Assembly (NCBI GenBank): GCA_002269645.1
Contig: NIVC01002283.1
Coordinates: 123,112-187,111 of the forward strand
DNA from: Macrostomum lignano
Lineage: Eukaryota
Direction: 5' to 3'
DNA: 64,000 bases
Position 1 is the first letter of the stretch, and each line of letters opens with the position of its first letter. The translations under genes were made by a program, and so were the position numbers. Of this stretch, positions 1 to 64,000 are shown piece after piece. The notes below the pieces were generated by a model. That model saw only the letters and a program-made list of their open reading frames with translations. It did not search any database and had not been told where the DNA came from.

Positions 1-606
1 TCCCCTGTCCCCACTCTCCCACACTCCCCTGTCCCCACTCTCCCACACTCCCCTGTCCCTACTCTCCCACACTCCCCTGTCCCCACTCTCCCACACTCCC
101 CTGTCCCTACTCTCCCACACTCCCCTGTCCCCACTCTCCCACACTCCACTGTCCCCACTCTCCCACACTCCCCTGGCCCCACTCTCCCACACTCCCGTGT
201 CCCCACTCTCCCACACTCCCCTGTCCCCACTCTCCCACACTCCCCTGTCCCTACTCTCCCACACTCCCCTGTCCCCACTCTCCCACACTCCCCTGTCCCC
301 ACTTTTCCACACTCCCCTGTCCCCACTCTCCCACACTCCCCTGTCCCTACTCTCCCACACTCCCCTGTCCCCACTCTCCCACACTCCACTGTCCCCACTC
401 TCCCACACTCCCCTGGCCCCACTCTCCCACACTCCCGTGTCCCCACTCTCCCACACTCCCCTGTCCCCACTCTCCCACACTCCCCTGTCCCTACTCTCCC
501 ACACTCCCCTGTCCCCACTCTCTCACACTCCCCTGTCCCCACTCTCCCACACTCCCGTGTCCCCACTCTCCCACACTCCCCTGTCCCTACTCTCCCACAG
601 TCCCCT
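1..606. repeat. Minisatellite, 24-bp unit (tcccctgtccccactctcccacac), truncated by window edge
   Basis: Directly visible tandem copies; the ORF 197..664 (SPLSHTPL)n is only its translation. Confidence 0.97.
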
Positions 607-948
607 GTCAAACAAACGGATTGAAAATAGACAAAGAAAAGGCACCATCAGAACGAGTGTCTAGTAATGTGAACTACGCACGTATTTAGAGTTTGGGTTT
701 GGGTTTCGTCGTTCTTAACCTTATGGTTGGAATGTTTCGAAATGCTGCGCGCATTATATGTCAATTAGTTTACCTTAGTCTGTACTAATGCATCAAGGAA
801 GGAATGTATAAACAAACTCTGATGTTCGAACTTTGGCATCATATAGGTAAATCACAAATGTTTATATTATACTAGCCATACAATGTGTCTGGTGTTTGTA
901 CAAGCACATGAATAAACTCGCAGAGGCATTGTCACGAGTTGTCAGCTC

Positions 949-1380
949 TCAGTAGTGAAATACCCCGAATGCCACCGCCACGCAGAACAGGCTGTCGTTC
1001 ATGAAGATGTCCTGAACATAGTTGTCGCTGTCGCTGTCCCACAGACACCGGCAGGCCATCTTGACTCCCTGGCCCCTCTGCTCGCCAATGGCCACTTGGA
1101 CAACGAATTTGTACCGCTCGAATCCGTTGGCCCTCAGCCGGGCCTTGATCTCGTCTGTGAGCTCCTTGCACAGTCCACTCGTGGCCTCCTTATCGTAGGC
1201 CTTGTCCGTTAGCCGCTCCACGAGCACTTCGTGAATGACTGGCTTGGCCAACAGCGGACGGAATTTGCTCTCGAAGTTGGGCCGAATCACGTAGGTGTTT
1301 GCAACCTCCTCGCCTTCCTTCTGCTGTTGCTGTTGCTGTTGCTGCTGAGGCTGCTCTGTGGCCACTGGCTCGTCCTGCAT
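949..1380 (-). CDS. TCTEX1D2: Tctex1 domain-containing protein 2 (dynein light chain of IFT dynein-2), single exon, 143 aa
   Basis: Recognisable Tctex-1 family motifs YVIRPNF..KF, RYKFVVQVAIGEQRGQGVKMACRCLWDSDSDNY, SLFCVAVAFGVFHY; polyQ N-terminus. Confidence 0.92.
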   Translation of the reverse strand: MQDEPVATEQPQQQQQQQQQKEGEEVANTYVIRPNFESKFRPLLAKPVIHEVLVERLTDKAYDKEATSGLCKELTDEIKARLRANGFERYKFVVQVAIGEQRGQGVKMACRCLWDSDSDNYVQDIFMNDSLFCVAVAFGVFHY

Positions 1381-1576
1381 CTTGCCGAAGTCTCTTTAGC
1401 TGCGTGTTGAGTCTGTGATGTGGCAAGAGCTTCGCTTCTGTGGAATGCGAAACTTTTAGCAGCTATGCGCTCATTATATTATCGCCTGTCTCTAGCTTGC
1501 ATTTCTACTCCTGCTCCGCTGCGCACTCAAGCTTTTGGGCAGGGGCTGTACTGACACCGCGTACACTTGGCTTTTA

Positions 1577-1725
1577 GTTGTCATGGTTGCAGGTGGGGAG
1601 AGACTGGCGGAGCGAAGGATAGATAGAGAAAGAGAGAGAAAAAACGGAGTAATGGAGTAAGAGACGCGAGGTACACTCAGAAGAATGTACGAGGGGAGAG
1701 AGACAGACTGCGTTGCTAAGGGCGC
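1577..1725. promoter_or_regulatory. Bidirectional promoter with two RFX X-box-like elements
   Basis: GTTGTC-AT-GGTTGC at 1577-1590 and GTTGCT-AA-GGGCGC at 1712-1725, between the divergent ATGs at 1380 (-) and 1907 (+). Both are imperfect matches to GTNRCC-N0-3-RGYAAC. Confidence 0.5.
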
Positions 1726-1906
1726 CCCAACCTCTGTCTCAAAGTTACTGTTCTCTGGGCCACAACGTTCAGTTCAGTTGGCTGAGCGGCTTTTAAATAA
1801 GCCGTTCTATTTGAACGTTTTCGGCTCAATCTAGCGAAGCTTTTATCATCTTGAGCCGAGTTCTGAACGCCGAAGTCAAGCCAGCAACAGCAGCTGAACA
1901 GTCCAG

Positions 1907-4163
1907 ATGGAGGACGCCAAAGTTCAAGCGATGCGCGCCCACCAGCTGCACCAGCTGAAGAAGGAGGCCATTGTCTATTATCAATCCAACGGTGTCCCGT
2001 TGAAAATGGAGGACGCGCTCAACCAGATGTTCCGCGACCGGCCCGACTGCGTGTTCGGCTACCTGTCTAATTACTTTGCGCAGCTCGCCCTGCCGCCGGT
2101 GCTGAGCGGTGTCCGCTGTCACAAGAGCTTCGACGCTCGCGGCTGGGAGACCCTGGCCGCCGAGGTGACCTGCCGGCACCGGAACGAAGACCGAGTCGCC
2201 GGTAGAAGTCGTGCCTCGCTCCAGGTGACCGTCGGCGAGCACGACAAGCCGGAGGAGCGCGAAAGGGAAGCTCAGGAGCTTCGCCACCACGTGGAGGCCG
2301 CGCTGACTCTGGTGAACGAAGGCCCGTTGAAGCAGTTCGCCGAGCAGGGATTCGATCCGAGAGATCAGCGCGTCATCGACGAGTTCCTGCTGATGCAGCT
2401 GCAGGCCGAGGAGGACCGCGTCAAGGCGGAGCTGCAGCGCGAGCTGGATGAAGCCGGCGCGGCCTCCGGAGCGGAGGGTTCGGGCGCTGACGAGAATGCG
2501 TCGCCGCAGCATCAGCCGGCGGCTGCGGCTGGCGGCAAAGCCGGTGGCAGCGCGAAGAAACGCGGAGGCGGCAAAGGGGGCAAAGAGGTTCGGATGGGAT
2601 GCCGGTTTGGGGATATTTTTCGCTGGGACATTTTCAGCTGTGTATTCTGAAGAGCAGCGGTAGGGTAGCTGCAGGTAGCGGAAGCTCTCAGTGGTAGTGT
2701 AGGGTAGCGGAAGCTTGAGTAGGTAGAGTAGGTAGCGAAAGCTTTGAGTAGGTAGAGTAGGTAGCGGAAGCTTTGAGTAAGTAGGATAGGTAGCGGAAGC
2801 TTGAGTAGGCAGGGTAGGTGGCGAAAGCCCTCAGTAGGTAAAGTAGGAAGCGGAAGTCCAACCTACATGTAAACTCGATCGTCATCCCATACTCGTACGC
2901 TCGTACCAGATAGTCACCGTGCCTGACGAGCCCCGCGAAGGCCTCTTCCCGGGCTGCCTGGCGCTCAGTTGCCTCTCCGCAGCCTGCGCCGCCGCTGGCG
3001 CCAGCGCTGCCGGAGTGCCGCTCTACCGGCACCTTCGCCAGCAGCTGCTTGCTGACGAATCCGACAAAGACTGCGCGGACAAAGACTGGCGCCTGCCGCT
3101 GCCGATGCTGACCATCCTGAGCGGCGGCAAGGCCAGCCCCGGCAAGAGCAACTGCGTCAAGGAGTACATGATCGTGCCCAGACCGGGACTGCCCTTCGAC
3201 CGGGTGCTTCGCGACTCGGTCGCCGTCTACCAGCAGGTGGCCAAGACGCTGAGCGTCAAAGGCGGCCCGGCGGCTCGGTTCACCAACGATGCTGGCGCGT
3301 TGAACACCGTCATTGACCGGCCGGAAGCCGGGTTCGACCTCATCAATGACGCGCTGAAGGCGCTGGAACTGACGGACTCGTTCGATCTGGCAGCGAACAT
3401 CGCCGGGCACGAGCTGTTCGACTACGAGAAGGGAAAATATGACCTGGCTCAGGGCGCGCAGAAGTCGCCGGACGAGACTGCCGACTTTCTGGACGACCTC
3501 AGCGCTAAGCAGGCCTCGCTGGTGGCGCTGATCGATCCGTTGAGACGCGTCGAGCGCGACGCCTGGCTCCGGCTGTGCCAGAAGGCCTCGCAACGGTGTC
3601 TCATCGTTGGTGACGCGACTCAGCATCGGCCGGGAAGGCTGCTAGCTGAGCTGCAGCAGATGGAGGCGGAGGAGGCTGAGACTGAGCAGCCGCCGGCTGA
3701 GGAAGGCACTCAGCAGCAGCAGCAGCAGCAGCAGCCGCTTCTGACCTCTGCCTGGGTCGCTCGGCTGCAGCAGAGGAACACCGTCACGGAGCTGTTCGAC
3801 TGCGCCAAGCGGATGCGCAGCTCCGGCCAGGTTGTCGTGGTCGCCGTCGGACCGAGCGACAATGGCGACACGACAATTGTCGACCTGGCGGCTGCCATGG
3901 GCGCCAGGTACCTGAAGCTGGGCGCGCCGGTTCGAGCCGAGCGCATCGACAAGCTGCAGCGGCTGGCGGAGATCGGCGAGGAGCTGCGGGCTGCTGACCT
4001 GCTGAGCCAGTGGGAGCAGCTCAGCCCGCCTCTGGTCCGGCCGCGCGGCTCCGAGACGCCCGAAGGTGAGCAGCAGCCGCCGCAGCAGCAGCAGCCAGCC
4101 TCCGAGCATCAACCTTCGACTACCAAGAGTCGCAAGGGCTCATCGACTGCGTCCAAAGCTTAA
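1907..4163 (+). CDS. ENO4: Enolase-4-like (ciliary/sperm enolase-like protein); exons 1907-2587 and 2910-4163
   Basis: N-terminus LKKEAIVYYQSNGVPLKMEDALNQMF...YLSNYFAQL matches the ENO4-specific leader. Enolase fold motifs KEYMIVP and LKLGAPVRAERIDKLQRL present. Phase-0 intron GAG|gttcgg ... taccag|ATA keeps the frame. Confidence 0.88.
2655..2850. repeat. Degenerate purine-rich minisatellite in the ENO4 intron (gtaggtagcggaagcttgag-like)
   Basis: Repeated gtagcggaagc / gagtaggtag blocks. Confidence 0.85.
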
Positions 4164-4279
4164 AGTACAATACGTCGTACTTACAGTATGCACATGTAGT
4201 GAACGATGGCTGGAAAACTGACAATATAAATAATTAAAGAATTCTTGTTTCCGAACTGTGTATTAGAGACATGAGACTG

Positions 4280-4550
4280 TGTGCACTTTAAGCGACATTG
4301 TCACACAAACCGGCGAGAGGCATTACTGAGCATTCCGCCGACTCCCCTGAGCAGGCACACAAGCGCAAGGATACGTACGCAGTCACACGCACAGGCACAC
4401 ACTCACGCAGGAGTGTACAGCGGCCCTAACTTTATTTATCGTTAGGCATGTACACCTCACTGTGCCCGGGGGTTGGGGGTTGGGGGGCTGGCCCTCAAAG
4501 GCGTTAATTGCACGAAGTTAAATTTCCAATTTAGCCCCATATTAATGAGA
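4280..4550 (-). mobile_element. SINE family B copy (body and 3' part)
   Basis: Shares ctttaagcgacattg, ggccctaactttatttatcgttaggcatgtacac.tcactgtgcc and gcgttaattgcacga...tttagcccca with the copy at 21215-21458. Confidence 0.7.
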
Positions 4551-5299
4551 CGAAATGTGTAAAACATCTTTAAAACCCTCGCGTAAGCACAATTTTTTTC
4601 AGTCTCGCTAAAAAATAGTGCCTATGCTCTTCAAGTCTACTGAACTTTGACTCGGCTCAGTAGCAGCGCTGACCTGTTGTCTTTTCCTTCCACTTTGTTT
4701 CTCAAAATGATCATTTTTTCATTTTTTCGTGCTACTCGTAGCTTTTTTATTAATAATAAACCAGGCCAGACTGTGATGCTAATTAATATTGTCTTGCACC
4801 CGAACAAGACTAAAAAAATACAGAAGCCTAACGTAAACTAGCGTAACTCTAGCCAAAGTTGGTAACTTGCGCAGTTGGAAAACTGATCGTCTTGGATGTA
4901 CACCCAGGCTACGTACATTCTACCCCCGTCCGTATTCGGTTCATTGGTCGAAGTGGGGCGAAGATGGTGGAAAAACTTTACTGATAGGAGCTTCTGGTGG
5001 TCCGCGTTTCCTTCAACTTCTGTCTACGAAAACACCTACGCTTCCTCGACTAGGATGCCAATATTGGGGTGAAACTCCTCTGGGCGGATTAGTCACACTG
5101 AGGACGTAGCTATGAGTGCAAGTAAAAGCGAAATGCCATTCATTGCGATGCGCCACTGGAAACATTCTCTATGTACAGTGCCGCGGCTCCCAAGATCGTA
5201 AAAACGGTTCTATTCCAACCCTTCATCGTGGCTGGGCTTAAGGAGTTCTAAAGCCAGATTCTGGATTGGCGCAACTTTTTTTGTCAAACAAATGCATTA

Positions 5300-5590
5300 T
5301 TTTAGCGGCCTCTGACTCTCATTTTAGCGGCCACTGACTGTCACTTTAGCGGCCTCTGACTGTCACTTTAGCGGCCTCTGACTCTCACTTTAGCGGCCTC
5401 TGCTCTCACTTAGCGGCCTCTGACTTTCACTTTAGCGGCCTCTGACTGTCACTTTAGCGGCCTCTGACTCGCATTTTAGCGGCATCTGACCCTCATTTTA
5501 GCAAACCTCTGACTCTCACTTTAATGGCTCCTGACTGTCAGTTTAGCGGCCTCTCACTGTCACTTTAGTGGCTCCTGACTCTCACTTTAA
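5300..5590. repeat. Minisatellite, ~22-bp unit (tttagcggcctctgactgtcac)
   Basis: Visible tandem copies. Confidence 0.93.
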
Positions 5591-5993
5591 CAAACTAATG
5601 CTCTACGACTAAATTAGAAACTTTATGTATAGCAAAATATTCGAGAATTTAGCAAGCTTAACAAACGCAATTGCATTCCAAACTCCAGCTTCTATAATTT
5701 AGTACTCCTTCTGCCCCCTACGTCCCACGTCGCGCGCATCCGTCAGTACAGGGACAACCCCCCTCTCCATGGTCGATTGCGGGAAGGAAGGGAAAGGCTG
5801 CACAAGGCCAGGGTTCTGGGAAAGAAGTAAGAGGAGAGGGAGAGAGAGGAGCGCCAACTAATTTCTCTTTCCCAGAGTCAACCCCTTCCTCTCTGGGTCA
5901 TGGTAGCTCGTATAAGCACCCACTGCCGCTGCTATAACAAACGAAGAAACGCAGACCAAAGCTAGAGAAACAGTTATTAAACTTATCGCCATT

Positions 5994-8907
5994 ATGGATT
6001 CCACTAGTAAACTGTTGCTGCTAAGCTTAGCGCTAGCCTCCACTCTGACAATCTTCAATCCGGGATGCTCGGCTCAAGGTCAAAAAGCCGACGCGCCGCT
6101 CTATCCCGTGCTGTGCGACCCGGCACGCGAGGGCTGCATCAAGTCTCCGTTGAATTGTCGCAGCGTCTATCGCGGCGTCGGCTCTTCAACTATCGACGAG
6201 CAGCAGTGCAATTACGTGGCCGCTTGGCGCTACGTCGGCGGCGACCTCGAGGTAGAAATCAGCGGCCAAATTGGACTGAACGGCGGCTTCGTTGCTCTCG
6301 GACTCTCGCCCGATAAGAAGGCCAGCAGCGGCCTGGCTTTGGCCTGCTTCAAATCCTCCAAGAGTTCCAACGTTGCGGTTCAGCTGGCCGCTTACCGATC
6401 TGGCGACCTGACTGAGCTTCTCGCGCTGCCCAGCGTCCTGACCGAGGCGGACAGCGTGCCGCACTTTGAGCCTGATCAACCGCAGGTGGGCGGCTTCTAC
6501 TACGCCCTGCCCAAGCTGGGCTACTCAGTTATCGAGTGCCGGGCTCGGCTGCGACTGTCGGCGTCGTCTGATGCCCGGTTGAACTTTCTGAAACGGCCGA
6601 GGGATCCTTCGGTTTGTTTATTTGTTTTGTTTTTTGTGACAGTCAATGGTATTTGCCGGTCAATTTTGTCCACATTTTCCTGCTAAATGTGTTGTTCTTT
6701 GGTCCTTATTTCCCTGTTTCTGTTTTCATATTTTTGTCCCTATCCCTGCTACCTGGTAACGGTCCCTGTTGCCTGTCCTCTCCCCTATTCTCCGTCCCTG
6801 CTGCCTGTTCTGTCACATGTTCTCTATCCCTGCTCCCTGTTCCCCGTCCCTGATGCCTGTCCTGTCACATGTTCTCTATCCCTGCTCCCTGTTCCCCGTC
6901 CCTGATGCCTGTCCTGTCACATGTTCTCTATCCCTGCTCCCTGTTCCCCGTCCCTGTCTCCTGTCCTGTCACATGTTCTCTATCCCTGCTCCCTGTTCCC
7001 CGTCCCTGTCTCCTGTCCTGTCACATGTTCCCTATCCCTGCTCCCTGTTCCCTTGTCCCAGTTTCAATTGCTTGTCTCCTGTTTGTTATCCTGCTCACTT
7101 GCTCCCTGAACCTTGTCTCTGTTTTATCTACCTGTTTTTTTGTTCCCTGTCTTTATTCGATTACTATAAAAGCCACCTCTAATCGTGCTCAAGGTGTACA
7201 TGACGGCATCGCTGGGCACGGAGCCGCCTTCCCCCTCTGGCGAGGGTCTGGACAAGCCGACGTGGACCTACACCACCCCGGCCAGGAAGCTTTCGGTCGT
7301 TGGCGTCCGAGCCAGTCAGCCAAGAAGCGGATTGGCCAAAGCGCACGGCTGTTTCATGATCCTGGCCTGGGTCCTGTGCGCCTCTATCGGCACTTTGATA
7401 GCCAGGTACTTGGCGTGCGACTGACAGTAGAGCTTCATTGTTTTAAGTAGTGTTTTGCATTATTATGCCTCAGCAGTGGAAGGTCCTATGTCCTTGACCC
7501 AAGCCCTACATCCTTGACCCAAGTCCTACATCCTTGACCCAAGTCCTATAACCTTGACCCAAGTCCTACATCCTTGACCCAAGTCCTACATCCTTGACCC
7601 AAGTCCTACATCCTTGACCCAAGTCCTACATCCTTGACCCAAGTCCTACATCCTTGACCCAAGTCCTACATCCTTGACCTAAGTCTTACACCCTTGATCC
7701 AAGTCCTACATCCTTGACCCAAGTCCTACATCCTTGACCCAAGTCTTACACCCTTGATCCAAGTCCTACATCCTTGACCCAAGTCCTAAATCCTTGACCA
7801 AAGTCCTACATCCTTGATCCAAGTCCTAAATCCTTGACCCAAGTCCTAAATCCTTGACCCAAGTCCTACATCCTGGATCCCTAGACCCAATGCCTACTTC
7901 ATTAATTTTAAGTCCTACGTTTTCGATGCAAGTCATAAGCTTTTGTGCAAGTCATAAGCTTTTGATCCAAGAACTACGTCCTTGACCTAAGTCCTACGTC
8001 CTTGATACATGTCCTACCTCCTTGATACAATTCCTACGTCCTTGATACAATTCCTACGTCCTTGATACATGTCCTACATCCTTGATACAAGTCCTACGTC
8101 CTTGATCCCGATGGTTTTTTAATGCTATAAATAAAACTGCCAATATAAGTGCCCGATTTACAAACTTTTTCAATTGGTTTTATTATCTATTGATTAAAAC
8201 TGTCCTAATGTTGAATTCCCCCTCCAACCCGAACCCGCAGGTACTACAAGCTGCAGTGGCCTGGCCGGCTGCTCGGTCGCGAGGCCTTCTGGTTCCAGCT
8301 TCACCGCATTCTCATGGGCTTCACCTGCTGCCTGACGCTGCTCAGCTTCATTTTAATCTTCATCGATCTGCGCGGCTACAGCGGATTAGACAGTTTCCCT
8401 GAGCTGCTGCATCCGATCCTCGGCATCATTGTCACGATTCTGACCTTCATGAACCCGCTGATCGCTCTGTGCCGCTGCGACCCGAGCCACGAGAACCGGC
8501 CCTGCTTCAACTGGATCCACTGGCTAGTGGGCACCATCGCCTACGTGCTCGCCGTGCTGAATCTCTTCCTTGGCCTCCGACTCGAACGTGCTGGCGATCT
8601 CAGCAGCATCAATTATCACATCTGGCTGCTCATCTTCTTTGTGCTCTTCCAGTTTATTGTCGAAATCATACTGGAAATCCACACCCTGTACCATTGGAAG
8701 CGAAACAAGAAGTTGTGGCAGGCCTACAGACTCGAGCTGGAAGAGTACAATGCCGCTAAGACCAACCCGGTGTCGCTGCAGCCTCGGTCTCGACCGCTCG
8801 AGCCGCTGCCACGAGGGCGATGCCTTAGGGTGTTCCTGATGTCGCTGCATGGTGTTGTAGCCGCAGCCGTGGCCTGCATCCTCTGCATTGTGGTGCTGGC
8901 CTACTGA
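5994..8907 (+). CDS. FRRS1: Ferric-chelate reductase 1-like protein (signal peptide + DOMON + cytochrome b561); exons 5994-6611, 7173(or 7194)-7405, 8241-8907; ~505 aa
   Basis: Signal peptide; DOMON-like FVALGLSPDK; four b561 heme histidines (KAHG, FQLHR, LHPILG, NWIHW). Splice sites TCG|gtttgt, AG|gtactt...cgcag|G join in frame (618+233+667 nt = 506 codons). No reeler domain seen. Confidence 0.85.
6795..7060. repeat. Minisatellite, 52-bp unit, FRRS1 intron 1
   Basis: cctgtcacatgttctctatccctgctccctgttccccg recurs every 52 bp (6861, 6913...). Confidence 0.93.
7490..8107. repeat. Minisatellite, 20-bp unit (tccttgacccaagtcctaca), FRRS1 intron 2, with a degenerate second block from ~7965
   Basis: Visible tandem copies. 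Confidence 0.95.
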
Positions 8908-8939
8908 CGGGCGACCTCGGACGTTCTGACAAGTGATTG

Positions 8940-9268
8940 AGCCTGAGGAGTCTGATAGGGAACCTGAGGTGGAGTCTGACAGGTAGCCTGAGGTGGAGTC
9001 TGACAGGTAGCCTGAGGTGAAGTCTGACAGGTAGCCTGAGGTGGAGTCTGACAGGTAGCCTGAGGTGGAGTCTGACAGGTAGCCTGAGGTGGAGTCTGAC
9101 AGGTAGCCTGAGGTGGAGTCTGACAGGTAGCCTGAGGTGGAGTCTGACAGGTAGCCTGAGGTGGAGTCTGACAGGGAACCTGAGGTGGAGTCTGACAGGG
9201 AACCTGAGGTGGAGTCTGACAGGTAGCCTGAGGTGGAGTATGACAGGAAGCTTGAGGTGGGGTCTGAA
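8940..9268. repeat. Minisatellite, 24-bp unit (cctgaggtggagtctgacaggtag), just 3' of the FRRS1 stop
   Basis: Visible tandem copies. Confidence 0.95.
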
Positions 9269-9994
9269 AGTTTGCTTAATCTATTGTAAAAATGAAATTC
9301 ATTAAAATACCTAGCTAATTAATTAATTACCTTTTCCGACCATTTACAAGCAAACTACAAGTTAAAATGTTTTAAATTTTCATTGCAACGGAACCAAAAA
9401 TGTATTAAAGTACATCTGGAATATTTTTAACAAAATCACTGTAAATTGACAGGCTTCTGGTTTCTAAAAATGGACTTTACAAGCGTACTTTTCGTTTTTA
9501 ATTAATGAAATTATTTTATCGAAAAATTTTCATATCAAACTTATTTTCTAATCGAAAGGACAAAAACTTTTTTAGATACTGCGTTGAATTGCTTCAACTA
9601 ATTGTTTTTTTGTATTTGCTTTTTTGCTTTTATTTAGAATGTTTTCGCTTCTCGAATGCCTTACGGAAAGCTTTGCTATGTTAGCAGTTTTATACATGAT
9701 ATTTATTTCTTTTATATATCGAACTGTACTGATTCGGGCTTGAGTAGCCATTGAGAACCAACTGGAATGAGAACAGCGATAGAATTTTGGTACTCATTAT
9801 CCAGTCCAGTTTTAAACTGTGCTTCTATGCGCTAAAACAAAATATATAAACACTTGAACACTTAAGGCAAATATTATTTCGCTCCGTTAAAAAAATACAT
9901 TGGACGATGTTTAAGCTTCTCTCTAAGAGAATCACATCCAGTTACACCAGAGAGTCTCAACCTACAAGCGTAGATTCCAAACGGAGATTCTCAT

Positions 9995-11290
9995 ATTAGA
10001 TTTCCACCTGAGAGTCTGATCTAAGATTTCCACCTGAGAGTCTGATCTAAGATTTCCACCTGAGAGTCTGATCTAAGATTTCCACCTGAGAGTCTCATCT
10101 TAGATTCCCACCTGAGAGTCTGATCTAAGATTTCCACCTGAGAGTCTCATCTAAGATTTCCACCTGAGAGTCTCATCTTAGATTCCCACCTGAGAGTCTC
10201 ATCTAAGATTTCCACCTGAGAGTCTGATCTAAGATTTCCACCTGAGAGTCTCATCTTAGATTCCCAATTGAGAGTCTCATCTTAGATTCCCACCTGAGAG
10301 TCTCATCTTAGATTCCCACCTGAGAGTCTCATCTTAGATTCCCAACTGAGAGTCTCATCTTAGATTCCCACCTGAGAGTCTCATCTTAGATTCCCACCTG
10401 AGAGTCTCATCTTAGATTCCCACCTGAGAGTCTCATCTTAGATTCCCAACTGAGAGTCTCATCTTAGATTCCCACCTGAGAGTCTCATCTAAGATTTCCA
10501 CCTGAGAGTCTGATCTAAGATTTCCACCTGAGAGTCTCATCTTAGATTCCCAATTGAGAGTCTCATCTTAGATTCCCACCTGAGAGTCTCATCTTAGATT
10601 CCCACCTGAGAGTCTCATCTTAGATTCCCAACTGAGAGTCTCATCTTAGATTCCCACCTGAGAGTCTCATCTTAGATTTCCACCTGAGAGTCTCATCTTA
10701 GATTCCCACCTGAGAGTCTGATCTAAGATTTCCACCTGAGAGTCTCATCTAAGATTTCCACCTGAGAGTCTCATCTTAGATTCCCACCTGAGAGTCTCAT
10801 CTAAGATTTCCACCTGAGAGTCTGATCTAAGATTTCCACCTGAGAGTCTCATCTTAGATTCCCAATTGAGAGTCTCATCTTAGATTCCCACCTGAGAGTC
10901 TCATCTTAGATTCCCACCTGAGAGTCTCATCTTAGATTCCCAACTGAGAGTCTCATCTTAGATTCCCACCTGAGAGTCTCATCTTAGATTCCCACCTGAG
11001 AGTCTCATCTTAGATTCCCACCTGAGAGTCTCATCTTAGATTCCCAACTGAGAGTCTCATCTTAGATTCCAACCTGAGAGTCTCATCTTAGATTCCCAAC
11101 TGAGAGTCTCATCTTAGATTCCCAACTGAGAGTCTCATCTTAGATTCCCACCTGAGAGTCTCATCTTAGATTCTTAACTGAGAGTCTCATCTTAGATTCC
11201 CACCTGAGAGTCTCATCTTAGATTCCCAATTGAGAGTCTCATCTTAGATTCCCACCTGAGAGTCTCATCTTAGATTCCCAACTGAGAGTT
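9995..11290. repeat. Minisatellite, 26-bp unit (tcttagattcccacctgagagtctca), with two variant types and higher-order structure
   Basis: About 50 copies; marker variant cccaattgag recurs at ~10263, 10550, 10861 and 11226. Confidence 0.97.
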
Positions 11291-11769
11291 TTATTTCAAA
11301 GCCCTACAATTAGCAGCTGAGAATCTCATCTATTAAATCTATTATTTCTCCTATCCAAGTCTCACGAAAGAGTACCAGTTAGTATTATAAAGTCATTCCT
11401 GAGTAATAAGGATAGTTTACATCATAAGATCTGGCTCGTGTTATACTAGAAATGATACTTATAGGCAATATGGAAAGCGCAGCAATATTTCTTTTCAAAT
11501 CGAATTCACAACTCCTGTTTGTCCTTTGATGCCTCAGGCTTTTGATCATGGGAAAAGTTTTGCTTAAACAGCGCCTTCGATTTTCGAGCCAACTCTTGCA
11601 ATCGGAAGGGTCGCAAATGGTTTGTGAGTTCAACAAACTTCTCTGTGTCCGTTTGAATCTCCAAAACGCTGACCTGTAAAAAATGATATAGGTTGTTTAG
11701 AGGTTTTTTTCATTATTTAAGCTTAGGAAACTCAGCTGTGACCATTTTTGGGTTGTTGATGCTCTCCTC

Positions 11770-12486
11770 TGATCATTCTGTGGGCTGCTGTTACTCTAAT
11801 CTGATCATTCTTTGGGCTACTGCTACTCTAATCTGATCATTCTGTGGGCTGCTGCTACTCTAATCTGATCATTCTGTGGGCTGCTGCTACTCTAATCTGA
11901 GCATTCTGTGGGCTGCTGCTACTCTAATCTGAGCATTCTGTGGGCTGCTGCTACTCTAATCTGATCATTCTGTGGGCTGCTGTTACTCTAATCTGATCAT
12001 TCTGTGGGCTGCTGCTACTCTAATCTGATCATTCTGTGGGCTGCTGTTACTCTAATCTGATCATTCTGTGGGCTGCTGCTACTCTAATCTGATCATTCTG
12101 TGGGCTGCTGCTACTCTAATCTGAGCATTCTGTGGGCTGCTGCTACTCTAATCTGAGCATTCTGTGGGCTGCTGCTACTCTAATCTGAGCATTCTGTGGG
12201 CTGCTGCTACTCTAATCTGATCATTCTGTGGGCTGCTGCTACTCTAATCTGAGCATTCTGTGGGCTGCTGCTACTCTAATCTGAGCATTCTGTGGGCTGC
12301 TGCTACTCTAATCTGAGCATTCTGTGGGCTGCTGCTACTCTAATCTGAGCATTCTGTGGGCTGCTGCTACTCTAATCTGAGCATTCTGTGGGCTGCTGCT
12401 ACTCTAATCTGAGCATTCTGTGGGCTGCTGCTACTCTAATCTGAGCATTCTGTGGGCTGCTGCTACTCTAATTTGAGCATTCTGTG
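11770..12486. repeat. Minisatellite, 32-bp unit (tactctaatctgagcattctgtgggctgctgc)
   Basis: About 22 near-identical copies ending just before the stop codon of the HSP70-like ORF. Confidence 0.97.
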
Positions 12487-12509
12487 CTACCCGCCTTAAA
12501 TTGAACAAT

Positions 12510-13994
12510 TCACCAAAACATTTTCACCTGTAATTTGTTGTGCTTTTCCATGGAGAACGTGATCCAAAGATCGGGCTTCTTCGTTGGTGTTATCTCTGTC
12601 ACAACTCTTTCAATAAAGAAGTGCTTCTCTTTTCCGTCCAGAACGTACTCTTCATAGACGTCGACAGCGAACTTAGTAACCTCCCTGTCAGTGCTTTGCA
12701 CGAAAGCGGCTCTCGAATTCGTGCTCACAACCGGCTCCCCCTGTTCAAGCATCGCCACAAATCCGCTGTTAGAAGTCCAGTAGCCGAAGGTGCCAGGGCA
12801 GAGTGTCACCACAGCAGGTGCGCTGTCTCCAGACATGAGGTAACTGGCCTGTACAGCAGCCCCCATCACTGCCCACAAGCCAGCATCCGTGTCTAAGCTG
12901 CTGACTTCCGAATCGCTGATCAAACTTTGGCTCAGCTCTCGAACTTCCGGGATGTTAGCAACTGATCCAAGAATCACCGCCTGACTGATTTTACCGCCCT
13001 TTATGACGGGATCATTCTGAACGGTTTTAATTAGCTTTTGCAATCTTAGAAGTTGTGCGGCAATCGCGGTCTTAAACTGAGACCGAGTTATAAGCTCGTT
13101 GAAGTCCTGGTCGTTGTAAATTGACTCGATCTCAACCTGTGCTTCATCGCGTGAGGACAGAGTCCCAATTGCCCTCTCAACTTCTCTGCGCAGCTTCTCC
13201 ATGGCGGATGCATCTTGATGAAGCATTTTCACAAACCGTTTGCCCAATTTTTTCTCTATAGAATTCAGCAGGTGCTCGACTAGCGACTGGTGAATCTCGT
13301 CACCACCAGCCTCGGTTGAGCAGCTTTGCGCCATCATGCTCACATCACCTTTGCTTGAGAATTCAACTGCTCCAACTCCAACTGAGGCATCGCCAGCGTT
13401 AATCACCAGAATTTGCTTATTCCTTGCCCCGGTAAGAAATTGGTAGGCAACTCCTGCAGCTACAGTGGCTTCAATGACGACCACTTCGTCTGTGAAACCG
13501 GCTATTCTACCTGCGTCTCGAATAGCTCGGAGTCGCGCGTAACCAAGGCAACTCGGTACGCTGATCACGGCGCTGGTCACTTTCTCGCCCAGAGTTTCTT
13601 CAACCAGCTGGCGTTGTCTTCTCAGCAGCAGTGCCAGAATTTCAACTGGCAACAAAGACTTTTTAAAACTGTCAGATTGAAACGTCACGACTGTATCGTT
13701 GCTGTCGTTGCGCATCTCGCGGAGCACCGCGTATGGGACGCGTTGAATCTGCCGCTGCACCGGTTCGCTGTCAAAATTGACGCTGTCCAGCAGCGATAGT
13801 ATCGAGTACGCGGTGCCTGTAGGGTTGGCGACTGTCTGGCATTTGGCATCGTCCCCGATCAGCATGCGACCATCGGCAGTGAAGGCGACGTAGGCGGGCG
13901 TGCGGTGGCTACCCTGGTCGTTCTTCAACAGTTCTACTGTGCCGTTGCGAATGAAGGCGGCTCTGGAATCGGTGACGAAGAGAAGAGTAGGGAA
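12510..13994 (-). CDS. Divergent HSP70-family protein (degenerate ATPase motifs, truncated substrate-binding domain, no EEVD); open from a phase-0 acceptor at 13994 with no ATG
   Basis: NDQGSHRTPAYVAF, AVISVPS, AIRDAGRIAG, EATVAAGVAY, GGDEIHQSL, KLRREVERA and AVMGAAVQA align to the HSP70 NBD. The frame is open to a TAG at 14036-14034 with no ATG. Acceptor ttccttacag ends at 13995. Confidence 0.82.
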   Translation of the reverse strand, partial: FPTLLFVTDSRAAFIRNGTVELLKNDQGSHRTPAYVAFTADGRMLIGDDAKCQTVANPTGTAYSILSLLDSVNFDSEPVQRQIQRVPYAVLREMRNDSNDTVVTFQSDSFKKSLLPVEILALLLRRQRQLVEETLGEKVTSAVISVPSCLGYARLRAIRDAGRIAGFTDEVVVIEATVAAGVAYQFLTGARNKQILVINAGDASVGVGAVEFSSKGDVSMMAQSCSTEAGGDEIHQSLVEHLLNSIEKKLGKRFVKMLHQDASAMEKLRREVERAIGTLSSRDEAQVEIESIYNDQDFNELITRSQFKTAIAAQLLRLQKLIKTVQNDPVIKGGKISQAVILGSVANIPEVRELSQSLISDSEVSSLDTDAGLWAVMGAAVQASYLMSGDSAPAVVTLCPGTFGYWTSNSGFVAMLEQGEPVVSTNSRAAFVQSTDREVTKFAVDVYEEYVLDGKEKHFFIERVVTEITPTKKPDLWITFSMEKHNKLQVKMFW

Positions 13995-14717
13995 CTGTAA
14001 GGAACTGCCGTTCGCTGAAGTCCGAGTACAGCACTATTGTTGTAAAGAGTTTTTTTAGGTACAGTTGCAATTTTTACATCCGGGATAGCCAAGCTCCTCA
14101 AGCACCCACACCATCATCAAAGCATCAAACTAAGATATGAAAGTTTCGAGAGCTCGAAATCAGACAATGAGTACTTTTTTGAGCTTTAGATTCATGTGAG
14201 TAACAGATATATCGCTTGCTAAAATTTCAATCCGTTAAAGTGATTAAAGTGTTAAACGCATTAAAATATTGAAGGTTCAAAACCTACACTTTGACTTACC
14301 TTAAATTGGACGCGTCAATGTCAATGCCAACGAAAACTTTTTTGACAGGTTCTGCTGTCACAAAATTGCTTGGGTAGTTGAATGTCAGCAGTGTGATTAT
14401 GAGAATAACTTCTCCGAGCGGTCTCATCTTTGGTATCTTTCTATGAAATGTCTAAAAGGTCCTAACAAAAGACGAAGTGTAAGTCCTGCTTTTTTATAAT
14501 AGTCTCAGAAGCATAGTGCAAAAATCTTGGTACCTAGTTAGTTTGTTCGTTCTGTCTTATTATGAACACATACCGTAGCCTGTACATCACTATACAGCTG
14601 TGTCAGTGACGCACACATTCTATGAATTGACTACAGGCTTTAGCCTCGCTACGTTGCCCTTTTGTTACCTTCTATGCAATAATCTTAAGTTAGTTGATGC
14701 AGGTATTTGTGCAGAAA

Positions 14718-15133
14718 GGCTTCTGACACAAATCGGAGGTCGGGTTCTGACACAAATCCGAGGTTGGGAATTCTGACACAAATCCGAGGTTGGGAATTCT
14801 GACACAAATCCGAGGTTGGGAATTCTGACACAAATCCGAGGTTGGGAATTCTGACACAAATCCGAGGTTGGGAATTCTGACACAAATCCGAGGTTGGGAA
14901 TTCTGACACAAATCCGAGGTCGGGTTCTGACACAAATCCGAGGTCGGGTTCTGACACAAATCCAAGGTTGGGTTCTGACACAAATCCGAGGTCGGGTTCT
15001 GACACAAATCCGAGGTTGGGAATTCTGACACAAATCCGAGGTCGGGTTCTGACACAAATCCGAGGTCGGGTTCTGACACAAATCCAAGGTTGGGTTCTGA
15101 CACAAATCCGAGGTCGGGTTCTGACACAAATCC
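14718..15133. repeat. Minisatellite, mixed 26/24-bp units (gaggttgggaattctgacacaaatcc)
   Basis: Visible tandem copies; explains ORFs 14665-15180. Confidence 0.95.
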
Positions 15134-15542
15134 GGGTCTCAGAGAATTCGCTAGCAGTGTTAAAATTGAATGTGGGCTGATTTTAAAGTTTATAACACGA
15201 CATTATTTAGTGTTTTGTATTTAATAAATTACTAAATAAATATTTAAGCTGTTTCAGTTACAAAAACGGCTATTTCAGCTTTTTGCGCTAAATTTTTGTA
15301 ACAACATTATCGTAATTTTCATTAAAACTGACTGAAACAAAAAAAATGAAAATATAATGTCTGTAGAAAAACTGGTGCTTAAGGTGGCGGGGGAAATTTC
15401 TAAAATGAGAAAAATTAAACACAATAAAATAGGGATTTTTTAATGATAATTAAGCATTTCTAACAACAAATACCTCCGCCATGGACAATAGCGTAGGTAT
15501 ATAATATCATAGTAGTTATATCAATTTCGGGGCAGATGCTTC

Positions 15543-15818
15543 TCAGAAGCTACTGACACCTGCCAGAAGCTACTGACACCTGCCAGAAGCTACTGACACC
15601 TGCCAGAAGCTACTGACACCTGCCAGAAGCTACTGACACCTGCCAGAAGCTACTGACACCTGCCAGAAGCTACTGACACCTGCCAGAAGCTACTGACATC
15701 TGACAGAAGCTACTGACACCTGCCAGAAGCTACTGACACCTGCCAGAAGCTACTGACACCTGCCAGAAGCTACTGACACCTGCCAGAAGCTACTGACACC
15801 TGACAGAAGCTACTGACA
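15543..15818. repeat. Minisatellite, 20-bp unit (cagaagctactgacacctgc)
   Basis: Visible tandem copies. Confidence 0.95.
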
Positions 15819-16098
15819 GGAGAGACAGACGCTATTAGCAACTGACAACAGGAACTACTGGCTACTACAGCTGGCTAAATTTACAATTGACAAAAAGTAT
15901 TAAATTATTTACAACTGACAGAAGCTGAACTAGATTATAGAACGTACCCCAAGTGACAACTGACAGAATTTTTAGCTCAAAAAAACGCCTTCATCACTGC
16001 CCTAAAGAGTAACAAGAATTAGTAAAGATGACATAGAAATCTTCTAATCCGTAGTCTCAATGGTCCATGACAAATTGTCCATGACAAATTCAAGCAGT

Positions 16099-19000
16099 TC
16101 ACAGCTGGCACACTGCCAGCATTGGCTGAGTCTCCTGCCGAACGTCCTGCCCAGCCAGGTGAGTCATGTGGACGCTGCTGCTGCCTTGGCAGTGTTCGAA
16201 GCTTCCAGCCACGAAGTTGCCTTCATCAATACCATCTCTGCCGATCGCCGGGACGCCGCGAACTCTTCCAGCAGCTGCAGCGCCAGACGGAAAAACCTGC
16301 AAGTCAACGTTCACCTCCTCACCGCGACGTCTTCTGCCGCGAAGTTCACGACCTTGCGTATCGTCAACGCCGCCTGGTCCGCGCCTGGCGCCACCGCCCA
16401 GGCCGCTAGCGCTGGCGCCGCTATCGCCAGCGGCTCGCCAACAGCGGCAGCATCGGGACACCACCTGCAGGAAATGAGCTCGGAATCGCTTGCTGATGAT
16501 ACACAGGGTGATCGGGTTGCTGGCTGAGTAGGCCGACGGCAGCAGCTTGGCGATCATCTTGATCCAGACAAATGCCTCGGTTACCTGCCGATGGTGATAA
16601 TTAGGTTATAGATACAAGAGTCCTAAGAAGGTACGTTCTAATAACTCGTACGTCCTATTGTATTTATCTTTGGTGACAAAATTCACCAACCTTCCCCACT
16701 CACCTGCTTGGACAGGAAGAAGTGCAGCATGGTTATGTAGTCGAGTGCCCAGGCGACAAAGAACACGGCAGCCAGGCACAGCACCAGCTTGGCCAGTTTT
16801 TTCCTACTCTCAATCTGATTGGCGGCGGAAACGTTGGCTCGCTCGGAAGCGGCCGCGGCTCGCTCGTGAGCTCGGGCAGTTTTCATCAGCTTGCCAGCCA
16901 TCAGGCCGTAGAACACGGCAATCAGAGCGCCTGGGAGCAGGTAGTAGAGAGCTAGCTTGAGCAGTACCATGGTTGTGCGATAGGTTGACCCCCAGCTGGC
17001 TGGGAACGGGTAGCAGTGCTTGATCAACAAGCAACGGTGTCGCTTCTCTTCAATGTCCGCGCTCACGGCGTAGGGTATGGCTAGGACCACTGCGATTGGT
17101 GGAAGGGTTTTGCGTCGTTGTGTAACATTTTGTACTGATTGTGCATTCTGTAACATTTGTATCATTTTTATCATTCTGTAACCATTTGTACCATTCTGTA
17201 ACCAATTGTACCATTCTGTAACCAATTGTACCATTCTGTAACCAATTGTACCATTCTGTAACCAATTGTACCATTCTGTAACCAATTGTACCATTCTGTA
17301 ACCAATTGTATCATTCTGTAACCAATTGTACCATTCTGTAACCAATTGTATCATTCTGTAACCAATTGTACCATTCTGTAACCAATTGTATCATTCTGTA
17401 ACCAATTGTACCATTCTGTAACCAATTGTACCATTCTGTAACCAATTGTATCATTCTGTAACCAATTGTACCATTCTGTAACCAATTGTACCATTCTGTA
17501 ACCAATTGTACCATTCTGTAACCAATTGTACCATTCTGTAACCAATTGTACCATTCTGTAACCAATTGTACCATTCTGTAACTATTTGCACCGTTCTGTA
17601 ACCATTTTACCATTTTATAAGCATTTGAACTATTCTGTAACAGGTTGTACCTTTATGTAACGTTTGTACCACAGAATACAGTGCATTCTGTGGTTTGTAC
17701 CTTTGTATATTACGCTTTTATCTAAAACTCTTTCTCACTATGCTGTCGCCACTCACCAGCAGCAATCCAGATGATCCCAAGGCCCAGTTTGGTAACAAAA
17801 CCTGGCCTCGAAGATTTCAAATTCGACATCGGCCTGGTGATGGCAAGGCACCTGTACAGCAGTTTGGGTGAGTTTGTATTCGTTAGTTATTACTGAAGTG
17901 AGTAGTGCAACCCAAAATCATATGTACTGAAAGTGCATCACTGAGCGCTATCATAAGTTGTTGCTTACGTTCTGAAAACTAACAAAGAAAAGAAAGTTTC
18001 CAGACAGTGTCCTGCATTTCATGATTGATTGCTTCAATATTTGCTTCTAGAAAGTGACTTCACCTCAGATCCCGCAAAGCAAACAGCAGAAGCCAAGAGG
18101 AGGAGTGTCTTGAGCAGCTGTCGTGAGAATTCGTCACTCCTCGGAGATTCGGGAAAAGTGAACTCCAAAGCTCATAATAATTTGATAGCCAAATCGGAAA
18201 CAATTTTCTTCGGCAGCAGCTCTGAAGCAACAGTCGTGAGGGCGGAAATTGAAGACCCTGTGTTTTCAAGAGCAGATGCTCCTTCCACCTTGGACTGCAG
18301 AAGAAGTTAGTCAGGCGCACGAGCGCGGGATCTAGATCAGCTTTTTCCACCTGGCTGACCCTTATTTTCCGGCAGAACTAGTTTAAATAACATGCGTTGG
18401 TTTGTTTGGCTTCATCCGGTTCACCCCGCCAGTTCGCATCACTCTATTTCACTGTTCAGCGAGGTTTCAGGGTGGGTAATTTAAACGGATATTCAATTTG
18501 ACAAATTGGCTCAACGGTAATGAGCATACTGTGCGCCACAAAAGGCTTCACCAATTCAAACCTAATTATACGCCAGCTTAAGGCTGAATTCTACTTTGCA
18601 GATAAGTCTTTTTGGCATTGTTCTGTTTTATCTAATAGCTACATCTCTCTGCGTCAGGGAGACGTTGTCAGGTTATTTATTGAGTGGCTAAGATTTGACT
18701 TGGTATCTTACAATAAAATCATTTCCTTTTTTCATTACCAGTTCCCTGTCAGACTCTACAGTTGAATTGGCATGATCTGTTTCATATTTCAAAAACGTGT
18801 CAGCATTTGAATCGAAGCTCAAACCTGTCGATCGACAGAGCAACCAGGGTGTATACGGAGACTCCCACGGTTAGAAACCGGCAGAAATAGATCGTCTTGC
18901 ACAGGAAGACCGGCAGTTGGACGCCAAATTTGCTAATTATATCGCACGGAATGAACAGCATCAGGTAGACGCAGTCAGCCGCAGCTAAATTTGTTATAAA

Positions 19001-19240
19001 CAGATTCGGCGTGGTTCTCAAACGTTTGTTACTGGCAATGATGAAGATGAGAATGAGATTGCCGCTCAGGCCTAGCAGAAACACTGTGCACTGCAGGCTG
19101 ATGTGCGTCTTGTCCATGGCTCCTATTTCCGGTTGGTACATGGAGTAGTTGAAGCATTCAGGCTTGGTGGCATTGATGTCATTGACTGCCTCCGTAGCTG
19201 ACCCATCCTCTACTGACGAGTTCAGGTTTGTTGTCGACAT
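16099..19240 (-). CDS. Rhodopsin-class neuropeptide GPCR, bombesin/CCHamide/excitatory-peptide receptor type; exons 19240-18825, 17851-17757, 17089-16704, 16584-16099; 460 aa
   Basis: GLSGN, NLFITNLAAAD, VSVYTLVALSIDRC, CYPFPASWG, YYLLP, QIESRKKLAKLVL and SASNPITL. All four GT-AG junctions are phase-compatible (1383 nt total). Exon 17851-17757 is not in the ORF track. Confidence 0.87.
17150..17640. repeat. Minisatellite, 20-bp unit (accattctgtaaccaattgt), GPCR intron 2
   Basis: Visible tandem copies; inflates ORF 16683..17354. Confidence 0.96.
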
Positions 19241-20422
19241 CCCGTTGGTCTTGGCCTGGCGTTAAAACTCTGCGAAAAAAACAGGATAATCTACTTGACA
19301 AAAATTATACTAAATGATTATAAATTAATTACAATGCTGCCGTTTTGCGTCAGTTTCGTTTCTGACCACTCCACCACTCCATGTACTTCAGGCGCAACAG
19401 ACAAAGTTTTCTATCCAGCGTTGATATGCAAATGCTGTGTTTACATAGGATTCCCCTATTGCAATGTGTCCCAAACCGGTACCCAGTCACATAGCGGCAG
19501 ACTGAGAGGCAGCGCGTTGAATCGAATTGCCATGCAACAGTGGCTATGCGGCCGCCTTAATCCCCAGATACACAGTTGGTGACAGTGGATTTTGTTTAGT
19601 TGCTATGCCGAGAGAGCGATCCTAGCAACTGATGGGAATGCTAAGTGGCAGCAGTTCAGTAAATCATGACGGGAATGCAGCTTTTCGCAGCCCGTGAATG
19701 CAGGCAAAAATGCTTGCGTATGCAGCAGAGGCAGAAGTCAAAATCAATACGAGATCTTTTATCAAAGAACTGGATAAATATTTTCATTTCACTGACCGAC
19801 ATTTGACAGTCGGAAGTTCAGCTAGTGCAGATGCATTCCCGAGTCGACAATGGCTCAGTGACTGAGAAGTGCTCACTAACTCACTCCAACAATTTTAATA
19901 ATTTTGCTGAACGAATACTTACCAGACGGCAAGAGCCGGTCGCTGCCTACCTGTTTCCTTTTGTGGAGCTTCTGGATACCTGAGTGAAATCTAGAGCTAT
20001 TTAAATGAGAAATTTTTCAAAGCCGAAACTGATAGACTGATAATGGGAAGGAAAAGCGAGGGCTCCTATAGCCCCAGAATCCGTTGGGATTTTATAGCCA
20101 GCTACAACCCACGCAGGTTTCCCACTCTGTCTCCCTCCTCCCCAGCCGAGTGCCACTCCAGCCAATGACTATTGCCATCTATAGGTTTTGGCGTTCGCTT
20201 TAGAGGTCCTAGTTTTCTCTGAGTCAGTCTCGATCCGCTTCATTCATCCTATGCTCAGAAGGCCCCTGCATTCCACCCAGTTTCGCTAAAAAATATTTAC
20301 CCTTTTTTGTTGTGCTACTGAATGCTTAACTGCATCGATTGACAATTTGTCTGACTGGGATCTTGAAACAGGTGCATTAATTGGATTCCGTGCGTGACAA
20401 CAACATGCACCATGCTGGGACC

Positions 20423-20987
20423 TGACGTCGGCGACGACCTAGCGAGACGGCGCTGCAAGGCCTGGGCTGCCTTCCGATCTGTGCGGGCGGTGCTGCTATC
20501 CGAGGCCCTGTCCGACGGCGCCAGGTCCCAGCTGTTCCAGGCGGTTGTTGAGACCGCCCTGCTGTACAATGCTGAGACGTGGACGCTGACCGGGGCGCTT
20601 GAGGCGCAGCTCGACGCGGTGCATGCGGCCCTAGTCCGCGCCGCTTTCGGCGCCCGCCGCGGCCCTGGTAGCGAGACAATCGAGTCCCTGTACAAGCGCA
20701 CAGGCCTGACGCGGCCTTCTGCCCTGCTGAGTCAGCGGCTTGCCGGACATGTCATCCGGGCCGAAGCCTACTGCCCAGAGCCGCTGCAGGACGTCCTGCT
20801 GTGGACCCCGCAGGAACCGCGCAGGCGTGGCCAGGGACGATCAGCCCGCTACGTCGACCGCCTTTTTGAAGACGCGCGAGCACCCAGCCAGGCGGCCGGT
20901 GTGAAGCACGTTAGAGACCTAGCTCTGAAACGCGCGATTTGACGCTCCCCCCTCTTGGCCACTCCCGTGGCTGGCGTGGGGCGTAAA

Positions 20988-21020
<33 letters not shown>
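20423..21020 (+). mobile_element. 5'-truncated RTE-like non-LTR retrotransposon with (ATT)n tail and 9-bp TSD
   Basis: ORF ...RRRCKAWAAF...ALLYNAETWTLT...LAGHVIR...RRRGQGR is typical of the RT C-terminus of RTE-clade LINEs. (att)n at ~20989-21019; gctgggacc at 20414-20422 and 21021-21029. Confidence 0.85.
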
Positions 21021-21214
21021 GCTGGGACCGCGATGTTTGTCGCGCTATTCACGAAGCCTGTCACGAAGGCGGAGTGCTTTCACAGACCGTGAATTTCACA
21101 TTCCATCATCCACACCCCTGTGCCTGTACGTACGTACCCTGTACGTTTGCATGCTCCGCAGCGGTCAGCAAACCTACATGCAAATTTAGTAGAGGCAAAG
21201 GCCTGTGTGCACCC

Positions 21215-21458
21215 TGGCGCGCTTTAAGCGACATTGCGCAGTCATACGCACAACTGATCCTAAAGTGGCCCTAACTTTATTTATCGTTAGGCATGTACAC
21301 TTCACTGTGCCTTGGGGGTTGACCTTCAAGCGCGTTAATTGCACGAGCAGAGCCAAGCCGAGATTCCAGTTTAGCCCCAAAATTAATGTGACTGCAATTG
21401 GAATCGAGCCTGGGCCGCTGGCACACCAGAGCGCCGCGCTGGACCTCTGGGACTCACT
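21215..21458 (-). mobile_element. tRNA-derived SINE family B, copy with intact head
   Basis: The minus strand begins agtgagtcccagaggtccagcgcgg...ggctcgattcc (A-box/B-box-like). The body is shared with 4280-4550 and, more weakly, with 33740-33835 and 52870-52965. Confidence 0.7.
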
Positions 21459-22751
21459 AACTAACCCACTGAATAATATCGAATTCAATTTTGCCACTAC
21501 AGTATAACTGCTTTGATTAATGATTCGTTTTTGACGACACTGAGCAGTGCAGCCTGTTCAAATCTGTTCAAAATAGTGGCTAATTGGCTTACGAGTCTCT
21601 AGCAAGTGTAGATGCTTAACTTATGCTGGATTTATAATAATGTGACTCTCATCTGGTTCAGGTCCGGTTTCGCTTTTGTCAGGCTCTTCCGTCTTGCCTC
21701 CTGTTTCACTGAGAACGCGCTCAAATCAATACGAGATGCGGTTAAGGATGCGATTCGAGAAGGAAGAAACCTTAACGGAACCGGAAACTTGATGGATGTA
21801 AACTGGGCCTTAGTGAAAATAAAAATATGATAAACTAAGCAGGAATATTAGCCCAGGTGTCATGTACTCTTGTACTTTACATGCACCTGGCTAATTATAC
21901 TCAGGTGTCATCAGGAGTTCAGGTTGTCTTCCTGTGACAAGTACAACACGTCGTCCATTAAATCAAGCTTTGATGATTTCCTTTTCGAATTTTTAAGGTC
22001 TCCCAAAGGTGACTGTTATATGGCTGCAGTGACTGCTAAGCATTCAAACATGAGTTCATGTATTATTTGTATACACGTTTAAAACAAAATTAAAAGATTT
22101 TTTTATCCGAAATCAAAACGTATAGTTTTTTGTGTCCTAAAAATGGAGCGATATTGAGCTGAAACAAGCTGTTTAGTGCAGCAGACAAACAGCTGGCTGA
22201 AGTCAAACTCATCTGGCATTCCAGTTATGACGCTGCTATGGAAGCCACCTAGTTTATGAGATAAAAAATCCCAGCCTTCACTCAATTTGTCATTGGCAGC
22301 TGGCTGATTCAGACTGCATAGAAAAGCGCCGGGGAATGTTATTATTTTCCATTCAGATGTCCTGAATAGTGCTGGGACACTCGGCTGCACATCTCTCACT
22401 AGTTGACATCCGAGACAACCTAGGCAACAGATGTATTCATGACTTGAATACATTAAATGAGTAGCGGTCATAACGCCTTAATACCTTCCAAATGAAGCGA
22501 GCTTGTTTTCTTCCAACAAATTCCTGCGAATCTCTTTATCAGTGTTCAGGCTCAGTACTAATTCTATACTGCAACGAACTCAGCTTTTGTTGAAGTAAAC
22601 TGATCGAGTCGAACGCCTATTTAACCTTATTTTGCCTTGCACGTTGTAAGGACTGCGGGGCATAAAAGCAGGGATAGCTACAGTATTAATCATGTTTGAT
22701 GGAACAAGTCAGTTCAGCAAAGACTTAATATTAATAAAAGTGGCTTACAGA

Positions 22752-24503
22752 CAGGGGTGGATTTACGGGGGGCGGCTGCCCCCTTGTGGCTGGCGATGAT
22801 GGCGCCCCTTTTTCAATTCTTTGGGCTAAAAAAAATACTCACCGCCCCCAGTTTGCTCAGTACGGCACCCGACTAGTAGTGTATATTATGTCGCCCCTCT
22901 CGTGTATATTATGTCGCCCCTCTCGTGTATATTGTGGCGCCCCTCTCGTGTATATTGTGGCGCCCCTCTCGTGTATATTGTGGCGCCCCTCTCGTGTATA
23001 TTATGTCGCCCCTCTCGTGTATATTGTGGCGCCCCTCTCGTGTATATTGTGGCGCCCCTCTCGTGTATATTATGTCGCCCCTCTCGTGTATATTGTGGCG
23101 CCCCTCTCGTGTATATTGTGGCGCCCCTCTCGTGTATATTGTGGCGCCCCACTCGTGTATATTGTGGCGCCCCTCTCGTGTATATTGTGGCGCCCCTCTC
23201 GTGTATATTGTGGCGCCCCTCTCGTGTATATTGTGGCGCCCCTCTCGTGTATATTGTGGCGCCCCTCTCGTGTATATTGTGGCGCCCCACTCGTGTATAT
23301 TGTGGCGCCCCACTCGTGTATATTGTGGCGCCCCTCTCGTGTATAGTGTGGCGCCCCTCTCGTGTATATTGTGGCGCCCCTCTCGTGTATATTGTGGCGC
23401 CCCACTCGTGTATAGTGTGGCGCCCCACTCGTGTATAGTGTGGCGCCCCTCTCGTGTATATTGTGGCGCCCTTCTCGTGTATATTGTGGCGCCCCACTCG
23501 TGTATATTGTGGCGCCCCTCTCGTGTATATTGTGGTGCCCCTCTCGTGTATATTGTGGCGCCCCACTCGGGTATAGTGTGGCGCCCCTCTCGTGTATATT
23601 GTGGCGCCCCTCTCGTGTATATTGTGGCGCCCCTCTCGTGTATATTGTGGCGCCCCACTCGTGCTCAGTACGGCACCCGACTAGTAGTGTATATTATGTC
23701 GCCCCTCTCGTGTATATTGTGGCGCCCCACTCGTGTATAGTGTGGCGCCCCTCTCGTGTATATTGTGGCGCCCTTCTCGTGTATATTGTGGCGCCCCTCT
23801 CGTGTATATTGTGGCGCCCCTCTCGTGTATATTGTGGCGCTTCTATCTAGTGTATAATATGGCACCCTTTTAGTCTATATTGTGGCGCCCCTCTCGTGTA
23901 CATTGTGGCACCTCTCTAGTGTATATTGTGGCGCCTCTCTAATGTATATTGTGGCGCTTCTATCTAGTGTATATTGTGGCGCCTCTCTAGTGTATATTTT
24001 GACGCCCCTCTCGTGTACATTGTGGCACCTCTCTAGTGTATATTGTGGCGCCTCTCTAATGTATATTGTGGCGCTTCTATCTAGTGTATATTGTGGCGCC
24101 TCTCTAGTGTATATTGTGGCGCTTCTATCTAGTGTAAAGTGTGGCGCCCCTCTAGTGTATATTTTGACGCCCCTCTCGTGTATATTGTGGTGCCCCTCTA
24201 GTGTATATTGTGGTGCTTCTCTAGTGTATATTGTGGCGCTTCTCTAGTGTATATTATGGCACCCTTTTAGTGTATATTGTGGCGCCTCTCTAGTGTATAT
24301 TGTGGCGCCTCTCTAGTGTATATTGTGGCGCTTCAATCTAGTGTAAAGTGTGGCGCCCCTCTTGTGTATATTGTGGCGCCCCACTCGTGTATATTGTGGC
24401 GCTTCTATCTAGTGTATAGTGTGGCGCCCCTCTCGTGTATAGTGTGGCGCCCCACTCGTGTATAGTGTGGCGCCCCCATTCTAATGGTTGAAATCAGCCT
24501 CTG
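22752..24503. mobile_element. Non-autonomous hAT-like element whose interior is a minisatellite
   Basis: Imperfect TIRs CAGGGGTGGATTT / reverse complement CAGAGGCTGATTT (10/13). The 8-bp flanks cttacaga and tttacaac match at 5/8. Confidence 0.5.
22870..24478. repeat. Minisatellite, 23-bp unit (tgtggcgcccctctcgtgtatat), drifting to a ...ctagtgtatat variant after ~23840
   Basis: About 70 copies; explains the ORFs at 22786-24465. Confidence 0.97.
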
Positions 24504-24819
24504 TTTACAACAGCATCACTGTACGTTACAACAAAGAGCGTGATTTCTCTCAAAAAAGCTGATTTGCTGTTATAATATCACAACATCGCAACTTCAGTTG
24601 GCGTAGAGACCAATGACAATCATGCTGTGCTCGTGAAGTCGGTTAATAAAAAACAGTTGACCTTTTCTGGACAGGAGAGCTGAAGGGTTAATGAGATTGA
24701 AAAAAAAACAATTATCTGACAGAGAATGCAAAACCATTGCTGTGAATCATAACTTGTCATTCTGTGTGGCACTCAAATTAACTCATTATTCTTTCTCATA
24801 AAGAAAGAATAAAAGATAG

Positions 24820-25822
24820 TAAGCATCCCCCAGAAAGCAAGCATCCCCCAGATAGCAAACATCCCCCGTAAAGCAAGCATCCCCTCAGATAGCAAGCATC
24901 CCCCAGATAGCAAGCATCCCCCAGATAGCAAACATCCCCCGTAAAGCAAGCATCCCCTCAGATAGCAAGCATCCCCCAGAAAGCAAGCATCCCCCAGATA
25001 GCAAACATCCCCCGTAAAGCAAGCGTCCCCTCAGATAGCAAGCATCCCCCAGATAGCAAACATCCCCCGTAAAGCAAGCATCCCCTCAGATAGCAAGCAT
25101 CCCCCAGATAGCAAGCATCCCCCAGATAGCAAACATCCCCTCAGATAGCAAGCATCCCCTCAGATAGCAAGCATCCCCCAGATAGCAAACATCCCCCGTA
25201 AAGCAAGCATCCCCTCAGATAGCAAGCATCCCCCAGATAGCAAGCATCCCCCAGATAGCAAACATCCCCTCAGATAGCAAGCATCCCCTCAGATAGCAAG
25301 CATCCCCTCAGATAGCAAGCATCCCTCAGATAGCAAGCATCCCCCAGATAGCAAGCATCCCCCAGATAGCAAGCATCCCCCAGATAGCAAGCATCCCCCA
25401 GATAGCAAGCATCCCCCAGATAGCAAGCATCCCCCAGATAGCAAGCATCCCCAGATAGCTAGCATCCCCCAGATAGCAAGCATCCCCCAGATAGCAAGCA
25501 TCCCCCAGATAGCTAGCATCCCCCAGATAGCAAGCATCCCCCAGATAGCAAGCATCCCCCAGATAGCAAGCATCCCCCAGATAGCAAGCATCCCCCAGAT
25601 AGAAAGCATCCCCCAGATAGCAAGCATCCCCCAGATAGCAAGCATCCCCCAGATAGCAAGCATCCCCCAGATAGCAAGCATTCCCAGATAGCAAGCATCT
25701 CCAGATAGCAAGCATCCCCCAGATAGCAAGCATCCCCCAGATAGCAAGCATCCCCAGATAGCAAGCATCCCCCAGATAGCAAGCATCCCCCAGATAGCAA
25801 GCATCCCCCAGATAGCAAGCAT
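24820..25822. repeat. Minisatellite, 18-bp unit (cagatagcaagcatcccc), with higher-order block at the left end
   Basis: Visible tandem copies; MLAIWG/GCLLSG ORFs are artefacts. Confidence 0.97.
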
Positions 25823-26724
25823 TTAGCCGTTGAGGTTTGCCCACAGTCAAGGCTTGATGAGCGAAACTGGAGAAATTTGCCATACGCTCGTAGGGAGTTC
25901 GTAATGAGCTGGTACCACCTGTTGAATGTGCGTCTGGGTGAAGGCCAGTGACCAACGAAGTCTGAGCTAATATAGACTCGTGTGGTCGACGCGCTGATGA
26001 AATTTAGAGGCTTGGCAAGGCTCCGCAAGGCCCTGAGGCACTTGAGTTGATCCTTGTTAATCCTTGGTCTTCGTCGGTATTGATAAAAGTGTTCGACTGT
26101 CTGGGTTCAATTTTAACAGGTTGAAATTCCTTCAGGTGAAACAATTCACTCCACTTTGCAGTGACAATAGCACTGCTGCTGCCAGTGTAGAAAAGTGAGG
26201 ATTTATTTTGCGTGGGAAAACAATGAGACCAACCTGTCAAGCGCTGCATCCTCTTACCGTTCTGCATTTCAGCTCAGCTCCACCGTCGCTAGGGCACTTC
26301 ACGATTCTCTCTCCTCTCTGCGACAGGTGAAATGCATATTACAAGTGAAAAGCTTCATTTTTAATCTGTTTAAAACACGAGAGAAAAACTCAAATTTTAC
26401 ATTTTTTCTATCGCTATTTGTCGATGGTGCCGCTATGATGACTATTACTAATGAGAAAGGGCGCCTGTAGCATAGCTCACCTGCGAGATTGAGATTAAGA
26501 GAACTGACACATTGATTTCTAAATTGTTTGTCCAAAACTTGATATTGGAGTGTAAAGCAAGGCAAAAAAATATCGCGACTTTATAATCGTTGTAGAAATG
26601 TCCGTCGCCGCTACTGAAAGTAGGATATGCTAAAAAGCTCTCAGGGGTTTCTTCGAAAGCAACTTTTATGCGCTGGCCATAGACGAGAGTTGGGCCTGCA
26701 TTTTTTTACCATGAAGCATGATGG

Positions 26725-27010
26725 TAATAATAATTGATTGCACCTGCCCAAGCCAAGGCTAGATGTGCAACCGACAGCTCAGCTGCAGCTACCTTACCTT
26801 CAGACGCACCTGAAGGCTGCGTACGGCTGTTCAGTCAAGGACTGGGGGGATCGCCACACACCCCCAATTACCCCAGCTAATGCTGGCACTCATTTTACAG
26901 CTGGGTGAACTGAAGCAATGCAGAGTTAAGTGTCTTGCTCAAGGACACAGATCGCTTACGGACACCTTTTAGTCGTGAGTCCGACGCTCCAACCACTAGG
27001 GCTGCTACAA
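26725..27010 (-). mobile_element. tRNA-derived CORE-like SINE family A copy (B-box region lost)
   Basis: Its reverse complement matches 56000-56268: ctagtggttggagcgtcggactcacgac, ccttgagcaagacacttaactctgcattgcttcag, ...cgtacgcagccttcag, ggcaggtgcaatcaattattatta. Confidence 0.8.
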
Positions 27011-27639
27011 CCCCATTCAAAGGTACATGATGCATTTAAACAATTGCAGAGGTTAAACTCTCAGAATCTTTTTCCATTGGTTTAAAAAGACCATTAGAAT
27101 TTGGTACAAAATTACAACGCTAGAACCTCCTGCACCTGCAGTGGACAGTACAACTCGGCGCGGATGATGTAGCCTGCCAGCTGGAGTCGCCGACGGCGCA
27201 ACAGGTCGTTCTGACGGAGGCCGCAGATCTATGTGGACCTCGAGGAGTTCCCCTCAGTTGCGAATCGAGGATTTATCATTTCTCCTAGGGGGGGGGGGGG
27301 TCAGCCGACCCCCTTGACACCATAATAATAATATCATTATGTAATCATTATGTAATCCAGCATCATGTGTATAAAGTAAATAGCTACCGTTTGCTTTACA
27401 AAAATACTGTCACTAACCGGAAAAATCTCTTCGATGGTTGATACTATACTCAGCAACAGTCAAAAGTTCCACCCTGCAAGCGATATGAACATTTTTCTCA
27501 CTTATTGCGACAACTTCTCACTCACAATTCAACCCTCAAGTTACGCAACTAAGCCGCCGCGAGGAAGGGAAAGTGGATTGAATCAATAATAAACGTCAGT
27601 TGCACAAAATCATAGCAAATATATTTTATGCAATATGCA

Positions 27640-27960
27640 GCTAGAATCGCGATAACCCGTGTGGGGGATCCCCTCGCACGCAGAAGTGCGGCGACTCTGC
27701 GGGGCATCCCCGGGATGAGGCGGCGTAAAAATTCCTGGGGAAGCTGTTGCCAAACGTTTTCAATGGCATGACGCAGCTCCGCAACATTCTGTGGTGGATT
27801 CTCTTTTCGAATGCTGCGTTGTAGGAAGTCCCAGACATGCTCGATGGGATTCATGTCTGAGGACCGGGAAGCCCAGCGCAGAGTGCGCAGCTGTAGCTGT
27901 TCCTTCAGTTGACTGACGGCATCGGCTTGGTGTGGTGGCGCGTTGTCACCCTGGACAACC
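27640..27960 (-). mobile_element. Tc1/mariner transposase C-terminal fragment
   Basis: QGDNAPPH...WASRSSDMNPIEHVWD...LIPGMPRRVAALLRARG matches the QDNAPxH / SPDLNPIEHVW DDE region. No intact N-terminus or TIRs found. Confidence 0.85.
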
Positions 27961-28659
27961 CCAAGTGGCAGGGGACTTTGAGTTGCATATCTACTCATAC
28001 AGCACAGCCAGTGCACACAGCAAACACCCAGAGGAAACACGCGTCTGTTTTGTCACATGGCTGCATATCCAGTGTCGGAACACATAGAAAAGAACACAAA
28101 AAGGAAGAGAGGAGAAAAAAAATCCAGCTGAATTAAAATACACTTTTCTTACTATGCTTCTCAAGTGTCTTTTCTTGCCTCTATCCATCAAAATTCTGCA
28201 TAATTTACCCACCAGGGGACGCGGGTGCACCCCGTACACTGAGTGAGCTATTTTCAGCGTACCCAGTGCGTACAGCCATGCTATTGTACATTCGGATACA
28301 GAGAGAGAGAGGGGGGCAGAGAAGGAAGGCAGGAGGGAGAAGGGAGCAGCTGCGAGGGTGTGCTTTAGGCAAAGCAGCTGGAACCGCCACATCGTTGGAA
28401 GCGCGCAGTCAGCGTCCAGCGTTCAGATTGTGAATCTGACCTGGTGTGTGCACTTGGCAGTGACCGACTGCTGCGACGTAATTATTGAAAAATTTGGAAT
28501 CACAAACACTTGAGTAGGATAAGTAAGTAAAATTGTTTGAAAATTCATACCGCTCAGTACATGGATAGTTGATATGCCTGTGCAGAATGCTCAAGATTCT
28601 TGCTCAATATCCGGCTATGTTTAAGTTTATTTTTTTGCTATGCCTCTAACACTCTGAGT

Positions 28660-29840
28660 CACTGTCACCCCCTGTCTCTCACTGTAGCACTCTCTGTCTG
28701 TACCACTGTCACCCCCTGTCTCTCACTGTAGCACTCTCTGTCTGTACCACTGTCACCCTGTCTCTCACTGTAGCACTCTCTGTCTGTACCACTGTCACCC
28801 TGTCTCTCACTGTAGCACTCTCTGTCTGTACCACTGTCACCCTGTCTCTCACTGTAGCACTCTCTGTCTGTACCACTGTCACCCTGTCTCTCTCACTGTA
28901 GCACTCTCTGTCTGTACCACTGTCACCCCTGTCTCTCACTGTAGCACTCTCTGTCTGTACCACTGTCACCCCTGTCTCTCACTGTAGCACTCTCTGTCTG
29001 TACCGCTGTCACCCCTGTCTCTCTCACTGTAGCACTCTCTGTCTGTACCGCTGTCACCCCCTGTCTCTCACTGTAGCACTCTCTGTCTGTACCACTGTCA
29101 CCCCTGTCTCTCACTGTAGCACTCTCTGTCTGTACCACTGTCACCCCCTGTCTCTCACTGTAGCACTCTCTGTCTGTACCACTGTCACCCCTGTCTCTCA
29201 CTGTAGCACTCTCTGTCTGTACCACTGTCACCCCCTGTCTCTCACTGTAACACTCTCTGTCTGTACCACTGTCACCCCTGTCTCTCACTGTAGCACTCTC
29301 TGTCTGTACCACTGTCACCCCTGTCTCTCACTGTAGCACTCTCTGTCTGTACCACTGTCACCCCTGTCTCTCTCACTGTAGCACTCTCTGTCTGTACCAC
29401 TGTCACCCCTGTCTCTCACTGTAGCACTCTCTGTCTGTACCACTGTCACCCCTGTCTCTCACTGTAGCACTCTCTGTCTGTACCGCTGTCACCCCTGTCT
29501 CTCTCACTGTAGCACTCTCTGTCTGTACCACTGTCACCCTGTCTCTCACTGTAGCACTCTCTGTCTGTACCACTGTCACCCCTGTCTCTCACTGTAGCAC
29601 TCTCTGTCTGTACCACTGTCACCCCTGTCTCTCACTGTAGCACTCTCTGTCTGTACCTCTGTCACCCCCTGTCTCTCTCACTGTAGCACTCTCTGTCTGT
29701 ACCAACCACTGTCACCCCTGTCTCTCACTGTAGCACTCTCTGTCTGTACCACTGTCACCTTCTGTCTCTCTCACTGTAGCACTCTTTGTCTGTACCGCTG
29801 TCACCCCTGTCTCTCACTGTAGCACTCTCTGTCTGTACCA
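28660..29840. repeat. Minisatellite, 42-45-bp unit (ctgtcacccctgtctctcactgtagcactctctgtctgtacca)
   Basis: Visible tandem copies. Confidence 0.97.
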
Positions 29841-29859
29841 CTGTAACCCCCTGTCTCTA

Positions 29860-30160
29860 TCACTGCCCAACTCCCTGTCTCTTTCACTGTCACCCCTCTG
29901 TCTCTTTCACTGCCCAACTCCCTGTCTCTATCACTGTCACCCTCCCTGTCTCTTTCACTGTCACCCTCCCTGTCTCTATCACTGTCACCCTCCCTGTCTC
30001 TTTCACTGTCACCCTCCCTGTCTCTATCACTGTCACCCTCCCTGTCTCTTTCACTGTCACCCTCCCTGTCTCTTTCACTGTCACCCTCCCTGTCTCTCTC
30101 AATGTCACCCTCACTGTCTCTATCACTGTCACCCTCCCTGTCTCCATCCGTTACTCTCTC
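29860..30160. repeat. Minisatellite, 24-bp unit (tcactgtcaccctccctgtctctt), related to the adjacent 43-bp unit
   Basis: Period 24 (29941, 29965...); shares cactgtcaccc..ctgtctct with the left neighbour. Confidence 0.93.
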
Positions 30161-31005
30161 TGTCACTTTAACTGCCACCCTCTGTGTCATTCTCACTGTC
30201 ACCCTCTCTGTCTCCCTTTGTCGCCGTCTCTGTCTCCCTATCTCATCTACTTCCAAACCTCTCAGTGATCATCTATCTTTTTGCCTTTAATGACTTACGA
30301 GTACTTCAACTTAAACTTTGAAACGTCCATAACACTGTTTGACTTTGCGTTCTGCACTTTGTAAACTGAACAAATGTCCAATGCTTGCTCGAATTTCTTA
30401 TGCATACATCCTGCTTCTGACTTCTCTCCTGTCATTCCCTTCCAGTGCAAAACCAGTCTCCCTATTTCCCATCTTTTACCCTCTATCGATTTCCCTTCCC
30501 CAAAACCGGGATAGAAGGTGACACCTCATTGGTGGCAAGCCTCTGGGATCCTGCCATTGCCAGACGTGAGAAGGGTGAGAAATTATCTGGGCCATCCATA
30601 AAAAGCAGCCTTTGCTCAAGCCAAACTGAAAGCACAGCTCTCTTGTGCTTTCAGGGTAACATCTGGAAAAACTCTGGAAACTCCTATTCTACTGCTGTGC
30701 TTAAAAGTAAGTCGTCAGTCATTTTGGTAAGAACTTCCGAATGTTCCTATTTTCAACAGAAACAAGCTCTTGTATATCTTACGATGCATGTTGCTACACT
30801 GGCTGTGCGTTCTCTAAATAGTTTCTCAAATCGAATCGAATATGCTTTGTATGGACACTGTAGGCACTTTATACTTTCAAAGTGAAGTTAAATAAACACG
30901 CAGACAGAGATACACGACGTAGCTACACTTTGTTCCAAAAGCAACCGATTCACTCACTCTTGAACTTATATTTGACGCGCAGACCTTTGCCAGACTCTCA
31001 AACTA

Positions 31006-34000
31006 ATGGAGCCTGCGACATCGAATGCTTCAGCTGGGGAGAAGAGTCAACACGTGGCAGGTAAGAACCTTGTCTATGACGTAGGTATTGTCACTTTTTG
31101 TCAAAGGCGTCGTCACTACCTTGGAAAGCTTTTCTGTCAGGAACTGTATGGGCAAAGGTATTGTCACCCTTAGTTACTATCGCCTTTCAATGGCCAGTGG
31201 AATCGAACTTGTACCAAGTCATGATTCGGTCATCACCACCTTGTCGAATTACCAAACTTCACAGTTTATAATTCTTTCATCATCGTCAGCAGTGGAGTAG
31301 GCCTCATCAAATTTCTATTTTTCCAGTATCGCTTCAGCAGGCGGACCAGACTGCCTCTTCATCGCTGGTGGCCGCAGAAGACTCCGAGAGCCGCATTCAG
31401 CAGCGACGTCAGCAGCGCAAACGTCGTCGAAATCGCGGCGCTTCCTCGAGTCACCGGCCGCTGCTCTCAAGCGGCGGCGACGCAGCTGGCGCAGTTTTTG
31501 AAGGCGGCCGCGACGAAGATCTGCTGAACGACTTTAATGAAAGCAGCAGCTCGGACAGCGACGTGGACACGGAGCGGAGTTTCCGAGTCATCCGGCCGGT
31601 GTACACTCAGCAGCAGTTCGACGAGAAGCACGGCGGTCGATTAGTCCGGAGACCACTGCTGGCCAGACTGCGGGACAGCGCCAAGAAGTTGGTGACGTGC
31701 GGCGCCGGCTCCGGCCGTAGCGATGATGGAGATGGCGAAAGTGGCCACAATTGCAGCAGAGCAAAGGCGCAGCTTCTAGGCTTTCTGCCATTTATCGGCA
31801 TTCTCAAGCGCTACAACATCCGGGATTGGCTGCTGGCTGACTTCATCTCTGGTAAGATAAAGTTTGGATGAGCATTTTTCTGTTCGTCTGTACTTTAGAT
31901 TTTGCGTTTTTTTGCGTCTGACACAATTTGGCACCTATGACACCCAATTGTCTTAATGCGAAGCCTGATTGATAACCTCTGACACCCGATTGTCCTAATG
32001 CGAGGCCTGATTGATAACCTCTGACACTCGATTGTCCTAATGCGGGGCCTTATTGATCACCTCTGACACCCGATTGTCCTAATGCGAGGCCTGATTGATC
32101 AACCTCTGATACCCAATTTAGCACTGCTGCACTGTTGACACCCGGTTTTAACGCCCCAGATATTCATAATATCTTATGCCTAAAAAAATTTGTTGAAACA
32201 AAATACGAGTTACGCTTGTAAAAAGGGATTTAGTCAGGCATACAAACCTTGAAGCCTGATGCTCTTCGATCTCCAACCCGGTGTTCTCTGTTGTTTACCA
32301 AGAGACTATCTTCCCACCGAAAAATCTTATAGGGGCTCAAAATTCGATTACCCGGTTAATTTTCTTCCCATCCTTGGCTCTAAAGTATACCATGTACTTC
32401 GTTCAGTCTAATCTGCCAAATCCAAACCGATCCAAGATCTATTTTTAGTGACACCTACTTAACCGCATCTGGCAAATGATAGATTTAATAATAAGATCTC
32501 GTATCGATTAGGAATTTCTTGACTCTCTCGTCGAACAATCTGAATTTGTCAGATCGAGAATGATTGATTTTGCCCGAGGGCCAGATGCGAATTCTCGGGA
32601 CGTCGATGGGCCTTGGGATTTTTCTAGACGACTTTTTTACTGATTGATTTTCTGTTCTCGCAAAGAACACGCGCCGACCCGTCAGTTTCTGACAGCCGAG
32701 CTTCGACACGAAATGGGGTCGATTGGATTCGAAATTAAAAATCGTGCTGACCAAAACATTTTTTCGGATTTATTGGCAATCTTTTCTATCGGTTTCAATT
32801 AAAAAATGAATACTGATTCAATAGCTAAATTCCAAGCTCAAACTGCACACTGAGGTTCCGACAGACCGTAAGGCTTACTAAACGAAACAAGAGGTCCATT
32901 TGAGTCGTTACTGAGTCAAGTGCTTGGCATTTTCGCACCTGGTTAATTATAAAGATTGAAATTGTTTACAGACTCCTTTGAACAAGTTAAAAGGGATGAA
33001 AACTGCTAAGGGAATATTTTTGTCATTATAAATATTTTGTTATAATCTTTAATTAATACCTCACTAAAATTTCCACACAGGCCTGACGGTCGGCATCATG
33101 CACATACCCCAGGGCATGGCCTACGCTTTCCTAGCAGAGCTGCCACCCTACATCGGACTCTACACGTCGTTTTTTCCGCCGCTGATCTACTTCTTCTTCG
33201 GCACATCACGCCAGGTATCCATGGGCACGGTGGCCATCATCTCTCTGCTGGTTGGCGGTCTGGTTAGCAAGAATTTCCCAGCTACGCTCGGCTCAGCAGT
33301 TGGTAGCTTTGACAATGAGACAACCACCGCCATAGCCAGTCAGCAGTTGACGCTTGAGTTGAATGGCAACGATAGCACGGTGGGGTCCGGCTCACCGTTC
33401 CAGTGGAGCTCCGACCCCGTCAGCAGGAATCGGGTTGCGCTGGCTTGCGTTACCTGCCTGTGCGTTGGCCTCATCCAGGTGATTATAAAATGTATGATGT
33501 TCAAGGTCTCTAAATGGTATTGAAGTTTCGTCTGGCTGCATCTGGCTGGCATGAGGCGTTGTCGACGCCTCATCTCGAAGCTAATTTTCCCCGCAGATAT
33601 TGCGATTTGGTAAGAAGTAAAACCCTGTCGCTAAATAAGACACCGGTTGACTCGCAGACAGGGAGGAGTCAAGCAGTCATGCCCCTTCCACTAAGCCCTG
33701 AGCACAACACGCACACGAATAGAATATGTACACTGCAGCCACGCATTCACACAGTGTGTACAGGGTGACTTTTTCGTCGTCAGCCATGTACACTCTGTCT
33801 GCCTTGGGGGTTAGCCCTCATACACTTTAATCACACAACAAGCCCCTTATGAACCTCAAATTTTCGAACCTTTAGAGCCTCGGTTTGTTGCTAGTTTAAT
33901 TTACTTGTAAATGCATAAAATGCCCGCATATTTTATTAATCATTTTCCCAGCTTGCGATGGGTGTCCTGCGGCTCGGATTTCTAACGCGCTACCTCAGCG

Positions 34001-37000
34001 ACCCGCTGATCTCCGGCTTCACAATGGGCGTCGCGATTCACGTGTTCTCCAGCCAGATCAAATACGTTCTTGGAATTAAAGTGCCCAGGCGAAACGGCGT
34101 GTTCAGCCTGCCTCTGGTGAGCTGGGATCTTTCTTGTCATCAATCAACTTAGTCCAATGCTCTCAAGCTGAAGCAGCAATCAGTTTCCTCTCCTGGGGAC
34201 CAAAGTGCAGGCCAGCCAAGCAGATGTGTTAATCAAACTTTCTCTCCCCATCTGGCTGCCCTTATCTGCCCGGAAAATCCCAGTTCCAACTCAGGGCGCC
34301 GTTTCGCATCCAGAGCGGCGCGAGTTATGAAGTTAATGGAAGTTCTCCATCATCGCATACCCGCCGGGATTGGAGTCTGGACAGAATTAGACCCGGATCT
34401 GAGAGGTTCGCCCCACCCAGTAATGCATTGCCTGTCGTGCAATAGCAGCAGAAACCTAATAAGATTTTATTAAGATGATTACATACACCTGATGGTCTCG
34501 AGTAGTGCAACGGTGTTAATAACAGTGAATCAGTCGGACGTGTTCTCGAGTACTCTTCAATGCGATAACTTTCTTCCAAAAAATTGCAGCACTATTTTGA
34601 TCTGCTGCGCAACATCACGGAGACAAACTTCGTTACGGTGGGCATAGCAGTTGTCTCCATAGTGATCCTGTACGGCACCAAGGAGTTTGTGAATCCCAAG
34701 GTTAGGAAACGGATCAAAGCACCTCTACCAATCGAACTGCTCATTGTGAGTACCATTTTAAAAAAAATTATATCTACTCCATAACAATGTCAGTCAAGTG
34801 AGCCATTGTCATTCATATTTTTCATTTTAGGTTAGCCTAGGCACCATACTTTCCTACTTCCTGGATTTAAAGAAAAATTACAATGTCCAGATTGTCGGCA
34901 CAATACCCACTGGGTGAGTTTCAGGCCTTCCACGCGTCTTTTAGGGGAGTTCAATGAAGTCCTACCGCCTGGGCATGGATCGTAATTGATTTATTTGATA
35001 TACTGTAGAACTACTGAATGAAGTCTGCTGTTACAGTACCCTACTGCTCCTTTTCCCTTCAGCGACTGCTGCCCCTCCCCTCAGATCCTTCAGCGACTGC
35101 TGCCCCTCCCCTCAGATCCTTCAGTGCCTGCTGCCCCTCCCCTCAGATCCTTCAGTGCCTGCTGCCCCTCCCCTCAGATCCTTCAGCGACTGCTGCCCCT
35201 CCCCTCAAATCCTTCAGTGGATGCTGCCCCTCCCCTCAGATCCTTCAGTGGCTGCTGCCCCTCCCCTCAGATCCTTCAGCGACTGCTGCCCCTCCCCTCA
35301 GATCCTTCAGTGCCTGCTGCCCCTCCCCTCAGATCCTTCAGCGACTGCTGCCCCTCCCCTCAGATCCTTCAGCGACTGCTGCCCCTCCCCTCAAATCCTT
35401 CAGTGGCTGCTGCCCCTCCCCTCAGATCCTTCAGTGGCTGCTGCCCCTCCCCTCAGATCCTTCAGTGGCTGCTGCCCCTCCCCTCAGATCCTTCAGTGGC
35501 TGCTGCCCCTCCCCTCAGATCCTTCAGTGGCTGCTGCCCCTCCCCTCAGATCCTTCAGTGGCTGCTGCCCCTCCCCTCAGATCCTTCAGTGGCTGCTGCC
35601 GCTCCCCTCAGATTTTCAGTGGCTGCTGTAATTTCACCAAGCATCTGTAATAAAGGCAATCACCTACTGTACCTCGCAGCCAGCATTTTCAACTATTCAT
35701 ATTAGTTCCTGCAATCATTTATTTAATTATGTGCCCCAAACAGAATTCCACCGCCAGAGCTGCCGGACTTCAGCATCCTTCGAGCCTCAATGGCCATTGA
35801 AATTGTCACCATCGCCATCATAGCCTTCTCAGTTTGCGTCTCGCTAGCTAAGATATTCGGCAAGAAGCACAATTATGAAGTTGCGCCAAGTCAGGTAAGA
35901 CTAAATTTAATTTTAGTACTACGTGATAGTGATTTAGAAATCAGCCAGCAGAATACCAAGTTAAACCAAAACTTACTTGCATCGGAGTCTAAATTGACTT
36001 TCTAGTTGCACAAGTAAAAAGCAGTTTTCCTTCATTCAACAGGAGCTCATTGCCTACGGAATCTGCAACACGGTCGGCTCCTTCTTCCATTGCTGGCCAG
36101 CTGGCACCTCATTGTCGCGTTCGGCTGTTCAAGACAGCATGGGCGGCAAGACCCAGGTGGCGGCCCTGTTCTCGTCCACTCTGCTGCTTCTAGTGCTGCT
36201 GTTTATTGGGAAATATTTCGAATCGGTACCGAACTGTTGCCTTTCCGCCATCATCATTGTTGCGATCAAAGGGATGCTGGAACAGGCCAAGGAGGCGCCA
36301 GTACTCTGGCGCCTGTCACCCTACGATTTCTGGACCTGGATTGTGGCCTGTCTGGGCGTCGTGTTCCTGGCAGTGGATTACGGCCTAATCCTCGGGCTGG
36401 CCTTCTCTGTCTGCAGCATCATTGTTAGAACTCAGTCGCCCACTTCTTCTATGCTGGGTCACATACCGGACACGGATCTGTACAAGAACGTCCTAGCATA
36501 CGATGACGTGAGCAAAGGGTCTTTGGGTTGGCCTGCTGAGATAATAGCTGGAGTGAAGATTAGGCTTCCGTTTTTAAGCGTTGTTTTCGTTTCTGGTTTA
36601 GTCAATGATGTGACTCACAGATAAGACCTATGCACAGTTTGTGTGAAGCCGTGAGCCGTGTGAAGTTTTTAACGCTGAAATTTTGGTTCATTTGTGGACG
36701 TCTGCGTTCCAGAGAGTCGATCAGATAGTCTAAGTTCTAGTCATCAACTTTTCTGATATTCTGCTCATTCCTGATGACGGACAGTATCTGGCATTTAGAT
36801 TGTTGAATAGAGTTAACAGTAAGCTATAAAAAGTTAGGGTCGAAGTCATACGGATGAGGTGTTAGGTAATATTGAGGGAATTTGGGGTTGTTTAGCTACA
36901 GTTTTTTGCTGCATTTCTATTTCAATTTCATCTCAACAATGTCCCTCCCTAACAAAGATCGAATTGGTCGACGGCGTTAAAATCTTTCGCTACGAGGGCT

Positions 37001-38406
37001 CGTTGTACTTTGCTTGCGCCGAGAACTTTCGCGACAGTCTGTACCACAAGAGCGGCGTGCATCCGCGCAAGATGCTGCTGGCCAGACGCAAACTCACAGA
37101 AAAGTACGCTAAACTGGCGGCTAAGAAGCTGCAAAAATCGCCGGAGGTGTTGAAGAAAGAATTTTCTAAACTGACCGACTCTGAACGATCCGAGGCTCTG
37201 AAAGAATTTGGCCTTCAGTGGCCTCCAGTGCCGGTGGATCACGTGATTTTGGACGCCTCCACCTGGGGCTACATTGACTACGTCGGCGTGCGAGCTTTGA
37301 ATCAGACAATTCAGGAATACAAGGAGGTCGGCATTCGAGTGTACTTGGCGAATCCGAAATGTGAGATTTTTCTAGAAATATGAGTTTTTCAATGATTAGC
37401 CTAGGATATTGAAGACGTATCAGGCTTGACTATGCTAAAACAGGATTTTAACCAAATTCTCGATCCTTAACCGTAACTTTTTAGCCCTTGTCGGTCACGC
37501 CATCTACACTGTAGACGTCAAATTGAAATTAACCCAAAATCTATTCAATTGAATCACATTGTGTTGTTCGCGTGCGGTCATCTAGTATTCAATTCTATTG
37601 TAGAACGCGTTTGCTTTATTATAATACTGACTCCAGCTCGTTGACTTCTGCTTTGAATATTCTTTTTGAGATAGAGTCACGCCCGTATCCTGTTGGCCTA
37701 ATTCAAGGATATAAAAATTGTTAAACTCCTGGTGCTCCTGCAGCGATCCATTCCCAGCAAGACAGGCAACGAAACTCACAAGTCCTCTCCTGCTATCCTT
37801 GCCACCTAGATGCACCTAAAAGCTCGTTATAGTAGGCATGTTGTCAGATACTTACATAAGCGCACTGTCTGTGAATCCTCGGCCTTGACTTTCTCATTGG
37901 CAGACAGTATTGATTGCACGAACCCATAACAAATAAACATCATGCAAAAGCATACAGACGCACCACAGAAACGGAAACTTTGGTGCCAAGATCAGATCAG
38001 ATCAGGAGGGGCTACCGTTCTGTCTACCTGACCTACCTGATGACTACCATGAACAACCGTAGACATACATGTACGGTAGTCATTAATTGCAGCTTTTGCT
38101 CAAGTGTGTAAAAAATGCCATTTACCGAATTAACCAATCATCACAGGCGGCATTCGAGCCTGTCTGCAGCGCTCCGATTTCTACGAGAAGAACGAACCGG
38201 ACATTATCTACGTCTCCGTGCACGACGCTGTCCTTGCCGCGCAGTGTGAACAGAGGGAGGCCGCCGCCAAAGGCGGTGACACTCGCGCCGTCGCTGCTGT
38301 ACAAGCCGCCAACTTGTCTGTCAATCAACCGGCTGCTGATGACGATGGCGCCGGTGAAGCTGCAATCGAAACTAGTGCAGAAGATAACGCTGATTTAAAG
38401 GCATAA
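31006..38406 (+). CDS. SLC26 anion transporter (prestin/SLC26A5-like) with STAS domain; exons 31006-31060, 31327-31851, 33081-33478, 33952-34116, 34590-34745, 34831-34913, 35744-35894, 36043-36507, 36958-37360, 38147-38406
   Basis: Family motifs WLLADFISGLTVGIMHIPQGMAYA, GLYTSFFP, YLSDPLISGFT, P.ELLIV, QELIAYG, SLSRS, GKTQVA, KIFRYEGSLYFA, YIDYVG and SVHDAV. All nine GT-AG introns are phase-consistent. The exact orthologue cannot be determined. Confidence 0.92.
31925..32125. repeat. Short minisatellite, ~42-bp unit (ctctgacacccgattgtcctaatgcgaggcctgattgataac), SLC26 intron 2
   Basis: About five degenerate copies. Confidence 0.85.
33740..33835 (-). mobile_element. Diverged SINE family B fragment (SLC26 intron 3)
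   Basis: gccatgtacactctgtctgccttgggggttagccctca resembles gcatgtacacttcactgtgccttgggggttgaccttca of 21215-21458. Confidence 0.45.
35050..35630. repeat. Minisatellite, 31-bp unit (ctgctgcccctcccctcagatccttcagtgg), SLC26 intron 6
   Basis: Visible tandem copies. Confidence 0.97.
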
Positions 38407-38494
38407 ATGAAACTGCTTCTGTGTGAACTGTGGCGTGCGTAGGAATTTGTCTTGCCAAGGGGATGAAACCCTTTGGTGTCTTAGGAACGAGCCT

Positions 38495-39258
38495 GTCCCT
38501 TAGGTGGGCTTCACTCTCTCTTAGGTGGGCTCCACTGTCTCTTAGATGGAAGCCACTGTCTTTTAGGTGAAAGCCATTGTCTTTTAGGTGGGTTCCACTG
38601 GCTCTTAGGTGGACTCCCCTGTCTCTTAAGTGGGCTCCACTGTCTCTTAGGCGGGAGCCACTGTCTCTTAGGTGGAAGCCACTGTCTTTTAGGTGAAAGC
38701 CACTGTCTCTTATGTGCATGGGCTCCACTGTCTCTTAGGTGGGAGCCACTGTCTTTTAGGTGGGAGCCACTGTCTCTTAGGTGGGAGCCACTGTCTCTTA
38801 GGTGGGAGCCACTGTCTCTTAGCGGGGGCGCCTATCTCTTAGGTGGGAGCCCCTGTCTCTTAGCGGGGGCGCCTATCGCTTAGGTGGGAGCCCCTGTCTC
38901 TTAGGTGGGAGCCACTGTCTTTTAGGTGGGAGCCACTGTCTCTTAGGTGGAAGCCACTGTCTCTTAGGTGGGAGCCACTGTCTCTTAGGTGGGAGCCACT
39001 GTCTCTTAGGTGGAAGCCACTGTCTCTTAGGTGGGAGCCACTGTCTCTTAGGTGGGAGCCCCTGTCTCTTAGCGGGGGCGCCTATCTCTTAGGTGGGAGC
39101 CACTGTCTCTTAGGTGGGAGCCACTGTCTCTTAGGTGGGAGCCACTGTCTCTTAGGTGGAAGCCACTGTCTCTTAGGTGGAAGCCACTGTGTTTTAGTTT
39201 GGAGCCACTGTCTCTTAGGTGGGAGTCACTGTGTTTTAGTTTGGAGCCACTGTCTCTT
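38495..39258. repeat. Minisatellite, 21-bp unit (ttaggtgggagccactgtctc), 3' of SLC26
   Basis: Visible tandem copies. Confidence 0.96.
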
Positions 39259-40244
39259 CATCATAAGTACCGAATGTAGAAGCCGTGTCCATGAGGTGGC
39301 TATCGTGGAGCTCCCATCATTCACCGAGGTTGTTGGCCTCATTAGAAAAGGCACACTTTTATGGAACGTGCCTATGATTTATTGGTGGATTGGAGGGATC
39401 ATGGACCCCGGCCTCACTACATACAGCGTGTACACCACTTTGTGTGAATAAGTCTGCGTTTCAGAACCAGGTAACTTTTTCCAAGAAATAAGGGACTTAG
39501 AGGAATACAACGGTGGAGGGAACAACTTGCAATACCTTTGAAACCCATGTACCCACAGCTGACAAATCTTCGGTAAAGGTATGAAAACATTCATGGTTTT
39601 AGGTCGCAAGATTCCAAAGGATTCTACAAACTGCTTTACTTGCTGGATTATTTTTTTCTCTCAATTTTTTCTTCTCAACCACAGCTCTGCAATTATTTTA
39701 TCTTGCATCATCAACTCAAATGCAACTTTATTTAGACGTCATAAAACATTTTATAAAAACTGGATTGGTAAAAACTTTATCGCTACTACTAGTAATACAT
39801 AGAGAATCCTTTTTGGAAATTATCCTTAGCTGAGGCCACTTACTTTATCAGCAGTTAATGCTTTTAAATCAAATTATGCTCTTTATACATTTCTTTTCAA
39901 CCTAAATAATACAATAATGGGTTTTTATGAGCTGTCTTAGATATAACTGTTTAGTTCCTTAGATGCGTTCCATTTTTCTGTTTATTAAATATCCGAAAAT
40001 CTATAATAATGCATAATCATAAACAGCAATTTTTTTGTTTCTTTTATTACTGTGCAACCGTGATTCCAGGTTTTCTTGGAAATGGTGTTGTTTAGACTGT
40101 CATAACCGCAACCGCAATGTACACGTGTATTATGCATGACAATATTGCTGCAATCGTAGATATTTGTCTAAGAATTTCTCTCAAACTTGAGAGCCTGGGA
40201 ATCATCACTCTGCGCCATAGTGACACTGGCGTATTCGCTGACCT

Positions 40245-40615
40245 CTCATGACCCCCTTATGACCCTTAAAGATCTCCCCTAATGACTCTTTTAATGACCC
40301 CACTTAATGACCCGCTCATTACTCCTTTAACGACATCTTAATGACCCCTTAGTAACCTCTAATGACCCTCTAATGGTTTTTTATAAAGAGTCTAACGACC
40401 CGCTAATGACATTTTCATGATTCCTATAATGACGCTCTTAATGACCCCCTAATGACTTTCTCACGACTCTTTTAATGACCCCCTAATGACCCTCTTAATG
40501 ACCCTCTCATGACACTTTTAACGATATCCTAATGAAACTTTAGTTAGTGACCCCCTAATGACCCTTTTAATAACCCTCTCATGATCTAATTTATGACCCT
40601 CTAATGACCCCTTTC
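40245..40615. repeat. Old degenerate short-period repeat (taatgaccc core)
   Basis: More than 20 recurrences of aatgaccc/atgac with irregular spacing. Confidence 0.85.
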
Positions 40616-40972
40616 CAAGAGTGCAACAGTAAAAGTACACAAATTTAACTACATCAAAATTCACAAAGTTACATGTATATCTCACTAATTGCATCTATTT
40701 TATTGCTTCTACTGTCCATCCGAATTGTATCTGAATATATTGATAACAGGAATATTTATCACTGCTTCATTTCCGGCCAATGGGAAATATAGATGTGTAC
40801 TACAAAGTCCCTTATGAAATGCATAATATATAGCAAATAAATCATTTTAATTGGCAATGCATATACAGAGTTCCGTTCAGTACGTTTTATCATCTGCAAA
40901 CAGGTCACTGCAAAAGATTTTTAACAACGCTTTTGTTCATTTCCGTCTATAATTGATTTTTGACAGATTTCT

Positions 40973-42048
40973 AGTGGCGCCCCTGTCCCTAATGGTGGGC
41001 ACACCTGTCCCAAATGGTGGCGCCCCTGTCTCAAATGGTGGCGCCCCTGTCCCTAATAGAGGCACCCCTGTCCCAATGGTGGTGCCCCTGTTCCTAACGG
41101 TGGTTCCCTATCCCTAATGGTGGCGCCCCTGTCCCTAATAGAGGCGCCCCTGTTCCTAATGTTGGCTCCCCTGTCCCTAATGTTGGCTCCCCTGTCCCTA
41201 ATGGTGGCGCCCCTGTCCCTAATAGTGGCGCCCCTGTCCCTAATGGTGGGGCCCTGTCCCTAATGGTGGCGCCCCTGTTCCTAACGGTGGTTCCCTATCC
41301 CTAATGGTGGCGCCCCTGTCCCTAATAGAGGCGCCCCTGTTCCTAATGTTGGCTCCCCTGTCCCTAATGTTGGCTCCCCTGTCCCTAATGGTGGCGCCCC
41401 TGTCCCTAATAGTGGCGCCCCTGTCCCTAATGGTGCAGGCGCCCCTGTCCCTAATAGAGGCGCCCCTGTCTCTAATGGTGGGGCTCCTGTCCCGAATGCA
41501 TGGTGAGCACCCCTGTCCCTAATGGTGGCGCCCCTGTTCCTAATGGTGGCGCCCCTGTCCCTAATGGTGGCGCCTCTGTCCCTAATGGTGACGCCCCTGT
41601 CCCTAATGGTGACGCCCCTGTTCCTAACGGTGGTTCCCTATCCCTAATGGTGGCGCCCCTGTCCCTAATAGAGGCGCCCCTGTCCCTAATGTTGGCTCCC
41701 CTGTCCCTAATAGTGGCGCCCCTGTTCCTAATGTTGGCTCCCCTGTCCCTAATGGTGGCGCCCCTGTCCCTAATAGTGGCGCCCCTGTCCCTAATGGTGC
41801 AGGCGCCACTGTCCCTAATAGAGGCGCCCCTGTCTCTAATGGTGGGGCTCCTGTCCCGAATGCATGGTGAGCACCCCTGTCCCTAATGGTGGCGCGCCCC
41901 TGTTTCTAATGGTGGCGCCCCTGTCCGAATGGTGGCGCCCGTGTCCCCAATGGTGGCGCCCCTGTCCCAATGGTGGCGCCCCTGTCCCAATGGTGGCGCC
42001 CCTGTCCCCAATGGTGGCGCCCCTGTTCCTAATGGTGACACCCCTGTC
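40973..42048. repeat. Minisatellite, 21-22-bp unit (ggtggcgcccctgtccctaat)
   Basis: Visible tandem copies with internal block duplications. Confidence 0.96.
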
Positions 42049-42624
42049 GCTAAACTGAGTTTCAAAAGGCCAGATTTTGCCGCCCTCACGGTCTAAACTA
42101 GAAATTGACAAGTAACATCAGTCAGTCGAAATTTTACATCAAAGAATGAAGAGTTTCAATATATTGTTTACATATTCAAGACATACTTGAGATTCAAATC
42201 CCAGCTACAGTTGAAATTATATTATTTATTGTAATTTGTAACCATATAGGAGCAAACATAGGATTATAAACTAACAAATAGAAAGGAAATTTGCTTGAGT
42301 TGCGAAGCCTAGACTGGTTTTAGTTCTATTCGAAGTTGAACGATTAAAATGCAAGTCAGGCATGAAAGTTAAACTTTGCCTGCATTTCAATTATCTCTGG
42401 ATATATATATATATATATACCGATTGTATACATGGGGCTTTGGCCTATTAATTAATGCGAAGATTCAGCTAACCTGCTAAGAATTCAAAGCATATCATAT
42501 TTTCGATTATGATCTTTTTTACACTGTACTTGCATCTTGCATGCACGTCTGGTAAAATCAAGAGTAAGGAAATGCGAGATTGGAATTTCAAGACAGAAGA
42601 TTTAAAAATACAAGCAGGAACAAA

Positions 42625-43150
42625 AGAAGGGAATCTCAGGGACTCACAGGGATCCACGGGGGGAGGGAATCACAGGGACTCACAGAGAGGGAATCACAGG
42701 GACTCACATGGAGGGAATCACAGAGATTCACAGGGAGGGTATCACGAGATTCACAGGGACGGAATCACGAGATTCACAGGGGGGAATCACAAAGATTCAC
42801 ATGGAGGGAATCACGAGATTCACAGGGAGGGAATCACAAAGATTCACAGAAATTACAGGCAGGGAATCACAGGGACTCACATGGAGGGAATCACAGAGAT
42901 TCACAGGAAGGGAATCACAGAGATTCACAGGAAGAGAATCAGTGAATCACAGAGATTCACAGGGAGGAAATCACAGATTCACAGGAATCACCAGGTAGGG
43001 AATCACAGGGACTCACAGGGAGGGAATCATATAAAGTCACAAGGAGGGAATCACAGAGATTCACAGGAAGGAACTCACAGAGACTCTCTGGGAAGGACTC
43101 ACAAGGACTCACAAGGACTCTCAGGGAATCACAGTGATTCACATGGATTC
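42625..43150. repeat. Degenerate minisatellite (gggaatcacagagattcaca-like)
   Basis: Visible degenerate tandem copies; ORF 42509..43165 is its translation. Confidence 0.9.
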
Positions 43151-44601
43151 ATAGGAAGAGGGTGATGATCTTAAATCATAAATGCAGCATGCTATAGTCT
43201 GCACTGTCAGTGCAATATTTGCTCACTGCATAGTACATGTGAATAGAGACTTTCCCTTGTAGTTGTATGGTCAAGGCTCATTCACACTGCCATTAAAGGA
43301 GCTATAAAATCACGCGCCCAATGTACAAAGGAATCAAATGTGATGTGATGTACAAATTGTGTGATCACCATGGTCACACATTGCAACTCACATAATATAT
43401 TCACATAGACCATGACTCAGCACTCAGCAGTCGCCAGTGTCTGCTCAAGTTTCTATATTTTTTCTAGAGCACGCTAAAGTGGGTAGAAGTTGGACTCGGG
43501 CTTTTGCTGCAATTTGCTGCAACAGCTAGTCTAGAATTAGAACGGAAAAACTTCCAACTGAGAGTGTAGAGAGAATTAAAATGAAAGACAAACCATATCT
43601 TTCATTTCTTGCTCTAATTTTTTTTCAGTTTCGAGCGTCATTGGAGACGGAGAGAAACAGAGCTAGCATTAAAATTGCATTGGAATTGGAAATAGGTAAA
43701 ATGGAAATGGAAAAATGGAAAAGAAATAAAAAGAAATTTCTTTACTTGGCCTGTGGCCTGTGGCTGGCAACGCATGCAGATGCAATGCATTCTTTTTAGT
43801 TTACAACTCCAAGCCCAGGAGCGTTCTAGCTTCTATTGTGCTACAAGTGAGGCATTGGCAAGCAAGAGAGAGGGAGAGGGAGAGACGGGACGGGAACCAT
43901 GGCAACGGCCCCACTTGAGTTATAGCCTCAAGGCTCACTCCCTCTCCAGCTAAGGGGGCTGCTAGAGTCTGGCAAGCGGGCAGAATTATTGGGCTATGCT
44001 ATGGCCATGGGGGTAATTGCTGTAGCATACTGCCCGCCTACTGCACAGCCGAAGTCCCATGCATGCATGCAGTGTGAGCGTGGAGGGAGTGACGAGACGA
44101 GTGAGTAAGCGAGCGAGTGGGCTGAGTCTGAGGGCAATCCACTGAATCCAGTGCAAGGCGCGCCGGCGTCGCATGGGTGGGTCTCTTAGGGGGGTTTGGG
44201 GATTGTGGGGTGCTAGAGAAATCTAGCAAGGGCTGGCTACGCCCTCAATACCAATACAGCAGGGCCTAACAGACAGCAAGCATAGACTGGGGTAGAGAAA
44301 ATCCTTCCTTCCCTTCACACTGGGGGGCCAGGCAGGGTTGGGTTGGAAATGAAATTTAGGGGGGGGGGGTTGAAGCCTGAGGGTGAGTCACATCGCGTGG
44401 CTTCAGCCCCCTCAGCCCTTCACTGCCCAAAATTATCGATTTTTCCTACCCCTACTAGGAGTGAAAGCCAGCGCAAACAATTGAGGTACGGGACAGGGGT
44501 TTGTATTTGATCTAAAATCTACAACTAGCGTACACTGATATAGTGTACATGACTGAAAAAACCCCGCCCAACGCCTTCCGACCCATTTTCCGTCCCCACA
44601 C

Positions 44602-44683
44602 ATCGCTATTGGCAACGCGGGCTTTACAGCATAATGGCCAGATACCATGTTGCCGTTGGTTACGCCGGGCCAACTCTATAAAA
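44602..44683 (+). promoter_or_regulatory. Alpha-tubulin promoter: two X-boxes and a TATA box
   Basis: GTTGCC-GTT-GGTTAC at 44649-44663 is a perfect GTNRCC-N3-RGYAAC match on the minus strand. ATCGCT-ATT-GGCAAC at 44602-44616; TATAAAA at 44677-44683. Confidence 0.75.
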
Positions 44684-44799
44684 TAGAGAATTCTGAGCCC
44701 GCTCCGAGACGCCTCATCGCCAGCTCTACAGCTAACTTCAAGCTCGTCAAAGCGTTTTGTCTTCTACAGTCTCCACGCCTCTTTCTAGGCTAATCAACC

Positions 44800-46256
<1,457 letters not shown>

Positions 46257-47513
46257 ACAGTGAATAAAAGCTGCGAAGATGAAGCTAACTACAAAAACTG
46301 ATTAATCATCTTTTTAGTTGCTCGTCGGACTCCTTTTTTATTACTCGCTCCTCTAAATCCCCCAGCTTATTCTTAACCACGTTTAATCAACCATTTAAAT
46401 TACTGACAGTGTTACATCCGTGCTGCTGGTCTATCGATTTATTTCGGTGGTTCTGCAGTCGCGTGTTGCATAAATTGAAGTGGCGGGAGCCAAGCTCGTA
46501 GTCGTTGCAGTGCGTGCTGTTCAGTGAGCAAAGACGCGTGACAGTGGCGCAGTCAACCTCTGAACCCACCGTGTGGGCTTCATGTTGCTGAGCTCTGTTT
46601 CCTGCCTCTTACTATATTTGTCTGGCTGCTTTGCTCACTGAGGTTTAAATGGCTGTCCTTGTGTCCGGGTGATGGTTCCCAGTAGAGGACTTGGTTGTGC
46701 GTTTTTTTCTAACAGAATTTGAGAAGGCCACGTCTGATTCCATCGTCAGTTGTGACTATCTTATATTGTTGCCATCAACAACGGCCAATCAGCTTAAGTT
46801 TAACTGCTGTCTGCCTCTATAACACCAGATATCCACTTAACAACTCTATGATTTAAATAAAATTGGAATCTTTTCATTTCCACATCTTTTCGTCTTGAGA
46901 CTTCATTTTGCCAAAGAGCAACTTTACTCTACTACTTGCCAGAACTAAATAGTAACAGTAGTATATGCTGAATCAGCAGTTCATTAGTGTGGGCGGGGGC
47001 GGCGATCTTCACATGGTGTCCAAAAGGGTGCTATGCGTCCAAGCAACTCGAATTAAGCATGTTACTCTTAGGTTGTCAGCATGCATGCATTTTTAGCTCG
47101 TACTTGCAGGTGGTTCTTTAGAAATCTGATTAGTGTCTAAAGTAAGTGTTACTTTTGCCCATACATGTAGATTTTCAATGCGTACCTGAAATTAAACCAG
47201 CTTGGTGTCATTTGATAGCGGAAAATTAAGAAAATCACTTAATGTATTGGGCCTATATGGTGGCCCATTAGTTACAAAGGGGTAATAAGTTACAAAAGGA
47301 GTAATTCCGGGGGTATACCAAGGACCCTTGGAATTGTTATTACATGTACATTATTACATGAGAATTACAGTACATTAGCACATTCTCATGCATCATTATG
47401 GACAGAAAATGATGCCTGCATCGGTTTCTGATGAGTCAGGGTCGAAATTAGAAAATCGGCCTTCAAAATTTTTGCTCAAATTTGGAGTGGTGCGTACAAA
47501 GAGGAATCTCTAA

Positions 47514-47758
47514 CAGGGACTACTCAATACTCGGGACAGGAAACGACAATATTTGGAGGCCGATCTACATGTATATCAATACATTAACTTACATGTAGTC
47601 CTTAAAAGCATTACTTCGATTAGGCCCTATACCTTGTAGTCAGTGAGTTTGTGTCTGGTATAATCCAAGCGATGCTTTTCGAGGACTACATGTAAGTTAT
47701 TAATAGATCGGCCTCCAAAATATTGTCGTTTCCCGTTCCGAGTATTGAGTAGTCTCTG
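47514..47758. mobile_element. hAT-type MITE / foldback element with ~100-bp TIRs
   Basis: cagggactactcaatactcgg...acatgtagtcct mirrored by aggactacatgt...ccgagtattgagtagtctctg. CAG...CTG ends; flanks ATCTCTAA (47506-47513) and ATCTCTAG (47759-47766). Confidence 0.8.
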
Positions 47759-47799
47759 ATCTCTAGCAGCACTTTTATGCATGACCTGGTGATGTAGCT

Positions 47800-50260
47800 G
47801 CACATCAAACAAACAATTCAGTTTTCAGTCCAGTGGCATCATCACCGCCGTGAAGCACAGCGACTGGGCTGCGCGGATCGTGCCGGTCGTCAAGAAGGAC
47901 GGCAGCGTTCGGATTTGCGGGGACTACACAAGCTGACGACCTACAACGCGGTGAGCAAGCCGGAGCACTACCCGCTGCCTCGCATCGAGGACCTCTTCGC
48001 CAAGCTCGGCGGCGGCTTCAAGTGGACCAAGCTCGAACTGTCCAACACCTTGCAGCACCCGCGCTGGCCGACGACAGAAAGGCGTTTCTCACCATCAACA
48101 CGTCTAAAGGCCTCTTCCAGGTCAATCGCCTCCCATTCGGTATCACGAGCGCCAGCGCGATCTTTCAACGCACCCTGGACACCCTTCTGGGAGAATTGGA
48201 CGCCGTCCAAATCTTCGTCGAAGACAGTCTGGTCACCGGCAGCACAATGGAACAGCACAAGAGGAACCTGGCGCTGGTCCTGCGGCGCTTTAAGGACCCC
48301 GGCCTACGACTCAACAAGGAGAAATGCAAATTCTTCGAGGACTCTGTTGAGTACCTCAGCCATCGGATCGATGCCAGCGGACTCAAGCCGCTGCCGGATC
48401 GGGTCACCGCCGTCCAGGACGCGCCAGCACCCAAGGACGTCAGCCAGCTGCACTCGTTTCTGGGCATGCTAGCGCAGTACTGCAAGTTCCTGCCCAACTT
48501 GTCTGGCGCCGCTCCACCAGCTCTTGGCCAAGAACACTCGCTGGTCATGGGGGCCACCGCAGCAACAGGCATTCGCAGAGGCCAAGCGGCTGCTGCTCGA
48601 GTCCACGGTTGTCGTGCACTACAATCCAAATCTGCCGCTGCTGGGTCTGCTGGGCGAGCGCAAGGGCATCCCGGCACACGCGGCCGCCCGGATGCAGCGC
48701 TGAGCCATTTGGCTGTCGAGCTACGACTACACGCTGGAGTTCAGGCCGACCGAAACGCATGCAAATTGCGACTCGCTCTCGCGACTGCCGCTTTCGCACC
48801 TGTTCGAGGAGGAGGCGGCCGTCAACTCACTGCTGCTCGACGAGGGCTCTGGGTCGGCCATCACGGCGCTGGCGGCGGCGCGGCACACTAGGACGGACGC
48901 CTCACTCGGTCGGGTGCTTCGCTGCTTGCAAACTAGCGCGCCCATCGGCGCTAACCTGAGCAACTTCGCCTGGCGGCCAACCGGTCGACCAAGATTGTGT
49001 CCTGTGGAGCGCAAAGGTCGTCGTGCCGACCGCGCTGCGTCAACACGTGATCCAAGAGTTACATCAGGCGCATCCCGGCATCAGCAGAATGCGCGCCCTG
49101 GCTCACAGCTACGTGTGGTGGCCCGGCCTTGGCTTCGGCCTTGGCAGGACTTGGCCGGTAGCCGTGGCCAAGTCCTGCCGCAACTGTCAGCTCAACCAGC
49201 CCGACCCGCCCAAGGCACGGTGCAACCGTGTCCTCTGCCGTCCGAGCCATGGGAGCGCCTGCACATCGACTTTGCCAGTCCGGTCGACGGTCACACGTAC
49301 CTGTGGTGGTCGATGCTCATAGCAAGTGGCCGGAGGTCCAGCGGATGCGCGTTACAACGTCGGCGGCCACCATCGCGGCGCTGCAGGATATGTTCGCGCG
49401 CCAAGGCATTCCACGCACCGTGGTGTCCGACAACGGGTCGCAGTTCGCCTCCGCTGAGTTCGCCGAGCTCACCCGGGCTAACGGCATTCGTCACGTGTTC
49501 TCGGCGCCGTTTCATCCCGCCACCAACGGCCAGGCCGAGAGCTTTGTGCAAGACCTGAAGCGACATCTACTCAAGAGCGGCCACTCCGACGTTGAGCTTC
49601 AGTGACTGCTGCTCAGCTATTGCAACTCTCCACACAGCATCAGCGGCGTTGCCCCGAGTCAGCTGCTCATCGACCGTCGGCTTCGCTGCCGCCTGGACCT
49701 CTTGGCACCGTCGCTGACCGATGACGTTCAACGACGGCAGGAGCGACAGCTGCAGGAACGCAGACCGGCGCGCGAGTTTCAGCTGGGTGATCACGTCCTC
49801 CTCCGCGACTACAGCGCCGGCGCGATAGCCGGTGACATGCCACGCTGGGCTGAGGGCGTCGTCACGGGCGCCGGCAGCCGCAACTACACGGTTGACTCGG
49901 AGCGTGGCCAGCACTTCCGGCACACTGATCAGCTGGTGGCAGCCCGCGCTGACTCCGCTGACACCGTCCATCCGCCGCCTGCTACGGATGACGGCGCCGC
50001 CCCGAGTGACAGTGGCGTGCGAAGCGCTGACACCGAAACCCCCGCCGTCACGGCCAGCGAGGGGGCGTCCGGCACTGACGTCGAGCCTACGAGCGGTGTG
50101 CGACTCGAGCCTGGCACTTCTCGGCGGTAACCCTGAGGGTTCGAGGCCCACCTCAGAGACTACAGCTGTGAAGGGGGGAACTGACTCAGGGGGGGGGGGA
50201 GTGTGACATTGTGGTGTTATGCAATTGAATAAAGCAAGTTTGAAAAAAATCGGTTCAGGC
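47800..50260 (+). mobile_element. Decayed Ty3/Gypsy LTR retrotransposon: RT, partial RNase H, integrase, PPT and start of 3' LTR
   Basis: [45 protein letters not shown]; YxDD degraded to FVED; HPGISRM..WWPG; PWERLHIDFA; VSDNGSQF; HPATNGQAE. Many frameshifts. Polypurine tract 50188-50201 is followed by TGTG. Confidence 0.92.
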
Positions 50261-50445
50261 ATTCAGGCTGTAGACTGGAATACCGGTCAAACCTTAGAGA
50301 TTTAGTATATTGTGATTATTCTTAGTGTATTCTTAGTTAGTTACTAGCAATCTGCGCCCCCCGTTGAGGAGACAAAGAAATGCAATGCACATTTTTTTAA
50401 TAAGCTACATGTAGCCTTGAAATCTTAAAAAATCTCCTGTCAAAC

Positions 50446-50730
50446 TTCTAACCCTAACCCTAACCCTAATCATAATCCATGAGTTTTTGCATGATGCTTC
50501 TATGATTTTTTGTATGACGCTTCCATTATTTTTTTGCATGACGCTTCCATGATTTTTCACATGTCGCTTCCATTATTTTTGCATGACGCTTCTATGATGA
50601 ACATTTTTAATAAGCTACATGAGCTAAGTTATAAGCTAAACTAACCCTAGCCCTAACCCGAATCTTAACGCTATAACCCTGAACCTAACCCTAAACCTAA
50701 ACTCTAATACCAACCCTAACACAAACCCTA
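50446..50730. repeat. Two short degenerate (TAACCC)n telomere-like tracts flanking a ~25-bp repeat
   Basis: ctaaccctaaccctaaccctaa at ~50448-50470; degenerate tract 50640-50730; gcatgacgcttccatgatttttt repeats at ~50488-50600. Confidence 0.8.
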
Positions 50731-51662
50731 CAGCCTGACATCTGCATAAGTTTGTGAAGCGCTAGTAGTATTTTTTAGCTTAGTATCTTAGCGTTAGGGA
50801 GCAAAAAATGCAGTACAAGTTTCGTAATAAACTACATATAGCATCTCTTTGCATTATACCTCAGCAGTCCCTTGTAAGCCTTGACATGTCAGTAATTCCC
50901 CCCACAAGCTTTAACATATCAACTTCCCCCTTGACATCTCAGCGATGCCCCCATAAGCCTTGAAATCTAAAAAATCTGTCATAGTTATTATTTGCGAGCG
51001 CGCTGGAATTGAGTGGCTATAGTGTGTTTCAGTGCGTGTGCACTGCGCCGGGTAGTATGTTTGCGTCTCACGCGCGGCTAGCATGGTGGGGTCTGGGCGG
51101 TCAGGCCAACCATCCTTTAGTCCTAGGGTAAATAAACGTGTCTTATAAAGAGCCCAGTTGAATGATCTGATTCTCTTCGTTTTTCTACGCACTCAACTCA
51201 ATTACAAGCCTTTAGCTTCAATCTATTACACTCACTACTCACATTTCGTACCAAGACTCATGGTAAATATGTAGAGAGACAGAAGCAAACGAGTTGAATG
51301 GCTATAATGCCATGAATTACTGGCCATAAACTCGGTTACAGAATAAGTTAAGATTGCAGGTTAATGAGATGGTGAGCAATAGGGGGACCGGGCTAACGAT
51401 ACACGTTCGGGGCAGTGCAACAGAGAAAAATTCGATTCAGACGTGGCCGACAGGCAGGGCCGTTACGATGGTCTCGGCGGTGGCTGCAGTGCGGACGATG
51501 AGTCCAGATGAGACACCTCGTCAGGAGGGAGGTTAAAATCAAGTCGTGTCGCCTCAAGAGTCGAGAGGAAGAGCAACAAACACTCAAAAAGTGTTGGATG
51601 GGGTGGGGGAACGGACGGTAAAAACGGTGGAAAAGAGGGGGAAGGGCGCACGAGATTTCCCA

Positions 51663-51802
51663 CAGGAAGTTTTCCCGCCGAGGTATTCCCGCGAGAGCCC
51701 GCGCCCGCCCCGCCCGCGTGATATTAAAGGCCGTGTCTTGTCCTAGAGCTCCGTTACCAAGCAAACCCTGATGACGTCACCCGCCAGCCGCGCTGTGATT
51801 GG
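51663..51802. promoter_or_regulatory. Orphan CpG-rich cluster of promoter motifs (ETS, E2F, GC box, CRE, CCAAT)
   Basis: CAGGAAGT 51663, TTTCCCGC 51671, TCCCGCGAGA 51687, CCCGCCCC 51704, TGACGTCA 51772, GATTGG 51797. No recognisable CDS adjacent. Confidence 0.45.
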
Positions 51803-52248
51803 ACGAGAAATTGGGGTCGGGCGCAGCGGAGAAAAATGATTTAAGATGGGGGATTCCGTAACAGGCAAGAAAAAGCTTGCGGAGGTAAGGGGACCTAAAA
51901 CTGTCGCACGCATGAGTGGTTTCTAACAAAAGAAAGGAGATGGGGTTGGTGCGCGGGGGATTGGAGTGGGAGATAAGCATAAGTCATCGTGATGACTCAT
52001 CTCAATGAGTAATCACGGGGGCGCAAAAATCACAGAGGAGGAAGGGAGGGTGCACAAAAATTTGTTGGGGTCCAGGACGTGCCTACATCACCTGTAATGA
52101 AATTTGGCATGGATAGAAGCTGAGATATGATAAGCCGCTTTTAAATAAATTTGTTTTGCATGTAAATATTTGTTTTGTCTACGGTTAAAATTCATATAAA
52201 GCGTTTTTCTATAAAGTTTATGATTCGTCACGTTAGCCTCCAAATTTA

Positions 52249-52708
52249 CTATTGCTTTTGTCAGCCTAACTGAGAATAAAGCCACCCAAAATGAGAATCC
52301 TGCCTACGCTGACTGCGAAGGGCCTGGCTGCGTGCAGCCTTAGTCTATGGGCCATAGACAATAAAGGACAAGCAAAGTGATAAAAAGCCATCAAATGTGA
52401 GAAACGATTGGTCTATGCGTCGTATTCTTTTATTTTTATACCTTCTGAGCTTCTGAGCCATATGACTAGCCAATCCTAGCTTATCCTTTATAGTCTATGG
52501 CTCATAGACTAGGCTGGACGCAGCTAGGCCCTTCGTATTCAGCGTAGGCAAGATTCTCACATTGGATGGCTTTTTATCACTTTGCTTATCCTTTATAGTC
52601 TATGGCCCATAGACTAAGGCTGCACGCAGCCAGGCCCTTCGCAGTCAGCGTAGGCAGGATTCTCACTTTGGATGGCTTTATTCTCAGTTAGGCTGACAAA
52701 ACCAATAC
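52249..52708. mobile_element. Palindromic MITE with ~160-bp arms and TA flanks (Tc1/mariner-type target)
   Basis: ttttgtcagcctaactgagaataaagcc...agtgataaaaagccatc mirrored by gatggctttttatcact...ttctcagttaggctgacaaaa. TA at 52247-48 and 52709-10. Confidence 0.85.
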
Positions 52709-52869
52709 TACTCTTTCTGTCCTTCGATTGTCATGTGACTTCTCAATAGAAGCTTTCAACCGCAACTAGTGGGACTGGACTATTTCTTTGTATTTCAGTG
52801 ACATCGTCCCACAATCAGCGCTCAGGCAATTCAGTCCATTCCACTGACTCCTGATCACATACAAGGGCG

Positions 52870-52965
52870 CCAATGCTGTGCGCGGGCACGCACTCATACA
52901 CACGGCCCTTTGACTTTCAAATGGTCAGGCATGTACACTCTCTGTACCTTGGGGTTGCATCGCGC
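52870..52965 (-). mobile_element. Diverged SINE family B fragment
   Basis: cggccctttgac...ggcatgtacactctctgtaccttggggttg matches the family B body. Confidence 0.45.
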
Positions 52966-53680
52966 TGCCTCAGAAGAAATTTGAAATTGTTCTCCGTCTA
53001 ATTCACTGTTGAGAATTAAGTGGGCTCAGCCTCATGAATAATAGATATCACTTGCTTTCCATGAATAGCGTGAGCTAGCTCCATGACAACGGATTTTCCT
53101 GCTATTGAAGTGGCAAACAGAAGTAGTGAAGAATTGGGACTGAAGAGAGAAAGTGAGAGAGATTCAGTGTGGTAGAGGTATGTAAAACTAGGCTCAGCAA
53201 TGGGCTCTTGGAGAGTAAAATTTCTGGTTCTCAAGCTGACTGAAAGCTCCCAGCAAAGATGTGTGTACTGCTTAAAAGGAATTGAATTCTAGTTCAAATT
53301 TGCAGAAGGTAAAGCGCACTGCTCCCATTGTCTAGCAGAGTCAACTTACCCTCAAATAGTCCATACTATAGCTTTGCGAATTGCGATCCAGAAATTCGAT
53401 GAAGCTAACCCTCTCCGCACTGAACCTTCTTGTTTACCGAACCTGTTCGGCGGGAAAAGCTTTCATTAAATAAAGTCTGCTCGTGATGGTGCTTCTAGCT
53501 CAGACTTTAGCGACGCTGAATTCCTTTAAGCTTAAGAAACTCACCTTGAATCGATCTTATTGGCTGTGGAGAAGTATATTTGAGTGTCGAAATGCAATAT
53601 TAAAGGCATTCACTACCTTAGAATTGATACTTGTCACGCGAGCTGCATCGACTGACTCTACCCGCAATTGTTTCACTAAA

Positions 53681-54984
53681 ATGTTGCAGCTCAGAAAATT
53701 ATTGCTTTTTGTTGCCATCGCAACCCAGCTGACCAGCTGCTACTCCAAGATGCCTAAGCAAGATTTCGAGGCGGCTTTGCTGAAGTATCTGAAAAACAAC
53801 ATCACGGACTACAGCCCGACTCTGCTACCAGCCTTGGACAGTCAGTCAGTGAGCGTCTACTTGTCCACCTCGATAGGTCAGATTGTGAGTGTGGACAGCG
53901 CCAAGCAGAGCATTAAAATTACTGCCCTGATATTTGCAACTTGGTATGAGGAAAGACTGGTCTGGGATCCTAAAGAGTTTGGCAACATCACCGTGATAGA
54001 TTGGGAGATCGGCAGAATCTACTTCCCCGTGATATTTTTGTGCACTGGCATTGGAGAAAACCAGCTTCTGAGTCCACAGTTCCCACCCTACATCACATCC
54101 GTGGCACCAGAAAGTCAGTGGTATCAGCCATCTGGAGGCGTGAGTGGGAGTTCTCCTGCGAATTCGACATGCGTCGGTTTCCGTTCGATCGGCACACCTG
54201 CGACTTGGAGCTGTCCGCTAACGACCAGGGGCGGGGAAAAGGACAACCTGCTGTAAAAAAGGGCAGCCTTCAGTACGGCCCATCAGTGGAATTCAATGAA
54301 GTGGGGGCCTATGTTAGGAACAGCGAATGGAATCTGCTGAACTTGAGCACGTTCGTGCGCAACAAAAAGTATGAAGTTTTCAAAGGACAACCGAAAATGC
54401 CGCTGCCGACCTACGTGGTACAACTGGAGATCGAGCGGGTGTCCACTTACTACATGCTCAACGTGGTGACTCCCCTGCTGCTGCTCACACTGCTCCAGGT
54501 GCTCGTCTTCTTCGTGCCAGTCGAGTCTGGAGAGAAGCTGAGCTTCGGCATCACCATCATGCTGAGCTACACGGTGTTCCTGCTGCTGCTGGACGGCCTG
54601 CTGCCCAAGTCGCAGTCGATGCCGGCCGTGGCGTCGTTCATCACGGCGGCCATGGTGCTGTCGACGACGTCTCTGCTGCTCACGGCGGTGGCGATTCGGT
54701 TCCACTTCGCTGCGGAGTCTCAGCCGATGCCGTCGTGTCTCCGGTTCGTGTTCGTGTGCTGCCTGGGCCGAGCGCTGCTGTGCGGTGAGCGACGAGGGGG
54801 CGTCAGGACGGTGCCAGAAGGAGACAGCGATGACTCCGCGGTGAGCAAGGCGAGCGATGACGGCGAGAGGCGCTCGGACTGGAAAACAGCTTCAACCGCC
54901 GTGGAGCGGCTTATGGCCGTTATGGGTTGTGTGGCGATTTTCACCATTTTGTTCGCGTTCCTGGTTTGGCCCTTCCTCGAATAG
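53681..54984 (+). CDS. Intronless Cys-loop ligand-gated cation channel subunit (nAChR-like, non-alpha) with one -1 frameshift near 54101
   Basis: Signal peptide MLQLRKLLLFVAIATQLTSCYS; W.EERLVWDP; Cys-loop CEFDMRRFPFDRHTC; M1-M4 with GEK linker. ORFs 53483..54256 and 54001..54984 join if one base is added at tcc g^t ggc, giving YITSDG. Either pseudogene or sequencing error. Confidence 0.85.
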
Positions 54985-55224
54985 CTGGTTTCAAATCACA
55001 CGACTTCTGTTTTGCTGCTTTTTTAGATATTAATGTGGAATCTTACTACTGTTAAGTAACAGCGATGAAATCTTCAGAGTATCTTTTGGAATTCAGATTC
55101 TGTTTTTATGCCGAATAACTTTTCTCTTTTATCTGTTCTACGTGTTTATCGATTTTCTCAACTTGTTAATTTTTTTACCCACACCCCCTGTCTTTACTCC
55201 TAGCCTTGCTTATTGTTTGGATCT

Positions 55225-55480
55225 CCCTTTGCCACATGCTGCTGGGCCACTGCCTACGGAGTCACGGCCTCGGCGACCAAGTCCTGTTAGCGCTGGTCCT
55301 CCAGCACCAGCCGACAGAGCGGAAGCGCCATGGCCAAGGGCGAACTGAGACGCTGACAGACTGTTTTGTGGCTGACTTGCAGGCGCTGGGTCTCAGCCCC
55401 CAGACCGAAGCCGCCTTGCCCCTCCCGCCTGTTTCGCGAGCGTGTGTCGATCCCTGTTATTCCAGGAACTTCTTGAGCTA
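55225..55480 (+). mobile_element. Second RTE-like LINE 3' fragment
   Basis: LLGHCLR...LVLQHQPTERKRHGQGRTETLTD parallels LAGHVIR...VLLWTPQEPRRRGQGRSARYVD of the element at 20423-21020. Confidence 0.6.
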
Positions 55481-55999
55481 GCACCTTTCTTTAGGAGTCC
55501 CTGGTTATTCTCTCTTCTTCTTAGTCGGCTTCCTGTGCGCTGTCTCTGTCGCTTCACGCACCTCAGATACGTAAAAATTTAAATCTCTTTATTCAAAGAA
55601 CCTTTTCTCTGAACAGGCATCGCAAAAGACCACTAGCTCGTATCAGATATGCTTTACTGCTACGAGTACCATGCAAAGTTTTGCTTGGAAAATTTTCTTA
55701 TCCAAGAAATTCCAATTATACTTTCGCTTACCAGTAAAACAAATATTTTCCTCTTATTTAAGCAATACTTCATATCCTTCACTTATATTTACATGATTTC
55801 TTCAGTTATATTTACATGAAATTCTTCAAACTGAGTCAGAGAAAATGAAAACCAAACTCATTCGCAATTGAATTAAACTCCTGTCCAAGTTCAGCACATG
55901 AAAACGAAATACGAAAAATTGCAAATCCAAGCTAGCAGGCCACTGAGAAAGAGGCCAATCGCTGCCGGTGATCGACGAAGGCCACATTGACAAAAATGA

Positions 56000-56268
56000 T
56001 TGTAGCCTAGTGGTTAGAGCGTCGGACTCACGACTTAAAGGTCGGGGGTTCGATTCCCGATCCCACTGGAACAATTTGTTACCTTGAGCAAGACACTCAA
56101 CTCTGCATTGCTTCAGCTCACCCAGCTGTAAAATGGGTGCCAGCATTAGCTGGGGTAATTCAGGGTGTGGCGACCCCCCAGTCCTTAGACTGAACAGCCG
56201 TACGCAGCCTTCAGATGCGCCGCGCAATAGCTAATATAGGCAGGTGTAATCAATTATTATTATTACAT
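56000..56268 (+). mobile_element. tRNA-derived SINE family A with MIR/CORE-like central domain and (ATT)n tail
   Basis: A-box TAGCCTAGTGG, B-box GGTTCGATTCC (56047-56057), central ccttgagcaagacactcaac...cagctgtaaaatggg, tail aatcaattattattatta. Second copy at 26725-27010 (-). Confidence 0.82.
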
Positions 56269-57408
56269 TACTAATACTAGTTACTAGTGAGCCGCTAGTT
56301 TAGTGTTTGGCGTCGACCTACCATCAGCAGTTCCCTCGCCCTCGCCCTCGCTCCGGGTTGCTGTCTGCCGCTGGGCAGCCTCCCGCCCCCTTTTTGTCCG
56401 CCTGTTTGCTGTCCCCCCCCGTTTTCTGCCGCCCTTTCCCGTTTTCTGATTGAATGGGTCCTGTACGTCTGATAAGCTTGACTCTGATTGGCTGAGCTCA
56501 AGACTCAAAAACCTTCTGCATCGGACTGCCCCTCATGCACGCCCGGGAACTTAACAGGCATAAGTAATAAATAATGGTGAGAAACTCTCTCAAGACACCT
56601 TGACGTCGAAAGGGACACGCTAGGCGTTTATAAAATGACAGATTGGAGAATTATAAGCAATCATAAATACCAAATAATTGAGAGAAAAGAGTTGACTTAT
56701 GATCACTTCTCCAAGCCCTTTAATGCTAAAAGTGATAGGTAACATGTGACAGATTATAAATAAAAGTTGGTCCAGACAGGTTGATCTAAAAAATCGATCC
56801 CTAAAATTAGTATATGATGCGCTAAAAAAGAAGAATCATAACCTAGCCTACTACGAGTAAGAGAAAGAAGATTTGAATTCAGGCGCGATTCTAAGATCGA
56901 AAAAGTGCGTCCTCATCATGTAAGCGCAAAGGGCAAACGCCTGGGCGTCTCCGACATTGTTTTGTTTAACGGGTATCTGAGTTATATACATTAATTTTAG
57001 CAGGTACATATGTATGTATTTATTACCAGCGTAAATGTACTTTTTGTTCTTGCATCTGCATAACATATGTATAACATCCAGTGGGGATATTTCAGCACGC
57101 TTATTGCCTCGTCCTGAGGCTCTCTTTCAAAATGCAGTAGCTACAGTTCATGTATTTATCAGAGTTCATTCGTTTCTTGGTCAATAGAACATAAGAGCTG
57201 GTGATAATTGAACTTACACATAAAACAATCAAGTAAACGTACAAACCTGGCCACATGTAAATTTTTGCCCAGTTTTTTATTTACGAAATCCGACAGTCGC
57301 CCTAGATGGGTCTTTTAAGCTTTATAAAGCACGGAACTACACATAAATTAACTGAAAAGTTGGTTTCAATGATAAGATTGAGGCTCGTTCGGGCATGCAG
57401 TAAACCGA

Positions 57409-57895
57409 TCCAGTAGCCCCAATTCCCGTGCAACATTCCGACGTCATATACGACGCCGACGTATCTGACCCGACGCAGTGTTAGCGCAGCACCGCCAATT
57501 CAATAAATAAACAAGAAAAAAATATTTGCGCGGTTAATATTTTTATTGCAAAAGCTTATACATTGTTGGAACCAACCAGCCCGTTCAGAAATCCGACATC
57601 GGCGACATCGACCTACATTTCCGGCGTCTATCGACGTCGCTGACATATATGTACTCGAATCGAATCGATGTAAGGATCCACAGAGTATTCATTGGGTGTT
57701 CATCTCCCTTGGGGTGGTACCGGTGGTCCCGCGGGACTACAGTCCCCCTCCAGTGGCGCCGCCACTGACCCGACGTACTCGATGTTGATGGACGTTGCTG
57801 GAGTTTGGGTATTTTTCGAAGACGGATAATGACGTCATAATAGGCGTTTACCAACAGCGTCGACAGACGTCCGAAATAACGTCGGACTGCTGAAT
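57409..57895. mobile_element. Possible old non-autonomous DNA element rich in GACGTC/CGAC motifs (EnSpm-like CCCAG-type ends)
   Basis: Imperfect ends tccagtagcc ... ggactgctgaa and many ccgacgt/gacgtc motifs inside. Confidence 0.3.
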
Positions 57896-58750
57896 AGGAT
57901 TAGAAGTCTGAATGGGGGGATATATTTTATACGATTTGTGATTAAAAATGGTTAAAAATCGGCGCCTCAACTCAAAAGGGGGAAGGTTTAGTAGAATAAA
58001 AAATTCAGATAAAAAAGATAAACACCAAGCTGCGCAGATTGCATGAACACAGGAACTCTGCTAAATCAATGTCAACTGGCAGCAGCATATTCACTAATCA
58101 AGCAGATAAAATTAGATCAAGCTAGTTAAACTGGAAGAGGGATAGATCAAGCTGCGAGATTACAAATTTTAAGCATATATGTATGTTCTTGGGTTCAAAT
58201 GGCACAGAAATATATGGCCTTGTTACGGTTAAATGATTTCTAAATTAAGCTAAACAGTACGAATACCAAGTCATTTTTCAACCGTTTTTATGAGTAAACC
58301 AATCGTTTTTTTAGAACCTCCAGACCGTCGAGATATTCAGAGATTCTCCCCGAACTTTGGTGCATTCAGCACACCCCTGTGAGCCAATTGGCACAGAACC
58401 TCAGTGCGGCCTCGACCACATTAGTCTCTATCATCTCCGACATCAGAGGCCACTGGTCGTCTCGCCTTTTAGGAGCTTCTGGATAAATATCATAAAAATA
58501 TCCTACGACGGCAAGCACCAGGCGACTATGGACACAATTTAGCGACTAAGCTTCTATAGTGGGCAAAGCTCAACTGCCTGCTAGGCATCTTTAACTAGTC
58601 TTACCCTTGGTATTTCTACTGTTATTGCGCTGATCTGAAAAGTCTATGAGTTTAGAAAGCGTTTGAAAAAACATGTGGCTAATTTACAACTAAAAATGTT
58701 TTCACTTGAAAAAAAATTAATAGATTGTAATAAAAACGTAATGCCATTTT

Positions 58751-61700
58751 TTAAATGGCATCGTAATCATCCAGGTCCGCATCTGATTCCATCAGTGCCA
58801 TCAAAGCACTTGCGTCTTCTTGAGACACCTGCGGCTGCAGTGTTACCGGCTGCTCATCAGCTGGCTTTGGTCTCTGAGCCGACTGCTGTTTCGGTGACTG
58901 CAGTTTCACCCGCGAAGGTGTCGTCTCCATTAGAGTGCCACGAGTATCATCGATTCGAGCTTCACCAACTGCCCAGCTTCCGGTTGCCGCGGCTTCCGCC
59001 GCAGCCGCAGCCGCAGCTTTATTGTTCTTGGCCAGCTCCTCTTTGATCATCTCGCGCAGCCTCGCCAGGAGTTCGTCTTTTTCATCCTCCTCCTTTGGCG
59101 AACTGCTAGCCATGAATTTCTCGCGATTGTTGCGCAGACTGAATGCCTGGTAGAGCAGAAACTGCAGCACCAGTTCCTTGTCCAGCTCTTTCTTTTCGTC
59201 AGAGCTTTGTTGAGGTGCACCCCGCGACTCGCGACGATAACTTCTCCAGTTCCGACCCAGAACTCGCCTGAAAATGTCAAATATGTTGAATGGCGGTGGC
59301 AGGCAGGAACGCGTCTGGAACTCTTCGATGAGTTCGTGACGCTCGAACTGCCAAAGCGCTTTGCTCCTCGAGTCAATCTCTTCGATTGTTCTGCTGAATA
59401 GCGCAATTATCAGGTTTAGCAGAAGGATCTCCGTGATGATCACGTACAACGGCATGACGAGATTCGGCACCAGATATCTTGGGAGGTAGTTGGTTGTTTT
59501 GCGAATGATTGATTGGGAAAATTACTTATAAGTTGTCGTGGGGATTGCCGAAAATGGTAGAACTATTATAGTGCCACAGAAATCCCACTTGGATAGTCAC
59601 TGTAAAGCTTCACGTTAACTTAGAGCAGTTTTTCTTAAATTAAATAAATAATCTTACTAGCATACATGAACGGGTCAATACTAGGTACTCGTGGATGCAC
59701 TTGAAGCATTTTGATTATTTTAGGGTTCAATACTTCTAATGATTGGATTCCTGAAGTGACCTACCGGCCAAATTGATGCGGGCACGACTTCCCATTCTTA
59801 GTCTTATTATTGTAGATGTCGTCGCATTCCGAGTCGCCTTCAATGAGATCCAGACTGTACTCGCCGACCATGCTGTAGAAGCAGATCCGAAACATGGCAA
59901 CCAAAACCTCGCTGGTGGTCATCTTGTCCGAGTTCCAAGCGTAGTACCCGTTCGGAAACAACAGGCCGTGAATCAGCACGCCGAAGCCAAGTATGAAGAT
60001 GAACAGAATGAACAAGAAAGGCATCATGTCCTTGATAATCATTGTAGCTATCATTTTCAGCTTGGGTCCAAGCTCCTCGAGAACGGTTGAAATGTACAAC
60101 AGACGAACCCAGTAGAGCATGCAGGACGTGCCTAGTGTGAGGATTGAAAAAACGAAAATTAAAAGGGCCTGTCAACTTAAGGACTATTAAGGACTATTAT
60201 GCCAACATAAGCTTATAAAGTAGAGTCCCTAATTATCGCCTTGCTTGTTCTGCCCTATCCCAAGTCCAATTTTCGTAGCTTTTTTGCCAAACCCAGCTTC
60301 CTAGTGTCATTGTGAGCAGAATGACATCATTTGTCTACATAGGTTACTCGAGCTTCACTATATGACCTTTAGTTGACAGGCCCTTTAAAGAATTATGTCA
60401 TATTATACTTCTGGATAGCTCCTTTGGGAGTGACGTGAACTTAGGAGTGACGTCTTTTATGAAGAAAAACGTGAGTCTTCGCTGGGAATCAACTTAGGTT
60501 CGACTTAGAGTGAAATAATGAGGGTAATTTACATGTACATAACTTTCTATGGGACATAAATCTTTAAATTATGTGGAGTAGTTCTGCAAGGGATATGGCA
60601 ACTTGAGTTGACTTAACAAACTTAGGAGCATTAGTTCTGCTGGTATAAAATCTAAGTAAAGTATCAAAAAGCTTACCGAGGAAGAGTCTAGCGTTGTACC
60701 AAAGTGTATCGTCAAAGGCCATCGCTAAAGACCTTTCATGGGTGGGAATCGATCTGTCGTATCGAGAGATTCGCAGTGCAAAACCTATCACCGCAGATAA
60801 AAGGGCCAATAGGTCGATAAGGTTCCATTTGCTCGAAAAGAAATCAGATATTGTCTCGTGCAGCAGTAGATACTGTACAAACTCCGCAAGCTCCTCCATC
60901 AGAAATCCAAATATGATCGTGTAGGCGATTACCTCAGGCGCGCTGAGTTCGTAATCGAACTCCAGCAGAACAATGTAAGACAACAAAAGTAGCAAAATTA
61001 TGTGCGAAATTGCGTGGTATCGAAATTTTACGGCTGGTATGCGGTAGAAGCCGTACAGCAGGCTGAACAGCAGACGGATGTACTCCCAGCTAAAGATGGA
61101 CGGACCATCTGGCGAATAACTGCTTGCTGTCTCTTCGTTTTCTGTTTCTTTGGTTACAAATTCTGGCATTGAATTAAGTGTCGTCATTGATTGGCTCAAT
61201 TGTTCTCGAGATCGTACTAGTGGCCTCAGCTCGGAGGAACGAGTGCGTCTGGCCATCACAGGTGTGGGATTATTTTCTTGAGCACTTCTCATCGATTCCG
61301 GCAGGAGGAAATCGCATGATGGATTGCCGGATGTCTTTGCGCTATCTTTCTGAAAGAGTTCTGCGTTTTTGTCCAACTTGTTTGCCTTTTCCGTGTACTT
61401 CTTTCCAGATAGAGTAGTATAACTGGGATGAATAAGTTCAGCGGTATGAGACCAAGCCAGATTAGCACTTCACGGACGTAGGTGTTGATGTGAAGTAGGA
61501 AACCGAACCAGCTCTTGTTCAAGGCCTCCTGGCCTGCTTCAGTCTGCAGGAACTTCGAGGAACTGTTTCTAGCAGCAAGCTGAATGCAAGTGATGTCGCC
61601 ATATGAGGGCAATCTAAGAAGAAGATAGTCAACAGTTGTCTGCTTGTTGAACGAAGTGTCCAACTGATACACGTTCTTTACAATCTGCGCAGCAAACAAC

Positions 61701-63764
61701 TCACAGGTGCTTGCTAGTTGCTCCATTTCTGCGGCGTCCACCGACATACTTGGGATTGTTGCGAATGCCCGAAGCACACTAGCGCAGTAGAGACCAAGTG
61801 GCACAACGTCAAACTTTTCCTGACGCAGAAGGATTTCCGTTAGCTTGAAGCGGCCAGTAAAAATCGACCACATGACCAGAGTGTCCATGGGGTGACGCAT
61901 ATAGTCTGACTGTGCTTGAAACTCTACCTCGCGGTAGGCGCGAAGTTTGAAATTGGCGCATTTTTGTCCGTAAAACCGAGTAAACGCTTCCCTGTCCAGC
62001 CGGTGATCGGATATGAAGTTATTCGTCAAGTGGGATACGATTCCATTGTTGCCTCGGTTTGGCGTATGAACATACAGCTCATCGATGTGCTCCTCTATGT
62101 GAGCTCGAATTTCAAACCAAATAAGACCGCAGTTCATAATTCGCTCGAGCATCACACTGTCCTCTCTAAAGAGAACATAGCGAACGATATTTGAGCAAGT
62201 CTTCAGTAAGACATCCTTATTTCCTGGATCTAGAAGAACATGAATTGCTTCTGTTTGAAGAAGCTTCAGCACGACGTCTTTGAACTCGATGAGGTCTATC
62301 TTGTCGTCTTTTTCTAGCTTTGAGAGCAGCTCGGCCTCCTCATCCCTGGATAGCTCATCGTATTTTATCTGGCACAATTGGAACTCATTGTCGACAGCAT
62401 CTAGAAAGTTGAGGTACTGCTGAAACTGTGGGTCTTGGAAAAGTTCGCTAAATGACCGCGCCTCGCTTTTTGTCATCTCCTGAGTGAAGAAGTAGGCGAG
62501 ATCGCTCATGAGAACAACGCTGCCGAGACCCAAGACCTGTCAATCACCGTCTTCTTGCTGTCCGACTGGATATCAACAAATGCGCCATTGTTGAGAAGCA
62601 TGGCCGTGATATTGCGGTTCTGGTTGATCACGGCAATGTGCAGGGCCGTTTTGCCTTCGTATCCCTTTAGGTTGATGACATCCTGGCTGCAGTACTCAAG
62701 AAGCGTCTTCACATGAATAGTTGAATCTTCAAGGCAAGCTCGGTGCAGAGGGCTGTTGCCCTGACGGTCACTCACGTCAACGTCAGCCTTACAAATTCCT
62801 GAAAGTAAAGAAAATACTCTATGCACTCTCATAAAGGTAGTATTGAATAGTTCTTAACCAATATGAAATATAGTTTGCTTACTTAAAAGACAAGAGAGAA
62901 CGTCGTTGGTTTGAAACCCACACGCTCTGTGCAGAGGGTACTCCCCGCTTGGCAGAGGAATGTTCGGGTTGGCGCCCAAGGCAACCAGTTTTCTCATGAC
63001 TCGAGTCTGCTGGCTCTCCACGGCGTAGTGCAGAGGCACGTAATTTCCCGGATTTTTCTTGTTGAAATCTACGCCTCTGTTGTGCAGAATGTCCAGCACG
63101 TGCAAGTGACCATCAGCAGCTGCTATGTCAGCCAGGGTTTGGTGACATTTATGGCATTCGTAGAGGTTCGAGCCTGTCAACATGGACTCGAGCTTATTGA
63201 GCTCACCATTGTAGTATGCTTGCATGAGTGGCGTCATTATCACATCATCTTTCTTCTTTATCGATGGCGATATGCTCGGCGCAATGATCAAGTTGCGAAA
63301 GAATCCAGGCGGCCGATTAGTTCGGACCTCCCGGACAGGTCTCGAATTTCGGCGCCTTTGAAGAGCAGAATAGTCGCGACCGGTGTCGATAGAGTCGCCG
63401 GTGTTGGACGAAGCCGATTCGAATCTCTGCCTGCGCAGCTGTTTCAGCTCTTGTCGTCGATATTGTACATGCCGGCGCGTCGAACCGCTGACGACGTCGT
63501 CGGAATCGTTAATCCGTATCGAAATTCTGGTACCAGGAGGCTTTTTGCTATCCATCGCTGCCGGTGTCTTCGGTAGTTGCTCCTGTCGGAGCTGCTGTTC
63601 TTCACTGAATTGCTGATGTTGCTGCAGTGCTGCTGCTGCTCGTGCTGCTGTTGAGCCAATGAATATTGCTTAGGCAGCAGAGGTCGATGACGAACGCTTG
63701 AATGCCTGGCGGCAATACCCGTGTTTGTCGCTGCGTCCTTTGTCACTGGCCGGTGCCCCGGCAT
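58751..63764 (-). CDS. Ankyrin-repeat-containing TRPM-like cation channel; exons 63764-62883, 62798-60677, 60131-59765, 59477-58751; three -1 frameshifts (~63628, ~62536, ~61403); ~1366 aa if corrected
   Basis: Ankyrin repeats (NYVPLHYAV, EYPLHRAC, GNSPLHRAC, GKTALHIAV); TRPM pre-S1 region (TLVMWSIF, LLLRLPSYGDITCIQLA, KFLQTEAGQEALNKSW); S1-S6 (PAVKF, SKWNLIDL, LGPKLKMI, ILLLNLIIALFS); TRP box WQFER and LPPPFNI. Introns are GT-AG and phase-consistent. Confidence 0.87.
60164..60384. mobile_element. Kolobok-type MITE in a TRP intron
   Basis: TIRs aaagggcctgtcaactta / tttagttgacaggcccttt. TTAA-type flanks at 60159-60163 and 60385-60388 (ttaaaggg...ccctttaa signature). Confidence 0.65.
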
Positions 63765-64000
63765 CTATATATATACCAAAGTTTCCAACGCTAGACACAA
63801 ATAAAAGCACATAAGAGAAAGGGTAAGAATGAATACGGAAGGAATTTATCTTCAGTCTACATGTATTCTACAGGCTCCATTTTTTCAGAATTTTTACTGT
63901 CGGTGACAGGCTCGGGTCAGTCCGCTCGTGTAGACCTAAGGTGGGCTGAGATGCAGAAGCGGTGTGGAAAAATATGAAGAATGACTTGGTCGCTCGGCCG

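What the first reader, a model, noticed from the sequence alone, without database searches (positions are those of the whole stretch)
58751..63764. Hybrid TRP channel: N-terminal ankyrin repeats fused to a TRPM-type body
Seen: at least four clear ankyrin repeats precede a TRPM-like pre-S1/S1-S6/TRP-box (WQFER) region, and there is no C-terminal NUDIX or kinase domain. Known: canonical TRPM channels have MHR1-4 and no ankyrins, while ankyrins define TRPA/C/N/V. From recollection (unverified), parasitic flatworms have an ankyrin-bearing TRPM clade of anthelmintic interest. Inference: this may be a free-living representative of a poorly characterised ankyrin-TRPM subfamily.
Basis: partly seen in the sequence, partly recalled or inferred. 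Interest (0 to 1): 0.72.

Follow-up and report, generated by a model that had tools for sequence, protein, structure and literature searches.

The report
Flatworm ankyrin-TRPM channel gene (TRPM-MCLZ type)
This is a Macrostomum lignano gene for a cation channel with ankyrin repeats in place of the usual TRPM N-terminal domain; it is a free-living relative of the parasite channel hit by the anthelmintic meclonazepam, so it is a real but already recognised kind of protein.

Summary
On the minus strand (58751-63764) lies a four-exon gene. It encodes five to six ankyrin repeats, a TRPM-type MHR3/4 region, S1-S6, and a TRP helix (WQFER...LPPPF). It has no SLOG/MHR1-2, NUDIX or kinase domain.

The window comes from the free-living flatworm Macrostomum lignano. 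An allele that is 99% identical in GenBank (BOX15_Mlig030565g1, 1365 aa, "hypothetical protein") is intact with the same exons. The window copy differs from it by five small indels. Three of them change the frame.

A profile search of 1.84 billion proteins and a tree place the channel body in a flatworm-only clade (bootstrap 88). Every full-length member of that clade has N-terminal ankyrin repeats and no SLOG. The parasite members match the published residue pattern of TRPM-MCLZ, the schistosome meclonazepam target, which is already described as ankyrin-bearing and "TRPM-like".

M. lignano has at least ten divergent paralogues, where the literature treats the parasite gene as a single orthologue per species.

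I file it as a new member of a known kind, of moderate interest. It could serve as a tractable free-living model for an anthelmintic target family. Whether the window copy is a null allele or carries assembly errors cannot be decided without reads.

The parts
58751..63764 (-). Whole coding region of the ankyrin-TRPM-like channel gene. It is an allele or homeologue of M. lignano BOX15_Mlig030565g1, with the stop codon TAA at 58751-58753.
   Evidence: P0001 shows 100% BLASTP identity and coverage. DNA is 98-99% identical to NIVC01003499.1.
62883..63764 (-). Exon 1: N-terminal low-complexity region plus the ankyrin cap and repeats 1-3a. There is an alternative in-frame start, ATG at 63555 (Met70 of P0001). 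Three indels lie upstream of it, at 63753 (-1), 63726 (+1) and 63629 (+2, in a CAG run).
62799..62882 (-). Intron 1 (84 nt, GT...AG, phase 1), located inside ankyrin repeat 3.
60677..62798 (-). Exon 2: ankyrin repeats 3b-5, a helical linker, the MHR3/4-like domain, pre-S1, a disordered loop and S1-S3, all in one exon.
62539..63249 (-). Ankyrin repeat domain: cap plus five repeats (P0001 aa 172-380).
   Evidence: Pfam hits. phmmer with a consensus repeat. AF2 helix pairs with pLDDT above 90.
62539..62540 (-). 1-nt deletion relative to the intact allele (GA[T]CAG). It shifts the frame and gives a stop at 62506-62508 (last coding base 62509) if real.
61404..61405 (-). 1-nt deletion in an A4 run (GGAAAAGAAG to GGAAAGAAG). 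This is the second frame change inside exon 2.
61547..62035 (-). TRPM2-like (MHR3/4) domain match (PF25508 profile positions 96-255; P0001 aa 549-711).
   Evidence: hhalign against canonical flatworm TRPMs gives probability 99.5% for aa ~501-764.
60132..60676 (-). Intron 2 (545 nt). It contains a 24-nt inverted-repeat pair and a 98-nt insertion that is absent from the other allele.
59765..60131 (-). Exon 3: S4 (YWVRLLY), the S4-S5 linker (LGPKLKMI), S5, and the pore helix and filter (FYSMVGEYSLD).
59478..59764 (-). Intron 3 (287 nt).
58751..59477 (-). Exon 4: S6, the TRP helix (LWQFERHELIEEF), TRP box 2 (LPPPFNIF), and a helical, Ala-rich, acidic C-terminal tail. No NUDIX or kinase domain.

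Best explanation
The locus encodes a subunit of a tetrameric, TRPM-derived non-selective cation channel. It belongs to the flatworm-specific ankyrin-bearing lineage whose parasite member is TRPM-MCLZ.

**Architecture (shown).**
- Five to six ankyrin repeats.
- A helical linker of about 125 aa with no detectable SLOG homology.
- A TRPM MHR3/4 domain and pre-S1.
- A disordered loop of about 70-95 aa, depending on whether it is bounded by the low-confidence part of the model or by the conserved flanking motifs.
- The S1-S4 voltage-sensor-like domain and the S5-pore-S6 module.
- The TRP helix and a C-terminal helical tail.
- The ankyrin domain stands where MHR1/2 (SLOG) sits in canonical TRPMs.

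**How it most likely works (inferred).**
- It opens when a small ligand occupies the S1-S4/TRP cavity. Four of the six published meclonazepam-contacting residues are identical (H889, H893, E930, R1011). The other two are Tyr to Phe (F926, F1177).
- Cytosolic Ca2+ probably acts as a co-factor. The TRPM Ca2+ site is kept in four of five positions: E in S2, N and D in S3, E in the TRP helix, with the S2 Gln replaced by Glu.
- It probably conducts Ca2+ and other cations through a V-G-E filter, resembling the F-G-E filter of divalent-permeable TRPMs.
- The S4 'gatekeeper' residue is Tyr (Y1014). This is the variant linked to low meclonazepam sensitivity in Asian schistosomes and Fasciola, so weak sensitivity to that drug is predicted.

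**State of the window copy.** As written it is broken by frame-changing indels. Because pN/pS against the intact allele is 0.10, these are more likely assembly errors or a very recent null allele than an old pseudogene.
For: **Organism and allele**
- Identity to M. lignano P0001 and its contig.
- The exon model reproduces P0001 exactly.

**Domains**
- Pfam results.
- No SLOG: Pfam, hhalign.

**TRPM affinity of the body**
- The best 60 of 174 solved-structure sequence matches are all TRPM, with nvTRPM2 at 5.5e-48.
- 2181 library hits, with canonical TRPMs following the clade.

**Clade**
- NJ tree of 289 columns and 140 sequences: 33-member clade with bootstrap 88.
- Within it, the Macrostomum expansion has bootstrap 99 and the trematode plus cestode group has bootstrap 100.
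- Ankyrin repeats occur in every full-length member.

**Link to TRPM-MCLZ**
- The residue identities and spacing H-4-H-33-Y-4-E-75-R-3-[Y/F] in Dicrocoelium, Fasciolopsis and Schistocephalus proteins equal the published Sm.TRPM-MCLZ numbering 827/831/864/868/943/946 (PMC10788528; PMC12861061).
- The cestode-specific variants L826F, D893E, H946F, R1120K and T1121S are reproduced in P0130 and P0142, with I892L in P0142 only.
- The Opisthorchis gene model shows the published duplicated exon 3.

**Structure**
- AF2 model with pLDDT 83.2 and pTM 0.65.
- Foldseek returns NOMPC plus 49 TRPM chains.

**Selection**
- 9 synonymous against 3 non-synonymous differences, pN/pS 0.10.
Against: - The S. mansoni TRPM-MCLZ sequence itself was not available. 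The link rests on published residue numbers and on parasite orthologues, not on a direct alignment.
- The tree is distance-based (NJ, Kimura distances). It contains only the 150 best hits plus some members of their clusters, and no TRPS, TRPC or TRPN sequences.
- No expression, electrophysiology or ligand data exist for any M. lignano member.
- As it stands, the window copy cannot make the full protein. From Met70 it terminates after the ankyrin domain.
- The ion selectivity, Ca2+ dependence and drug sensitivity statements are inferences from a few aligned residues.
Confidence: 0.85

Rival explanations
1. The window copy is a genuine pseudogene or null allele of the channel gene. This would be one of the redundant copies in the recently duplicated M. 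lignano genome, not an assembly error.
For: - There are five indel differences within 4.1 kb of CDS.
- Two of them (63753 and 62539) are not in homopolymer runs.
- From either start codon the reading frame ends early.
- M. lignano carries many near-identical gene copies, named g1/g2/g3.
Against: - Substitutions show strong purifying selection (pN/pS 0.10).
- One indel is in an A4 run and one is in a CAG repeat, both typical long-read error contexts.
- The indels sum to zero, so both CDS are 4098 nt long.
- No premature stop arises from a base substitution.
Confidence: 0.3
2. The protein is a gene-prediction chimera. On this reading, an ankyrin-repeat gene and a separate N-terminally truncated TRPM gene lie side by side and are wrongly joined.
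For: Some database models of relatives are split into separate ankyrin and Ion_trans pieces, for example Schistocephalus VDL94592-94594.
Against: - Ankyrin repeats 3b-5 and S1-S3 share one continuous exon, with an open frame in the intact allele.
- The same architecture recurs in at least ten M. lignano paralogues and in trematodes and cestodes.
- Sm.TRPM-MCLZ with this architecture was cloned from cDNA and is functional (PMC10788528).
- AF2 models the ankyrin-linker-MHR junction with pLDDT of roughly 75-90.
Confidence: 0.02
3. The lineage is not a derived TRPM. It is a separate, old TRP family that kept the ancestral ankyrin repeats, which TRPM and TRPS lost.
For: - Himmel et al. 2020 infer that ankyrin repeats were lost before the TRPM-TRPS split and did not sample Platyhelminthes (PMC7306681).
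- Rohr et al. 2026 place TRPM-MCLZ 'next to' the other TRPMs and call it 'TRPM-like' (PMC12861061).
- In my tree the position of the clade relative to other TRPMs has bootstrap 35 or below.
Against: - All named members are flatworms.
- The clade's weakly supported nearest neighbours are other flatworm TRPMs.
- It keeps the TRPM-specific MHR3/4 domain and a TRPM-type TRP box 2 (LPPPF).
- Flatworm TRPMs exist with ankyrin repeats in front of an intact SLOG domain (P0145, P0152). That fits a secondary gain of ankyrins followed by loss of SLOG.
Confidence: 0.1
4. The channel body belongs to an ankyrin-type TRP family (TRPA, TRPN, TRPC or TRPV), and the TRPM-like motifs are convergent.
For: Foldseek ranks Drosophila NOMPC first by E-value for the whole-chain model.
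Against: - The NOMPC match has the lowest query-normalised TM-score among the top 50 (TMq 0.34, rmsd 26 A) and is driven by the ankyrin repeats. TRPM chains give TMq 0.37-0.48.
- The sequence profile of the body hits only TRPMs in the top 60 solved-structure matches.
- The body profile does not hit an ankyrin-rich TRP at E<=10.
- PF25508 is present.
Confidence: 0.02

Closest known systems
TRPM-MCLZ (Schistosoma mansoni Smp_333650, UniProt A0A5K4FCC0) and its trematode, cestode and monogenean orthologues
   Same: - Both have N-terminal ankyrin repeats in place of MHR1/2-SLOG, a TRPM-type MHR3/4, S1-S6 and a TRP helix, and neither has NUDIX or a kinase domain.
- They are similar in size (1365 against 1380 aa) and both have few exons.
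- The VSLD pocket has H, H, E and R identical and two Tyr to Phe changes.
- They share a clade in the S1-TRP tree (bootstrap 88).
   Different: - The window gene comes from a free-living macrostomid.
- It is one of at least ten divergent paralogue groups, whereas the TRPM-MCLZ literature treats the parasite gene as one orthologue per species.
- It has four exons rather than three.
- The pore helix and filter keep the canonical TRPM 'GEYSLD' form, while the parasite orthologues have a 3-residue deletion there.
- The S2 Ca2+-site Gln is Glu.
- No functional data exist for it.
Canonical TRPM channels (e.g. Nematostella TRPM2, PDB 6co7; TRPM3; TRPM4)
   Same: - It shares MHR3/4, pre-S1, S1-S6, the S4-S5 'LGPK' motif, a TRP box 1 of the W-x-F-x-R type, and TRP box 2 'PPP'.
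- It shares the Ca2+-site residues in S3 and the TRP helix.
- E-values against solved TRPM sequences reach 5.5e-48.
   Different: - It lacks the family-defining SLOG/MHR1-2 domain and has sequence-canonical ankyrin repeats instead.
- Sequence identity is only about 20%.
Flatworm Ank-SLOG-TRPM proteins (M. lignano Mlig003066, P0145; Clonorchis sinensis KAG5447154, P0152)
   Same: They are flatworm TRPMs with N-terminal ankyrin repeats, and they sit in the weakly supported neighbourhood of the clade.
   Different: They retain LSDAT_euk/SLOG and a full-length PF25508 domain, are much longer (about 1700-1780 aa), and lack the S1 H-x3-H motif.
TRPN/NOMPC and TRPA1
   Same: They have an N-terminal ankyrin repeat domain on a six-TM TRP channel. 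NOMPC is the top Foldseek hit by E-value.
   Different: They have 14-29 or more repeats rather than about 5. Their channel bodies are not detectably similar at the sequence-profile level, and they have no MHR3/4.

Membership tests
TRPM (canonical) | N-terminal SLOG / MHR1-2 domain (Pfam LSDAT_euk) | tested here: not met
   There is no LSDAT_euk hit in P0001-P0003 at E<=0.01, whereas P0145 and P0152 hit it at 1e-22. hhalign of the post-ankyrin region against canonical N-termini finds no SLOG match (second hit probability 0.1%).
TRPM (canonical) | MHR3/4 (TRPM2-like domain, PF25508) | tested here: met
   PF25508 scores 45.8-48.1 bits against a cut-off of 27, covering profile positions 96-255 of 257. 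hhalign probability is 99.5% over 251 columns.
TRPM (canonical) | S1-S6 and TRP domain closest to TRPMs | tested here: met
   The top 60 solved-structure sequence hits are all TRPM. The non-clade library hits I looked up by name are TRPMs. The sequence shows the WQFER and LPPPF motifs.
TRPM (canonical) | C-terminal coiled coil that holds the tetramer | not tested
   The tail has a helix-prone stretch (DELLARLREMIKEELAKNNK, 59033-59077), but it was outside the modelled segment and no multimer was predicted.
TRPM-MCLZ-type ankyrin TRPM-like channels of flatworms | N-terminal ankyrin repeats replacing MHR1/2-SLOG (PMC11731825, PMC12861061) | tested here: met
TRPM-MCLZ-type ankyrin TRPM-like channels of flatworms | Groups with parasite TRPM-MCLZ orthologues in a tree of the channel body | tested here: met
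   The NJ clade of 33 has bootstrap 88. The parasite members were identified as TRPM-MCLZ orthologues by the published residue pattern and the exon-3 duplication. Caveats: the Sm sequence is not in the tree, and the method is distance-based.
TRPM-MCLZ-type ankyrin TRPM-like channels of flatworms | Conserved VSLD pocket residues (Sm H827, H831, Y864, E868, R943, Y1117) | tested here: inconclusive
   In the window protein these are H889, H893, F926, E930, R1011 and F1177. Four are identical and two are Tyr to Phe. Phe at the 1117 position also occurs in Gyrodactylus orthologues. The spacing S2 to S4 is 81 rather than 75.
TRPM-MCLZ-type ankyrin TRPM-like channels of flatworms | Activation by (S)-meclonazepam | not testable with these tools
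   The S4 gatekeeper is Tyr (Y1014), the low-sensitivity variant, so weak or no activation is predicted (PMC10788528, PMC12861061).
TRPS (soromelastatin, ced-11-like) | SLOG plus C-terminal Nudix domains; no ankyrin repeats (PMC7306681) | tested here: not met
   There is no SLOG and no NUDIX hit, and ankyrin repeats are present.
TRPS (soromelastatin, ced-11-like) | Groups with ced-11-like sequences; divergent TRP box 2 | not tested
TRP box 2 here is the TRPM-like LPPPF.
Ankyrin-type TRPs (TRPA/TRPN/TRPC/TRPV) | Channel body homologous to those families | tested here: not met
   The body profile does not match the ankyrin-rich TRP P0019 at E<=10. There are no TRPC, TRPV, TRPA or TRPN entries in the top 60 solved-structure hits. 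NOMPC matches only at TMq 0.34.

The most novel reading that the evidence does not exclude
The ankyrin-TRPM-like lineage arose in the flatworm stem in two steps. First, ankyrin repeats were added in front of SLOG; such Ank-SLOG-TRPM proteins still exist in Macrostomum and Clonorchis. Second, SLOG was lost. The lineage then radiated into at least ten functionally distinct channels in free-living macrostomids and was reduced to a single gene in parasites. That would make M. lignano a natural library of TRPM-MCLZ-type ligand pockets, and it would be a documented counter-example to the rule that TRPM and TRPS channels are ankyrin-free.
Probability: 0.35. Interest if true: 0.55.

Novelty: new member of a known kind. 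Interest (0 to 1): 0.35.

Why it matters
TRPM-MCLZ is a validated anthelmintic target whose endogenous activator and physiological role are unknown. Parasites are hard to manipulate genetically.

M. lignano is a free-living flatworm that can be made transgenic. It carries an expanded set of channels with the same unusual ankyrin-for-SLOG architecture and a largely conserved ligand pocket. That opens three lines of work in a laboratory model:
- asking what the ankyrin domain does in a TRPM scaffold;
- asking what opens these channels;
- asking how pocket variation shapes drug sensitivity.

For TRP evolution, it adds free-living data to a lineage that breaks the textbook statement that TRPMs lack ankyrin repeats. 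The gene itself is already in GenBank as a hypothetical protein and the architecture is published for parasites, so the finding is incremental.

Tried and rejected
- **Tiny introns.** I first considered that the two internal frame changes were introns of 16-57 nt, with GT...AG candidates at 62536 and 61393. I rejected this because the intact allele reads straight through both sites, and the difference is a single missing base at each.
- **Whole-protein word search.** It was swamped by generic ankyrin proteins.
- **Body-only word searches.** They found only three Macrostomum proteins and seven flatworm proteins. Only the exhaustive HMMER profile search reached the wider family.
- **Retrieving S. 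mansoni TRPM-MCLZ.** The last word-based search, with the Dicrocoelium body as query, did not return any Schistosoma protein. Supplementary files of the two key papers are not held.
- **S4 mapping.** I first placed Sm R943/H946 on 'LRISRYD', which is the end of S3. I corrected this to the true S4, 'YWVRLLY', using the published spacing.
- **TRP-helix mapping.** I first placed Sm Y1117 on the 'ERH' position. I corrected it to the 'EEF' position using the published R1120/T1121 neighbours and the cestode K/S variants.
- **Source of the Logan relatives.** A look-up for P0129 gave only a run accession (DRR639838), so the organism remains unknown.

Full report
**1. What is in the sequence**

The minus strand between 58751 and 63764 carries a set of long ORF pieces. 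I joined them at three canonical GT-AG introns: 62882-62799 (84 nt), 60676-60132 (545 nt) and 59764-59478 (287 nt). The joined pieces give one protein.

Pfam results on the pieces are as follows:
- The two N-terminal pieces match ankyrin repeat families at E 1e-11 to 1e-13.
- The 414-aa piece matches the TRPM2-like domain PF25508 at 2e-12.
- The next two pieces match Ion_trans.

Read by eye, the ankyrin domain has an N-terminal cap and five canonical repeats (window 62539-63249). The TRP helix reads LWQFERHELIEEF and is followed by LPPPFNIF (59279-59359). No NUDIX, alpha-kinase or SLOG domain is found.

**2. Organism, allele and the 'indels'**

A protein search returned a 1365-aa GenBank protein, BOX15_Mlig030565g1 of the free-living flatworm Macrostomum lignano. 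It is named 'hypothetical protein' and covers the whole model at about 100% identity (P0001).

Its contig (NIVC01003499.1, fetched as L001) is 98-99% identical to the window across the aligned blocks. My four-exon model applied to L001 reproduces P0001 residue for residue. The exons are 880, 2124, 367 and 727 nt.

The window CDS differs from L001 by five indels:

| Window position | Change | Context |
|---|---|---|
| 63753 | -1 | not a homopolymer |
| 63726 | +1 | A run |
| 63629 | +2 | CAG run |
| 62539 | -1 | GA[T]CAG |
| 61404 | -1 | A4 to A3 |

- The first two compensate each other within nine codons.
- From the upstream ATG (63764) the window frame stops at about 63447.
- From Met70 (63555) the frame stops just after the ankyrin domain, at about 62509.

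The substitutions tell a different story. There are 9 synonymous and 3 non-synonymous differences, giving pN/pS of 0.10. I conclude that the copy was under purifying selection until very recently. The indels are either assembly errors or a young null allele. Reads are needed to decide.

**3. Are the ankyrin repeats and the channel one protein?**

Yes, as far as sequence can show.
- In the intact allele, exon 2 is a single open frame from ankyrin repeat 3 through the MHR-like domain to S3.
- The same architecture recurs in every full-length relative.
- The schistosome relative with this architecture was cloned from cDNA and gives currents (PMC10788528).

**4. What family is the channel body?**

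I built a profile of the non-ankyrin body from the three closest paralogues (alignment A1).

*Solved structures.* The profile matches 174 distinct solved-structure sequences. The 60 best are all TRPMs, led by Nematostella TRPM2 at 5.5e-48, followed by TRPM3, 1, 2, 8, 4, 5 and 7.

*Protein library.* An exhaustive HMMER search of 1.84 billion representative proteins gave 2181 hits at E<=0.001. The ranking falls into three tiers:
- Seven proteins at 381-646 bits. Six are Macrostomum paralogues and one is the Opisthorchis protein.
- Then trematode and cestode proteins.
- Then canonical TRPMs of many phyla. The ten I looked up by name were all TRPMs, nine by annotation and one by its SLOG domain.

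*Negative control.* A bona fide ankyrin-rich TRP with Ion_trans (P0019, Actinia) is not matched by the body profile even at E<=10.

*The region after the ankyrin domain.* Profile-profile alignment of this region against N-termini of canonical flatworm and other TRPMs gives the following:
- P0001 aa ~501-764 aligns to the MHR3/4 and pre-S1 region with probability 99.5%.
- There is no match to SLOG.
- The first ~125 residues after the ankyrin domain have no counterpart.

*Structure.* An AlphaFold2 model of aa 165-1215 is confident, with mean pLDDT 83.2 and pTM 0.65. It shows, in order:
- paired ankyrin helices;
- a helical linker;
- the MHR-like helical domain;
- a disordered loop (model residues 619-692);
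- a TRP-channel transmembrane module with a TRP helix.

Foldseek against the PDB puts NOMPC first by E-value, but with the lowest query-normalised TM-score in the list (0.34). It is followed by 49 TRPM chains with TMq 0.37-0.48. This is the structural signature of an ankyrin-plus-TRPM hybrid.

**5. The clade**

I aligned the S1-to-TRP region of 140 hits to the profile (289 columns) and built a neighbour-joining tree with 100 bootstraps.
- The window protein lies in a clade of 33 sequences (bootstrap 88).
- One part is a Macrostomum-only expansion of 18 sequences (bootstrap 99).
- The other part is a group of 14 (bootstrap 80). It holds Opisthorchis, Dicrocoelium, a trematode cluster that includes a Fasciolopsis protein, Schistocephalus and some unnamed sequences.
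- Twenty-five of the 33 have detectable N-terminal ankyrin repeats. The other eight are N-terminally truncated fragments or split models.
- None of the members I scanned has SLOG.
- At 50% identity the Macrostomum members fall into at least ten groups: Mlig030565, 019746, P0003, 012389, 023207, 008432/029514, 033956/026745, 022043/007691, 004154 and 000356.

**6. Link to the known family**

The literature describes schistosome TRPM-MCLZ (Smp_333650, 1380 aa, three exons), the target of meclonazepam.
- It lacks MHR1/2-SLOG and has N-terminal ankyrin repeats (PMC11731825).
- It has 'multiple ankyrin-like repeats' (PMC10788528).
- It is described as 'TRPM-like' because of the ankyrin domains (PMC12861061).

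I could not obtain the S. mansoni sequence. The published pocket residues (H827, H831, Y864, E868, R943, H946) imply spacings of 4, 33, 4, 75 and 3. Three observations tie the parasite members of my clade to TRPM-MCLZ:
- The Dicrocoelium, Fasciolopsis and Schistocephalus proteins show exactly H, H, Y, E, R and then Y or F at these spacings.
- The published cestode variants L826F, D893E, H946F, R1120K and T1121S are seen in the cestode sequences, with I892L in P0142 only.
- The Opisthorchis model contains two tandem channel bodies, which matches the published duplicated exon 3.

The parasite members of my clade are therefore TRPM-MCLZ orthologues.

The window protein (P0001 numbering) compares with Sm.TRPM-MCLZ as follows:

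| Sm.TRPM-MCLZ residue | Window protein | Status |
|---|---|---|
| H827 | H889 | identical |
| H831 | H893 | identical |
| Y864 | F926 | Tyr to Phe |
| E868 | E930 | identical |
| R943 | R1011 | identical |
| H946 | Y1014 | low-sensitivity variant |
| Y1117 | F1177 | Tyr to Phe |
| R1120 | R1180 | identical |
| T1121 | S1181 | differs (cestode-like) |

A supplementary BLAST table of another paper shows that Smp_333650 has strong planarian hits (E of about 1e-145 to 1e-150). Free-living homologues are thus implicit in published data. I found no paper that discusses them.

**7. Likely mechanism (inferred)**

- *Ca2+ site.* Compared with nvTRPM2 in the printed alignment, the TRPM Ca2+ site is retained except for Gln to Glu in S2. 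The retained residues are the S2 Glu, the S3 Asn and Asp, and the TRP-helix Glu.
- *Filter.* The filter reads V-G-E, followed by YSLD. This is close to the F/Y-G-E of divalent-permeable TRPMs. The parasite orthologues have a three-residue deletion there.
- *Proposal.* I propose a tetrameric, Ca2+-permeable, non-selective cation channel. It would be gated by an unknown ligand in the S1-S4/TRP cavity, with Ca2+ as co-factor. The ankyrin domain would take the place of SLOG at the periphery of the cytosolic ring.
- *Drug sensitivity.* Tyr at the S4 gatekeeper position predicts poor meclonazepam sensitivity (PMC10788528; PMC12861061).

None of this has been tested.

**8. Novelty and verdict**

The architecture and the lineage are known from parasites. 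This particular gene is deposited but uncharacterised. The macrostomid expansion and the pocket comparison appear not to have been described in the literature I could search. I therefore rate it a new member of a known kind, with interest 0.35.

The main open points are:
- whether the window copy is truly broken;
- where the lineage attaches within or beside TRPM (support in my tree is weak);
- whether the Ank-SLOG-TRPM proteins of Macrostomum and Clonorchis mark the route by which the ankyrin domain was acquired.

Noticed in passing
Related proteins P0145 (M. lignano Mlig003066) and P0152 (Clonorchis sinensis KAG5447154): These flatworm TRPMs carry ankyrin repeats (Ank_2, 32.9 bits) N-terminal to an intact SLOG (LSDAT_euk) domain, a full PF25508 domain and Ion_trans. 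This Ank-SLOG-TRPM architecture could be the intermediate on the way to the SLOG-less TRPM-MCLZ type.
   Followed up: partly
Window 60159-60182 / 60366-60389 and 60343-60440 (intron 2 of the gene): There is a 24-nt inverted-repeat pair, 92% complementary and 183 nt apart. The window also has a 98-nt insertion, absent from the other allele, that carries one arm. It may be a small mobile-element footprint.
   Followed up: partly
Window 58751-63764: The five CDS indels relative to the intact allele sum to zero (-1, +1, +2, -1, -1), so both CDS are 4098 nt long. This may be chance, or it may be a by-product of consensus polishing.
   Followed up: no
Related protein P0126 (Opisthorchis viverrini T265_12782): The database gene model contains two tandem channel bodies (aa 414-991 and 1145-1675). 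This corresponds to the duplicated, alternatively used exon 3a/3b reported for Opisthorchis, Clonorchis and Paragonimus TRPM-MCLZ (PMC12861061).
   Followed up: yes
Window 53483-54984 (+): The nearest protein-coding ORFs at least 150 aa long, about 4 kb away on the opposite strand, belong to a Cys-loop ligand-gated ion channel (Neur_chan_LBD plus Neur_chan_memb). It is split over two overlapping reading frames, which means either a short intron or another frame-shifting indel.
   Followed up: partly
Window 1-43117 (many sites, e.g. 9971-11289, 22879-24476, 28660-30144, 40974-42053): There are about 25 minisatellite arrays with 18-43 bp units and up to 70 copies. They generate long spurious ORFs in several frames.
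   Followed up: no
Window 2919-4163 (+), 12510-13928 (-), 36112-37383 (+), 45006-46256 (+), 48022-48891 (+): Other coding pieces in the window are an enolase C-terminal domain, an Hsp70-like protein, an SLC26 sulfate permease with STAS, an alpha-tubulin (lacking its first ~35 codons in this ORF) and a reverse-transcriptase fragment.
   Followed up: partly
Locus L002 (Logan run DRR639838, contig 5415, 1298-4516): This is an intron-less 1072-aa Ank-TRPM-like relative (P0129) from an unidentified sample. It lacks the S1 His-x3-His motif (Tyr-x3-Tyr instead). Its organism is unknown, so restriction of the lineage to flatworms is not proven.
   Followed up: partly
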